Source of the DNA: Amphiscolops sp. MND2022
Taxonomy: Eukaryota
Assembly: GCA_964187785.1 (NCBI GenBank)
Contig: OZ076409.1
Coordinates: forward strand, 83,886,001-83,950,000
Direction: 5' to 3'
DNA length: 64,000 bases
Part shown: positions 1 to 64,000 of the stretch, one piece after another
Layout of the letters: each line of letters starts with the position of its first letter
How positions within the stretch are numbered: position 1 is the first letter of the stretch
Made by a program: the position numbers and the translations under genes
Notes under the pieces: model-generated
Database searches by the model: none
The model's input: only the letters and a program-made list of their open reading frames with translations
Told to the model about the DNA's origin: nothing

Positions 1-1824
1 AAAGAGAGAAAAGAACAAGAAAGAAACAACAAAGGGACAATTAGAAACAGAGGCGCTAAATTTGAAACAATTAAATGAATAAATATATATATTAATATTA
101 CTATATTAATGTACACTTATTTAAATACGTACTTACGAATAACGGAGCTAAAGTGCAGTTAATAATGTTAATAATATAGTGCTAATATCAATACTACGTA
201 AAACACTCAACCTGACAAGCAGTCAATCAATTCTTGAACGGAACTGCGGCCTGGCGGCCGGCTTCAAATGCGCTCACTAAAGCGGTGGCCTGGCAGGCGG
301 CCTGAGATTTGTAAACCAATACACAAGCATTCCCTTACAGTGAATACATGTATACAAACTAATGGCTAATGCAGTGCTTCATCGACAGTGCAGATTTGTA
401 TATATACCAATAATTGAGATTCCCGCGCCAATTCATTGCAATATTTTGGACCGCGGCCTGAGACGCGGCCTGAGAATGAAAATACAGCGAACTGTCCGTA
501 AAATTAGAAAGTGTCGATGCTAATATGTAACTTTGTTTCGAAATAACTCTAATAGCCATCACTGATGATCCTAAATAATACTGTTGATTGGAATATTTTA
601 TATAATGTACTTTTACATGTAAATGGCGTCTAATCAGTAAATAAGCCTGAACCGTGGCCTGAGCCAAAGGCTCAATGTCAAAATGCAAACCAAGGGTTAA
701 TTGCATGCATATACCATTTTCTAAACACGTTACCGTTTAATTGCATTTATTATTCCATAAAATAATGTCTCTGATGCTGTGCATTGTTTATAATCACTGT
801 ATTTTGTTGAACCAATCTGTCCGTCCAGGACCATGGCCTGGGACCAGGCTTTGCCGTTTTATTTAAAACATCACCAAATACACCGTAGAAAAGATTCTAC
901 TCTCCCTTTTGCAGTTTATCATACGTTTTCCATTTAATTTCTCTCATTTCGTTGCTAATTTATTTTAATTAGAGAATATCTGTAAAAGGAATTTGACTGT
1001 CATCGTTTTCTTCCCAAATTTAGTGCAGTTTGTTAACTTCATTTGATGAGTCACAGCGTGTGTTTTGCTAGTTGTTCAGTTCGGCGTCTCGAAGAGGCGG
1101 GAGATTGGAAAGGAAGGAAAGCGAAGTCGCAACTCAGGCCGGAAGTGGACGCTTGCTTTCCCCGGGAAGCATGAACAGACTGAAAGCCTGAGTTCGATTA
1201 AGCGGAACTGAATTTCCGGTTTCCCTGCCTCGGATGGACGCCGGGCTGAACGAAGTGTGAAGTATGTGCGTGTCTTTTTTCTTGCTTCCTCTATCGGAAG
1301 GTATAAATATGATGGGACCAAGAGGCCATATTTAGTCAAATTTTGTCGTTTATCGCAAGCAATTGTCTTTTGTTGAAAATAATTGAAAGTTTCAAAACTT
1401 CAAATTTCTCTGCTTAAGATTCTACTTAGATTTCTTCTAAAGAAAATTGAGAACTTAAACTTGAACAAAATGCCCGAAAGAAGCTCGAAAAGGAAGGCTA
1501 GGCGAGATTCCCCAGTGAATTCAGTAGACGAACCTGAGTCCTCCAGCATGAGGACTGAGAATACCCCTTGCTTGTCTGACAAGGACTTCAACGAGTTCTC
1601 CGAAAAGATAGAAAAGTCCGTCAGCAAAAGAATTAAGGACACGGAAATTGGACAACGCGAGATTTTGAAAATGATAGAGAATCTAGCCTCCAAGATAGAC
1701 ACACTAGCAGAAAAACCGTCCTACAACGCACACCACGACCCCGATGATGAAGACTTAGAGAATACGTATTTTAGACCCGGAACAGTTGAACCGAATGATT
1801 TACGTCTAAATCACGGTCAACACA
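1..1824 (+). mobile_element. Probable solo or 3' LTR of a second Gypsy family (5' end outside window)
   Basis: Contains an ORF from ATG 1470 (MPERSSKRKARRDS...) resembling the in-LTR gag N-terminus of the 21073 element (MPSTRRQKAKSRKS...). The ORF passes a CAACACA end at 1824 and stops 4 codons later, as the 3' LTR ORF at 36321-36944 stops shortly after its LTR end. No TSD can be checked. Confidence 0.45.
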
Positions 1825-1838
1825 CCGAGGCTATTTAA
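1470..1838 (+). pseudogene. Truncated gag-like N-terminal ORF
   Basis: ORF track 1383-1838; first ATG at 1470; basic N-terminus followed by a helical segment, as in the gag at 22150. Confidence 0.45.
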
Positions 1839-1984
1839 AGCATTTAATTATCCCAGCTACATCATGTCTTGTATGATACAAAAATTGAATGATTTTTATG
1901 GCGCTATTTATGAACCAGACCATTATCATTCTGGCTGGGAAACCAACGATCGAAAAACAAGAAATTTCTACTAGGGGTAGTTTT

Positions 1985-2430
1985 TGAAACAAAATCAAGT
2001 TTCTCTATCGAAGTTCCCAATCAACAGTTTGTTCTGTAGTTTTTTATCCGGCGCTTTTCGTAGGAAAACGCAGACTATAGTACTGACTTTTCTTCTTTTC
2101 TCTAAGACCAACGAAGTGACAGATTTTATAAGCTTTATTTGCTGGCTTCCACTAACTGTCACACTACTTCTGCTTCTGATTTTGAGGATTTTTTTGAGGT
2201 CTGCCAAACAGAATGACGTGGGTTCGAGTCTCGCCCTTGATCAAAACTTTTTTGTGCAGGTTATTTCGGCTTTGTGAGACTCCTATTTTTTCCTATTTTG
2301 CAAAAGAATGGGTGTTCACAAACTCCCAAAGGCCACCCTTTTTACATTTTCCGGCGCTATGCGACTTACCGGAGACCAAAAAAATTTCGAAAAAAATTCG
2401 AAGAGAATACTTCTACATACCTGGGCTAAC
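1985..2430. repeat. Partial copy of the GTCGGCGC inverted-repeat family
   Basis: 2100-2170 is the reverse complement of 60345-60420 (GACCAACGAAGTGACAGATTTTATAAGC); also shares the TGCGACTTACCGGAGA motif. Confidence 0.7.
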
Positions 2431-2599
2431 ATGCTATGAACTGTGTAATTATCAGTTGACAGGACCGTGCAGAATTAGGCGCGCATCTAATCAACTATTG
2501 TCTTTTGTTGCGGAAATTGAATATGGATTGAATCAATTCATTGAAAAAGGTCGAAGTACTCTAACTCGCGATTAAAGACAGTGATTTGATTATCACGTA

Positions 2600-4740
2600 T
2601 TTCAAACACACCTTACGAAACTATTTCATATGGGAAAGCAAATTATTCGAATCAGGCGCGTTTTTCCATACAAAATTTGCGACGTTTCAAATTCATATCC
2701 AAGTTGAAGTTTTCACCCATAGAACTCAACTGACAAAAATATCGTTCCACGTAAATGAGAAAAATTCCAAAAAGTTCCGATTTTTACCGTTTTAATGCAA
2801 TTTTTGTCAACTTTTGGATAGACTTCGTGGCTTAGAAAGTTGAAAACGTTCAAGAAGGAACAATTCGTTGTTCGGGAGACTTCTCTGAAGAAATAAATAG
2901 ATTTATTAAACACAAAAGGCCTCAAACTCAAACCGAAAAAGGCAATTTATTGTAACAAAAGTGCCGCAAAAATGACCACAAACTAGTCGAAAATGTTAAA
3001 CGTTCCAATTTTTTAATAAAATTAGTAAAAAATTGTTCGAATTGGAAGGGTTGGTGAGTTAAAATCTTCAAACAGGTCCATAAAATACAACAAAAAATGC
3101 AGCATGTTATTTTAAAAGAGAAAGTTTGCTGTTTTGCTTAAGACTTGACGTTTTAATGCAACTCATTCGGTATTTTTGTTGAACATTTTCATGGCAAACA
3201 ATAGTTTAAAATCTCAACAAGGAATAAGTCTGGTATTCAGTAGCCGTTTCTGAATGTATAAATACAATTTTTGGTTAGAACCGGTCACAAGAACCGACGA
3301 ATGACAAAAAACCTAGTTTTTTTGAAAGTTTAGTGCCATGTTTTGTTCAGTTCATGAATTTTCTTGTGGACTAGCATCTTCATTGACCTGAACATTGAAA
3401 CAAGGGGCTTTACAAAACGCTACTTAGGAAAAAAACATGATAAAGTACTTCCAATTTGACAAGTTCTCATTTATCGAACACAAACATCTATTTTTGGACA
3501 TTTTCCAAGTTTTTTTTGAAATTTGAAAATACCTAAGTTCGTGATCGAATCATACAGCAACCAATAAGAGCGTTGAAAACAAATTGCATCATTGCAAGAA
3601 AGAAATTACAAATCGCTGCCACGTATTCGTTTATAATTGTACTACATAGCTTGTTCATTCAATTTTGAACGTTTTGTAACTTCTCGTTCATCAAATCTCT
3701 CGGAAATTGTACAGAAATTGCCTTAGAAACGACAAAATATTGAACGTTTTGGACTTTTCGACGATTTCTGGGTCAATCTGATGCTATTTTCTATTACAAA
3801 TTGTTTTTATCTCAAAACAAAAGCCTTATGAAACTACAAATTTTCCCCTTGTTTGACAGCTTTAACTTTCTACTCCATGACGCCTGTCAGAAATTCGACA
3901 AAAAGTGGGAAAAATGAAAATCGGAAAGTTTTTGAAAATTTGTCTTTTTCGGCGTAATCCGAGACATTATTGAATTGAAAAAACAGCTTTTATCTCTTCA
4001 CTAAGCCTTCTGGACTACAAATTTTCTCCTATGTTGACCCTTTTCAACATTCCGATCCACAAATTCTGTCGAAAATTGGAAAAAAATTGCTTGAAAACTT
4101 CGAAAGTTGAAAAATTTTGATTTTGTCATTTTCGGTGTCAATTTGAGATACTTTTCATTTGGAAAACGGCAAGTATCTCCTCGAAAAAGCGTACCGGACA
4201 ACAAGTTTTTGCCTTGTTGAACGTTTTCAACATCCTAAAGCACAAAAAGTTGACAAAAATTGCATTAAATTGTTATAGGTCGAGAAATTTTGGACTCTTT
4301 CTGATTTTTTGGGTAATTTTGGGTCTTTTTCTTTTCAAAGCACCGCATTTATCTCTTCATGAACCACTACTGGTTAACGAAATCTTGCCTTGTTAAATGT
4401 TTTGAACATTCTATTTCACGATGTTTATCGAAACTTTGACAAAAATTGCATAAAAACGTTAAAAATCGGGAAATTTTGGATTTTTTGTCTTTTTCGGGGT
4501 CGTTTTGGGTCATTATGGGGTCCTTTCCGTCACTCTCAAAAAAGTCCAAAAATCTCTGCAAATGCATATCGCACGAAGTTAAATTTATGTGAGTTGAATT
4601 CTGTGGCTTACACCCTTCAATTTGAATATAAATTCGGTGCTTGGCAAATTATGTAAAGAAAAAAACCGCCGTTTGATCTATGTATTTTCCTTTCCCATAT
4701 GGAATAAGGGCGGAAAATAACAAAACAGTTCGGAACTTAG
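2600..4740. repeat. Dispersed repeat with internal subrepeats; inverted homologue at 37560-38720
   Basis: 4625-4725 (AATATAAATTCGGTGCTTGGCAAATT...CCCATATGGAATAAGGGCGGAAAATAA) matches the reverse complement of 37676-37770; boundaries approximate. Confidence 0.65.
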
Positions 4741-5490
4741 CGTATTCCTAAATCAGGCGTTTCCTTCGAAAATGGGATGAGATGAATCAACGTCTGTCAA
4801 AACTTTCATTGTTCAAACTTCTATGCATTTTAACAGTGTATTGGCTACTTTTGAGCCACAAACTCATGTCATAGTAGAAGTTTAGGGCGGAAAAATTGTT
4901 CTGCGGGTCAGCGGGCGCCTTGTTCCAGGAATTGGAATTGAAAAAATTAAGAAAAGAGAAAAAACCACAAACATAACAAAAAGTAGAGCCCCCTAACGTT
5001 GGGAGAACTCTCTCAAGAACAAGCAGAGTACATTGAGCCGCCTATCAAGCATCGAAGAAAGCACAAGGCCACGTATAACAATGATTCGTGGAAGCTCCTA
5101 CCAGAGCAATGAAAACATGCGATTGATCTGTACATCAGAATCAGGAAGTCAAGAAGGTCCATGCTATTGGAGGAAAATCTTTCAAAATTGCTTTAAAAAA
5201 GGATTTTTCTTCATCACGATGATTCAAATTCTGTCTCAATTGCGATGCAGCTTCAATTACGTACTCGAGAATGAATGGATTGAAATGTAACGAAGTGGCC
5301 ATTTTCTTCAAAACATAAGATAAAACAAAGGAACTTGAAACCGAGAAAAAACGTAGTTCTCCAGAAACACCTTCGTCAAGCGTGTCAAAATATGGTTGTT
5401 CTTTTCGATTGTAAGTGTGCTCGGTGTGTTATACAATAGACTTCGCGGAAAATAATGGGAAAAAAAGAAGCACAAGAAGTACTATGAATT

Positions 5491-5930
5491 GGTAATGACA
5501 GATTTCGTCCCAAACAGATTTCGTCCAGGTGGAATTTTGACAGATTTCGTCCCACACATATTTCGTCCCATTTTTTTTCAATTAAAACAGATTTCGTCCC
5601 AATTTAATGTTATAACGTAGTCAGCTATGTTCACATACCCCTAGTGCCCTAAATGCAGGAGCGAAGCGACGTGTCATATGGCCATGCCCCAATGTTGCTA
5701 CATAGCGAAGCGAGCGAAGCGACCGAGCCATACAACAAAAATGCTGACCTCTTCAAAAAAATTAAGGTCCATACATATTGGCCGTAACGCTTAATTTTGT
5801 GTATATCATAGAATAATTTCTCATAATCTGGGACAAAATCTGTCAAAAATTGGACGAAATCTGTTTGGGAAGAGATCTGTCATTTTTATTCGTGGGACGA
5901 AATCTGTCTGGGACGAAATCTGCCACAATC
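5491..5930. mobile_element. Foldback/MITE, Mutator-like (9-bp TSD)
   Basis: Left arm has repeated GACAGATTTCGTCCCA, right arm repeated TGGGACGAAATCTGTC. It is flanked by the direct repeat CTATGAATT (5482-5490 and 5931-5939). Confidence 0.7.
5610..5760. repeat. GCGAAGCGA-rich repeat, copy 1 (nested inside the foldback)
   Basis: ATAACGTAGTCAG...CTAGTGCCCTAAATGCAGGAGCGAAGCG; near-identical copy at 6258-6415. Confidence 0.7.
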
Positions 5931-6257
5931 CTATGAATTATACTGTTCAGATCAAGCCAATGATCTATCGCAATGTCAGAGTGGTGTAAAGTGTTGGCAC
6001 GTATATTTTTATTTGACATTTCACACTTTTATGTTTTCTCACAGGTAATTGACTTTTTCACACTTTTATGTTCTCTCACAGGTTGTCTAGACTTTACCAC
6101 TCTATAACGGAAACGGTTCAGATCGTAGAATATTCAAAGCGTCGAAAGCAGTTTACACGCAGTAAATACTGCGCGTCATAGTCACGTGACCAAACTTTCA
6201 TTCAATGAACCAATTAAATTCAGTAAAATGAATACAGCACAAGCGACAAACTAATTA

Positions 6258-6415
6258 CGATAACGTAGTCAGCGATGTCCACATACTCCTAGTGCCCTAA
6301 ATGCAGGAGCGAAGCGAAGCGGAGCGACGTGCCATATGGCCATGCCTCAATGTTGCTACTTGGCGAAGGGAGCGAAGCGACCGTGCCATACAACAAATAT
6401 GCTAACCTCTTTAAA
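6258..6415. repeat. GCGAAGCGA-rich repeat, copy 2
   Basis: Direct-orientation homologue of 5610-5760. Confidence 0.7.
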
Positions 6416-8805
6416 TTATAACCTGAAAATAATCGCTGCTATGGAATTCTTTCGACGCTTTGAATAGCTTTGATTTTTTCGACGGTTTGAATATTCTACG
6501 ATTTGAATAGTCACCCTCTATAACAGTCTGTGAGAACAAAATCACGGATTTCATCAACATGTAGATGAAATGAAATGTAGATCATGTGCATGTCGTGTTG
6601 AACCATGAGCATTGCAAAAATCTACCCGAAAAGACTAATGAACGGAAGACAATCAGAGCACATGGAAACCTGAATTTGAATTCAACTTTTTGGGGCTCGA
6701 GCTTTGCGAGGTGCCCATATGGTGACGCTTTTTTTCGCAGATTTCGTGACATGTGCCAACTTTTCAAACTTGTGAGGCAAATTTCTCAAAACCCATAACA
6801 GATACGGACACCATGTTTTCGCTAAAAGTTGCGCAGGATCCTCGGCTACATTTTCGTCGAAAAAAAATTTCGAAAAATTCGGCTTCATGGTTTTTTTTGG
6901 AAAGAAGTTTTGAAAAAACGCAATTTTTAAAAGTTTTTTATAATTGATCCCCTATTTCTCAGAACCAAGACCGGATACATAGTTCATGGTTTCGTATATT
7001 ATACAAGCGTTTCATGGGCTACATTTCCCCCTAAAAATGGCGTAAAACATTTTTTTCAGACTTGGTTTTTTGGGCAAAAACAGGGATTGAAAAAACTGTC
7101 GAAATTTTTTTTCTCATTTGTAGCTCATATTTCTCAAAACTGACGAAACATACACAAACCATTTTCTCTCAAGACAAACAGCCAGGATGTAGGCTAGTTT
7201 TTGAACCAACAAAATTTCCGTCATCAAGAATGACGCCTTCGTTTTTCTTCTAAAAATACTTCATTTTTTTGAAGAAATTTTCTTAGTTATTTTATATTTG
7301 AGCTTTTATATCTCAAGACCGAGAAAAAATACGCAGTCCATGGATTCGTAATTTGTACGAGGGTTCAGTAGGCTACGTTTAAAGCTCAAAATGACTTCGA
7401 ATTTTTTTGGCTCTGGTTTTTTTGGGCAAATAAAGGGATGAAGAAGAAATTTGAAAATCTTCCCATTTTTTCCTAATTTGTAACTGAGTTTTCTCAGAAC
7501 TGAAAATAGATACGAAAACCATTTCCCCTCACAGTGTGAGGCAAGGATGTAGGTTAGTTCTTCTACTATCAAAGTTTCCGTCATCAAGTATGGCGCCTTC
7601 GTTTTTTGCCAAACATGCGTTTTTCATTTTTTTCTCAAAAAATATATTTTCATTCATCTTTCATTCATCAAAATTTCCTGATCTCAGACTAGATAAGTCC
7701 ATTTGCTTTTGGACCCTGGGATATACACAATTTGTAGCACCTTCTGCAGACCATTGAACGTTTCTGCTCGAGGCCAAGCGCGACATGCCGTCGCGCCTAT
7801 GTTTTTTTACTTCGGTTTAAAACGTGACAATTCCGTACAATACCGAATGTCGAAGCTGTGTTCCAGAGATATTTTTTGAAGGATGATGAAAAACTTTTGG
7901 AAAAAATATAAATCCTCTCGCACGCATTTCATGTTTTGGACAATTGGTAGTAAAATGCTGAATTTAACTTAGAATTTGAAGTTTTGAGGGAAAGGAACTT
8001 TAAAAAAAATTTTGACAGGACGAGCTTATCAATTTTTTTGATGTTTGAATAATCATTCGGTCAAAGAAATTGTCCAGTTGAAAATATGAGTTTTAAGGCG
8101 TTGCTTGAATCTTGACTTCTATAGCTGACTTTCCAAACTGATTTGATGCATGCATAACAACTGTGACAACAAATTAAAGTAAAGTCAATAAATTTTTCTT
8201 TCACTGTGTATTCAAGATACGAGAAGCTATAGTTGAAGTAGAAAACTCTCTTCAAATTGTATTAAACTGCGTTCAAATTGATAGTTTTTGATTCGAAAGA
8301 AATTTTCAGAAGCGCGTTTCAAACGTGTAATTAGTATAAATTATTTAGTTATTGAAGCTGAGTTTCGTGCTTCGAGAAAACATTTTTGTTATCAAAACAG
8401 CGAATTCGTTATCAGTATGGCTTCGAGGTTCGAAGGTGAGCCCACTTGACCTAATAATGATTTTTTGAAGATTGAAAACCCAAAAAAATGTTTGCAGGGA
8501 CCTGATAAATATATTTGAGAGTGCTTGACTTAGCAAGTTTTTTAAATCCAGTCAAACCACCATTGAAGGATAACACAGTAGATAACTTCCATAAGAGAAA
8601 AATGGAAATATTTGTAACATATAGAATTATGCTAATAAAACGTTCTAGATGAGACGATTATTGGGATATTACAAAATTCTACACGGGGTTGGAATGGGCA
8701 AATGATGTTGCTAGTTTTCAAGATAGCTTTTCAGTTTGGCCTACTTCCGCCCAAATTTGAAGCAGTGATATCATTGCACCTTGATCGATTGTTTGGCCGA
8801 TAAAT

Positions 8806-8855
8806 ACTCAAACCTTAATTTGACAAATTATAAATTGTCAAATTAAGGTTTGAGT
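8806..8855. other. Perfect 21-bp-stem hairpin with 8-nt loop
   Basis: ACTCAAACCTTAATTTGACAA-attataaa-TTGTCAAATTAAGGTTTGAGT. Confidence 0.85.
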
Positions 8856-9053
8856 GTATTCCAAACAATTTAAAACAAACAATATAAACCCAATACCAAA
8901 CAATATAAATCTCCCTCAATTTGAAGGAATAGACTTCTGAACTTTTCAACCATTGACCGGCTACAATATTTAATGGGATTGAACTTTCCTAATTTTACAT
9001 AGTTTTTGGTTCAGGGTTGAATTTCTCTAATCTTGCAAACTTTTAAAATTCAG

Positions 9054-12000
9054 ATCGAAGCAGCTCGCAACTGAAGGAGATAGAGCACCGGACAGAGAGA
9101 CTGTTTGCCAGTTTAAACAACGTGAATGGGGACGCGACTCAGTACTCGAGTGAGGGTAGATCGAACATCGCCAAGTCCCGCAGAAAAACTGCCAGGAGGG
9201 TTCAGCAGCTACTAGACCAGCACTTGAACAAAGACACTAACGTTAGTCATGCATGCCATTTTTTGTCAGAGGGCCCAATATCGTTTACATTACATTAAAA
9301 GATGGGCTCTGACAAAAATGCCGGGACCCCAAATCGCCATCCATTTCTGCTTCGACTAAAAAAACTGAATCATTCCTTTAAAAATGGATGAAAACAGAAA
9401 AATGAATGTAGAAAGAACAGTGTAACTAAATTCAAGGTAGTGATAAAGCTTTTAAAAAAACGAATTTTAATTACTTAGATTAGCACTATAAAACTTATTT
9501 TTCCGAAGCTCTGACCTGGGAATGAAAGACAATGATTTTGTAGAACTGTTTCTTTGTTTCATTTTAAGTAGAGAGTTTCTAGGCATTTGACAAGGGGTAG
9601 CCTTGTCGATATCTGCTGTTCCAGTTGATCAGTCAAAACTATGAAAAAAAATAATTTTGTCGGAGTTCTGATCTGAAAGTTTGAGAACATTGATTGTAAT
9701 TTTGGATTGGCTAGCGTAGAAATGTATCTTTGTTCCGTTGGGCAAGAGGTGTTACCATTAAACTCCCCACTTTAATGTCTCCTAGCGTCCTTTGTTTCAA
9801 ATTGGTCTCCATGATGTCTTGATTTTCGTGGCTCAATTTGCATTACTGCTATACGTTTCGCAGCACAATCTTACTACGACGTCAAGCCAATCTCAATACG
9901 GATCCAATCATGACGATGTTGCTGTACATCAATCAAATTTGAGAAATCAGAAGTCTTTAATTTTCAAAACTTCTGTTTTTACACTTGCGATAAGCAAGTG
10001 TTATGGGAAAGTGCGCGTGCTCTCGATTCAGCCGGCAAGTCGCACAGCTCACAGGCGTTGGAGATCTAGTGGTTACATGTTAGCTTTTCAACTCAGGGTG
10101 TTCGCGTTCGAACCGGTGCGTATGCGCTAATTTTTTACAAGCATTCTGGAACAGAAGGTTTCCACTTTCTTCGGTACTATGAGACTCCCCCTTTTCGGCT
10201 TTTTGAGATTTTTTTGAAAATTTTTTAATGTCCCCCAAAGGGCCCCCTTCAATTTTTCAACATTTTGCAACAGAAAGGATGTTAAAAATGATCTTCCTTG
10301 AGCGGTATCTGCTGAGTGATCGTTTATATTGAATTGAAAAAACTATTTATCAAAGTGTTTCCAAGAATATTTCCAGCTATTCTTTTAGTCGGCGCCTTTT
10401 CCCTTAAGAAAAAAAGCCCGACTATGGCGCCTTTTCCCTTAAGGAAAAAAGCCCGACTATTACAATGGGTAGTTTTTTTCAGCTGTCAATCTCGTTCACG
10501 GCTTGTTATTCATTTCTGTCACCAGGTAATCAACAAAGTAACTGATGCCACATCGTTTTTGAAGGCTATAGATATAAAAAGACAACCAAAAGTGAAAATT
10601 TTGTTTGCAATGAGAGATGAAGTTTTTTTCATTTTGAACTCATTTTCATTTCTAGCACTACCTCGCTTAAATGTTTAAATCAACTGATGGTTTCTGCTCT
10701 GTTTTTAGTCACCGCTTTTTGTGAAGCAAAAATGCCCGACTCTTACAGTGACCTTTTTTTTTCTCTAGACCACAGACCTTACAGTGAAAGGTCCACTTTT
10801 TTGTTCATTTGGTCATCTTGAACTATGCATGTTCAAAACATACTAAATGCGTCAGAACCTCGTCCAAAACAAAACCGACGTCCACAACCTCGAAAACATA
10901 CTAAGGATCCCCTATGGCTATCTTGGTAATTTAACTTCTATTTTTTCGGTACTATGAGACTTCTATCGAAATTTTTTTATTGTACCTAAGGGTCCCCCTT
11001 CAACTTTTTGATATTTTGCAACAGAATCGATATTTAAAAATCTCAAAGGGTCCCCCTCTTACAGTTTGCAGCATTGTGAAATTTTTCAAAATGATTTTTG
11101 TTGGTCTTTAAATTAGGTTTTCTCGGGCCCAGTACGCTATTTCTGAATTTTGATTTTTTTTCAAAGACCGGCGTTTCTTTTACGCAACTTTTTTCCAATT
11201 TGGTTTCATCAAGGCCTTCCCTCAAATTTTAGTAGAAAGAAAACGTTTTGAGAGCATAAAGGCCTTTTCGGGGTTTTCGGCACTATGCGATTTACCGGAA
11301 ACCTTTATCAAAAAGTTTTTTCGAGAAGTTTCGGAAAAAATTCTCAATTTTTTTTGTTTGAAAGGTTTTTGGTTGAGAAAGGTTTTTTGCTGTTTCCAGT
11401 TAGAGGAAAATGGTGTTCGACTATGTGCGTATCGCTTCGGGTATTTTTGGCGCTGTAAAATTGATGAAATTTCAACAATAATGTCCTTTTACCCTTTGTT
11501 CTCTGTATGCTTCTTTGGTTTTCTCTTCAAAAGTTCGCAACTTTTTTCGCAAAAGTTTGCGAAGCCCGGCTTCGCCTCTGTTGAATTTCATTTCAAAGAC
11601 ACAAAATATGTTTCGATTTGAATTTTCACGACTGAAAGGTATTTCTCAGAAGGTATTAAAAATTGTTCTGTCTCTATGTTCCAACTCTCACAGATGTAAG
11701 ACCACAGACCTCAAACTGAATGGCCCATTTTTTACAGAAATCATGCCGTAGTTCTTGCTTTCCATTGAGCGACTTTTCTCTGGTCGGAAAATTAGTTATT
11801 GCTTTTAGAGTTCCAGAATATATTTTTTTCAAAAACGCCTTGCCTTCATCCTAGCAAAATGCAACTCAGTTCATGAATTGCTTTGAAAATTCGAATACAG
11901 TGTTTTTTTGTATTGTGCTCAATATATTATGGGTTTTAATTATTTGAAGTGTAAAGAAACAAAAGTCTGTTACAGATCTTAGGTTAACTCAAAAAATGTA

Positions 12001-15000
12001 CTTTTTTCTAGTATGGGACATCCAAGTATGTTCATGCCAAAAAAATGGAGAGTGTCTAAAAACGCCAAAGGAGACATGAACAAGACGGGAACGTCTAAAG
12101 TCGGCGCTATATCTAAGGCTCAAAATGCGCAAAAGAATTTTTAAAAAAAACTTGAAATTTTTGATTTTTTTCTTTCAGAAAATGTCGCATCGTGCCGAAA
12201 AATGTAAAAGGGGGACCATTTGGGCTTTATTAACATATATTCTGTTGCAAAATATCAAAAAAACTCGAAAGGGGGACTCTTTTGAGACATTAAAAAATTT
12301 TCGAAAAAAGTCGCACAATGCCGAAAAAAAATCGAACCTTTTAGTCTTGTCCGGTTTTGTATATTACGGTAAAAAAGTAAAAAATGAAAGGGGGACCCTT
12401 TTGCACTAATTTCCGCTGACCGGACTTGGCCTTATGCTAGTAGTTTTAGTAGTTTCGATTGTAAGAAAAATGACCCAATCAGAGTGAGATTGTAGTCTGA
12501 CGAAAAAAAAGAAAAAAACTAGCCACTGTAAGAGTCGGGCACTTTTCCCTAGAAAAGCGCCGACATAAAACGCAAAGTTTCACTCAAAAGCATATCAAAA
12601 AACGAAAGGGAGTTGCATAAGTGAGTTCCATAGCAGGTGTTTGAGAAGTGCAAAGTTCTGACAAAAGTCCTGAGGGTGCTTTTTTGGTCGCAGCTGCTTT
12701 TCGAATCAGTTTGAAAAGTGAAAGAATTGGTGGAAGACTTTTGCCACCCCTGGACACAGTTTAAATTTGAGGTCAACTCAAAAACTGCACATTTTTCTCA
12801 CGTTAAAACTTTAAAAATAACACAAAATCCTCAAAGTTTTGCTTGATTTATGTAATCAAATTGTAAATAAAGTCAAAACGTTCCCAAACTATCCAAAAGT
12901 GTGACCCTCAAGGCTTGTTGACCAAATGGAAAATGTTTTCCAGGGCATCTAGTAGCTATCAGCAGAAAGTAGTAGTAGTAAAAAAAATTTCATGCTAAAA
13001 GTAATAGTTTTCTTCTCTAAAGATAAAAGCATCACATAGATTTTAGTGAGGCCAATTTTCGAGGTTTTGATTTTTCCGAGAAATATTTGATAGAAAGTAG
13101 CCAGAACTCATTTTTCAAAAATTTAAAAATTGTTCTCCTCCGAATTGCTCCACGTGATTACTTTTACATAAAACTCATTCGAAGTCTTCTGATGATAGTT
13201 AAGTTAACCAGTTTTGCGCCGATTTCGTTAGTTCCCAAGCTTTTTTCTGAATTCCTGAGAAACTATTGGTGTTCAAAAACGTTTCGAGGAAAAAACACAT
13301 TGGTGCCGACAACTTTTTTTTACCTAACAGTTTTTTCCTTTGACCAGAAATCCATTCATTAGGCAAGAAAACAGTTTCCTCAGTTGCTTAAAAAAGATTA
13401 TGCCTCTAGTTCCGACCTTGAGAATGCTCAAAATTGTGCCTTTTTACTACTCAGAGTTGGATTTAAATTGTTTAGAAGGTAAATTTTCACATTTTTAAGC
13501 TGTATTTTTTTCTCTTCAGGGCAGAGATCCAGCGGTTGCAACTAACCGTGCAGAACAATTTGAAAGAACTCCTGTCTACGAGCACTCGAATGCTCCCAAG
13601 CAAGAGCCTCAAACTCAGCACTATTCTCAAATTGAGGACCTCTATGAAAGATATAAAAATCTGTGTCAACGAGAAGGAGTTATTCTCGAAGGAAAGGAGG
13701 AAGCAGATGGCAAATTAAATCCACGACTTCCCGCACGGAAGACCGATATGAGACGTTTCGAGAAAGATGAACCATTGAGATACGGTAAACAAGATGAAAA
13801 AGAAAAACTTGACTTCAAAAAAACTTCGGAACATATTGAGATGGTTGCGGAAAAACCCCTGGAAACCTCAGCAAAAACTCTGGATCTCCAAAACAGCCGA
13901 AAACATAGTCCACTAAGATCTCCTAGATCCCCTATAACGTCCCAAAAGTCTCCCCACCGCAGAACTCCAGAAACTACCACTTCTAATTTCTTGTTTGATC
14001 ACAGCTCTTTTGAAACGACAAAACGGAGCTCATCTGTCGGAATTCAAGTTGACACAATTATCAACAAATTTTCCAAAACATTGGGAACTCAGACGAAGCC
14101 GATTATTCTTGACGACCAAATAACCCAAACTGATTTTTGTGAGATACATGTAAATGCCGACGATTACTCTGTGCAAGAAAACGACGACGAGTTCCAGGAA
14201 ACGCTTCCAGGCATTCCAGGCAAGGAATTTGGGAAAACACGACTGTAAAAAAAACAAGAAAAGTTTAGCCATTCATTAAAATTAGGGATTAGGGATCTTC
14301 ATTATTAGGGATTTCATTAAAAGAAAAATTAAGCCATTAATATGAAAACCGGGAAATTTTGCACGGTGAATATGCTAGTCAAGTACAACCTATTTCCTTG
14401 GAAGTTTTTAGTGATCAAAAAAGTCGTATCAAATACAGCAAATGATATGTCAGCGCTAAAAAATTGACTTTTCTAGATTTTTTGCTACATTAGCGACTTA
14501 AGAACACAGTACATCGAAAAATTTCACCTGTTAGTATTCAATTCAAAAAACTGATTTTTTCACTTTGAGAATTCCTGCCTCCAGAGCCCGAGGTTGAGGA
14601 GTACGATGACGGCATTTACTACAATGGTCACGTGCCAGATGGTAGCTCTAGTTGGAGAAGTGCGAATGAGGAGATTGTTGAAGAGCAGTCTGGGTATGAG
14701 CCCCTGGAAGCAAGTTACTTTGAAAATGATTACCACTCGACTAATGACGTAGGAAGCATCCAGGACCTCGTGAACGAGTTTGAGATGGACAAACGAGTGA
14801 GTTCATGATTGTTAGCAGGGTTCTTTACATAAGATATTTTTTCAGTGAAAAAGAAATTTGACAGTGTTATTGGAAAATGGCTAAAACGTTATTGAAACCT
14901 TACTGAGGAAATCAAGTTTTTTTTAAAATTTTCTCAGCAAAGGTTTGCTACCAATCTTTAATTACTTTTGTGCATAGCCTTAGATTCCAGAGAAGTATTT

Positions 15001-18000
15001 TCTGACATCAAAGTATTTAACCTTACAAATAAGGTATTTGTTTCAGGGTTTATTTGTGAGTTTATGTCGAGTTCTTAATGCCAAAAAGCCTTGAAGAATT
15101 ATCTGTAAATTTGCGCCCTTGTTTTTAAATTAATTTTTAAATATTGCGATTATCAGAAAAAGGTATTTGCCAAACAATAAGTTTTATAACAGATGAAATT
15201 AGGTTTTTCCTTTAAAACAAATTTGCAGAAGAGTTTCATTTTGTCACCCAAGATTAGAGTTTTCAGCTAAAAACAGGCTGAAACACTCAAAATGCGCCAA
15301 GAACTAACCCAATTACCAGTTCACTCAACGTGGAGAACGACGCAAGAAAAATTCTCAGCAAAGCTCGAAATACTGTGAAAAGAAACATTGGTTTTTGTAA
15401 AATACAAGAAAAAATTGGTGTTGTTTACGTTACAGAGGAAACAAATTGAGACTGAGAAGGTGCTGGAACAGAACAAGATGCTGTGCAAGGAGAAGAAAAA
15501 GAAGACTCTGAATGACATCAGTCTCAAGCAGAACAAAACAGCCGCCGCAAGTCTCAACAATACCTTCACCAATACATACAGTAATTATTTTATATGAGTT
15601 ATTGATGACAGTCTTCTAAGCGTCAATTCGTTGTCCACAAGCTATGCAAACTCGTGCTCTAAAATTTCACCAAAAAGTTTCAGCTTCAGCAAAGAGTAAG
15701 ACTGGTTTAAATTTCGTTTAAGACAGCGGGTAAAATTTGTGAAATGGTTGCAGCTTTTGGTTTTAATGGGTGTTATATACCTAAAAAAATTGCGTTTTTT
15801 TCTGCTGAATTATGATGTTAAATTTTCAAGCTCGAATAGGGTCCGAAGCTTCGAGTGTAACGTCCAGCAAAAGTAGCACGATTTAGAGCTGGGTAAGGCT
15901 TAGGTTGCATAGACAGAAGACATTGGTCTTAAAGAAACCTAAAAATCCGCTTTTACCCCAAAAATAGTCTCCTGGGAGACTTTTCATATGTCGACAAGAT
16001 TCCAGGAGCTCCGGGGCAATGTGCCGACACACCCCAAGTCCGAACAACCCCCCCCCAAGCACGTAAAAACAGTTTATAGGGTTCATGAGTGTTTCTACAT
16101 ACTTCTGAGGTCTTAAAATAAGAATAAAGCAAAAAAATTAAATTAACAAAAATGGTAAAAATGACAGCTCTGCAAGATCATGTATTTACAAAAAAACCTG
16201 AATATACTACAAAGATACAGCCTTTCGTCATCTTTGATTTTTCCAGCGAATACACCAGATCAAGTCCTCAGGGAGACCTGGATCTGCGGAATAATCCATA
16301 CACTGTATAAAACAAGCCATAGTACAGGATCTTCTGGATAAAAGCGTGCAATGTCTTCATTTTCGCAATCTTCGGATGTATCGGGGTGTATTTGGGGTTC
16401 TTTAGGGTGGTTTGACTTGGTATTCGGTAGTATGTTTCTTTTTGCGTTTTCCGTGCTAATTTTGGGTACCTGTTAATCTGCAAATACACACACAAAACTC
16501 ATTTTTTTACATAATTCATTTTTATGCTGACGTTACAGAGCAATGCCAAACATTAAACCGAAAAATTATTACGTACCCTCTATGATGTTTCGAATTCAGA
16601 TTGTATTCATTTGTCTCTTTTTCATGATTTTTTAGGTTACCGTAAATTTTTTCCGCTCATATTTTTCATTCGGCAAAAGAAAAAACTCTTATCGGTGTTT
16701 ATCCCTAAACTTTCCCATGTTCCGTTTTTTTTTTCACTCAGATGATAGATGAACTTCCACAGAATTCAACGACAAAAAAGGCTAGCAGTACAAATGTTTC
16801 AGGAGAACTCGAAGAAAAGGGAAATTTATTTAATTGAATGTTTTATTATAAATAAGAGCATCGCTTTTATTTCAAAATTATAAAAGCCCCTGCTCTTAGA
16901 GCCCCTGCCTAGCAAAATACCAGTTAGCGTATCTTTCTATTTCAATGAGGGCTACTTTTTGTAACTATGTATGAGCAAAAACGATGTTATAATGCATACT
17001 ATTGCATATCCAAAACGAACGCAAAGTATTAGAGCTTTTGGAAAAAGTTGTCTATAAGTAACATTTTTTACATTCACGTGAGATTTGCTCTTTTTGAGAG
17101 AATGTTGCTTGAACAATAAGGGCCGGAAAAAACACTGCAAATGACAGGCATTTTCAACTGAGGCTTCCAACCGAGGGCGGCTCTCTATGTCCGAAGTGTC
17201 CACTCAGTCATATTTAGGCAGCGATAGTTTCAATTTTGGACCCGATGGTATGTCCCGTACGGACCAGCGAGTGAGGGCAGTGGCGGAGAGAAGAGACAGA
17301 TTGGATCAGGAGAGGATGCAGGCTGCTCTGAAGAAGGAGGCCGACCTTCAAGACATCCACGACAGACTGAGAAGAAGACCCAAGATTCCCCTCAAGTACT
17401 ACGCCAGGTAGGGCAAGTGAATTTACCATCATTTACAACATTGCAACCAAGTGATCTTCCCGAGAACGGTTTTTGTTCAGTGATCGTTCATACTGAATTT
17501 TCAAAGAGAAAGTTTTTCCAAGAAAATTTCCAGCAATTTGTAGTCGGAGTTTTCAGAGAAAAAGCATGACTCCAACAGTGGCTTGTTTTTTTTCGCCAGT
17601 TCAACGCGATCGGTCCACTTTATTGTGACTGTGTGCTTTTACCATAAGTATTTAGTACTTGATTTTGAAAGCATCCAAAGGTCTCTTACATGAAATACAA
17701 ACCCATTCCAAAGCAGAAAGGTCCCCCTTTTCCACTTTTTTGGCACTATGAGACTCCCCCCTGCTTTTTTCGTTTTCTTTCTTCATGTCTCCAAAGAGTC
17801 CCCTTTCATTTTTTGAATATTTTGCAACAGAACGGATGTTAAAAGATCTCAAAGGGTACCCTTTTACATTTTTCGGCACTATGAGACTGTTCAAATTCTC
17901 ATTTTTTCTGATATTAGGTTTCAAAACTATTCAAATTTTGGAAGTGGAAGCTTTTTGAGCCTAAGGTATAGCGCCGACTTTAGACGTTGCCGTCTTCTTT

Positions 18001-18517
18001 CACAATGTGATGGTGAAGAAGGTTTTAAGGACATTGGTTTTGGTTTTCTTGGCCTTTTCGATATTGTATTTATTGTTGCTCCAGTGAAACATTTCATTCC
18101 GTTGTGCACCAAAAATGATGAGTTTTTTTCATTTTGACCCATTTTCGCCGTTTTTAGTAGTGATTAAATGAACTGACCATCTGGACTCACTAAGTCCCAA
18201 AATTTACAACCAACTAGGAAATACATGAAGCTAACTGTTGGGTTAAAGCGATGCTTAAATGCAAGTGTTATCCCGCATCGATTCAAAATGAAGGAGAAAA
18301 TTGCAGTGCCACTGTGACCTGTCGTAATAGATGAAACTGAACACACAGGTCAATATCTGCACCCACCACAGCGGGTAACGGAGGAGGGCCTAACATGAAA
18401 CCCGGGAGCCAGTGCCAGGCAAGAAAGAAAGGAAGCATCGAATACCCTGGATTTAGAACTCAGCCAGTAGTCTTGGAAGACAGACCCGGCTGGGTTGATA
18501 TAACTCACAAAGGTTAG
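9054..18517 (+). CDS. Multi-exon host gene, product unrecognised (charged, low-complexity)
   Basis: Hand-assembled open exons with compatible phases: 9054-9241 (RSSSQLKEIEHR...NKDTN, donor GTTAGT), 13520-14219 (GRDPAVAT...LPGIP, in frame with ORF 13748), 14585-14796 (EPEVEEYDDG...MDKR, donor GTGAGT), ~15438-15580 (RKQIETEK...), 17149-17409 (AFSTEASNRGRLSMSEV...KYYAR) and terminal 18349-18517 (SISAPTT...HKG*). Exons at 15321-16310 and a possible upstream exon near 5050-5158 are unresolved. Confidence 0.6.
10060..10135 (+). repeat. tRNA-derived (SINE-head-like) segment
   Basis: A-box-like AGATCTAGTGGTT, B-box-like GTTCGAACC and a following T-run. The acceptor stem is not formable. Similar B boxes at ~2220 and ~57326 sit next to the same repeat family. 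Confidence 0.4.
10140..11350. repeat. Cluster of fragments of the GTCGGCGC family
   Basis: GGTACTATGAGACT, AAGGGTCCCCC, TTTTAGTCGGCGCC and GGCACTATGCGA motifs shared with the other copies. Confidence 0.6.
12080..12572 (+). mobile_element. Non-autonomous element with short subterminal inverted repeats (GTCGGCGC/GCGCCGAC)
   Basis: Begins AACAAGACGGGAACGTCTAAAGTCGGCGCTATATCTAAGGCTCAAAA and ends AAAAGCGCCGACATAAAA. Confidence 0.65.
17539..17997 (-). mobile_element. GTCGGCGC family copy (in the last intron of the host gene)
   Basis: TTTTTGAGCCTAAGGTATAGCGCCGACTTTAGACGTT is the reverse complement of the 12080 terminus. Confidence 0.65.
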
Positions 18518-21072
18518 AGCAGGTCGAAACCATTAAAATCGATCAATCTTCTTGAAAGACGTTTTCTTCTCGATCGATCAGATCCATGGTTGGAATGATT
18601 TGAGGTCAGAATCAATTGCAAACATCCAAAACTAGAAGTGTTATAAATTTTGATAATTGGTCGTATTTTCAATGGGAAAGCAATATTTGCATTGGCAGTT
18701 TTTGGGACATAGAGCTACTTGATGCGTAGAACACTATCGATTCTTAAAATTTAAGCAGAGATGCTAACTAATACATGTAGTTTTGAAATGTGAAAAAAAC
18801 GGGTTTATATTTTGAAGACTCAAGACTTCAAACCTGGACCACTGATGATCAGGGATGAACTGCAATATGGTAATGATTGCCAAAAACACCTAAGCTGCTC
18901 TCAATTTTGGTGTGAATTCTGATCTCAATTGACACCTCTGATTGTGTTTGTCACCTTATGAAGCATAGACCCTCAAAAAATGCACAAAATACAGGCTCCC
19001 CAAGTATCCTTGAGGGGGGCTGTCGTTCATAAGGTTCGCAAAACGAATCGAATTGATTGAAAAACACGAGACTTCGTACAAAACCTCTGATTTTGCGATG
19101 ACTTCGTTCCGGATTCATGACTACTCGATCATTATTTTTTCGTTGCGCCCTCCGAAAGTGCATTAGGTTTTGTTAGAAGATGCAGTCGGTCAAAATACTT
19201 AAGTTACTTGAGTTAAGGTCTTTTTTCAATGACATTTTTGATTTTTTTGCTATGACACACTGGGACGAACTTGAACATTAATGATGCAGTACCAACGAAA
19301 GCTAGAACAAGACACTCACTGAGCACCGGGATGTTTTCCGCCTTAAATTCTTTAGTGAAGTAAAAAAAAATTACGGCTTATGTGTAACCGATACACTACG
19401 GAACCTGCACAAAAAATTCTGGAACCTCAAATGTTTTGATACTTTTTGGCCGTTTTTGTTGGCTTTGGGCACTTTCTTTCAGCAAATCTCCAGCTTCCTC
19501 TACATTAAACATGTTGCGTAGCTACTCGTTTTGATATTTGTACCCACAAACACCTTCAAAAATTGTATTGAAATTACATGAAATGGTCAAAATTCCAAAA
19601 ATTTTTGGGCCGCACTTACTTTTTTTGTTTTTTTTTAGCACTTTCCATTTCCGGCACATTTTTTTTTCAATAAATATCGAATGCCTCCAGAAGTAAATTT
19701 GTAGTTGAATTCTGTTTGTTTGAATACTTTGGAAACACCTTCATTTTTGAGTAAAAAATTGGAAGATGGCAAAAGCTGGGAAAAACGGGCTAAGATTGGT
19801 TTTTTCTAAAGTGGCTTCGAAGAACGCTTCCCGGCTGTGTTTATGTGAACTGACAGTCTCCGGCTTTCAAAGACGCTCAAAAAAACGAAGCGCGTATATT
19901 TTTATTGACCTTTTTGTAAAATCCCGGACACAGAGAAAGATCCGATCATCGTATGTTACTTCAAATAGAAGTTTTGAAACTTCGAAATATGAAAACGAAA
20001 CTCGACTTCTTATACTGCTGGGATGAACTTCTCGTCACGAGAATAAGCCAATTACTTTTAGATCATTAAATTAGAGAACAGACAAGACTCTCCAACCGAG
20101 TTGAAGATGATAATTTATGCTTCATATTTGAAACGCTCTATATTTTTGATATCTCTTTTCAAATACTCTGTCGCCAATCAAGCTGAGCTGACAAAATTAT
20201 TTTGACCGAATGTTTAAGGAGATGAAACTTTCAAACTTTCGAACAAGCAGCAAAAAACTTGAACCAACTTGAATCGAATTGAAAATCGATGTTCTTCAAA
20301 AATCAATTTTTGAATCGGCATCTTTTTCAATGTATTTTACAAACACGAAGCTGATCAGTTTTAGTTGTCAAAAACTTATAAGCTTGTGCTCATTCTAATT
20401 TAAAAGTACTCATAAATTGGGTTACACAAAATTGGGTATAGGTTTACCAGGAAATTGGGTATAGGTTTACCAGGAAAAGCAAAATGAAATCGCTTTTTTC
20501 TTTCAACAGACCTCTTTTGTATCCTTTGTAAGTGGAAGTGCAGGGTTAATTTCAGATGCTCTTGGGTTGCTACTGATTTACAATCTCTTGTAACCTTCGT
20601 TTACTTTGACAAACTTAAACGGTCCACACCGGAAAACTCTCTTTGAGATCCTTGGTCTTCTGTTTCAGATTGGTCCTGCAAATGAACCCAACAAAATCGA
20701 AGTCTCTTCAGTCGAAGACCTCATTCTAATTTGACTCATAGATATTAGATTTGGCACAGCAACCAGAAATTCCTGCAATTGTAATTTAAATTTTAAGATA
20801 TTTTTGCTTTGAAGATTGAGATAATGTAACGCCGAGCGAAATTTTCACATGTAGAACAATCAATTTCATTGACTCACAATATCTAGGATCAAGAACCAAT
20901 TGACAATCGTCAGCCAATACAACGGAAACTTTCGAGAGTTTTGTACAATCTTGATGTTTTCAGACAAAAATTGGAAATTTCAAAATAGTGAATTACAGGT
21001 TCTTAGATTCTTACATTCAACTTTTCTAATTATCATATTTCTGGGATTCATTTTGATATAACTGAATTTGAC

Positions 21073-22711
21073 TGTCGCAGGCTGCCGCCTGCGATGGCAA
21101 CATCTACACAATTGACCATACGAACCCAATCGCCCTACCTGGGACGCTCCCATTGTAAACCAAAACTTTCAAACATTTAGTATTATTTTGACATGTAGTA
21201 TTGATTGATGAATTGTATTGTTATTTCTTATGTAAAATACATTTGACAGCAAGCCATACTGATAGGCAGAAAGGAAACGTGTTCAAATGTTTGCCTGTTC
21301 AGTATGGCTAGCTAAGCCGCCTATGGTCAATTGGCCAATCAGAGTGCAGTTTGTAATAGCCATCTTATTACTTATTACGTAAATGTGCTAATAACTATTT
21401 AGAATGGACCAATGCGGCCAATTAACTTTGCCGGCCTTATTGTGCTCTGATGCTATCCTTGAATGATATTCAGTAACTACAAATAGGACGAAAGCGGCTA
21501 TGCGACATAGCCGTCCCTATTCACTGTATTAATTGTCTTGGTGCTATACAGTAAATAAGGCCTATCACGGCCGGTTGGCACGATGAATACTCAAATGCTG
21601 TATACTTGCCATATGAAATTGGTATTCCAGTTAATTAGTGGTTTGAAGATGCAAATAACCCACCCCATGCAATAGACAGATATATACACTGTTAACATGT
21701 AATTGTTGCTTTCTCATATTATGATGGGACTGAATTAGAAAACCCCAACGGCCATCAGCCGAATAGGGCCTTCATGAATTGTTGAGCATGTAAACTGTTG
21801 CTTGCATGAATTTTACCTGTAAACAAATTGACCCATATGTGGAAGAGACTTGTCGGGCCCTTTGATCTAGCCGCCCGCACAAGTCTAAAATGATGTCATG
21901 TTGCTATTAATAGTTTCACTGTATCTATTTTTAGCTTGTGTGCTATTTTTAGTAACATGACTGACGAAATCTCAGATGTCATGCTAACTTGAGTATAAAT
22001 ACGCCCAAGTTGGCCGTAAGACTCAGTTGATTTATGATACGGTTGATATTCAGTTACTCTTATGCGATTTGTACAAGAATCACTGTAAACCAAGTTCTAT
22101 ATTGTCCACAGGAACAATTCACATATTTACTCCTGGATAAACATTTTCAATGCCTTCTACAAGGAGACAAAAGGCCAAGTCTAGGAAATCAAGAGAATTA
22201 GATATGTTGTCCGACTACGACAATATGGACGTAATGTTAGGTGAGAGAAATTCTAACTCTATAGAAAGAGAGCTCGACAGTTTGATTAACGTCCCCGAGG
22301 GACAACGGGACTTTCAGTCCTTTCCGAATAGAGAAAATATATCTCAAGAGAACGAAATCAGAGACATTGATAGTAGAAATGAACCAGTTAGGGAAAGTAG
22401 GCTAATTGAGTCTATCAATACACTATCTGGAGAAATGAATGCTAGAATGTCACGCGAGATGGAGGCTATGATGGACCTAGTGCAATCGCAGATTAGCAGG
22501 ACCATTAGTTCTGCTATAAGCGAGAGGATTATCCCAGAGATACAAAATATGGTAGAAAATTTGCCTTTGGGTCAACATGGCGTTGAGCCATGTACGTCCG
22601 CAGATGAGGACGGAATCAGAAATGTATGGAAGAACGCAAATACGAAATTAACAAAGAAGGATTCAAGGTCCGCCTGTGATCTGAGAGACCGCGTGGACGT
22701 TAGTCCTTACA
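21073..22711 (+). repeat. 5' LTR (1639 bp)
   Basis: TGTCGCAGGC...TAGTCCTTACA. About 27 differences from the 3' LTR by manual comparison, including a 1-bp indel. Confidence 0.97.
21996..22003 (+). promoter_or_regulatory. Candidate LTR TATA box
   Basis: TATAAATA about 150 nt upstream of the gag ATG; present in both LTRs. Confidence 0.4.
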
Positions 22712-22729
22712 TGGTGACAGGAGCTACCG
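22712..22729 (+). other. Primer binding site
   Basis: TGGTGACAGGAGCTACCG directly after the LTR end; TGG complements the tRNA CCA. Primer tRNA not identified. Confidence 0.75.
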
Positions 22730-23843
22730 ATTTCCAACAGCCGATTCCTGAATTCCTCACAGGACGAATTCACTTTCAGCCAGACCTCCAAAGACAAGAA
22801 TCCACTCATGATACAACTCTGGATACAATTCTGCCAATAGCGGAGCCTGCTCCTGCAGAACAGCCACAAGACCCTATCAACCGATTGGCAGATGTCCTGG
22901 TAATCCTCCAAAATAAACCACACTCGATGACAATTAGACCAGTCACGACGAACCCCATGACATTTGACGGCAAAACAGAGAAATTCGAATTGTTTGAAGA
23001 TTTATTTCATACAATGATAAAGATGCAGCCCGCTATGACGGAACAAATGAAAATAAATCATTTTCATTCACTGCTCCGAAAAGGAGCCCTGCAGACTTTC
23101 CGAAATACAAACTCCATAAACCGTCAAACATTAGAGGACGTATTGGTCATATTCCGCAGAAAGTACGTCAAACCTGAGTCCCAGGCCACAGCTAAACACA
23201 AATGGCATAGACTCATCTTCGATCCGAACACAATGAAACTACCCGATTTTCTTGAGGAACTCAACCAGGGTGCCGAGAAAGCCTTTGGGGAAAACGCCAA
23301 AAGCATGATCGACAGTCTCTTGTATGCTAAATTACCCCCAAAACTCAAAAGATCAGTAAATATGGCTCGACTGGAAAACGGGACCTACGAGGAGATTGTG
23401 GCACATCTGGAACGAGAACTCGAGTTAAACGCATTAGAAGAATCTGACGACCTACCCATTGCTACAATGGCTTCGTCGTCCAACAAATCCCGAAATTTAC
23501 TATCCAATGGCATTGACACCAACAAAATTAACCAATGCTCATACTGCAAGGCAGAGGACCACTTCTGGAAAAATTGTCCAAAACTGAAAAAGTAGAAAGA
23601 ATCAGAGGCCAAAGATGGCAAGAGGCCTCAACGACAAACCTACCCAGAATGCCCCACCTGCAGGAAAACCAATCATCCAGCAGAGAAATGTTGGCGTGGC
23701 GCTGGTGCCCACCTTCGTCCAAGAAGAAATAGACAAGACTCCTCCAAAGATACGGAGCCCTCTGAAGACGAAGGCACTCGCACCAAGAATGAAAAATCCA
23801 CAACATCCTCATCAGGCCAATCGAATTCCAAAAAACCTGAATC

Positions 23844-23850
23844 AAAAAAC
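23844..23850 (+). promoter_or_regulatory. -1 ribosomal frameshift slippery heptamer A AAA AAC
   Basis: X XXY YYZ heptamer immediately before the gag TAA. A -1 slip gives KKLILPRLQ, which is the pol frame (ORF 23856). Confidence 0.8.
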
Positions 23851-26800
23851 TAATTTTGCCACGACTCCAAATCTCTGATCAAATGTCGATACGACAATAT
23901 GTCATATCAGACCCAGCTACTATCGCCTACAAGCAATCACAAAAGGACATCACAGGGACCCCATCGACTGTCTGGCAGCAGCAGATGGTGGAAGCCTGTA
24001 CTCAAACTCAATACATTATCCACAGTGACCACCCATTCTTATATCGACGTAACAACCTCACTAAAGACTCAGAAACCCAATTCCGACCCTTACAAACTGT
24101 CGAAGACTACAACCCCCAATACTACGACCCCGAGTACGACAAAGACCCGTACTGGGATGATGATTCATACGATAAACACAATTTACAATTTCGGAATGAT
24201 GACTACCCGCCAACAGACGATGAGGATGACCCTGACATAGTAGACACCATACTGTCCCGGGCACTTATCGAACCGTGGCAACCAAATTTTGATGCAATCA
24301 AAGATCAGCCACATGCAGAAGAGACACAGGCCACACCTGGCCTCCTCGACGAGACAGCCTTCATACACGTCCTTGTAACTAAAGAGGGAGAACCAGCATA
24401 TATACCCTTATCCAGAAACCTCGGACTCAAATACAAAAAACAGATGCTAAATTTCCTGATGGACTTTGGGGAACTAACCATAGACGGCCTCATAGACACT
24501 GGAGCTCACTCCAGCGCAATAACGGAAGCAGACCTCAGGAAAAAACGTCTCTTGGCGCCCCAATCCATAGTCAAAGTGGGACCTGCCCCGACTCTTCAAT
24601 TTATGGTCGCAAACGGACAATTGGAAACCCCAAAGAGCACTGTTGAACTCAAGTTTGAAGTCGGAGATATCGAATTCCATGAAATATTTATAGTAATGGA
24701 AAAACTGACTGGCCCTATCATAGGACTGATGTTCCTCCAGAGGAATCATACAGTACTGGACATGCGACAAGGCATACTCAATTTCCCATATTTCTCGATG
24801 CAACTCAAAACGGCTGACCATAAATATTCCAACGTACTGGAACCAATACTTAACCCAGACGATATCACAATATCACCCAATGACCGTTTCTTAGTAGAGA
24901 TCAAATCCCAAATCTACAATGAAAATACGGTCACAGGAGTGCTACAGCCCAGTGATCTCCTCCATGAAGAAGGAGACATCACATTCTGTGCCGCGGTAGT
25001 CACATTGACTAGTGGATTTGTCAACGTTCATATCAACAATTTCACGGACCAACCGGACAAGCTTAAAAAGGGACTACACATAGCAAACTTTTCTGTACTA
25101 ACACCGGAACAGATGAAACACGTCAAACCGATTGACCCGGTGTCCACATGGCATCTCCTCAATGAAAATGAAGAGGATGCGATCTACTATGTCAGTAGTC
25201 TACTCAAGGCTAATCGGAACAATGACCAATATGAACAGTACTGGATTCCCACGCCAGAAAACCCAGGGGACGAAGATTCCCATACCCCCATCCAACGACG
25301 AATTCTTCAAGAATTACGAAACCTTCAAGAAGCTGTACAATTGAACCCTCAAAATGATGATGAGTCACGCCGCAAATTCCTTAGCAATTTCGACTGGAAA
25401 GACTCCATGCTGCAACAACACGAAATCTAAAAGATGGAATCGTTTTTAGTCGGATACCATGACATATTCGCACGACACAGATTTGACATCGGAATGAATG
25501 AAGAATTCACGGTCAAACTGACCCCTAAGGACGATTCGCCCGCTTACAGCCAAAGTCTTCCAACTCCACTCAATTTAAAAGAGGACATACTCGTCGAACT
25601 GGCCCTCTTACACAAATATGGCATTATAACTACACTGCCATTTTCGAAATACGCCAGTCCCATATTTGCACAGAAAAAGCCGAATGTTAAGCTAAGACTA
25701 CTAGTCGACCTGCGGAAAATTAACAACCTCATTTCGGATGACTATATAAACAACAATCTTCCGGTTAGCACCCTAACGGACGCTGGACAACATATGGCAG
25801 GAAAGAAACTGTTCTGTAAACTCGACTGTTCACAGGCATACCACTGCCTACCAATGGCGGACCAAAGGTCCGTTGAGATGCTTGCGTTCAATTTTGCAAG
25901 CCGCACCTTTGCGTACAGACGACTTGTTCAGGGCCTTAGCAGAGCATTATCAGCTTTTTCAAGTTTTATGAGGGAATACCTCGATAAAGTTATCAAAGCA
26001 GACCAATGTGCCCAATATGTCGACAACATTGGCATAGCTGCCAACGACGCAGATCATCTCATCATAAATTTGAAAGCAACTTTTGAGTGTATCAGACATG
26101 CGGGCCTTAAACTAACGATGCACAAATGTCACTTCGGGGCAACGGAAATCGATTTCCTGGGAAAAACATTTACCCCGGAAGGTGTCAAACCACAAAAGGA
26201 GCGAATAACAAACTTTCTAGAAAAAACCAAATTCCCCAAGTCTAAAAAGGCTCTGCAAAGATATCTTGGTTTCCTCAATTATTACAGGAACTATATCCCA
26301 AGACTATCTGAAAAACTAGCCCCTTTCTTCCAACTTCTCAAAAAAGACGAAAAAGTCCTGGTGACCACAGAACTAAAACAACAGTTCAATGAAATCAACC
26401 GGGACTTCGACAAATGTAGCCAATTGGCCCTGAAGCAACCTTTGCCAAACAAGCAACTGGTCCTGATGACAGACGCTAGTTTCACAGCGGCCGGCTACGC
26501 CATACTTACCGAGGACGACCCAAACCAGAAATATTCATCTGTCAAAAAATCATACGCTCCAATTGCATATGGCACAAAAACTTTTGCGCCATCGCACTTC
26601 AAAATGTCCATATACGCCAAGGAATTCTTAGCGATATATCACGCATTCAAAGAATTTGGACATATTTTCTGGGGAGCCCCTAAACCGATTACCATCCTCA
26701 CGGACAACAAATCGGTCACGAGATTCTTCCAGACGAAGATAATCCCTGCAACACTCTGGAATGCATGTGACTATGTAATACAATTCAACTTTGTCATAGC

Positions 26801-29075
26801 ACATATACCAGGAAAACACAACACAGCAGCCGACTACTTATCTCGCATGGAAATGGACCCCAGAGAGAAACTGGTCCTTAAAATCCGCGAAGACATAGAG
26901 ACTAAGCCCATCGAGGTCAATGTCTAATCGGCAGGCGTTGCTGAAGAGGAACAGGTTTTCTTCACGGAGAAAGATGATGAGACAGAAGCTCAAGTTTGGG
27001 AACATAAAAAACAAAGCCGAACTAACCCAATCGACCAAGAAGGCGTAATTCAAATTGACGCAATATCTGAAAATTTAGTAGATGAAATTACGAACTTTAC
27101 CCAAAAAATGCGCAGAACGAATCAAATTTTACTTGAACAATCCAAAGACCCTATACTGCGCCAACTCAAAGCCAAAATTCAAAACGAAGACTATTCTGAA
27201 GAACTACTCCAGCAAGATATCCGATACAAACACTACCTTAACAACTTGGACCGAATAGTCCTTAAAGACGAAATAGTCACACGACAAAATTATGATGAAA
27301 CTGGACAAGTCAAGTATCACCAGGTTCTCTTACCAAAACACCTTTTGACAGAATTGTTACAGGCCTTACACGGAACGGCGCACAAACACCCTGGCATATC
27401 GAAAATGTTACAAGAAATCCGACAGAAATATTACTACCCCGGTATAGCAAAACATGTTAAAAAATGGGTAGAAGGATGTGTAACTTGCGCAAAAGATAAA
27501 AGGGTTCCAAACAACACGATAACACCTGAATTGCTTAACTTGCCAGAATGGGACCTTGGACCAGAGGACGCAATGCAAATCGATTTACTCCCAAACTTAC
27601 CAACAAGCGGGGGTTACCAAACAATGATGACAGCAATAGATGTCTTTTCAAGATATCTGTTTGCCTACCCGCTAGTTGAGGCAACAGCCTCTAACACGGC
27701 AAAGGCCTTAATAGACATCATGACAAAGCACTCATATATGCCAACTACGATCATCACCGACAAAGCAACCGCTTTTACATCAAAAATTATTGCAGAGATA
27801 ACGCAAGTATTGGGAATAACCCTAAAATGTGCGACGACTAAACATCCACAAACAATTGGCAAACTCGAGAGAACTCACGCCTCATTGAAGACAAATTTGA
27901 AAATGGCCTCAGGTTAATATCGCCGTCAATGGCACAATAATTTGCCACTAGCAGTGCTCAATTATATTACAACTTATCATTCCTACATCGGTTGTGAACC
28001 AAGCAAGGTCTTTCACGGAAGAATTCCCTATAATGTTCTTGATCATAAACTTGGAAATAATCCCAATAAGGATTTCCTCCCGACGACAGAATTTGCTGAA
28101 GAATTACAACAGAGAACGAAATTTCTCATTGACAAAACGAAACACAACATTATGCAGTCCTACTTGAAATACAAGGAGTACTATGACCGAAAAGCCAAAG
28201 CAGCTCCTCTCAGCGAACAAGATTTTTGTTTTATCCTACAGCCTAAAGCGGATAATCAAGGATCAAAAATACCATTTAGAGAATATCGCTGGATCGGGCC
28301 TTATCGAATTGAAAAGGTCCGCCGGTTAAATACGAATAAAACACAGATATTACACCGAATCCGCCTGAAAAAATTTGTTCCAAACACGTCTTTAGAGGAC
28401 AAATATGCCAAAAAGAATTTTCAACCAGATGATGAAATAATCATACCGCAACCGCAAGATGATTTATACACCATCTCATGGAAAGCAGATTTTGACTACC
28501 ATGTCTTCGAGCCGAGACGAGACGATAATACGGACGAAGAATTACAAACACCAGACAGCGATGCTGGTGTCACGACTAGTGATTACGTCATTTATGACAA
28601 CGCTGATAACAACGCGGTAAGGCCGGGGACGGCCACCAGCCGAGAAGGCACAATCACACGAGACGCAAATGACGTCACCGAATTGAATGAACGAAACAAA
28701 ATGAATGAAAATGTAGCGCGACCGAGTACGGCCGCTAGCCAAGACGCACCTATAGTACATGACGAACATGACGTTAACGAGAATGCTGCGCGAGAAGAAC
28801 AAAGCAGCGAAACAGGAAGGCCGAGAACGGCCACTAGCCGAAATAGCCACAATGGTGGCAATACACCTCCTAATTCAAAAAAGAACGTGAATGACGTCAC
28901 AAATGAATTAGAAGGCGAGAAAAACTCTCTTAACGAGGGGAATGATATTACCGTGCCCGGAATATCGAATAAAAAAGCAAATGAAAAAACTGATGAAAAC
29001 TCTAGCCCTAGAGGGGGGAAATACAACCTTCGACCTAACCCCAACCCCAACTTTACTGATGAATACAGATACTAG
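23850..29075 (+). pseudogene. pol: pol polyprotein (protease, RT, RNase H, integrase) with three in-frame TAA stops
   Basis: ORFs 23856, 25434, 27108 and 27942 are all in one frame, separated by single TAA codons (25428, 26925, 27915). Motifs: LIDTGA (PR); LDCSQAYH and YVDN (RT, second Asp lost); TDAS (RH); HHCC plus IDL/TDKA/KLER (IN); GPY. Confidence 0.95.
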
Positions 29076-29100
29076 TCAGAAATGTTAAATTATGTACCTA

Positions 29101-29106
29101 TTTATT
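29101..29106 (-). terminator. Candidate poly(A) signal for the antisense gene
   Basis: AATAAA on the minus strand about 150 nt past the stop at 29254, in the AT-rich gap between the convergent genes. Confidence 0.45.
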
Positions 29107-29253
29107 TTATTGCCCGAGATGGCATGTTTTCTCACTGAGACCTTTCTGATTTACTTTAAAACAGACTAACTGCATAAATATACAAACAGAAAACTACTAC
29201 GAAGCAAATTTACAAAAGGAAAGACTAAAGTGACAAATGTACATTATGTACAA

Positions 29254-32200
29254 TTAGTCTTTAGATGAACCCTCTCGCAATTCTTGCACTGTCTTTGACA
29301 ACTCATCAGCAGGGAGATCACCGAAATAAGCAAGTTTTTGTGCTTGGCCGGCAGCCCAAATAATCTTCCGAACAGCAGTAGTGGACACAGAGCATGAGCG
29401 TGACGCAGTACTGATATCGACAACAGGAACACTTTTCAAGCTCTTAAAAGCACTGCTGAGATTCTTTAAGAATTCGGCCCGGCCAAACACGTCAGCGTGG
29501 ACCCAAGGGTCACCAGCGAAGTGCCTGGAGCTGAACTGTCCCTCTAACTCACGATACTGGGCCAAGGCGGACTCAGTTGTGCAAATGGCAATGGCTTCTG
29601 GGCAGTTTGACAAATACGACTGTGCGGGCAAAATTACTGCAGAAAGTCGACAACTGGAGCTAGAAGTATCTACATCATGGAATTTGATGGTCGGAAGTTC
29701 CTGATGGGCCTCAGTGATACAAAGACAGCATAACCGGAAGAGGTGGAAAAGCCTTGAACGGCTACGAAACGATGGCATAACGATAAGGAAGTCCAACATA
29801 TCATATATTGTGTTGGGAGCATTCTTGACAGTGCCACAAGTATTTCGGAAAAGATCGATGAACTCGAAATACTCTTCTTGGTAGTCACTCTTGACGGCTA
29901 GGTCCACCCAACCACGGAGGTGGAAGCTATCAAACAGGGCGTTGAAGCAGAAGGTAGCCTGTTCCAAAGGAAGAGAGAGCAACACGTGTGGGTCGAAGCA
30001 ACCCATACCATGTATGATATCAGCGGTGAAATGGATGTCCTCCAACAAAGCTTCCAATAGAGAGACAATGTAGGCGCGAGCTTCTGTCCCAAATTTTTCC
30101 TTCTCCTTAGCGACCATTTCTTCTAGACTGGCAGTGGGAGCCTTGTCAGCAGGGAAACGCTTCACTTTAGCCTGGCAAGCAGCATCAAGGTCAACGGTAA
30201 ATTTGAGTCGATTCAAAAAATCGCGGCAAGATAGCTGTCTCAGATCGTCAGGGCACAGATGAAGCAACTTTGTCCACTCAATGTCTCCGGGGAAGTACTT
30301 GGGCAGAATGGCCCGGTGGCACAATTTTCTGACGTAACGGCAATACTGTCCGTGAACGAACAGTGCTGAGACTCGTCGCTTGGCCAGACTACGCTCAAAG
30401 CATTTGGTATCTAAACAAACGAAGTCAAAATTGAGTCCTAATATGTGATAATCTAGTGAGGTCTCCTACCTTCTCAATCACTAATGGCAATTAAGATCAA
30501 ATTCCAACATCAAAGGAAAAGAGACAATTAGGGCTCAGCTTTACAATGAAGAAAAATGACTAACATTCACGGACTAGAAGGGACAAAAGTTCTAATTTAG
30601 CGGTGAACAAATCGTCCTGGATGATCTCCCACTCCAGACTTTGTGGCTAAAATGAAAAATTATATGAGAACTGGGTCGACAAGAAGGACTACTTCACATG
30701 AGAGTGTTCAGGAAATTAAATGGACAAACAGAAGACTTGTACCTTGTTTCTCACTCCTTGCATTACTTGAGTTGGTGCCAATTTTGTCAAGTAGTCGTGA
30801 ATGGTAGACCAATTCTTTATGAGTTCAGTGCAAATTGTCGGGACCTTTTTGAGGTCAAGGTCACAAGCTGCGGATGCCTGCAAAAGAATAATCCTCATAG
30901 TCATGCTATAAGTCAGGAGGACAAAGGACCTATGGGCTGCAATGAAAATCAGAGAAACGATGGTTACATGATGTAATGCCAACAGAAATTTAAGTTGGAC
31001 CCACCTTACACAACTCTGGACATTGTGGGGCCCATGGCTGGCTTGGACTACCGCGGAGAAAGACGACTAAGTATTTCAACTGCGAGAACATACCAATGCG
31101 GCCAAAGACATGGGTAGTCTGAAGGGCGTTTGGGTGCATCAGGTCAGGCAGAGAAAAGGCTTCAAAGCGGAAGGGATATTGGATTCCGTGCTCATATAGT
31201 TTGGAAGATTCAAGGGCCTGGAACACCATAGAGGAACAGCCGGAGATGCTGACTAAATTCGGCTTGGAGGAAACGCAAGACAACAAGCACGATATGGCAG
31301 ATAAGTAGCAATCAGGGTACGCATCAGACTGCAGATGCCGGTGGAGCTCTACACGGACGAGTGAGTCCCCCCTCCAGAAGCGGATTGACATACACCGATA
31401 GACACCAGCTGTGGTGAATTCAATGGAATAAATCCCAGTAGCAATGACTTGACTGGAGATGTCAGCTAGCCCCCGCATGAAAATGTCCTGGAAGATGTTC
31501 TGAAATGGAAACGGATAATTAAAGAAGTTCGAGACCCATCGACCAACCGGGCCTATATTTAGATATGAACTACAGAACTACTTACGGTGAGAGTAGCAGG
31601 TCCCCAATCGAATGAGGAGAAAAGGGCTTGATGGTTGGTGAACACACCGACCCTTGTCCATAAATTCTGCATGAGCGAGAGGTTGCCATCTTGAGGAACA
31701 AATGTTCCAATTAGAGAAATGAGGGTGCTAGTTCGCAAATCACTGGGATTGGTGATTCCCCCTATGCTGGCCATGTAGTCGTCGTAAAATGGATAACGGC
31801 CTCCCGCATCAATGAGTGGAGCGTCTATGAAGCGGGGCTTCTCCCTTTCCAGCTCGAAAGGAGTAAGGACATAACCGTCCTTCCCCCTAACTTGATGTGT
31901 GACGATTCCAGTAATACTGTCTGTCTCTTGCAAATGGACATAACGCCATTTTTGATCTTTCCGCAGATGCCCTTCTTTCTGGTAATGGCGCAATATCTCT
32001 CTCGCCCCTTTAGAGTAGATGGATACGTTAGTCTTACACAACATACAGTAGAACTTGAATTTGTTGTGAATCGGGTCAACGGGTCCAGTCACAAAGGTTC
32101 GGGTCCATTGGATGCCCTTGAAGTACGCATCTTTCATAACCTTCCCTGGTTTGCTCAATAATTTCCTTTTCTTCCGAGGAGGGCTACGTGGCAATGTCTC

Positions 32201-33466
32201 CATATCTTTAGTCCGGCCAAATGCAGATAACGGTTGGTAGTCGGTGCTGCTGTACCCACTGCCCGATGTAGGAGTAGCGTTATCAGCTCGAGACGTGCTG
32301 GTACGAATCCCCAAGCTTGTTACGGGGGTGAGTGTTAGAGGATCTGTTTCGCTAACTACATCTGTGCCAGAAATCGACCCAAGCTGGTAAGGATCCTCGT
32401 CAGAGTTTATGGCACCACTCGTATAGCCATCACTCACATTCCCTTTTTGGCTGTCTTCCTCCCCTGAACTCTCAGCAAGATGGCGGGCTGGGGTAGGACA
32501 CCTTCGGGGCATTTTCCTCTTTTTGTCCTGAGAAGTCCCCGTTGCGGCATGTAAAAGAAGGGATTTCATCATATGATATGAAGAAAGAGCGCTTTCGTCG
32601 GCAACAGTTCTGAGGATAGCGTGCATCTGCTCCTGATTGAACGCAACGGTAGAGTGCCCAACTGGTAATCGGATTGGTGTTGCGGCAGTAAAATATTTAC
32701 GGATGATGGTTCGTCCTTTGGCTGACAACTGTCTATCGCTGGATTCAAGCCTAGCCCGGTAAGCTTCTTGCTCCTCATCACTGTTCCCAGCCTCTAAGTG
32801 AAATTCCCCTTCAAGGTCCTGAAAATCCTCAGGATTCAATGTAACGTTCCGGGAAACAGGAGGGAAAGCAGCAACTCCAGAGCTGTCCAATAACTCCTCA
32901 GCATCAGTTGTGTCACCATAAAGTGGTGCAGCCCCTTCTTGGGAGGCAATCTCTTCTTTGTCATTAGGCCCAGTGGGGCTAATTGGCCGACTAGGAGTTA
33001 TAACGATGGCTTCTGAGACCGAGACCTTCTGGAAAGCAAAGTCCATGGTGGACATTCGGGGCACTGCACCTTGTTGAGCAGGGAGGATTGAAGCTGATTC
33101 TGGCTCAGGCAGGCTCATCTCTGCGACTGTTCTTTCGATGAAAGCAGTAACGCTCTCATTAGTGGATCGACTACAATTGGAAGTCTGAGAAGACGGACGA
33201 GGAGGGTCAGTAGTATTCGCCGACCCAATGTGCTCAAGGTTATCTTCGTTGGAATTATTGATTGTGGGGACAGTGGATTCTGGCAAAGCCTTCGTAGACG
33301 ACAGCTTAAACAGAAGAAAATAAATTTTTGCGGGCAACTTCCTGAAAACGTGTCCATATGTACTGCAGTAAAACCTTCCGGAAGTGAAAAGAAAGCGATA
33401 TTGAAATCGTTTGATGAAAAGGACAGGAAGTACCTGAACGAGAGGAAGAGCCTTGATCAAGCTCAT
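29254..33466 (-). CDS. Antisense spliced accessory gene, 1151-1267 aa, NLS-like motif plus BED-like zinc finger
   Basis: Exons 33466 (or ATG 33118)-31586, 31499-31010, 30936-30743, 30646-30565 and 30410-29254. Introns are 86, 73, 96 and 154 nt, all GT-AG and phase-matched (0, 1, 0, 1). The spliced frame is open to the stop at 29254. Confidence 0.8.
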
Positions 33467-33805
33467 TTCCGTTCAAAATTAAAAAGACCAGATAGCTCAC
33501 CTGAATTAATTGTCCAATTGGAGATTGGATTGAGCAGAAATGGAAGATCGTTCCGATTGAGATGATTTGTTACTGATTTTCCTGAAGGAGCTGGCGCAGG
33601 ACGGTAGAATGCCCAGGTGGGACCGTATCGGAAAGGGTGTAAAATTGTGGCTATTGTAGTCAAGCCTGATTCCAAAGCGAGAACTGCTGTTGACCCAAAG
33701 GGCAATCGATAAACCAGACCAGGAATGGTGAAAGCGATTTAAAGGGTCCTCTAATGAAATAAAGATAAGAAGAAACTAAAAACTGACTGTGATACTGAGT
33801 ATACA

Positions 33806-34066
33806 ATGGATAAATACGAATATGGAAATGTAACAATTAATGAATTGGAAGAAGACGAGAGTGATTGCAAGAGCAAAGTTGGAGTTCGTGGCAAACTGGA
33901 TTTGATGTCAAATATTTTTAGAATTATGAGAATTATTGTGTGGATGGAATCTGCCAGAGAAATCCACATTAGTTTTCGAAACATGCATTTTCATTATTTT
34001 GTTATCTTGGTTATTTCATTATTTTTAGTTCTTTTATTATTTCCTTATTTGGATTATTATTTTTAA
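33806..34066 (+). CDS. Small ORF with hydrophobic C-terminus (86 aa), uncertain
   Basis: ATG-initiated; ends FVILVISLFLVLLLFPYLDYYF, which could simply reflect T-rich sequence. Confidence 0.2.
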   Translation: MDKYEYGNVTINELEEDESDCKSKVGVRGKLDLMSNIFRIMRIIVWMESAREIHISFRNMHFHYFVILVISLFLVLLLFPYLDYYF

Positions 34067-34488
34067 TTCCACCATTTTGGAAAGCGGACAGAGTGGGCGA
34101 TTCCCATTGGCTGTCGCGACGATGCGCCGCGCGTGGCCTTAAAACTTCATCACCCTCTCTTGAAATTCTCAAGTGGATATCAAGTGGAGATAAACACTAG
34201 ACGAAGTCCTTGAAGGTTCTTTGCCGACTTAGGCAAGCTGAAGTTGATCGTCGGTCAACAGAGCGGAAGGCGGTCTATATCAAAGAACATCTTGGAAAGT
34301 TTCGTCAATGAAACATGATGCGGGAAACGAAAGACCGGGAAAATGTGAAGCAAAACCATCGAGAAATTGAGAAATGAAAATCGCCATTTGCTTCCTAACT
34401 TTCAAACTAAACAGTTACTCTACTCAAACCGAATTAAAATTGTCCTATTGCTTTCAAAATTGCAAAAAAGATAATAAAAGATAGATTT

Positions 34489-35328
34489 ATGGCTCAACGA
34501 TTTCCTGAAGACTTCATTGGCGCAGCGCCTGAGGGCGTAGATATTATCTGCCTGTCCAGCGACGAAGAGGAGGGAATGTGTGACCTAAGCATGACTTCGG
34601 TGCTCGACCTTCAACTGTCATCGGAAGACGAAGAAGAAATAGATGACGAAATCATGATGATGGCCCAGTGTGTCGAGATGGAATTATCATCACCCATCCC
34701 AGTGCCTGGTCCATCCTCAGCGCTGAAAATTAGAAACGAGGCCCCCCGATATAACCCACCAAGGTACGGGACCTCCGGGGCGAGATTTGCAACAAGGCCT
34801 ACTCTTGACCAATCCTTCTTCTCATTAGGAAAAGGAAACGGCCCAATACGGCGAGACGACCGAGTGCGCAATAATCACCCTATCAAGCTGTGTAGGGAAA
34901 TCATTCCCATGGTGGACACTCCCATGTCGCCCCCACCAGAAGAGAAAGGACCAACTTACGACACCTATTCAGCGGACGGTCAGGGCGAGACTACACAGCA
35001 GTCATTGGACGCAGTTGCAAACCATTTCCAAGGAAGGGAGATTGAGACGAACAATCCTATGGCAAATTACTCAGATTGCGTGATATGTGGGAAATCTACA
35101 TTACAAATCCAGTGTGAAGCAGTCACAGATTACTTGCGCAAGACGGCCATTTTGGGAGAATCAGCAGATCAACTAGAAGCACGCAAAAGAGCTTTTTTGG
35201 AAGGAATGCAAGTGGGCACTTTCTTATTACTACCAGGGGGAGTGTCGCAGGCTGCCGCCTGCGATGGCAACATCTACACAATTGACCATACGAAGCCAAT
35301 CGCCCTACCTGGGACGCTCCCATTGTAA
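34489..35328 (+). CDS. Sense accessory ORF (279 aa) overlapping the PPT and 3' LTR
   Basis: ATG-initiated and uninterrupted. Acidic N-terminus with VDIICLSSDEEE and VLDLQLSSEDEEE, and a CVIC pair. The last 28 codons and the stop lie in the LTR. Confidence 0.75.
   Translation: MAQRFPEDFIGAAPEGVDIICLSSDEEEGMCDLSMTSVLDLQLSSEDEEEIDDEIMMMAQCVEMELSSPIPVPGPSSALKIRNEAPRYNPPRYGTSGARFATRPTLDQSFFSLGKGNGPIRRDDRVRNNHPIKLCREIIPMVDTPMSPPPEEKGPTYDTYSADGQGETTQQSLDAVANHFQGREIETNNPMANYSDCVICGKSTLQIQCEAVTDYLRKTAILGESADQLEARKRAFLEGMQVGTFLLLPGGVSQAAACDGNIYTIDHTKPIALPGTLPL
35235..35242 (+). other. Polypurine tract
   Basis: AGGGGGAG abutting the TG of the 3' LTR. Confidence 0.75.
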
Positions 35329-36882
35329 ACCAAAACTTTCAAACATTTAGTATTATTTTGAACATGTAATATTGATTGATGAATTGTATTGTTATTTCTT
35401 ATGTAAAATACATTTGACAGCAAGCCATACTGACAGGCAGAAATGAAACGTGTTCAATTGTTTGCCTGTTCAGTATGGCTAGCTAAGCCGCCTATGGTCA
35501 ATTGGCCAATCAGAGTGCAGTTTGTAATAGCCATCTTATTACTTATTACGTAACTGTGCTAATAACTATTTAGAATGGACCAATGCGGCCAATTAACTTT
35601 GCCGGCCTTATTGTGCTCTGATGCAATACTTGAATGATATTCAGAAACTACAAATAGGACGAAAGCGGCTATGCGACATAGCCGTCCCTATTCACTGTAT
35701 TAATTGTCTTGGTGCTATACAGTAAATAAGGCCTATCACGGCCGGTTGGCACGATGAATACTCAAATGCTGTATACTTGCCATATGAAATTGGTATTCCA
35801 GTTAATTAGTGGTTTGAAGATGCAAACAACCCACCCCAAGCAATAGACAGATATATACACTGTTAACATGTAATTGTTGCTCTCTCATATTATGATGGGA
35901 CTGAATTAGAAAACCCCAACGGCCATAAGCCGAATAGGGCCTTCATGAATTGTTGAGCATGTAAACTGTTGCTTGCAAGAATTTTACCTGTAAACAATTT
36001 GACCCATATGTGGAAGAGACTTGTCGGGCCCTTTGATCTAGCCGCCCGCACAAGTCTAAAATGATGTCATGTTGCTATTAATAGTTTCACTGTTTCTATT
36101 TTTAGCTTGTGTGCTATTTTTAGTAACATGACTGACAAAATCTCAGATGTCATGCTAACTTGAGTATAAATACGCCCAAGTTGGCCGTAAGACTCAGTTG
36201 ATTTATGATACGGTTGATATTCAGTTACTCTTATGCGATTTGTACAAGAATCACTGTAAACCAAGTTCTATATTGTCCACAGGAACAATTCACATATTTA
36301 CTCCTGGATAAACATTTTCAATGCCTTCTACAAGGAGACAAAAGGCCAAGTCTAAGAAATCAAGAGAATTAGATATGTTGTCCGACTACGACAATATGGA
36401 CGTAATGTTAGGTGAGAGAAATTCTAACTCTATAGAAAGAGAGCTCGACAGTTTGATTAACGTCCCCGAGGGACAACGGGACTTTCAGTCCTTTCCGAAT
36501 AGAGAAAATTCATCTCAAGAGAACGAAATCAGATACATTGATAGTAGAAATGAACCAGTTAGGGAAAGTAGGCTAATTGAGTCTATCAATACACTATCTG
36601 GAGAAATGAATGCTAGAATGTCACGCGAGATGGAGGCTATGATGGACCTAATGCAATCGCAGATTAGCAGGGCCATTAGTTCTGCTATAAGCGAGAGCAT
36701 TATCCCAGAGATACAAAATATGGTAGAAAATTTGCCTTTGGGTCAACATAGCGTTGAGCCATGTACGTCCGCAGATGAGGACGGAATCAGAAATGTATGG
36801 AAGAACGCAAATACGAAATTAACGAAGAAGGATTCAAGGTCCGCCTGTGATCTGAGAGACCGCGTGGACGTTAGTCCTTACA
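35243..36882 (+). repeat. 3' LTR (1640 bp)
   Basis: Direct repeat of 21073-22711, followed by TSD TTGAC. Confidence 0.97.
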
Positions 36883-36944
36883 TTGACTATTATCAAGTCT
36901 TGTTCAAGGCAATTTTTAACAATTCACCTAAAAGCGTGAACTGA
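36321..36944 (+). pseudogene. LTR copy of the gag N-terminus reading out into flanking DNA
   Basis: Near-identical to the first 187 gag residues, then 20 flank-encoded residues (IDYYQVLF...). Confidence 0.9.
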
Positions 36945-37300
36945 TTCAACGTCTCTATTTCTCTATTTTTAATTCCCATTCATTCTAGTTGAATACAATT
37001 CAATATCTGTTTTGAAAAATGAATTTTCACTTATATACGTTTCAAAACGGTTTGACTGGGTACAGTTTCACATATCGTACTATAATACTGGGTGCTCAAA
37101 ATTTACTAAGAAGTGTATTAAAAAACATTTTCAATGATGCATCATTGGTTCTTAGTCCAACTGAATCAATATCTTCTTCAAAAGAAATGTTAGGACCCTT
37201 CAAACGACTTTCATTATGTGCAGGTTTGAGCTGATGAACATGGTTTCCGTTTGAATGCTATGCTAATCGCGATTGTGGCACATGTTTAAGAACCTACTTG

Positions 37301-37467
37301 AATGCAATTTTTATAATCCTAGCCACAGGCGGCTGCAAAACAGAAACGCTACCCGACACCCTACCCTTTAACTACAGGGTGACCGTCACCCTGTAGTTAA
37401 AGGGTAGGGTGTCGGGTAGCGTTTCTGTTTTGCAGCCGCCTGTGGCTAGGATTATAAAAATTGCATT
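37301..37467. repeat. Perfect 167-bp palindrome (83-bp arms, 1-nt spacer)
   Basis: 37301-37383 is the exact reverse complement of 37385-37467. Confidence 0.95.
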
Positions 37468-37559
37468 GGTGACCACAACCCATGGAAGGCCACAGTTGAG
37501 TATACGTGCACATTATAATTTCACAGTAACTCTGGAGTCTGATTCCTAAATTTTGCTAA

Positions 37560-38720
37560 TATTCAAAAGTTTCAGCATTGTATTCGCTTTGATCAGTTGG
37601 CACAACATATGAACGGGAAGGAAAGGCGTTCCAATAAAAGGTGTAGAAAGCCAGCATGATGGAAACATAGTTCATAATTATTTTCCGCCCATATTTCATA
37701 TGGGGAAGGAAAATTTTTAAATCAAACGGTTTTTTACAAAATTTGCCAAGCACCAAATTTATATTTAACTTTAAGGGTGTTACCCATAGAATTCGCCTCA
37801 CATAGATTTAGCTTCGTGCGATTTGTATTTATGGAGATTTCTCGACCTTTTCAGTTGAACCCCAAGGACCCCAGAATTACCCAAAAATTGTAAAAACTGC
37901 TAAAACTTCCAAATTTTTTTAGGTTTTAACGCAATTTCTGTCAATTTTTCCATAGATGTCGTGGATCAGAATGTTGAACAGGTTCAACAAGACAAGAATT
38001 TGTTGTCCAGTAGTCGTGTATGAAGAAATTCAATTTTTGGAAAGAAAAAGGCCCAAAAATGACAAAAAACCAAAACTTTCCTGATTTTTGATGGTTTCAT
38101 GCAAATTTTGTCAAAAACTTCAATAGACTTCGTTTGACTAGAATGTCAAAAATGCTCAACATGGCACTAATTCGTGTCCAGTAGGCTCTTCTGAAGAGTT
38201 TATTACAGTTTTTTATGTGAAAATGTCTCAAACTAACACCAAAAAAGACAAAAACCCTAAAATTTTTAATTTTCAAACATTTTTTGCATTTTTCACTAAT
38301 TTTCGACAGACTTCGTCAACTAGAACGTTGAAAAGAGCCAACATGGAAAGAATGTGTTGTCCAGTATGCTTATAAAAAAGATAAATGCAGTTTTTCAAAC
38401 GAAACTGTCCGGAATTGACATCGTAAAAGACATTGAAATAAGTTCCGATTTTCACTATTTTTGTTCAAATTTTGTCAAAACATTGATGATCTTCGTGGAC
38501 TAAAATGTTAAAACGCCTAAAGCATTGGCAAATTTGTTGTATCTGTGAGCTTTCGTCTAGAGATAAGTTCAATTTGTATAAGAAAACGCCCCAAATTAGG
38601 CCTGAAGTTTCAAAACGTTTGAAAATTTTGTCGTTTTGGATGCAATTTCTGTACATTTTCCACGAGATTTCGTTTCAAGTTCCAACACATTCAACTCAAC
38701 AACGAAAAAACTAGCTTTGA
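37560..38720. repeat. Inverted homologue of the 2600-4740 repeat
   Basis: Shared terminus described under 2600-4740; boundaries approximate. Confidence 0.6.
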
Positions 38721-39124
38721 ATTACATTTGTTTTGATGAGAACGTTGCAGCGTTTTGTTTCAACGTCTTCGTTTTTGAGCAACTTGCGTAGTTTTTGCAT
38801 CCTTTTGGTGCCAGAATGTTGGCAAACGTTCAGCAAAGAGTTAACTCATAATCCACGAGGCTTTTAAAGGAATATTCGCAGACTTCGTTTTGAAAATGTC
38901 TCAAAAATAACAGCAAAAAGTCGAAAATGTCGAAACTTTTGTCAATTTCCGACATTTTCAGGGAATTTTTATTTTTATTTGGTCGGTAAAATAAAATCTT
39001 CGAAAAGCTCCAGATGATAAATCTAGGTCCGAAGGACGTAATTCAAAGAAATGCCCAGTTTATGGTTGAAAGTGTTGTTGTCAAAATGCATCAAATATTG
39101 GAAAAGCTGAGAATTTTCAAGTTT

Positions 39125-39538
39125 TTGGCTCTTTTCTGTTTTCCCCCCACCATCAAAAAATTTTTTGGAAAATTAGTGAAAATCTTATAACAAATAGACT
39201 TGGATACAAACAAGAAAGCTTCAGTTTTAAATTTATTCTAAGGGTGATAGTTTAGGATGCAGATACAAACTTTGTTCACACTTTTTCCCTATGTATTTAC
39301 GTATTTTTGATGAAGAAATCAACAGCTTCCTGTTTTGAGTCATCAATAAACACTTGATACGAACATAATCATAGTGAAAATGTGTGAACAATGTTTTGTT
39401 CAAGCGGAAAACTACTCTAATAGAAGTTAACTTCCTGTTATGAAAGAAGGTTTTACTTTTAATAAGGTTAGTCTAATGTTTTTAAGGAAAAAAATTTTCA
39501 AAAATTTTGATGGTGGGGGGAAAACAGAAAAGAGCCAA
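39125..39538. mobile_element. MITE-like element with ~50-bp TIRs
   Basis: TTGGCTCTTTTCTGTTTTCCCCCCACCATCAAAA versus TTTTGATGGTGGGGGAAAACAGAAAAGAGCCAA; GTTT on both flanks. Confidence 0.6.
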
Positions 39539-39633
39539 GTTTTTTTCTACAATTTTAGGCAGTTTTCTGTACAAGTTTTGTGCTACTTCCTTGCATAAAA
39601 CGGTTTAAAAACTCGACAATGACGAATCCAGTA

Positions 39634-39800
39634 GGCAATGTTGAAAAGATAATTGCATTTTTTGTTGGAATTGGCTTAAAAACACTCAAAAATCAATGAA
39701 TTAATAAAAAAGCACGTTGTTTGACAAAATAATCCCATTGATTTTTGGGTGTTTTTAAGCCAATTCCAACAAAAAATTCAATTATCTTTTAAACATTGCC
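39634..39800. repeat. Inverted repeat, 65-bp arms, 37-nt spacer
   Basis: GGCAATGTTGAAAAGATAATT...CAATG versus CATTG...ATTATCTTTTAAACATTGCC, 3 mismatches. Confidence 0.85.
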
Positions 39801-40949
39801 AAAGTAGGACAGTATTAGAGACCGTAGTAAGCCTGAACAAAAAAAGGTAAACGACGCGTCAGATTTCCTCTGTCATTACGTGAGTGATAGTCCTGATCAA
39901 TCAAGGAAAAGACGTTGCCATGGGCTAGAAGAACTTCTACAAGTAAACAAACTGGTATAGATTGTCAGAAAAACTCCCTCAGCTACGCTGGGAAGGGTAT
40001 TTGCCTGCGAAAATACATATTGAGCATCCTCCCACTTTGCGCATGGTCTGCATCATCATCGGCGTGAGAGGGCATGAAAGAATCAGTTCATTAACACATC
40101 TTCAACAAAACAGCAACCCTGGAAATGTCAGAGTTATTTCAACTCGATATAAAATGATGTCAGAACAATGTCAAAAGAAGGCAAAAAAAACACTTAATAA
40201 AATGGCGCTTTCAAAACGTAAACTCAGAAATGAAAGAATGAAGCGACAACAGCCAACCAAATGCAAGAACGTTTCCTTGGAACGGAAACTACTTCATGTC
40301 ATTGCGATGCAATGAGGAAAATAAACCAGCCGCCTACTGACTGAATTCAATGAAGGAAAAGATAGAAATCGCTAAAATTGTCCACCCTTGCGAACCTAAG
40401 ATAATCATAGGAATATCGTCAATCCCGCACACCAAAACAAAGGTTGTAAGAAGAAGAGAAACTTTCAATCTGTCTTACATATCGCTAGACAAAACCAGGA
40501 GAATTAACGAGGACACTGAAAGAGAGTGGGAACAGTTTTACTTCGCTGATATCAGATAAATAAAAAAACATCAGCTCAATTTTCAATTTCTCAGCCAAGG
40601 AAAAAGTGATAAAGTATTGATGGTGTATAACGAACTCCTGTTGTCACCAAATTTATCAGCTGACCGGATTGTCATAATTGAAGGAATCTATCATTGGAAA
40701 AATCATTCCAGCCTTATTACGGCTTAACACCGAGAAAGTTGCTGAAGTACCTGCCAAGCGAGAATAACGTCTAAGGAAGAACGTCTGATTACGAGAACGA
40801 TATTAACGTCTAAAAGTAAATCATTTTTTGGGAAGAACGTCTAAAGTTTTCGACGTTATTCCACTTTTTATACGTTTTTCCTGCTTCACAAATCAGTTTT
40901 GGAAACAAATCAATTTTTGAACTTTTTCTGGACCAAATGACTGATATTG

Positions 40950-42600
40950 AAACACCAGATGGACGTGGCAGGGTACCAGTTTCAGTGCCGGGTACAGACA
41001 GAGCACATCAAGCAGTCACTGCCCATTGTCCAGCCTCTTGCAAGTCACGGATGATTGCGTTCCACTGGCACCTGTCTTTTTCCGCGTCGCTGATGATCGA
41101 GAACCATTTTGAGTCCCAGACTTCCTTTTTCCATTTCACGGGTTTGAGGATGGAGCTGAGGTCCGATTTGACTAGATCTCGAAAGGTCCACTTCATGCAT
41201 TCCCGGGGCGTTTCCAGTCGGGTCACTTTAAAAACTCTAGGGCGGAGTTTGGCAGAGTAGTGCCAGAGGCAGACAAATGATTTCAGTCTACGCTTCTGAA
41301 TGGTGGTGGAGACGCTGCTATCGGGTTTAGAAAATTCACGGAAGTCAGATGACTTGAGAGGGCGACTTGGGCGGAGGGTGGATCTGAAGCATCTGATCTC
41401 AAAACTGTTCATTTTTAATCAGAGGTTTTGAGGGGCGACGTTCCACAGCAATACAATACGTAGCTCCGGGTGCAAGGGTGGTAAAGTTTGGATTCATGGT
41501 TGAAGTATCGCAACTTCTTACCAGCCTTCTTATCGAGCCGGCAGACTTTGTGCAAAGGAGTTTAATTTCATTTGAGATGTCGCAATTTAGCTGTATCGAT
41601 GAGCCGAGGTACGTGTATTTTTCAACTCTTTCCAGTTGTTCGCTCGAGCAAGTCATATCGATGTTGGGGTCGGGTGAACGGAAATGGGTCGAAAGAAATG
41701 GGTCGAATCGGCCTCCTGTGCCATGGGTCGAATCTTCACCGTTTCGGAATTGGGTCGAATGGACTTGGGTCGACCTTGAAAAATGCCAAGTTCTAGGGAG
41801 ACAACATATTGATTACGACCCAATTCCATTCGATCCAATTCGACCTCAGTCAATTCGACCTAAGTTATTCGACCAAAAGGATCGACCTAAATCTTTTCGA
41901 CCTATTTCATTCGACCCATTTCATGCAATCCGTTGGGGTCAATGAAGCAGAATTAGGTCATTGACCCATTGAACTCCAAGCAGACATTTTTGGTTGCATG
42001 GAAAACACTAACGAGGAGGCGTTAAGCATCTTCGTCTTTGTCTTCCAGAAGACAGATATCATTGGCGAAATCAAGGTCCGGCACGTACGTATCGTCTGCA
42101 TTAATATCATGCAATGGGCGTTTTGCATGATCGAATCAATTGCCAGGTTAAAACGAAATGGGTTGATAATTGAGCCCTTGCGTACTCTGATCGGTATTTC
42201 AAACTCACGTGAGATGTTGTTATTCACATGACTTTGCTGATTGATTTTGCGTGGATGGTACTTCGGTTGTTAATGATGATGGGGTCACGGGCGAAGTTCG
42301 ACAGTATGGTCCAGAAAACTTCTCGATTAACGCTGTCGAATGCCGCTTTAAAGTCGATAAGGATTTGGACGGTCCATCAACTGAATTGATATCGTAATCT
42401 GTGTTTTGTGTGCACTTAGAAGTTTCTTGTCCAGATTTTACAGGGCTCGGCACATCTCAAAACTCCTCTTTTACCAGGAGTTGTGACCGGCAGGTAGCTC
42501 CTATGAAACCTACAAAGATATCGTTGGAGTTTTCCTGGCGAAGTTGTGGCAGGGGTACCAATGTCTACGTTTTCAGATGGTATTCCCCTATTTGAAATTT
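40950..42600 (-). mobile_element. Decayed non-LTR retrotransposon RT region
   Basis: Minus-strand fragments VRKGSIINPFRFNLAID, D-D-like region, LERVEKYTYLGS and LVKSDL...W; frameshifted. Confidence 0.8.
41672..41931. mobile_element. Mutator-like foldback MITE inserted in the LINE
   Basis: GGGTCGAA/TTCGACCC repeat arms; exact 9-bp TSD GTTGGGGTC at 41663-41671 and 41932-41940. Confidence 0.85.
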
Positions 42601-42949
42601 TAAATGCTGAAACAGTCTTCCCCCGCATCATAACTCACGTATTTTTAGAAGGAAAAAGGAATACGATCTCACGAAGAAATTCTGAAATGATGACATCTAA
42701 AAGTTGACATGCTCAACTTCGAAAAGCAAATTCAGATCCAAATTTGACTTGTATAAGATCTAGGAGACACTCTGCCTAATGCCATTATGCCTAACTTCTT
42801 CACCTAATATCGGGCATATGCTGTGTTTTGTGTACAAGCTACCCTCACCGTCGCAAAGTTCATGAGGGCACTGGTCGACATGGGGACATTTCCGAAACAC
42901 TTCCTATACTTCAAATCACGTAATAGTTCCAGATCTCAGTTTACTTGAT

Positions 42950-43830
42950 TTTTTGCCAAATTTAGAAACCATTCCCCAACATGATGACACACGTGCCACT
43001 CGATTGATGACGAAGATTTATGATTTCTGTTAGTGGAAAAGAATTAACTCGGAAAAACAATATTTATGAAGGTGTCAAATCTCTAAGGAGCTGGAAGGAT
43101 CAAAGTTTTAAGTCCAGATTGACCTTTCATCTGTCTATTACCAAGTATCAATGCAGCGCAAAAAACTTTTGTCATCAACACAACGCTTGGTCTCTTCAAG
43201 ATACTCCGACTATTTCTAGGAATGCAAACAATCGAGAACTTTCTCAAACGATTGGTTGGACGTTTTTTGTTTTCAGGACGACTTCTTGTTACACGGATGA
43301 ACAAAAAGTCATTGAAAGAAGTGTTGCAGGGCAGTTCGTGATCGCCTGAAAAATATGGGATTCTCCAATAATGAAATCAAGTCTAGAAATATCTGGAAAA
43401 AACCCTGTTTGACAGTTTCACAATCTCAGGAAGCGGGACTGACCCCAATGATCGCCATTTCAATAAAGTCAAAAAAAACTATCTTCCCAAATTGTTGAAG
43501 GAATTGAACAGCTTTGTGGCTTTTAGGGCCGGTTCTTTCAGAACTTCACTTCGAAAGTAGCCTAAATATCTGATCTAAGAAGAGGTCGGAGGTTGAGTTC
43601 CAGAGGAGTGAAAAATTGTCAACGTGCATTCGAAAGGTTGAAGTCTCAGTTATCATCGAAACATGTTGTTCAGCCCGACGTTCTGAAAAAAAGTTGCGAT
43701 CACAACTGATGCGTCTGAGAAAGGTGTTAGCGAATCCAATATCCGGAAAGGCACCTTGTATTTTTTGGATCAAAGACTTTTTTTCAAGCTGAGCAAATGT
43801 AACGGCAAGCGCTAAGCTTTTGTCACGCAA
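42950..43830 (+). mobile_element. Highly degenerate Gypsy RT-RNase H relic
   Basis: Fragments DLSSVYYQ, DD, CQRAFERLKSQLSS..V.QPD and AITTDASE. Confidence 0.65.
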
Positions 43831-44247
43831 CAATAGGGTGGAGGAACTGATACAAAGGATATGGTCCGGGCCAAACCACCATGACACCAGCATAGTTTAC
43901 CTCTCAGGGTTGCCGGTCCCGAGAAGAGGGAACAGTCTTGAAGGATGCTCTCCAGCCTGAGTCCAGTCTGTAATTCCTGAGAATAACGGGCATCTTTCTC
44001 GGACCTTCGCCTCGGACCACCGTTTGGACAGCTTTCAAAATCAATGCCAAGAATAAACAGTGTAAATTTAGTTCTTCAGCGTGATATGGGAAAAACTTCT
44101 AAAACTTGTTATAGTTTCCAAAGTTGCCAAAACTAGCTTTCCGGCTATCAAATACAGCTAAAACCAGCGACAATAGATGAAAGCTTGCATGAATCAGGCA
44201 GACCACACAGCTACAAGCTGGGGCGCAGGGGCTTCAAGTACCCAAAA

Positions 44248-44691
44248 GGGGTCTTTAGACAAAAAGACATTTCTCCGGTTCTAGCTAATTAAAGTAGCAT
44301 AATGCTGAAAGAAATAAAAACCGTGATTAGCACCTCAAAAAAGTCTTTTTGAATGTTCTCTAAGGTCTCAGGCTATCTCGTTCTTCATGTTCCCGCTCGG
44401 TCTGCTCTCGTCTTCGTTTTGCATTGAAAATGGCACAAACAGCGAAAAGAGCAATCACATGTTCACTGCCACGTCACATTGAATTAGAGTGTTTGACAAA
44501 TCTTCTGAACATGTCAAAATTGCAAAATCGGCTGTAACATAGGGTGCCGTTACCAAAGCTACTTTAACATAAGCTTTTTAGACGGTATTCGATTTTTAGT
44601 CGTTGCCCTTTCTTTTGAACGTTCGTTCACTATTCGTCTCTGTGAATTAGCGTGACGATCAACGAGCTGGCAGCTTTTCGAAGCAACGGAT
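44248..44691. repeat. ~445-bp direct repeat, copy 1
   Basis: Aligns along its length with 46196-46642 (GGGGTCTTT...GAAGCAACGGAT), with scattered substitutions. Confidence 0.85.
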
Positions 44692-45049
44692 CTTAATGGT
44701 TATTGAGATCGGCAATGCGGCCTGTGTTCTAAGGAACTGTAAGCGACAGAGATGCGTTTGAAGAAAATATATCATAATAATTTTACACCTGTTTATCGTC
44801 ACAGCTTTTTTAGTCGACGCATTTAACTTTAAGGGAAAAAACCTGACTATTACAAAGACAAGATTTGTTCTCGTCTAATGAATGTAGAATGTATGAAATC
44901 GTCCCACGCAAATTTCAAAAACTGTGTTTTGTTCCCGTCCTTGTAAAAACTTGTTCTCAACAAGCGTCCAACGGATTACTTAATGGAAAATCAACTGATC
45001 GACCACAAGTATGAAGACTTTCTCGCGAACAGAAATACCACGAGATGAC

Positions 45050-46160
45050 GGTTCAGATTAAACATTGAACATAAAAATGTGAAAAGGCAGAAAAAAAATG
45101 CAGCCTTGATAAATAAGGACTTGAAAAAAGCTTTCGACAGTGTGTCAAAATGGCATCCTACTAAAGCCACGGACTGCTGCTATGCGGGTCTACCACTTTT
45201 TTATCATTGCGACATACCTTAACAATAGACTTCTGCGAACAACAACTGATGGCTGCTACAGTCAAGCCTTCACCCCGAAACAAGGTTTTCCACAGGTGAG
45301 TGTGATTTCACCAATACTGTTCATTTTTTACATTGCCGACATGCCCGAAACATGGTGTGGAGTGAAGTTCAAGTATGCTGACGACTCTCAGGTCCTTGTA
45401 ACGGCAGCTAACCAGAAAATTATTCAGCACATCATTCGAAGGTCTCTAACATCTGTACAACAATGATGCCGCCTGTGGCGTCTGCAAATTAATGGGTCCA
45501 AGACCGATATTTGTACTCATTAACTGTAAAGCGCAATGACTGCAATCTTTCTATCTCGACAATGAGAATTGTAAATTTTGGAGCAACAACAAAAGTCTTG
45601 GAGTTATCGTTGACGAAAAAATGACTTTCGGACAACATACCGAATCCGCTGTCGGAAGAGCAAAATGAAATAGAAAGAGCTTCGACTGTATTGCACGAAA
45701 AAGTGGGGTTTATCTAGGCGGACCTCAATCACTCTGTTCAAAAAATAATCCCCCCTCTAGTTCTTTACTGCGCTCCTGTATGGACACTGGCTAACTACAC
45801 CAGACTCAACTGTTTCCAGGGCTTCATTTCATAAAACATTTTTGGGGTCAAGTCACATTCCGAACACCAAAGCTGCGGAAGTTCTCGGGCTACCAACAAT
45901 CGACATATTATGTAAAAACACATCCGCCAAGTTCATGAATAAAACACTGGCATCAACAGACAAACTGCAACGAATGATACTGGAGAACCAGCAACGCCTC
46001 AAGTTTGTAACAACTCACTGTAACTGTTTGAAGCATTTTTACAACAATAGGAATCTCAAACTGACTGACTCTCTGTCTTACACAGTCACAACTAGTCGAA
46101 TTCATAATCTCAGAAGATGGAATGACCGATGGAACTACATGGATTTTGATACTTAATTTA
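45050..46160 (+). mobile_element. Decayed non-LTR RT 3' fragment
   Basis: DLKKAFDSV, GFPQVSVISPILF, KYADD and LGLPTID motifs, with stops and frameshifts. Confidence 0.8.
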
Positions 46161-46195
46161 AGAATCTTGTCCCCAGAGTAGAGATGGATCCAACA

Positions 46196-46642
46196 GGGGT
46201 CTTTAAACAAAAAGACATTTCTCCGGTTCTAGATAAATTAAGTAGCATAATGCTGAAATCAATAAAAACCGGGATTAGCACCTCAAACAGAGTCTTATTT
46301 GAAAGTTCTCTAAGGTCTTAGGCTATCTCGTTCTTCATTTTCCCGCTCGGTCTGCTCTCGTCTTCGTTTTGCCTTGAAAATAGCGCAAACAGCAAAAAGA
46401 GCCATCACCTGCTCAGTGTCACGCCAAATAAAATTAGAAAACTCGACAAATCTTCTGAACATGTCAAAACTGCAAAGTCGGCTGTAACATAGGGTGCCGT
46501 TAAAAAACCTACTTTACCATTAGACGTTTTAGACGGTATTCCATTTTTAGACGTTGCCCTTTCTTTTGAACGTTCGTTCATTGACCGTCTCTGTTAATTA
46601 GCGAGACGATCAATGCGCTGGCAGCTTTTCGAAGCAACGGAT
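46196..46642. repeat. ~445-bp direct repeat, copy 2
   Basis: See copy 1. Confidence 0.85.
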
Positions 46643-46849
46643 TGGAACGTTTACTTGATAACTGTCCTAGAGAGAAAGAGAGAGAGACAGCACTATACTA
46701 TTGTAAGGGGATGGCTGACAGCTTACTGTACAATAAGTGTAAATGACTTATGCAAGCATAAGTGGTATTCTCGAATTTCAACAGCAATTTTGAGAGAGAA
46801 AGACACAGGTTTATATGAAGCGGAAATCACGTCTGGTACTAGCACCTTG

Positions 46850-49800
46850 GATAGGAACTGCATTTGACTCTTTTTCCACACCTTGATCTCGCATATGCAG
46901 TGGTAGTGAGTTCCATTGCAGTGTAGTATAATGAAAAAACCATGAGTAAAAAGTTGAAACAGATGAAAAATTACCCGTATAGATAAACTGATTGGTACGG
47001 GAATTCCATTGATAAGATGCTGTAAGTTTTTTCAACTGATTTTGAAAAGCTTTTTTCTGATATTTATTGTACTGAAAGAAGTAGTGTACAAGTAATGTAC
47101 AAGAAGAAGATTTGAATATAATCAAGTGACGTATACTGATTAAACCCTTGTTTTTCCTCAATTCTTAAGATGACTTCATGTTTGAACAAAACAACGCTCT
47201 TCGAAGCCCAATTCATGTTTTTCTAGTGAGAGCAATAAAGAAGAACTAATTTTGAAGGAAAACTGAAGAGAGTAGACCAGATGACTCATCACAAGTGCGT
47301 GGAAAAGCATAAGAAGCACTTGTGTTGGGAACCTGTGCTGCACAGTTTCAACAGTTTTAATACCGACTGCCATTATTTTTAGCACCATTTTAACTTGTGT
47401 TTGGAATCCAAGGTGTTTATCAATGGTTACATTTGGTTACAAGTATTTGCAATGGTCTGACTTCTTCACTTTGGTGGAGCCTACAATAATTGTCTCTAAG
47501 TCGTTGAGACGTTTATCAATTTAAACCCGAGAAGGTGATGATTTCTGTTTTATTTGCATTCAAATTCAATTTTTTGAGTCAAAACATTCACCTAACTTAT
47601 ATAATTATATATATACATATATATATATATATATTGTCTTGTAATACATCAAGAGCAGTCTCGGGTTTTTTATCACTACAAAAATAAAAACAATCGTCAG
47701 CATACTGTAAGATATGAGCAGTTCCACTCATGAGTTCTGGAAGATCATTCACATACAAGTTGAAAAACGTCCCTATGACTGTTCCTTGGGGAACACCTTG
47801 TTTCAATTCAATCCATTCGGTATGAAAACCATTTACAGACACTTGTTGCAATCGACCTGTTTAAAAAATTTCTACGTTTTGTTTAAATACGTTCCACAAC
47901 GACTGAAGTTTCTTGAGAAAAATTATGTGTGAAAATGAGTCAAATGCTTTTGATAGATCAAGTAGGACAACATGTAAAATATTTCCAATTTCTTCCTCGT
48001 GTTGGATTGTTCCAATAAAATACAAAATAGCATCCTGCGCAGAAACTTTCGATCGAAAACGAAATTGAAGTGGTGTGAGTATCCCACGATTCTCTGCGTG
48101 AGCAGTTATTTGTTTGTGTAAAAGACTTTAGAGAAGGGAGTAGTGATAGAACTTGTGCGATAATTTAAAGGGTCCAAAATATCATTTTGTTTGAAAATTG
48201 GGGTTATCACTGCACTTTTTTTAGCATCATCCTTGATGCATTCATTCAAAACGAATGTCAGATGAAGGACTAACGTTTGTTGACCGTCAAGAGTTGCCCA
48301 AGGAGGTACTTTGCAAGGGCCAGTTGGTGTGTGAGGATTAATTTATTTCAGAAAATCATAACAATATTTTTCTGTTATTGGGCAAAAGCTGAACGACTCA
48401 TCCCCAGCCTTATATATAAGAGAGTCCTCATACTCTCTCCCAAAATATTGAACTAGATTTGAGAAGATGACGTTGAAGTGTTCCGCAATTTTCTTATCAT
48501 CGACAATCAAGTCTGCAAAAGAATGTTTTAAAGTTGCAGTGTTAATTGATTGATTTTGACCCCTTACGTTGTTTATAAACATCCAGCGGTCTTTTGACGA
48601 TTTGACAGAGATGAAACAATTCCAAGAAACTCGTTCTTGTTTTTCGTTCACGACAGACGATAATTTTGATCGTAGTTTGCTATAAGCAGACCAATTTTCG
48701 GGTGAAGAAATCTTGGTGTATTTTTCATAGTCCAGCTGCCGTTCACGTAGTAAGTTTTTGCATTCCTGGTCTAACCAAGTCTCTTTGAAAACATTCGGAG
48801 ATTTTTTCTTCAGGAAAACGTTTCTGAAAGAAACATGCGTTTCCAGGGCACTTGATAGCAAATAAACAAACAAGTTAAACATAACATTAGCACTTGAGAA
48901 TTGATAGATTTTGGACCATGGAACATCTGACAATGTTTGGCAAATCATCCTTCAGGTATTTTGTCTTATCAAAACTTGGTAGCCTTATGCACTTTTGTTT
49001 ACCCGCACTTACTTCTGTAAAAAAGCAGACGGGAGGGATCAGTTTTGAAGGGTGTGTAAAAAACAGTTTTTTTTCATCATCATTATATTCAACTAGTGTG
49101 TAATCAATGTGGGTTACACTCGAGTTGGTTAACATGGAGAATCTACTGTAAACCCATTAGGTAACACTACTGTGTCCAGATTTTTTTCAAGCAGAGTGAG
49201 GTAATCCAAGTTATAGTCACCCATAAGCGTTATACCCATGAATGATTCACAAGATGCATTATCAAAGTTTGTCATTAAGTTTTCGAAGAAATCAATTTGA
49301 TATTTCTTCAGGGGATTGTACGTTATATTCAAGAGTATTTTAGACTTGCAGGTTTTCGAAAAATTACAGCGACACTTTACCCCTAGCGATTCAAAAGTTG
49401 AGTTATCGAAAAGATTTGAATCATCACGTTCGCTGGGAGCTAGTTTCGAGGGTACAAAAAGCATTACTCTCTCCACCCTTCTTCTTACATTTAGTTGAAC
49501 TTCTGTCGCATCTGAAAACTTTATGAGTTTTCGGAGCTACATTCCATGAAACATTTTGTCGCTGGGAGTTAGCCAACTTTCCGAAATCCCGACTTTGACT
49601 AGAAAATTCAGATGAACAAAGCGTAATTAGGTAGTTCAGCGTCCCATTTTTGGAGCTTGAACAGGTTGCCAAAAACCAATTTTTCATCAGTATTCATGAA
49701 CAAAATTCTTTTTTCGTTAACTGTAAGCACACTGCGAACATTCGCTCTTATTCTCTATTTCTTCAAGTCACGTGTTAGTTTAGCACGAATGGTGGTGGGA

Positions 49801-50000
49801 TCATCATTGACAAATATGTTGATGTTTTTTTAAAATTTCTTTTGTTCTACATAAGTTGGTGTTTAGTTTCTCGTCTTACAAACTTGGCAATCAGTGGTTT
49901 AGCGCCAGTATCTCCACTTGGTAATCGATGGCAGATACTAACATCATTTTAAGTTGGCGCTTTTAATAATAAAAGATTCCGACTACTACAGTCACTGGTT
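46850..50000 (-). mobile_element. Decayed near-full-length CR1/L2-like LINE
   Basis: ORF1-like SICHRLP...PLIAKFVRR (~49900), endonuclease GDYNLD (~49210), and RT DLSKAF, GVPQGTVIG and QYADD; many disruptions. Confidence 0.85.
47600..47634. repeat. (TA)n microsatellite
   Basis: Run of alternating T/A within the LINE. Confidence 0.9.
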
Positions 50001-50099
50001 TTTTAAGACAGACTCGAAGCGACGAACGTTAAAATTAACGTTCAACTACTAATTACAGCACTAAATTACTGGATCGACAAACGAGGAGCCATTTAGGAT

Positions 50100-50825
50100 A
50101 GTGCCAAGGGTCCCCTTTCAGTTATTTCAGTTTTATTGTAAGAATCAAAACCGGACGAAACCGGTCCCCTTTTGAGTTTTTTTTCGGCACTATGCGACAT
50201 TTTTTCGAATTTTTTTGTCTCCAAAGGGTTCCCTTTCAAGTTTTTTGATATTTTACACTAAACTGAAGTTTCAAAAAACCCAAAGGTTCTCCTCTTTTAA
50301 TTTTTTTCGGCACTATGAGACTGGCTCAAAATTCCTATTTTTCCATTTTTCGTATTTTTCTCAAAAACTTTTTTTAATGTCTCGAAAGAGTCTCCCCTTC
50401 AATTTTTCAAATATTTCGTAACAGAATAGATATTAAACAATCCCAAAAGGTCCTCTGTTTTAATTTTTTTGGCACTATGAGGCTATTCAAAATTGTCATT
50501 TTTAAACTGAAATTAGGTTTTCTTGGTATATATTTACCAATAATTTCTCCAAAACTATCTGAAACCTGGATATAATATCCTGAGTAAAGCGCTATATCCG
50601 AATTTATTACGTTATATCAGAATTATATTCCGTTTTACGAAGGAGAAGGCGGTGGTTTAAAAAAGCTCCCATTTATGCCAGCACGCTATATCTGAAGTTT
50701 TGAGACACCCCGCAACAAACTGTATTTTCAAAAAACCCAAAGGGTCCCCCCTTTTCCAATTTCAAAAAGTTTGAGCTTTTTGAGCCTTAGATCTGGCGCC
50801 GACTTTAGACGCTCCCATCTTGTTT
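50100..50825 (-). mobile_element. GTCGGCGC family copy
   Basis: TTTTTGAGCCTTAGATCTGGCGCCGACTTTAGACG terminus; repeated GGCACTATG motifs. Confidence 0.65.
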
Positions 50826-51765
50826 GTTATCGATACACCTGCTTTCTCAGCCACACTAACCACCTTTGTGGCACTAACCACCAAAGACGACTTCACACCG
50901 TTCCTCCTCCACGCCAAAGATCCTTACAATTTCTTTCGCCCATATTGTTCAATGCTGTCAGCCTCGATGACAGGAGACAGATCCCCAGCAGCAGAACATT
51001 GGATCTTTTTGAGTTCCTCATTGGCACAGAAACCACAGAGGAAAGTCCTAGAGAAGAAGTTTCGGGAATCAACGCTGGTACCCAGCTGTTGATCCAGATG
51101 ACGCAGCCGCTCTCATCAACTCCGGGCCCTGTGCATTCGACCAGATGAAAACTACCTTCTTCTTTCATCGTCGGATTTTGCGCTGAAGTTGAATTTTACG
51201 AGATGGACCCATCTTGATGGGCGTTTTAACATTTAATATATTTAAAAAGTTTATCACAGTTAGGCTGAATTAAACAACTTTGCCTACAAGAGGAGCGCGG
51301 AAGAGATGAAGAGACTGCGAAACACCTTTTTTTACTCTCAACTTTCTGAAAACAGAGAATTGTCCAGGGAAAAACTCTTCATCTATGACTTGGAAAACTG
51401 CTTGAAACTTGTTAATTCCACTACTTCTAGTTGCGATTTGCACTTAAAGAAAACGACATTGATACTAACGAGACATCAACATAGGAGATCCACCCATCCA
51501 ACGAACAACAAACTGAACTAGCAAACAAAAGAACTGATGTACTTTACTACAAAATCATGTCAACTGGTGCTAAACATGCCAGCAGAAAGGGGGCACAAAT
51601 AGAAACTACATTATTTCACATAAAACTTGTTTCTACCGGTCGACTGGTAGTAGCTGGTAAGAGTGTATTGTTGGTTCTTTTTGCTGCTTCTGGGATAGTG
51701 ACTTTCACGGGGTTTCCTCCCTTCGTTGCAGATCACTGGTTAGAGTTATAAAAAGTTTCAAAGTG

Positions 51766-53252
51766 AAAATCGTGTCTCGGACATGTCCCCATTTCCTCTA
51801 GTGCCCCGCGGCGCCTTGGGGTCGCTTATGTTCCCATCTTGCTAAGCGAGGTCGAACAGGTGCAAAGAGCTAGCGGGAACGGAGATCGCGAAAAGATCGT
51901 GGTAGGAGCTGGTCTTTGCGACAGTGAGGGCGAGCGTGCATACACCGGATATGCCTCACATTATAATTTCGCTTTCGAAAAGTCTCTTTTTGCAGATGTA
52001 GACGGTATTTGGCCTTTTTGCCGATTCCCATTTTGCCGAATCCCACTTTGCCGAACTTGTAAATGGTCGCTTGGCCTAATGCCATTTGAATTAAACTCAT
52101 TTGGCTTCAATCAATTGGTCAGTTGGCTAAATTTTTTTAAGCTAAGTGTCTCGGGTATTGGTCACTTGGCCTAAAGTTGTTTGACTTGAAACCACTTAGT
52201 TGAAAACACGCGGCAGATTTTGTCGAATTTATCTTTATAACGTAGTCAGAGTACTATTATAAGGCTACGTGGAATCAGGTCCAAAAACCTTTTCTAATTT
52301 GATCTAATTCGAGAAAAAAATAAGTCAATTAGGATCTAAAAGTAAAAAGTGATATAAATTATAAAACGTGCCTCGGATATGTCCCCATTTCCTCTAGTGC
52401 CCTGCGGCCCCTTCGGGCCGCTTTTTTTCCCATCTTGCTAAGCGATGTCGAATAGGAGCGAAGACCTAACGGGAACGGAGATCGCCAAACGATCGTAGTG
52501 GTAGCTGGTCTTTGCGACAGTGAGGGCGAGTGTGCATACACCGGATATGCCTCACATTATATTTTCGCTTTCAAAAAGTCTGTTTTTGCAGATGTAGACG
52601 GTATATGGCCTTTTTGCCGGTTCCCATTTTGCCGAATCCCACTTTGCCGAAAGGGTAAATGGTCACTTGGCTTAATACCATTTTACTTGAACTCATTTGG
52701 CTTCAAACAATTGGTCAGTTGGCTTCGTTTTTCCAAGCTAAATGTCTCAGGTATTGGTCACTTGGCTTAAAGTTATTTGACTTAAAACCACTTAGTTGAA
52801 AACACGTGGCAGATTTTGCCGAATTTATCTTTATAAGGTAGTCAGCGTACTATTATAAGGCTACGTGGAATCAGGTCTAATGAAATAGATCTAAGAGAGG
52901 GGACAAAACTGAGATCTAAATAAATTGATCTAAATAATCAGGTCAAAAAATTTTTTCTAATTTGATATAATTTGAGAAAAAATAAATTAATTAGGATCTA
53001 AAATTAAAAAGTGATGTAAAGTATAAAACGTGCCTCGGATATGTCCCCATTTCCTCTAGTGCCCTGCGGCCCCTCGGGGCCGCTTTTATTCCCATCTTGT
53101 TAAGCGATGTCGAATAGGAGCGAAGACCTACCGGGAACGGAGATCGCGAAGCGATCGTGGTAGGAGCTGATCTTTGCGACGGTGAGGGCGATCGTGCATA
53201 CACCGGATATGCCCCCACATATTTTCGCTTTCAAAAAGTCTGTTTTTGCAGA
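51766..53252. repeat. Tandem array of ~600-660-bp units (two complete, one truncated)
   Basis: CGTG(T/C)CTCGGA(C/T)ATGTCCCCATTTCCTCTAGTGCCC anchors at 51771, 52367 and 53029. Confidence 0.9.
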
Positions 53253-53254
53253 TA

Positions 53255-53465
53255 AAGGCAACTGCCTTGCCCACTTTGCCGGAAATTAATTCGGCAAAAT
53301 GGGCAAGGTAGGGACACTTTGCCGAATTCGGCAAAATGGGGTTCTGCAAACTGTCCCGTATTCATGTAGACAACTGCCTTGCCCACTTTGCCGAAAATTA
53401 ATTCGGCAAAATGGGTAAGGTAGGGACACTTTGCCGAATTCGGCAAAATGGGTTTCGGCAAACTG
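53255..53465. repeat. Short tandem/palindromic TTGCCGAATTCGGCAA repeat
   Basis: Two ~112-bp units (ACTGCCTTGCCCACTTTGCCG...) rich in TTGCCG/CGGCAA half-sites. Confidence 0.8.
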
Positions 53466-54714
53466 GCCCATATTCGGCGTTATTCCCGCTCCTACTGCCA
53501 AAAGAGGAGCAGAAATAACGTCTGAATGCAAAATGGGAATAATATCTGAGCCAAGTCACGCTCGTTCAGAATGAGAAGACATTGAATTTTAGACTTTATT
53601 CCTTAGACAAACGCTGGCCTACTTTATTCGCGCTACTACTGCCAAAAGTGTTAACGAACAAAAAAGTGCCACAGGAACAAGCGAACGGTTCGGGACGAAG
53701 ACCACTTAAGCGAACTTTACTACTTGTAAATCCGCGTTTTAATGTCCGTTTTGTTTCATTAAGAAATATATGTCTTCTTTGCTTCGTAATCGTTACCAGT
53801 TCACATTCCTCTTTGAGTTTCTGAATTGAGATTCCTCCTGGGTCCTTTGAACTCTCTGGTTGCATGATCCTTTCCTTATTTTTTTTATGTTTCCTATGTT
53901 GGTTGGATTTTTTTGTCTGCCGCCCGGGCTGGGGGCACATGATGAATACAGAAGCGTTTTTTAAGAAACGCTGATTGATGACGACGATCCAATTCTGATT
54001 GCCTGATAAAGGAACAAGCGAATGTCGAAAAAGTCAGCGAACAAAAAAAGTCAACGCTAACACATACAAATTTTTGCATATCACTACTGTAGTGCCGTAA
54101 CCCTAAAATACCAGCCGTGTGAACCTTGCCAGTTGCTCAATTTGTTGTTGCAATGTTATATTGCTTAGATTCTATATGCTCGAAAGCTGTTTTTTTTGTG
54201 ATTTACACGGAAATTTGCTCTATTCCTGTATACCCTGAAATTTACCATCGGTCATGCATCTAGTTTTAGAAGCCATTTAAACTATGGCTTCTAATAGCTT
54301 TACATATAGCTAATTTTTTTAAACCTCTATATCATTGCAGCTTTAAAAGAAATTCTACCGGTCGACTGCGATAGCGGCTGGTATGAGTAGTTTGTTGGTT
54401 TTCTTTTTGCTACTGGGATAGTGGCTGATATGGGGTTCACTACTTTCGTTGCAGACCACGGGTGTGTGTCTTCTCCCCCCAACATGATGATACACATGGC
54501 ACTTGATTGATGAGGAAGATCCATGATATATGAATCTGATAGAGGAAAAAATTTAAACTATGATCCTGAGGACGAAACAAACTAGTAGTCCTCCTCGTTA
54601 ACATGCAAGCGTCCGTCGCTTGCCGTTTCAATAGTTTTCTTTACTGTTGGACGGTGTTATTGTTGAAGTATTTTGTTTTGAGCGCTCTGCAAATAAGCTC
54701 ATTTTCCAGGAGAG

Positions 54715-55749
54715 ATGGCAACTGCTCAGAAAGGCGTTCTCTATGTGGGACATCTCCCCTGTGGATTCTACGACACCGCCTTGAAAAGATATTTCAAACA
54801 ATTTGGGCGAATTCGGAAAGTCAGAGTAGAGCGGAGTGTTAAAACTGGTCGTCCGAAAGGCTACGCTTTTATTGAGTTTGTGAATGAAGAAGTCGCCAAA
54901 ATAGCTGCCGAAGCCACTGATAATTACGTAATAAACCGCAAAGTTTTAAAAGCTAAATACATACCACCTGAAGAGATGAAGGGCATAATGCGAAAACGGA
55001 AGAAAGTTGTTCCAAAACAGCGTATAACAGTTAGAAAAACTAATTTGTGCGCACCGATTGGCTTGTCCAAGAGGTCTTTGATCAAAAAACAATCAAAATG
55101 TTTGAAACTACATGAAAAACTTGCTGAATATGGAGTTAAAAACTACGACCTGCTTCCAATAAACCTCGAGAACTTAGAAAAACGAATCGAAGAAAGTGCT
55201 GATAGGAAAGAACGACTGGAACAACTTCGAAAAACTACAAAGGTGGATATAAAGAACAGGAAGCTGAACGAAAATGTTATTACTAGAATAATCAGAGGCA
55301 GAAATCTCATAACGCACAGAAGAAGATTGTTGCGAGCTCAGAAGGCTAAAAAGGCTGTCCTGGAACATAAGCCCGTCAAGAAAGGAGTTTCATTGCGACC
55401 TATGGCGAAGAAGATCGATACATTTGAAAGAGCGCTTGATTCTTTGAGGGAACGCGTTCAGGAACGTGCCAGACATGAAGCGGATAGTAAAGTAAGGGCC
55501 AGAAGGAGAAACGCCAGAAGAAGGTCCAAGCAATATCTGAAGGAACTTGAGAAAGGAATTGTAAAAGAACCCAAATCCAAGCGAAAGTCGACAATTGTTT
55601 TAGAAGTCGAAAACATGAACACCTCCAATGAGTATTCATCGTCAACTGTTACTCTAACGGAAAAAGCAACGTCAAAAGTTTCTGCAAAAGACAGATTAAA
55701 GTCATTTCGACATAAGGCTCAGAATATGCACTACAAATACATGAGTTGA
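54715..55749 (+). CDS. NIFK: NIFK/Nop15-like nucleolar RRM protein, intronless CDS
   Basis: N-terminal RRM VLYVGHLPCGF...TGRPKGYAFIEF..EEVAKIAAEATDNY matches the NIFK/Nop15 pattern; long basic tail. Confidence 0.75.
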   Translation: MATAQKGVLYVGHLPCGFYDTALKRYFKQFGRIRKVRVERSVKTGRPKGYAFIEFVNEEVAKIAAEATDNYVINRKVLKAKYIPPEEMKGIMRKRKKVVPKQRITVRKTNLCAPIGLSKRSLIKKQSKCLKLHEKLAEYGVKNYDLLPINLENLEKRIEESADRKERLEQLRKTTKVDIKNRKLNENVITRIIRGRNLITHRRRLLRAQKAKKAVLEHKPVKKGVSLRPMAKKIDTFERALDSLRERVQERARHEADSKVRARRRNARRRSKQYLKELEKGIVKEPKSKRKSTIVLEVENMNTSNEYSSSTVTLTEKATSKVSAKDRLKSFRHKAQNMHYKYMS

Positions 55750-57151
55750 GTTTTGAAATTTTCCTCAAATTCATTTTTTTTCTGCCTCCTGTTTTTTGTC
55801 TTCCGTTGTTTCTTATGATGCTAATTTGTCGAGATTTAAATCAGCAGTGAATTTGAAGCCGACTGTCAAGCATGAAATAGATTGTCATCCATGGATCCTT
55901 GATTATCAATCGATAGTAGCGATATAGAAAAATCTTCATCATGTCAATTAATGAAGAGATTAGAGCCAGATTTTTATTCTTGCAGTTTAGAGCTTTGTGC
56001 CAATCGAATGGCTCTGAAATTCTCAGATTGAAAAGTTGAAGTTTCTATGGAATCTTTTCATTGTCTGGTGCGGGTCCTGGTAAATTAAATTCTGAATTTA
56101 ACTTGATAGACGTGAACTTGAATTTCAAGAATATTTTATTATATAAATGTACATCACTGGTCATTGTTGGTCTCGATGAGAGACTTATCTTCATCCAAAA
56201 ATCATCTCTAGTTTTTCTGATAATTTGTTGAAACTTTCTCGAGTATTTTTGGCTGTTTTTAACTGACTTATTTTCTTGTTTCGCTTATATGTATCGTAAA
56301 CTGAATTGAGCTCGCAATAACACTCAGCTCAAAAAATTCAGAAAGCAGTTCGCATTTTTTGCAGTTCAAGCTACACTATTCTTGATCACATTCTAACTGT
56401 AGAATTTTGCGAATACAATTTAGTTTAACGTTGAAACATAGTTCAATGATTTAGCTAAGAATAATTCTCTAGTTATAAGAACATCATAAGGAAAAAAATT
56501 AACAGCGTCGTTGGCCCATTTCTAGTGGGCGCATTGAATTGAGATAATAATGAAGGTTTTACGTTAAAGTCCAGGGGTGTATTAATCTCCAGTTTGAGTA
56601 GTTCAGTTTACGGTACTATCGGAAAGTTGATCTTCTTCACTAGTTCACATAAGACTATCCAGGTGCACAGATCATTTTCGCTAAAATTTTCTACAAAAAA
56701 ATTTCTACAAAGAATTTTCGATAGAGGTGACAGAGTCTCGGTTTGAAATTCTTGTGAAATAGAAAGTCCTGTTTGAAGTAGTCGTTCCATGTAATGGCAA
56801 ATTGAAATGTCCGTTTCCAAAAGTATTCAAATTTTTGAAGCGAAAATTTTAGCAATTATAGATTCGTGTCACTTTAGTCCGAGTGGAACGTACTTCTGTC
56901 CTTGTGACATACGTTCTCCAGTAAATATCTACTTCTTCGTTCAATATTTTGGCGAACAGGAGCAAAACATGCAATTCCTGGTATATGAAGAGAGGTAGAA
57001 TCATGTGGGTCAACAGTTTCTCTTTGTAGATCACGTCTTGCTTTGTAGAATCAAATTAGCCTTGTTTCTGCTCAACACTTTCTATCATCTTTTGGATGGC
57101 TTTCATAGAGCAGAACCATAGCTTATAAAAAGAACAACGTAGCTGACAAAA

Positions 57152-57692
57152 GCGTTTTTAGTCGGCGCCTTTTCCCTTAAGGAAAAAAGCCCGACTGTTA
57201 CAGTGAGTAGTTTTTTTTTGTTTTTTTTTCAGTTGACAATCTCACTCTGAGTGGTCCACTTTTCTTACAATTTGTTCATCTTCCATATTTGTTCATCTTC
57301 CATCTTCGACCCAGCCGGAGAGCGTGGGTTCGATTCTCGCACTAAACCATAAATTTTTTAATGCTTCCAAAAGTACAGGTGAGACCAAAGGGTCCCCCCT
57401 TTGGGTTTTTTTTCGGCACTATGCGACTTTTTTTCGAAAATTTTCGAAATTTATCAAAGGGTACCCCCTTGCATTTTTTTGAAGTTTTCGGTTTGTAGAA
57501 AACGTTGAATAAGCCTGAATGGCCTCTTTTTGAGTTTTTCGGCATTGTGCGACTTAAAAAATACTTTTTTCGAAAAAAATTTCAAAAATAATTTTTTTGA
57601 AAAAAAATTTTTTTCCAAAGTTTTCCAATAGTTGTTCCTTGAATATTTTTGAGCCTAAGATATGGCGCCGACTTGGGACGTTCCCGTCTTTT
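57152..57692 (-). mobile_element. GTCGGCGC family copy
   Basis: TTTTTAGTCGGCGCC at the left end; GAGCCTAAGATATGGCGCCGACTTGGG at the right end. Confidence 0.7.
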
Positions 57693-60106
57693 TTCTGTTT
57701 AGCACGGTAGTTCGACTCTTGTTCCGCTTCAGAGCAAAAAGCGAGTTGAGAGCTTTCCCAGCCCTCTTCTTGGCAAGCTCGTTCCACGTAAGCGAGCCTG
57801 AAACAAGCCGAGAACGGCCCAAGTCGTCGCCCGCTCAAGATTCACAAAAAGCAATGTTTTTAAATATGCAGAGACACTTGTGAGAATGTTATCGAATTTA
57901 CAGTCCTCGAAAATACCCAAAGGGACGGCCTTTGAAATAAAAAACGCTTCTTCCCAACTGCAAACTTCAAAAATACGCTTTGTTCGATTTTCTTTTCGGA
58001 ATTGTTCCCTTCGGAAAAAATTATGTGTCAAAACGTGAGCTTTACGCTCGCCAAACGCATTTTTAAAGCCGTTTACAAAATTCTTCGGCACTGTGCAGCT
58101 TTTTCTATTTTTATCAATGTGTCTCCTGGTAATAGATATTTTCAGCAAGTGAATGGCTTTTTTTCGAGCCCTAAGGGGTGGTCCCCTTTCGAGAATTGTT
58201 CGGTCTTAAACATAAAAGTGGTCTAGCCTGGTCATATTGTTTTTCGGTACAGATTTCGAACAAATTGTTCATTTTTGGTCGAGACTTTTTGTAAGAAGTG
58301 CCTGACTCCATTTTTTCTTTCTGTTAGATGACAACTTTCGCGTTTTTCAATCTTCTAGTCTAATTAAAGTGAACTAACAGGCACTAAAGGGTTCTCCTTC
58401 CAAATTTTCCTTATTTTTACATCACCTACGAAACAAAAAATACAAAGCGCTCTTTGACACTGATTTTTCAATATTCCCAAAGGGTCATCTTTAATTTTTT
58501 TTTCATTTTGAAATGAGAAGACTTTTTTGAACGTAAAGGGTGTTTTTCGCCAGTGAGATTTTTTCAAAACTTCGATAGAAACAGCCTTTGAACATATTCG
58601 AAAGACATAAGTAAATGACCCAAAAGTATCCAATTTTTCCTTCACCGCGGTAGGGCTAAAAATGAAAACCGAAGCTTTTATCGTATAAATTGCCTTGAGC
58701 TATTTTAGCAGTAAGTAGGATTTGGATGGTTTTGAAGCTGTTTTCTCACCCATTTATCACATGGGAAGGGACAATGAACCAGCAGCCTTTTTCTAACTAT
58801 TTTTGTCATGCCCAATTTTATACTCGAGATCCTTCCACCTCGAGTCCAACTAACAAAAACATTTGGTTCATAGCAAATGTATTTGTGGAGAGTTTTGAAC
58901 GTTTTGGAAGGTTCCTAAAAATGTCCCAAAAGTGACAAAATGCCTTAAATTTTGTCAAATTGTCAGTTTGGTGCGTTTTTGACGCCATTTTTGAGTTTCT
59001 ATTGTATGAATCAAGGTTGTAATTTTTTGTCATGCCCAACATGGTTATAAATAACCCGTGTTATATTTTTTAAAACATTCAACAATCATTTTTCTAATTT
59101 TTCCATTGTTTTGTGTTCGTGTCCTTGTGTTCCGGGCACGAAATACCCCGTTTCTCCAAGCAGAAAATAAATTGATAAAAAGCTGATCATGTGGCGACCA
59201 GGAACGAAAGTCCCATGCCGACAAACTTTTTTTTATACAAACAATTGGGTGCAAAAGAGGAAAATTTGCGATTTTTTGATAGAATAATCAACAAGGTTGG
59301 CATTGTTTTAAACAGGTGTTTTAAACAAGGGATAGAAAACATGTTTTAAACAGCATTGAAAAAAAAACGTTTTTTATTTTGTTTTTTTTTCCACTACAGT
59401 TTCTCTTACCTCATCTGAAAACGTAAAGGGCCTTGAATATATTCGACACTGTAAGGCCGATATCATGCCTGATGATATGAAAGTTTTAGCAAAAGAAGAT
59501 CCCTTTGTGCCAAGTGTTTTTGAAAATTTTAGAGAGGCATCTACAACCTCATGGTGGAAGCTGTGATTACGTTTGGGCTTTCCTGAAGGGATTCTGCAGT
59601 TTGCTTTGTCTCTTTTACCGGCTGTGTGCAGTTATTTTTCATTTCTTTGAAAAAAACAATAAAAAACAAAAAACATGCATTTTTCGAAAAAAAAACTGTA
59701 TAAAACGAAAAAAAAACATGTTTAAATCGCAACCTTGATAATCAAGAATTTAACCTGTTGTTTTCGTTTTTAACGTGTTAGTTTGTTATTTATGATTGAT
59801 AACCTACAAATTAACAACCCTGGTATGAATAAACAGTGAGCCCAGCAACAAAGCATCTAGCTATTTGGTATACTTTTTAATGGGAAAATCTGCATACCCT
59901 TCTTTTTTGAAAAATGGTAAAAAGTTCCGCAACTTTTGTACAGTTTTGAATGTTTTTATGGGCATGATAATCCATAGAGCTCAACGACAAAACAGTTGCC
60001 TCGGTAGCATAATTTTTATTGAGTGGTTTTTCACTGACTTTTTTCACTGATTTGTGGTCAGTGAGCGCCTTGTTTGAGAACTTGATGGAATTTTAAATAT
60101 ATTGGA

Positions 60107-60770
60107 AACAAGCCGGAAACGGCCCAAGACCAAACAAGCCGGGAACGGCCCAAGTCGGCGCCATATCTAAGGCTCAAAAATAGCAAAAGGACTTCAAAGT
60201 GTCAAGTATTCTCTTCTACAGTACCCACATGAGGAAAAAAAATTTTTCAAATTTTTTTGATCTCCGGTAAGTCGCATAGTGCCGAAAAAATGTAAAAGGG
60301 GACCTCAAAAAAGCCTAATTAACCTCTATCTCAAGTGCCAGCAGAAGTAGTGTGGCAGTTAGTGTTAATGCAAGTCAGCTTATAAAGCTTATAAAATCTG
60401 TCACTTCGTTGGTCTTAAAAAAACAAGCCGGGAACGGCCCAAGTCGGCGCCATATCTAAGGCTCAAAAATAGCAAAAAGACTTCAAAATGTCAAGTATTC
60501 TCTTCTACAGTACCCGCATGAGGAAAAAGTTGATTTTTTTCAATTTTTTTGGTCTCCGATAAGTCGCATAGTGCCGAAAAATGTGGAAGGGGAGCTAAAA
60601 AAAGCCTAATTTACCCCTATCTCAAGTGCCAGTAGAAGTAGTGTGGCATTTAGTGTTAGTTCAAGTCAGCTTATAAAGCTTATAAAATCTGTCACTTCGT
60701 TGGTCTTAAAAAAAGAAAAGTCACTGCTATACTCTGCGTTTTCTACGAAAAGCGCCGACTAAAAGAGTGG
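60107..60770 (+). mobile_element. GTCGGCGC family copy with an internal ~289-bp tandem duplication
   Basis: AACAAGCCGGGAACGGCCCAAGTCGGCGCC at 60133 and 60422; ends AAAAGCGCCGACTAAAA. Confidence 0.75.
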
Positions 60771-61161
60771 CTCTTTGAGTTATTTCCTTCTCCACATGGT
60801 TGCAAAAAGTGCGAATGTAGCCCTTAAGAAACGAAAAAGTTCTCGCAATGCCGAAAAAAAATCCAAAAGGGGTCCCTTTGTTTTTGAGACTTCCCTGTAA
60901 AATTTATAAAATCTTTCATTTTGTGTCTTTTAGAAAACAATGGTCTCTTACGAAAGAGCCAATCAAGTTTTGACAGATTTTTAGTTTGGGTCTCATGGCT
61001 TAAGTTCTGCAAAAAACGATACTTCAAGTAATTGTTAACACGTCTAAAAATCGTTAGCTTCATGTATTTGACATGATATCTTGAAAGTAATATATCCGAC
61101 TGGTTTACATTTCTATTCAGATCATGATGTAACTCACATAGAAGTTATTTTTCGACGCACT

Positions 61162-64000
61162 ATGGCACCATCTGACGTACTTGGCACAGCGATAACGTCC
61201 GTCAGCGCAAACATAGGCCTTGAAATTACCCTAAAAATATTGACATTTCTCCTCAAAGCCTTGTGTCTTCGCTATGTCTCCACAGATGTCTTAGGACTTG
61301 CCAACATTCGTCTCTACCTCATGCAACAATCAATTGTTTTTCTATCAAGAGAGCCTTTCAGACGAAGTTGCATCGGGGCTGTGAACTATCCGTTGCAAGA
61401 TATAATCAATTTGGTTTGGTTCGCTCCTGTCATCGGCATACTGTACGGTGCCATTTTTTCTTTTATCTGGCTTTTCATACTGCCACAACCTGACACCCAG
61501 CTTTTCCCGCATTATGGCTTTTCCGTTCTTGTATATGCGCTCTCTGCTTTGTTGGAGCTCATCGCAGAACCGTGTTTCTTAGTTACCCAACTCAAAGGAG
61601 TCGTGAAAACGAATGTTGTCATCTTCGGAATATCTACTCTCAATAGCTGTATCATCACAGCAGGTTAGCTTGCCAGTACATTCCCCTTTTCATGTACGTT
61701 TCAATCACTGGGATTGCTTCGAGATTTCAACTTTTTTGTCATGTTTTGAAAAAAAATTCTGATAACTGTTGAACTAGTCATAACTCATTTTCATTCATCT
61801 GATCACTTGCCTCTCTCTCAGTTCTCAGTATCAGAAGAATATTATAAGTCCAACCAGAAATTAGCTAAAACGTCTCCTTTGAAAGTGTTCGGTTCCGTAT
61901 AACCAAAAACCAAGCCGGGAATGGCATAAGTCGGCGCCATATCTAAGGCTCAAAAATAGCAAAAGGACTTCAAAGTGTCAAGTATTCTCGATGTCAAGTA
62001 TTCATCGTTTTACAGTACTCGAAAAACCCAAAAATTGTACCGAATTTGCGCGCTAAAAGGGGGCCCTTAAAAGGACCCTAAAAGGGGGATTTTTTAACAT
62101 TTCTGTTGCAAAACATCACCAAAATTGAAGGGGGACCCTTTGATGAAAAAAAAATCCGAAAAAAAGTTCCACAATGACAAAAAAACTGGAAGGGTGGACC
62201 CTTTGGAGTTTTTTTAACATCCATTCTATCGCAAAACGTCACAAAAATCGAAGGGGGACCCTTTGATGAAAAAAACCCGAAAAAAAGTTCCACGGTGACA
62301 AAAAAACTGGAAGGGTGGACCCTTTGGAATCTTTTAACATCCATTCTATCGCAAAACGTCACAAAAATCGAAGGGGGACCCTTTGATGAAAAAAAAATCC
62401 GAAAAAAAGTTCCACAATGACAAAAAAACTGGAAGGGTGGACCCTTTGGAGTTTTTTTAACATCCATTCTATCGCAAAACGTCACAAAAATCGAAGGGGG
62501 ACCCTTTGATGAAAAAAATCCGAAAAAAAAGTTCCACAGTGACAAAAAAACTGGAAGGGTGGACCCTTTGGAATCTTTTAACATCCATTCTATCGCAAAA
62601 CGTCACAAAAATCGAAGAGGGACCCTTTGATGAATAAAAATCCGAATAAAAAGTTCCACAATGACAAAAAAACTGGAAGGGTGGACCCTTTGGAATTTTT
62701 TAACATCCATTCTATCGCAAAACGTCACAAAAATCGAAGGGGGACCCTTTGATGAAAAAAAAATCCGAAAAAAAGTTCCACAATGACAAAAAACTGGAAG
62801 GGTGGACCCTTTGGAATTTTTTAACATCCATTCTATCGCAAAACGTCACAAAAATCGAAGGGGGACCCTTTGATGAAAAAAAATCCGAAAAAAAAGTTCC
62901 ACAATGACTAAAAACTGGAAGGGTGGACCCTTTGGAATTTTTTAACATCCATTCTATCGCAAAACGTCACAAAAATCGAAGGGGGACCCTTTGATGAAAA
63001 AAAAATCCGAAAAAAGTTCCCTAATAAGAAAAAACCTTCGAAAAAAAGCCACTGGTATAGTCGCGTTTCACTTCATGAAACGCCGACTAAAAAACATTGC
63101 AACCGCGGAAAAGTTATTAAGAATATCCACCCTTAGAATCATTATGAAGTGGAGTCGATTTCAGTGATTTGCTTCGATTGCCCATAAATGTTTGTTCAAA
63201 AGTGGCGATAAATGTGTTCAGATCAATTTTTGACAATTTTTAGCATATTTCTATATTTCTCGCTTATTTTTTCTGTATTCCGTTTTTAAAGTATCATCCA
63301 ATAAGATTGATTTGAAAAAGTTTATTTTCGTTTCAATTCGTTTTCAAGTTGTCAATTGTCAAAAAAAGCCCCAATAGTATTGAACTTTCGATATTGTAAG
63401 ACTTTTTCAATAAAATGGAAGTTGAAGCGTAATGTGCAAGAAATAGCGATTTGATTTTATTAATCACATCGTATGGCCGTTCGCAATATCGTGCTAAGGT
63501 TTGTCCGCTGCCCTGTAAATCAAATCCTGTATCCAATGCACCATTACACTGAATGTTTTTCAGCTCTGCTAATCAATGATTCAACGGATGGTTTGAACGC
63601 CTTCACAATCGGGCAGTTCTCGTTCGGATGTAGCTACGCTCTTCTCTATTTTCTCTATTTCGGAATGAACTCGGCCTACCTACGACTCACTTTTCTCGAC
63701 GTGCTTCCCGACTACCGCAATTGCGTCATCAACCAAGAGCTTTTCCAGACCATCAAAAAGTTCTTTCTACAATCAATCATAAAGCAGCTTCTGTCGGAAG
63801 GTGAAAAATTCGCAATGACTTTCTTCAATGTCCTGACTTACTCTGAGCAAGGTATGTATGACGTGGTTAATAACCTGGGGTCTCTGTGTGCTCGTATTGT
63901 GTTCAAGCCCATCGAAGATGGAGGATACCTTTACTTCTCTCAAACCCTGATAAGAAATGTCCCAATCACAGACCAGGACAAGACGAGAGTTTCAGAAGCT
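61162..64000 (+). CDS. RFT1: Man5GlcNAc2-PP-dolichol translocation protein RFT1, 5' part
   Basis: Exon 61162-61663 (KILTFLLKA...VLGLANIRL...LSREPFRRSC); phase-1 GT-AG intron 61664-63563; exon 63564 to window end (QSIIKQLLSEGEK...QGMYDVVNNLGSL.ARIVF.PIE), all typical RFT1 motifs. Confidence 0.93.
61905..63095 (+). mobile_element. GTCGGCGC family copy in the RFT1 intron
   Basis: AAGTCGGCGCCATATCTAAGGCTCAAAAA start; AAACGCCGACTAAAAA end. Confidence 0.7.
62095..63020. repeat. Minisatellite, ~121-bp unit, ~7.6 copies
   Basis: GAAG(G/A)GGGACCCTTTGATG anchors at about 62127, 62250, 62370, 62493, 62614, 62736, 62857 and 62978. Confidence 0.95.

Follow-up and report, generated by a model that had tools for sequence, protein, structure and literature searches.

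Extra ORFs are common in LTR retrotransposons, and both their origin and their use are mostly obscure. In the Retand elements (Tat), Gypsy retrotransposons of plants, a long region of 2.9–6.6 kb separates pol from the 3′ LTR, antisense ORFs are near-universal, and these ORFs lack env features and are proposed to encode DNA-binding regulators of the element; the passages of PMC11963269 devoted to them name origin and function as two open questions. The Retand protein TRP28 is described there as having no similarity to other known TEs and as being encoded by ORFs rather than by multi-exon genes (PMC11963269). The VANC proteins of VANDAL/MuDR are transposon-encoded anti-silencing proteins, which are MAIN-related and reside within DNA transposons, according to the sections of PMC13547354 that treat them. 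The LTR elements of bdelloid rotifers (PMC5408684), which have captured ORF3s, and planarian Burro (PMC6431247) are Gypsy-like with extra genes, and their main texts describe a dUTPase-like domain that follows protease and precedes RT, along with env, GDSL esterase, DEDDy nuclease and apoptosis/ubiquitin domains; the words hAT and intron are absent from both main texts. In the literature searched, which comprised main texts and had Repbase and Dfam outside its scope, no LTR element carrying a hAT-derived gene was found. To our knowledge, the domesticated hAT genes that are known serve the host, not another transposon.

The window, a stretch of 64,000 nucleotides from Amphiscolops sp. MND2022, contains a full-length Ty3/Gypsy-type LTR element of 15.8 kb at 21073–36882. 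The LTR retrotransposon recognized in an earlier, sequence-only reading is borne out by paired LTRs with TG...CA ends, a target site duplication (TSD), a primer binding site (PBS) and a polypurine tract (PPT), and the Pfam matches follow the protease–RT–RNase H–integrase order of Ty3/Gypsy. The backbone of the element is composed of the following features.

21068–21072, + strand: 5′ TSD, TTGAC, with a second copy at 36883–36887
21073–22711, + strand: 5′ LTR, 1,639 bp, TG...CA, 98.3% identical to the 3′ LTR
22150–23595, + strand: gag, with its ATG within the LTR and a premature end in the window copy
22712–22724, + strand: PBS, TGGTGACAGGAGC, through which gag reads
23842–29075, + strand: pol (protease, dUTPase-like, RT, RNase H, integrase), split into several frames here
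35235–35242, + strand: PPT, overlapped by the sense ORF
35243–36882, + strand: 3′ LTR, TG...CA, 98.3% identical to the 5′ LTR

Both gag and pol are broken in the window copy. In the LTR pairs compared, one of which aligned only partly, the 5′ LTR is followed by TGGTGACAGG. Two coding segments fall within the 5′ LTR: the opening 187 codons of gag, and the final 28 codons of the sense accessory ORF, which at the other end of the element cross the PPT into the 3′ LTR. As in the bdelloid elements and Burro, a dUTPase-like domain is located between protease and RT. Similar to Retand, a long region, here of 6.2 kb, separates pol from the 3′ LTR. It holds an antisense spliced gene and a sense ORF, in agreement with the earlier description.

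29254–30410, − strand: exon 5 of the antisense gene, 384 codons and stop, a helical region matching Hermes residues 368–565
30565–30646, − strand: exon 4, 82 nt (82 nt in 39 of 40 copies)
30743–30877, − strand: exon 3, 135 nt (135 nt in 40 of 40 copies)
31005–31499, − strand: exon 2, 495 nt, an RNase H-like half domain matching Hermes residues 149–265
31586–33357, − strand: exon 1, family start codon at 33357, with a long low-complexity stretch, basic cluster and BED-like finger
31964–32107, − strand: BED-like finger, W-x-x-x-F ... C-x2-C-x16-H-x5-H, in 23 of 23 aligned copies and 111 of 120 relatives
32150–32182, − strand: NLS-like cluster PPRKKRKLLSK, a basic cluster being present ahead of the finger in 108 of 120 database relatives
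33358–34458, no strand: spacer of 1.1 kb between the diverging genes, presumably a bidirectional promoter
34459–35328, + strand: sense accessory ORF, its reading frame conserved from ATT at 34459 onward, first ATG at 34489, stop inside the 3′ LTR

The module bears little resemblance to an env gene. No Pfam env family matches it, and no part of it has a transmembrane feature, the Kyte-Doolittle maximum being 1.32 over any 19-residue window. The absence of furin motifs that had also been claimed holds everywhere but in exon 1, which contains one R-x-[KR]-R. TRP28 (PF04195) likewise has no Pfam match in the module. In contrast to TRP28 as portrayed in the Retand account, the module has four conserved introns, a likely hAT scaffold and, in addition, a sense ORF bearing SIM-like motifs.

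The antisense gene comprises five exons separated by four GT-AG introns and is predicted to encode a protein of ∼1,210 residues. Among 40 copies, 316 of 320 splice dinucleotides are conserved; exon lengths are fixed, and introns range from 62 to 179 nt. Sister copies have lost single introns precisely (intron 3 in L075–L077, intron 4 in L113 and L115, intron 2 in L115), which indicates that spliced antisense RNA once existed, and the exon 4 junctions are found joined in natural intron-less copies. The two genes had been called long and intact, but the antisense gene of the window copy is frameshifted shortly after its start. The family start motif, M-D-[ST]-[FY]-S-G, is in frame in 33 of 40 copies; in the window copy, this motif, at 33357, is out of frame with the remainder of exon 1, and it is this frameshift that creates the spurious ORF start at 33466.

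A one-off capture, which the sequence-only reading had named as a refuting outcome, does not describe the family: the module is family-wide and is whole (exons 1, 2 and 5 and the sense ORF) in 18 of 20 integrase-anchored copies, the other two being a copy without exon 2 and an integrase tail only. No host-locus copy outside LTR elements was present among the fetched loci. The module is kept in subfamilies with RT 86–96% identical to that of the window copy, in which the last antisense exon is down to ∼30% identity. Median dN/dS, from comparisons in which synonymous sites are saturated, is 0.04–0.24 by antisense exon, with the finger region the most constrained part (0.04), and 0.13 for the sense ORF, values far below the ratio near 1 that would have told against the sequence-only reading. 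Both genes are demonstrably under purifying selection, as judged from these alignments. The antisense and sense variants reassort freely between elements, and also with integrase variants. A tightly paired complex is disfavored because the two genes reassort in this way, and the dedicated pairing of the two proteins that had been proposed is weakened.

The NLS-like motif and the zinc finger that had been pointed out in the antisense protein are both present, as PPRKKRK and C-x2-C-x16-H-x5-H. The W..F and C-x2-C-x16-H-x5-H arrangement is one that we take to fit the BED pattern; Pfam zf-BED does not match the finger. A nuclear DNA-binding role would fit these motifs. Similar to hAT transposases (Hermes; Tip100/ZMYM1-like; FAM200/GTF2IRD2-like), the protein appears to combine, in this order, a zinc finger, an RNase H-like half, a helical region and a C-terminal region. 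The exon 2 model (pLDDT 71.6) folds as α-β-β-β-α-β-α, an RNase H-like arrangement. It superposes on Hermes residues 149–265 (8edg) with Z 5.1 and rmsd 3.7 over 103 residues, and the exon 5 model superposes on residues 368–565 with Z 5.0 and rmsd 3.8 over 140 residues (rank 2 of 48,161), Z values of ∼5 lying in the range that the structure-comparison tool labels possibly chance. The top structural matches of exon 2 are RNase H-like, with Hermes 28th among those folds. A MAIN/PMD-related fold is not among the listed fold matches of either exon model. In an Atlas search, 23 of 30 hits belong to one set, and in the best cluster of that set 60% of members carry the hAT dimerisation domain; for the helical insertion and C-terminal dimerisation region Atlas gives 0.90–0.92, and the recognition score (1966) and the shared features (124–149) are both under their reliability marks.

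Searches by sequence and profile gave little. Foldseek against the PDB and viral libraries returned nothing at E ≤ 0.001, and Hermes was not among the listed exon 5 hits. Profile-profile alignment, carried out in five comparisons against hAT alignments of Tip100-like and host sequences and repeated in 12 reruns on trimmed input, yielded nothing significant, the best probability being 1.4%. None of 123 exon 5 sequences matched a Pfam hAT family at E ≤ 0.1, PF05699 included, and Pfam offered no meaningful family for the antisense gene or the sense ORF. Sequence searches of the PDB found nothing below E 0.028, and exon 5 had no match when compared with longer proteins. Matches to ribosomal L24e in the PDB sequence search were dismissed as chance. 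A hAT-subfamily motif had 0 matches in G000, and a metagenome scan gave 106 pattern matches, none of them confirmed. Profiles of exons 1, 2 and 5, run against 20 host loci chosen for their hAT matches, recovered as a candidate donor only a neighboring copy of the same LTR family. A hAT ancestry was absent from the sequence-only reading.

Derivation of the antisense gene from a hAT transposase is nonetheless likely. The main differences from hAT transposases are that the DDE and CxxH residues are not kept in the register used, that terminal inverted repeats (TIRs) are missing, and that the gene is the cargo of an LTR element. Around 29254–33357, the only inverted repeat pair is a 12-nt AT-rich match, so that the TIRs and 8-bp TSD of a hAT transposon are not evident around the gene. 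The catalytic positions were placed with registers set by eye and with Hermes residue numbering; the exons were modeled one by one, so catalytic-site geometry is approximate. Two positions are candidates for the first DDE site: E27, which is acidic in all 28 copies, and position 29, with 2 of 28. For the second D, no copy of 28 has D or E at the end of the fourth strand; for the E, none of 107 has it where extrapolation of the Hermes alignment would place it, and 22 of 107 have it one residue earlier. The CxxH reference is the invariant C279 and H282 of the hAT alignment. By a correspondence drawn by eye, H122 is present in 28 of 28 copies and a cysteine three residues before it in 0 of 28. 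Two members of the triad, its second D and its E, are apparently lost, and the protein is therefore likely a domesticated, dead hAT transposase; given a hAT origin, it probably lacks catalysis.

The sense ORF at 34489–35328 has the acidic SIM-like motifs noted earlier. Its conserved coding frame begins 10 codons upstream of the ATG, at ATT 34459, and translation probably starts at this non-AUG codon, AUU. This conserved AUU start is an oddity worth noting for itself, as is the extension of ORFs across both LTR borders. The encoded protein features two SIM-like acidic motifs, [ST]P-x-SPP, and a CxxCG domain. Among 50 open frames, the first SIM-like motif is found in 31 and the second in 42; these motifs are short, and the scoring patterns were written after the alignment had been inspected. 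The protein likely binds SUMO, to judge from its motifs. The pN/pS ratio is 0.11 for the CxxC domain, which precedes the PPT; for the SIM region it is 0.12. An Atlas search with the C-terminal part gave no usable hit. Complex prediction with sense residues 110–279 and three separate exon products scored 0.00, from runs in which the partner fold is uncertain and alignments were unused, a score that speaks neither for nor against binding.

The reading preferred here, at a rough probability of 0.42, is that of a conserved, selected module whose antisense gene is a likely domesticated hAT transposase and which is predicted to act in the nucleus and keep the element's own copies transcribed against host silencing. 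Considered by itself, a self-activation or anti-silencing role of the module falls somewhat short of an even chance. The fuller version, that a retrotransposon lineage disarmed a multi-intron hAT gene, protected from splicing by lying antisense, and throughout its radiation has employed it as an exchangeable DNA-binding module, with an AUU-started SUMO-binding protein, against silencing, is put forward more tentatively. The antisense gene would have originated when a hAT gene entered an ancestral LTR element in reverse orientation. Its introns would outlast each round of retrotransposition because they lie opposite the packaged-RNA strand, and the precise intron losses would reflect sporadic recombination with cDNA copied from the spliced antisense RNA. 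A promoter in the 1.1-kb spacer may drive both genes. The ∼1,210-residue protein would enter the nucleus, bind element DNA through its BED-like finger and use the transposase scaffold to oligomerize, with no cleavage of DNA. Phosphorylatable acidic SIMs would allow the small sense protein, likely AUU-started, to bind SUMO and thereby blunt SUMO-dependent silencing. The origin of the extra gene is traceable here, with a DNA transposase probably recruited by a retrotransposon; four introns are retained through retrotransposition, and hundreds of natural variants exist.

An integration helper or tether is unlikely, and is the alternative that best survives: the hAT-derived protein would sit on the element's cDNA ends or host chromatin, and the SIM protein would link the integration complex to SUMOylated chromatin, directing insertion or making it more frequent. 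In hAT transposases the BED finger binds close to the ends of the element, and the strong constraint on the finger region suits such a role. So do the near-constancy of the first 15 LTR bases across subfamilies and the lack of a chromodomain in the three integrase tails scanned, but the conserved LTR ends are also explained by the overlapping sense ORF and integrase needs. Against a tether, accessory variants reassort with integrase variants, and the target duplications have no common sequence by eye.

Self-restraint, in which the antisense protein or RNA would repress the element in copy number or timing, as proposed for retroviral antisense genes, is quite unlikely. The antisense orientation and the DNA-binding anatomy suit it, and SUMO binding often accompanies repression. 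A parallel between element antisense ORFs and the antisense regulators of HTLV/STLV is drawn in the corresponding passage of PMC11963269. However, the family has reached high numbers, one exon alone giving 7,891 first-look candidates, and was recently active, with LTR pairs 97–100% identical in 20 of 21 elements of one set and 9 of 10 of another. A trans repressor should also allow module-less copies to multiply, whereas most of the module is retained in 19 of 20 integrase-anchored copies.

Two further readings are improbable to the same degree. In the first, the antisense protein would be a nuclease, for example one that opens target DNA or resolves intermediates. A rewired active site is conceivable because exon 2 keeps the acidic residues D13, E27 (first strand) and E97 in 28 of 28 copies, next to the invariant H122 and within a predicted RNase H-like fold. 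The canonical second D and E are absent in the register used, however, the segment after exon 5 residue 228 is coil in the model, and the element keeps its own integrase, with 5-bp duplications around most copies examined. In the second, the gene would be real and selected but descended from another RNase H-fold gene, of the host or of another DDE superfamily. The lack of a significant sequence or profile match to hAT favors this origin, as does the finding that the Hermes match to exon 2 is no better than those of ISCth4, integrases and Pelota. Among the matches listed, however, only Hermes aligns with both exons in colinear order, the two parts following a BED-like finger, and Atlas points to hAT-type families. 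A neutral passenger, that is, a nested DNA transposon or one-off capture useless to the element, is hardly credible, for although the host genome is hAT-rich (at least 150 dimerisation-domain matches) and the window copy is frameshifted, the module shows strong purifying selection with saturated synonymous sites and conserved splice sites, and is present across deep subfamilies without flanking inverted repeats.

If the preferred reading is correct and silencing based on SUMO or small RNAs is what the module counters, LTR elements would have their own equivalent of VANC, which could help to account for the spread of such a family through a 1-Gb genome. The likeness to VANC is that of an accessory transposon protein, for which action in trans on its own family is here proposed by analogy (PMC13547354). 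Unlike VANC targets, the window shows no target-motif arrays of ≥12 nt. Repeated 8-mers, mostly AT-rich, exceed those of shuffled sequences in most of the 20 elements scored.

The accessory module between pol and the 3′ LTR of the Gypsy-type element in the window is real, conserved and not ordinary among LTR retrotransposons that carry accessory genes. It comprises an antisense gene and a sense ORF that lie back to back within 29075–35243, as the sequence-only reading had proposed, separated by a 1.1-kb spacer. The element is the single complete LTR element in the window, follows the Gypsy order of protease, RT, RNase H and integrase (Pfam), and has TTGAC on both flanks; its two 1.64-kb LTRs share 98.3% identity, and gag and pol are both broken. 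Neither accessory gene encodes a hydrophobic segment above KD 1.32, in agreement with the earlier description of two genes without env-type transmembrane features. The features of the window copy are as follows.

21073–36882, complete LTR element
29075, pol stop
29254–30410, minus strand, antisense gene exon 5
30565–30646, minus strand, exon 4
30743–30877, minus strand, exon 3
31005–31499, minus strand, exon 2
31586–33357, minus strand, exon 1
34459–35328, plus strand, sense ORF (conserved frame from ATT at 34459; first ATG at 34489; end within the 3′ LTR)
35243, 3′ LTR start

The spliced model of the antisense gene is upheld across 40 aligned copies (locus L037 excluded), which retain 316 of the 320 GT/AG positions. 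Exon length varies little: 135 nt for exon 3 in all 40 copies, 82 nt for exon 4 in 39, and 495 or 486 nt for exon 2 in 36. Intron length, by contrast, ranges between 62 and 179 nt. Intron 3 is missing in L075–L077, intron 4 in L113 and L115, and intron 2 in L115, in each case exactly at the predicted junction (L075:3359, L113:2963, L115:2963 and L115:3359, in different subfamilies). These natural losses confirm the junctions and imply that a spliced antisense RNA was once reverse-transcribed. Of the 40 copies, 33 have the family start motif in frame; the window copy has it, beginning at 33357, but with a frameshift after it, so that this gene, earlier called intact, is not. Unbroken copies predict a protein of about 1,210 residues with a long low-complexity region, a basic cluster, and a W..F, C-x2-C-x16-H-x5-H finger, matching the NLS-like motif and zinc finger noted previously. 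The finger, which we take to fit the BED pattern, occurs in 23/23 copies and 111/120 relatives.

Motifs of the sense protein were scored in 50 open frames, drawn from a set of 71 loci. A hydrophobic-SSD/E motif (31/50) and a D-x-D-I-x-V-I-A-type motif (42/50) account for the acidic motifs reported earlier; we presume that both resemble SUMO-interacting motifs (SIMs), and SUMO binding is a prediction. [ST]P-x-SPP is present in 48 frames and CxxCG in 42; searches for a fold or family found none. An in-frame I-A-K-K block (34459–34488 in the window) stands about 10 codons upstream of the ATG in 81 of 91 loci, always in a Kozak-like context (A at −3, G at +4). Just 6 of the 81 have an AG within 6 nt upstream, and just 5 have an in-frame Met upstream. 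Of 60 distinct contexts, 54 use ATT for the Ile, compared with a 323:312:284 split for other Ile codons of the same frames. The simplest reading is a likely near-cognate AUU start; alternatively, the conserved ATT would be a DNA-level signal and not a start codon.

Our main reading, held at a probability of roughly 0.4, is that the antisense protein would act as a nuclear DNA-binding scaffold and the sense protein as a SUMO binder, together maintaining transcription of the family. Antisense orientation would shield the introns from removal in genomic RNA. An integration tether is unlikely but the strongest competitor, and self-repression by the module is more doubtful still.

The antisense gene probably derives from a hAT transposase. 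The exon-2 model (pLDDT 71.6) is an RNase H-like half domain that matches residues 149–265 of the hAT transposase Hermes (8edg; Z 5.1, rmsd 3.7, 103 residues), a match tied by many RNase H-like folds. The exon-5 model (pLDDT 82.7) matches Hermes 368–565 (Z 5.0, rmsd 3.8, 140 residues); this ranks second of 48,161, with only a helical match of 63 residues above it. The 125-residue spacing between the two matches fits the 103-residue gap in Hermes, and Atlas results, though short of that tool's reliability marks, favour hAT-type families. None of the tests by Foldseek, Pfam, PDB sequence or profile–profile comparison was significant; a non-hAT origin is nonetheless improbable. With Hermes numbering assumed for the catalytic register, aligned by eye, the second catalytic D is found in 0/28 copies, the catalytic E in 0/107, and the CxxH cysteine is missing; E27 may be what is left of the first acidic position. 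A rewired nuclease is equally improbable. No inverted repeats bracket the gene, which is therefore not a hAT transposon but likely a disarmed descendant: probably the transposase of one transposon, domesticated by another. None of 20 host hAT loci is a close donor. The host genome holds hAT transposase frames of 597–697 codons (L041–L045) and at least 150 hAT dimerisation-domain matches, none close to the accessory gene.

The module is under selection family-wide, and its splice signals are conserved. Median dN/dS, computed only from open-frame pairs with dS 0.15–1.5 (pairs are non-independent, and most others are saturated), is 0.10 for the N-terminal part of exon 1 (56/780 pairs), 0.04 for the finger region (42/780), 0.06 for exon 2 (52/561), 0.24 for exon 3, 0.17 for exon 4, 0.08 for exon 5 (56/496) and 0.13 for the sense ORF (63/276), as compared with 0.23 for the integrase tail. 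Both genes are thus far below 1, and a neutral passenger is hardly credible. In the sense ORF, the SIM region has a pN/pS of 0.12, and the CxxC domain upstream of the polypurine tract has one of 0.11; the ORF's conservation is therefore no by-product of LTR overlap.

A 200-residue exon 1 query against the host genome (1.07 Gb) yielded 7,891 first-look candidates, from which 150 scored matches were obtained. Among 70 loci fetched through the antisense gene, 69 have the integrase tail downstream, the exception being L037, whose retrieved segment did not include that side; L061 lacks the sense ORF, and L021 has lost most of it. Because this sample is biased, 20 integrase matches absent from earlier lists were added. 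Eighteen contain exons 1, 2 and 5 and the sense ORF, one lacks exon 2 and one has the integrase tail only; the module is widespread among genomic copies and not unique to the window. LTR pairs occur in 20/21 and 9/10 elements (97–100% identity), and 8/21 have a pol frame of at least 1,700 codons. Across subfamilies, RT is 86–96% identical to the window copy, and exon 5 falls from 95% to 32%. The exon-5 profile matches 664 database representatives, one of which, P0180, has no scored host match above 31%, suggesting that the module is likely present in a further genome.

The two genes reassort between elements. Exon 5 of the window copy clusters with those of L003 and L005; its integrase places it with L012 and L013, and its sense ORF with L012. 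All five cross-gene clades tested, drawn from trees of the other genes, were rejected (p-AU ≤0.002; 12 of 21 elements, quick trees). The genes thus appear to be separately exchangeable cassettes, which weakens any fixed form of the pairing of the two proteins suggested earlier.

Antisense TRP28 ORFs, whose origin is unknown, are described as near-universal in plant Retand elements (PMC11963269), and Gypsy-like elements of rotifers (PMC5408684) and planarians (PMC6431247) as carrying other captured genes. VANC is described as a MAIN-related, transposon-encoded anti-silencing factor (PMC13547354), and Gypsy abundance is reported for one acoel genome (PMC6451197). The literature searched showed no LTR element whose antisense gene is both hAT-derived and intron-bearing.

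Other features of the element and window were observed. The gag frame starts inside the LTR (187 codons in each, 22150–22711 and 36321–36882) and continues across the LTR end and primer-binding site, with identical layout across subfamilies. A dUTPase-like domain lies between protease and RT (about 24850–25100; also recorded for L082, L091, L089 and L100) and, in two of the five pol frames searched, exceeds the Pfam cut-off (E 3.7e-6 and 5.4e-5); one report calls dUTPase rare in retrotransposons (PMC5408684). Elsewhere are a tandem array at 62086–63037 (unit about 121–123 nt, at least 7 copies), local direct repeats of 250–540 nt at 51749–53475 and 44242–46642 (86–91% identity), and a dispersed 1-kb repeat, 3693–4720 and 37678–38670, in inverted orientation with 69% identity.

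What the first reader, a model, noticed from the sequence alone, without database searches (positions are those of the whole stretch)
34489..35328. Sense ORF with tandem SIM-like motifs translated through the PPT into the 3' LTR
Seen: a 279-aa intact ORF in which the PPT (AGGGGGAG) encodes part of PGGV and the first 86 nt of the LTR supply the C-terminus and stop. The 5' LTR therefore also begins with this coding tail. Established: hydrophobic cores followed by Ser/acidic runs (VDIICLSSDEEE, VLDLQLSSEDEEE) fit the phospho-SIM consensus, and SUMO is used in transposon silencing pathways. Inference: it may be a SUMO-binding effector expressed from an internal promoter or a spliced RNA.
Basis: partly seen in the sequence, partly recalled or inferred. 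Interest (0 to 1): 0.7.

Follow-up and report, generated by a model that had tools for sequence, protein, structure and literature searches.

The report
Retrotransposon accessory protein with SUMO-binding motif
A large jumping-gene family in an animal genome carries an extra, previously unnamed small protein, written across its own DNA-copying signals, that keeps a SUMO-binding motif over deep evolutionary distance and may help the element deal with the host's SUMO-based silencing.

Summary
The 279-aa ORF (34489-35328) reads through the PPT and ends 86 nt into the 3' LTR of a 15.8-kb Ty3/gypsy element (LTRs 98.4% alike, 5-bp TSD). It is a real, selected gene: 306 homologous clusters, identity down to about 30%; against an independent locus synonymous change exceeds non-synonymous change, also in the SIM and the LTR-encoded tail. 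No Pfam, PDB or fold match. Only the first motif (IICLSSD) fits a published SIM pattern; it is kept in 15 of 17 subfamilies outside one clade. That clade lost it, and 3 of its 5 subfamilies carry a reverse SIM instead. The second motif (VLDLQL) fits no pattern and is not conserved. The C-terminal part has near-invariant C135, H179, C197, C200, an invariant SP site and a helical hairpin predicted to dimerise. The LTR-start peptide is conserved as DNA (a hairpin), not as protein evidence. The ORF lies head-to-head with an intron-bearing hAT-transposase-like antisense gene. Best reading: a dimeric, phospho-tuned SUMO-binding adaptor acting on the element's own chromatin. SUMO binding and expression are untested; the layout resembles HIV nef, the anatomy Cer1 CERV.

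The parts
21068..21072 (.). left target-site duplication TTGAC
21073..22711 (+). 5' LTR, 1639 bp, TG...CA; begins with the ORF's coding tail without a start; holds a TATAAA at LTR position 922 and the first 187 codons of gag
22712..22729 (+). primer binding site (TGG...), lying inside the gag frame
   Evidence: tRNA not identified (one search found no tRNA in the window)
22150..23595 (+). gag, starting inside the LTR; frame ends at a stop at 23595
   Evidence: (DUF1759 E 8e-05, below cut-off)
23841..29075 (+). pol, order protease-RT-RNase H-integrase, broken by in-frame stops at 25430, 26927 and 27917
29254..33472 (-). antisense, intron-bearing gene resembling a hAT transposase (BED-like C2H2 finger in the 31559-33472 frame, hAT-dimerisation-like features in the 29254-30465 frame); 5' end not mapped
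34090..34330 (.). candidate divergent promoter: GC-rich stretch, ATTGG at 34106-34110, AAGTGGATATC at 34171-34181 (shared with L001), GCGGGAAA at 34320-34327
   Evidence: function inferred
34489..35328 (+). the accessory ORF, 279 aa (P0001)
34543..34563 (+). SIMa motif IICLSSD (residues 19-25) with CK2-type serines
34600..34638 (+). second quoted motif VLDLQLSSEDEEE (38-50): fits no published SIM pattern, poorly conserved
34642..34662 (+). residues 52-58, acidic then hydrophobic; SIMr pattern here, but predicted as helix; the position where clade C has DSDIEVI
34870..34938 (+). conserved HPIxxC...DTPxSPP block (128-150) with C135 and invariant S147-P148
35023..35088 (+). H179, C197, C200: with C135 a candidate CHCC zinc site
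   Evidence: 22, 24, 24 and 24 of 24; metal binding inferred
35098..35226 (+). helical hairpin (204-246) with A235/G239/G243, the predicted dimer contact
35235..35242 (+). polypurine tract, coding P249-V252 in part
35245..35264 (+). 8-bp hairpin at the LTR start, coding SQAAACD; identical in L001
35243..36882 (+). 3' LTR, 1640 bp
36883..36887 (.). right target-site duplication TTGAC

Best explanation
The ORF is a standing accessory gene of this Ty3/gypsy lineage, made from its own promoter and ending in U3. Its product is a mostly disordered adaptor: an N-terminal SIM whose adjacent serines can be phosphorylated by CK2, a proline-directed phospho-site, a small zinc-bound module and a helical hairpin that forms a dimer. 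The dimer shows two or more SIMs and so binds SUMO chains or multiply SUMOylated complexes with avidity. Most likely it acts in the nucleus at the element's own chromatin, competing for or redirecting the SUMO-dependent recruitment of silencing enzymes, possibly steered there by the DNA-binding product of the head-to-head hAT-like gene. Shown: real selected gene, conserved motifs, layout. Predicted: dimer. Inferred: phosphorylation, zinc, SUMO binding (about 0.65), nuclear site and counter-silencing outcome.
For: Selection on the protein: window against L001 (about 38% identical) gives pS 0.71 / pN 0.41 overall, 0.85 / 0.17 in residues 128-150, 0.61 / 0.33 in the U3-encoded tail; in residues 19-28, 4 of 6 shared residues use different codons. 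SIMa is the majority state in 15 of 22 clusters at 60% identity, 0.89 expected from shuffles; any SIM pattern in 18 of 22, 1.73 expected; control windows from the antisense family 5 of 186. Outside clade C the four core columns behave as a SIM should: positions 19, 20, 22 hydrophobic (Pro allowed at 19) in 18 of 18 chosen representatives while position 21 varies among C, Y, I, N, W. Clade C (support 100/99) has lost the core in 5 of 5 clusters and has a strict reverse SIM in 3 of 5. Dimer: score 0.49 (0.49, 0.52, 0.43), best of 3 controls 0.00; mark reached by 21 of 30 solved one-chain pairs and 0 of 23 single chains (microbes); runs share at least 43% of contacts, pLDDT at least 47. The closest contacts are A235 and G239, invariant in 24 of 24, although the alignment was not used. 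SUMO is required for piRNA-guided silencing through SetDB1/Wde in Drosophila (10.1101/533091, abstract).
Against: No binding or expression data. SIM patterns are short and the clusters are related, so the shuffle numbers are not probabilities; the clade C swap is one event. In clade C, Y21-x-S-S-D stays although the SIM core is gone, so part of the conservation has another cause. The second quoted motif fails. The dimer model has pLDDT under 50; on eukaryotes the mark was reached by 17 of 29 solved pairs (animals 7 of 16) and by only 1 of 7 without an older solved relative, disordered chains are untested, and interface positions are only slightly more conserved than others (0.65 against 0.53, p 0.066). 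No clear basic nuclear signal in the ORF beyond RRDDRVR and RKR (sequence). The host and its SUMO pathway are not established by any search. A SIM binder could as well use SUMO for activation, export or self-limitation.
Confidence: 0.38

Rival explanations
1. Transactivator (Tas/Tax-like). The acidic, hydrophobic N-terminus is an activation domain, and the protein turns on the LTR or the internal promoter, brought to DNA by the BED-finger antisense protein. The SIM-like motif is part of the acidic activator or a secondary regulator.
For: Residues 1-70 have net charge -19; F5 is kept in 20 of 24 and residues 50-66 form a predicted amphipathic helix; head-to-head with a gene whose family matches a C2H2 finger in 24 of 30 members. 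A regulatory role has been proposed for antisense ORFs of Retand (PMC11963269, abstract).
Against: Activation domains rarely keep a fixed psi-psi-x-psi-S-S-D register over 60-70% divergence (own knowledge), as seen; no DNA-binding domain in the ORF itself.
Confidence: 0.2
2. Rev/CERV-like RNA regulator. The element makes intron-bearing and unspliced RNAs; the protein multimerises, is switched on by phosphorylation at the invariant SP site, binds element RNA through the Cys/His module and promotes export of genomic RNA.
For: CERV of Cer1 is a multimerising nuclear accessory protein with an essential Ser-Pro phospho-site and a Cys loop (PMC10309623, passages). Here S147-P148, C135, C197, C200 are in 24 of 24, a dimer is predicted, and R232/R233 are kept as basic residues.
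Against: The protein is acidic overall outside 71-150; the word SUMO does not occur in the CERV paper; the model does not explain the SIM conservation or the reverse SIM of clade C. Homology to CERV was not tested.
Confidence: 0.15
3. The conserved unit is Y-x-pS-S-D/E, a docking motif for another partner (phospho-FFAT type, or a CK2-primed reader), and the protein acts on particle assembly, trafficking or integration-site choice.
For: Y21 in 17 of 24, S23 and S24 in 24 of 24, including clade C where the SIM core is lost.
Against: This copy and several high-copy subfamilies have C, I or N at 21, which an aromatic-dependent motif would not allow (FFAT definition recalled, not from a call), while they keep the SIM core.
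Confidence: 0.14
4. Self-limiting factor: the protein recruits SUMO-dependent repressors to the element and so caps copy number.
For: A SUMO-binding dimer can bridge to repressors as readily as compete with them; the same motif evidence applies.
Against: The ORF is intact in high-copy subfamilies (clusters of 128, 136 and 138 members); loss-of-function copies would be expected to outgrow a cis-acting brake (inference).
Confidence: 0.1
5. No protein function: the frame is a by-product of conserved cis-acting DNA at the PPT and LTR start.
For: Codons 253-261 are nearly identical as DNA between window and L001 (8 of 9 codons the same; pS 0.16) and form a hairpin.
Against: This holds for 9 codons only; elsewhere third positions are close to saturated while residues are kept; homologues down to about 30% identity keep length, start and stop.
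Confidence: 0.03

Closest known systems
HIV/SIV nef (layout)
   Same: [quoted passage not shown]
   Different: No sequence match; host is a Ty3/gypsy element without env; only 28 codons lie in the LTR; no Gly at position 2; SIM and Cys/His module instead.
CERV of C. elegans Cer1
   Same: Accessory protein of an animal gypsy-type element; multimer, conserved Cys cluster, invariant Ser-Pro site (PMC10309623, passages).
   Different: CERV is 517 aa, made from a spliced mRNA, with ring-forming and G-like domains; no SUMO link reported in that paper; this ORF is a single frame at the 3' end. Homology not tested.
Additional pol-3'LTR ORFs of plant Ty3/gypsy elements (Retand TRP28, Grande, RIRE2) and ORF3s of bdelloid elements
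   Same: Family-wide extra ORFs between pol and the 3' LTR, sense or antisense, function unknown or regulatory (PMC11963269 abstract; PMC7264820 first third; PMC5408684 abstract).
   Different: No Pfam match to their domains; here a sense ORF through the PPT is paired head-to-head with an intron-bearing hAT-like gene; no env, GDSL or DEDDy features.
VANC21/VANC6 of Arabidopsis VANDAL transposons
   Same: Transposon-encoded accessory protein; the proposed outcome (family-limited relief of silencing) is the same (PMC6719617, passages).
   Different: VANDAL are plant DNA transposons and VANC acts on DNA methylation through a tandem DNA motif; no sequence match; no function shown here.
Phospho-SIMs of PML, Daxx and PIAS1
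   Same: Hydrophobic core followed by serines and acids; phosphorylation by CK2 raises SUMO affinity (PMC4276917, passages; patterns in PMC3395311).
   Different: Motif-level likeness only; these are host proteins; no RING domain here as in RNF4 or ICP0.

Membership tests
Ty3/gypsy LTR retrotransposon | Two LTRs with TG...CA ends and a short TSD | tested here: met
   21073-22711 and 35243-36882, 98.4% alike, TSD TTGAC
Ty3/gypsy LTR retrotransposon | PBS after the 5' LTR, PPT before the 3' LTR | tested here: met
   TGG at 22712; AGGGGGAG at 35235-35242; the tRNA was not identified
Ty3/gypsy LTR retrotransposon | pol order protease, RT, RNase H, integrase | tested here: met
   Pfam; best solved RT match is in the Ty3/foamy/caulimovirus group
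SUMO-interacting motif (SIMa), residues 19-25 | [quoted passage not shown] | tested here: met
   IICLSSD
SUMO-interacting motif (SIMa), residues 19-25 | Conserved core in a disordered, poorly conserved setting | tested here: met
   15 of 22 clusters, 15 of 17 outside clade C; 0.72 against 0.23-0.36 for flanks; pLDDT under 50
SUMO-interacting motif (SIMa), residues 19-25 | Non-covalent binding to SUMO, raised by serine phosphorylation | not testable with these tools
   No SUMO chain was available to the complex predictor
SUMO-interacting motif, second quoted motif (38-50) | SIMa, SIMb or SIMr pattern | tested here: not met
SUMO-interacting motif, second quoted motif (38-50) | Conservation across subfamilies | tested here: not met
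   mean 0.22 over 38-43
env-like ORF3 | Signal peptide or transmembrane segment, env-family match | tested here: not met
   best 19-residue hydropathy 1.12 here, 0.66-1.56 in 24 representatives; acidic N-terminus; no Pfam family
Nef | ORF spanning PPT, attachment site and U3 | tested here: met
Nef | Sequence homology to Nef | tested here: not met
   no Pfam or PDB sequence match for the protein or the 35-row profile
SUMO-targeted ubiquitin ligase (RNF4/ICP0 type) | RING domain beside the SIMs | tested here: not met
   only C135, H179, C197, C200 (and DNA-constrained C258) are conserved; no RING match
CERV (Cer1) | Sequence or fold homology to CERV domains | not tested
CERV (Cer1) | Needed for export of genomic RNA | not testable with these tools
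Rad50-type zinc hook | CxxC from two chains share one zinc at the dimer contact | tested here: inconclusive
   1 of 35 members at E 0.023; C197/C200 not among the confident contacts, which is uncertainty and not absence
hAT transposase (antisense gene) | BED finger and hAT dimerisation domain | tested here: inconclusive
   C2H2 finger in 24 of 30 members, best E 1.4e-04; Atlas features 0.92 to clusters with PF05699 at 60% of members, recognition below its mark; no direct Pfam hit
hAT transposase (antisense gene) | Catalytic DDE triad | not tested
   exon structure not mapped

The most novel reading that the evidence does not exclude
An animal LTR retrotransposon lineage carries a two-gene counter-defence cassette under one divergent promoter: a captured hAT-derived DNA-binding protein that finds the element's own copies, and a dimeric multi-SIM decoy that strips or redirects SUMO-dependent silencing there. 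It would be a VANC-like, family-specific anti-silencing system in an animal retroelement, aimed at the SUMO step, and would help explain how this lineage spread into many high-copy subfamilies.
Probability: 0.17. Interest if true: 0.85.

Novelty: new variant of a known kind. Interest (0 to 1): 0.6.

Why it matters
The review read here lists only narrow transposon counter-silencing cases, all from plants in the passages seen (PMC6719617). A protein family with no named relative, kept intact across at least 22 subfamilies of an animal retrotransposon and built around a SIM, gives a direct handle on whether retrotransposons attack the SUMO step of silencing. The loss of the forward SIM with a reverse SIM appearing in the same clade is a natural experiment that can be tested with short peptides. 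The element also shows both priming signals embedded in coding sequence (gag through the PBS, this ORF through the PPT), a retrovirus-like economy in an env-less element.

Tried and rejected
Family and structure searches for the ORF found nothing usable: Pfam 0 families for P0001 and only scattered weak hits among 35 members; PHROGs 1 weak hit in 5 proteins; PDB by profile 2 matches at E 1.2 and 4.5; ESM Atlas no usable hit; VIA wide search best Z 5.2 over a generic helical hairpin; viral fold library no match at E 0.001. The monomer model is weak (mean pLDDT 49), so these blanks do not show a new fold. The antisense model also gave no match at E 0.001. No genome was held. Viral contigs: 19 pattern matches, none a relative, and 0 matches to the LTR-start DNA. 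Metagenome contigs: 1 relative among 228 pattern matches. No Rfam family in 20000-38000. Earlier scan notes: nothing. Rejected: the second quoted motif as a SIM; env-like role; RING ligase; SQAAACDG and C258 as proof of protein function; GCGGGAAA as a significant motif (3 in the window, 1.73 expected). Contig-length overlap between ORF and antisense homologues (11 of 119) and gag/integrase members (12 of 37) is only a hint of linkage, because most contigs are long. A description of this family was not seen in the listings of paper searches; most subscription journals and repeat databases are not covered, and no supplements were read (the repeat table of PMC9911081 could bear on prior naming).

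Full report
Observation. The frame 34489-35328 translates to 279 residues and a stop. It lies at the 3' end of a 15.8-kb element: LTRs at 21073-22711 and 35243-36882, 1620 matches and 27 mismatches in the local alignment (98.4%), TG...CA ends, TSD TTGAC, PBS from 22712 and PPT AGGGGGAG at 35235-35242. pol has the order protease, RT, RNase H, integrase and its RT is closest among solved structures to Ty3, foamy-virus and caulimovirus enzymes: a Ty3/gypsy element. gag and pol of this copy are broken by in-frame stops at 23595, 25430, 26927 and 27917. The host is an animal-like eukaryote by inference (introns, an RRM gene, repeat-rich DNA); no call names it. The gag start looked to me like acoel elements, which is recall only; acoel genomes are rich in LTR elements (PMC9911081, passages).

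The ORF is a real gene. A single-sequence search gave 91 clusters at 36-97% identity among 1539 candidates, the representative library 287 proteins at E up to 0.001, and a profile search 306 among 5305 candidates. Several clusters have over 100 members. Of 135 listed members of nine large clusters, 106 are full length (these are called ORFs, so broken copies are under-counted). One independent DNA locus was found, L001 (1 relative among 228 pattern matches). Against it, codon positions 1, 2 and 3 agree in 136, 161 and 98 of 251 aligned codons; pS is 0.71 and pN 0.41 overall, 0.85 and 0.17 in residues 128-150, 0.65 and 0.33 in 194-247, and 0.61 and 0.33 in the LTR-encoded tail 262-279 (one pair, uncorrected, near saturation). 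The exception is codons 253-261, the first LTR bases: 8 of 9 codons are identical and the stretch folds as an 8-bp hairpin. SQAAACDG, including C258, is therefore held by DNA and is no evidence for protein function; but because it is present in nearly all representatives, the run-through into the LTR is probably family-wide (shown for two loci, inferred for the rest).

The SIM claim. I used the patterns SIMa, SIMb and SIMr as printed in PMC3395311 (passage). To avoid selecting on the motif, homologues were chosen with a profile of residues 128-252 only: 377 of 438 candidates matched, 224 were near full length, and they fell into 22 clusters at 60% identity. SIMa is the majority state in 15 of 22 (0.89 expected after shuffling), any pattern in 18 of 22 (1.73 expected); 5 of 186 control windows from the antisense family match. 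The four clusters without any pattern are singletons. An earlier, stricter pattern of my own gave 18 of 30 (broad) and 14 of 30 (strict) at 70% identity. The tree has one well-supported clade (100/99; 'clade C', five clusters) with no SIMa; three of the five have a strict reverse SIM (DSDIEVI, DDDIQVL) about 25-30 residues downstream and the other two are one residue off. Outside it, 15 of 17 clusters have SIMa. For column counts I aligned 24 representatives: 19 of the 22 clusters (P0033 and P0056, which lack the motif, and P0209, which has it, were left out) plus five high-copy proteins. In the 18 outside clade C, positions 19, 20 and 22 are hydrophobic (Pro allowed at 19) in all, position 21 varies, and S23-S24 are invariant; in the six of clade C position 20 is Ser or Ala. 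This is how a SIM should vary. Against it: the clusters are kin, the swap is a single event, Y21-x-S-S-D persists in clade C, and residues 50-66 of P0001 are predicted helical, which does not suit a SIM. Mean consensus identity is 0.72 for 19-25 and 0.22 for 38-43, so 'tandem SIMs' as quoted does not hold.

The rest of the protein. Conserved in 24 of 24: C135, S147, P148, C197, C200, G201, E224, A235, G239; H179 in 22. C135, H179, C197 and C200 would make a zinc site (inference). AlphaFold gives a mostly low-confidence model (mean pLDDT 49) with a confident helical hairpin at 204-246. No hydrophobic segment suggests a membrane protein. Two copies of 126-279 with zinc were predicted to pair: 0.49 against a best control of 0.00; the mark was reached by 21 of 30 solved one-chain pairs and 0 of 23 single chains among microbes, by 17 of 29 eukaryotic pairs (animals 7 of 16; 1 of 7 without an older relative) and 0 of 30 eukaryotic single chains; runs share at least 43% of contacts, pLDDT is at least 47, the fold is uncertain and the calibration held no ligand. 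The tightest contacts are A235-A235 and G239-G239, the invariant residues, though the alignment was not used; over the whole hairpin, interface positions are only slightly more conserved (0.65 against 0.53, p 0.066). No family, sequence or fold match was found.

Context. Between pol and the ORF lies an antisense gene in several frames (29254-33472). Its family is also large (167 clusters), similarity ends at a shared GT donor, 24 of 30 members match a C2H2 finger weakly, and the last frame resembles hAT dimerisation-domain proteins by language-model features (0.92, recognition under the mark). The two genes point away from each other across about 1 kb that holds a GC-rich stretch, ATTGG and an 11-mer shared with L001. 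The family-wide Met-x-x-x-Phe start (F5 in 20 of 24) and the lack of a strong acceptor in the 450 nt before the ATG favour an internal promoter over splicing, but six upstream ATGs lie in 34100-34488 and no RNA data were listed. Linkage of the two genes in other copies rests only on shared contig lengths (11 of 119, two of them short).

Mechanism. The best-supported picture is a dimeric adaptor that presents several SIMs, tuned by CK2-type and proline-directed phosphorylation. I put SUMO binding at about 0.65. What it does with SUMO is open. In Drosophila, SUMO and Su(var)2-10 bring SetDB1/Wde to piRNA targets (10.1101/533091, abstract), so a decoy or competitor at the element's chromatin is the reading I favour (0.38). 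Rivals are an acidic transactivator working with the antisense protein (0.20), a CERV-like RNA export factor (0.15; PMC10309623, passages), a different docking motif (0.14), a self-limiting brake (0.10) and no function (0.03).

Comparison and novelty. An accessory ORF across PPT, attachment site and U3 is known from nef (PMC11076291, passage). Extra ORFs between pol and the 3' LTR are known in plants and rotifers (PMC11963269 abstract; PMC7264820 first third; PMC5408684 abstract), and VANC proteins show that transposons can encode anti-silencing factors (PMC6719617, passages). Phospho-SIMs are established for PML, Daxx and PIAS1 (PMC4276917, passages). The protein family itself carries no name in the collections searched, and no description appeared in the listings of searches, within the limits of that library. 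Verdict: a new variant of a known kind, a genuine and deeply conserved retrotransposon accessory protein with one well-supported SIM; interest 0.6, and 0.85 if the two-gene anti-silencing cassette (probability about 0.17) proves true.

Noticed in passing
window 22150-22711 and 36321-36882: gag starts at LTR position 1078, so 187 codons of gag lie inside each LTR and the frame reads through the PBS; the 3' LTR copy gives a 207-aa open frame that ends in flanking DNA.
   Followed up: partly
window 29254-33472, minus strand: Conserved antisense gene family (167 clusters) with a BED-like finger, a basic KKRK-type stretch and hAT-like C-terminal features; homologue frames all lose similarity right after a GT donor (31585 here), so it is spliced. 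An intron-bearing gene survives in a retroelement because it is antisense.
   Followed up: partly
window 35245-35264 and 21075-21094; L001 1196-1215: Perfect 8-bp hairpin at the very start of the LTR (z -2.2, 6 of 200 shuffles as good), identical in a 38%-identity relative; its peptide SQAAACDG is kept in 21-24 of 24 representatives per position. Probably a cis signal for plus-strand priming or integration.
   Followed up: partly
window 34171-34181; L001 near 96-106: AAGTGGATATC is shared upstream of the ORF in both loci, each with ATTGG 60-90 nt further upstream and GCGGGAAA downstream; possible promoter elements.
   Followed up: partly
window 34460-34488; L001 428-460: An A-rich stretch (AAATTGCAAA) just before the start codon is shared; read in frame it gives IAKK/FKKK in several clades. 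It may be a 5' UTR signal or a short N-terminal extension.
   Followed up: no
window 34870-34938: Basic residues, then P-I-x-L, then T-P-x-S-P: resembles a MAP-kinase docking site next to its phospho-acceptor (motif recalled, not from a call).
   Followed up: no
window 54715-55749: Intact 344-aa host gene with an N-terminal RRM (Pfam E 6.7e-15) and a basic tail, NIFK/Nop15-like by recall.
   Followed up: no
window 37301-37467: Perfect 83-bp inverted repeat with a 1-nt spacer just downstream of the element.
   Followed up: no
window 62101-63016 and 51747-53475: Tandem arrays with about 122-nt and about 600-nt periods; many short dispersed repeats elsewhere in the window.
   Followed up: no
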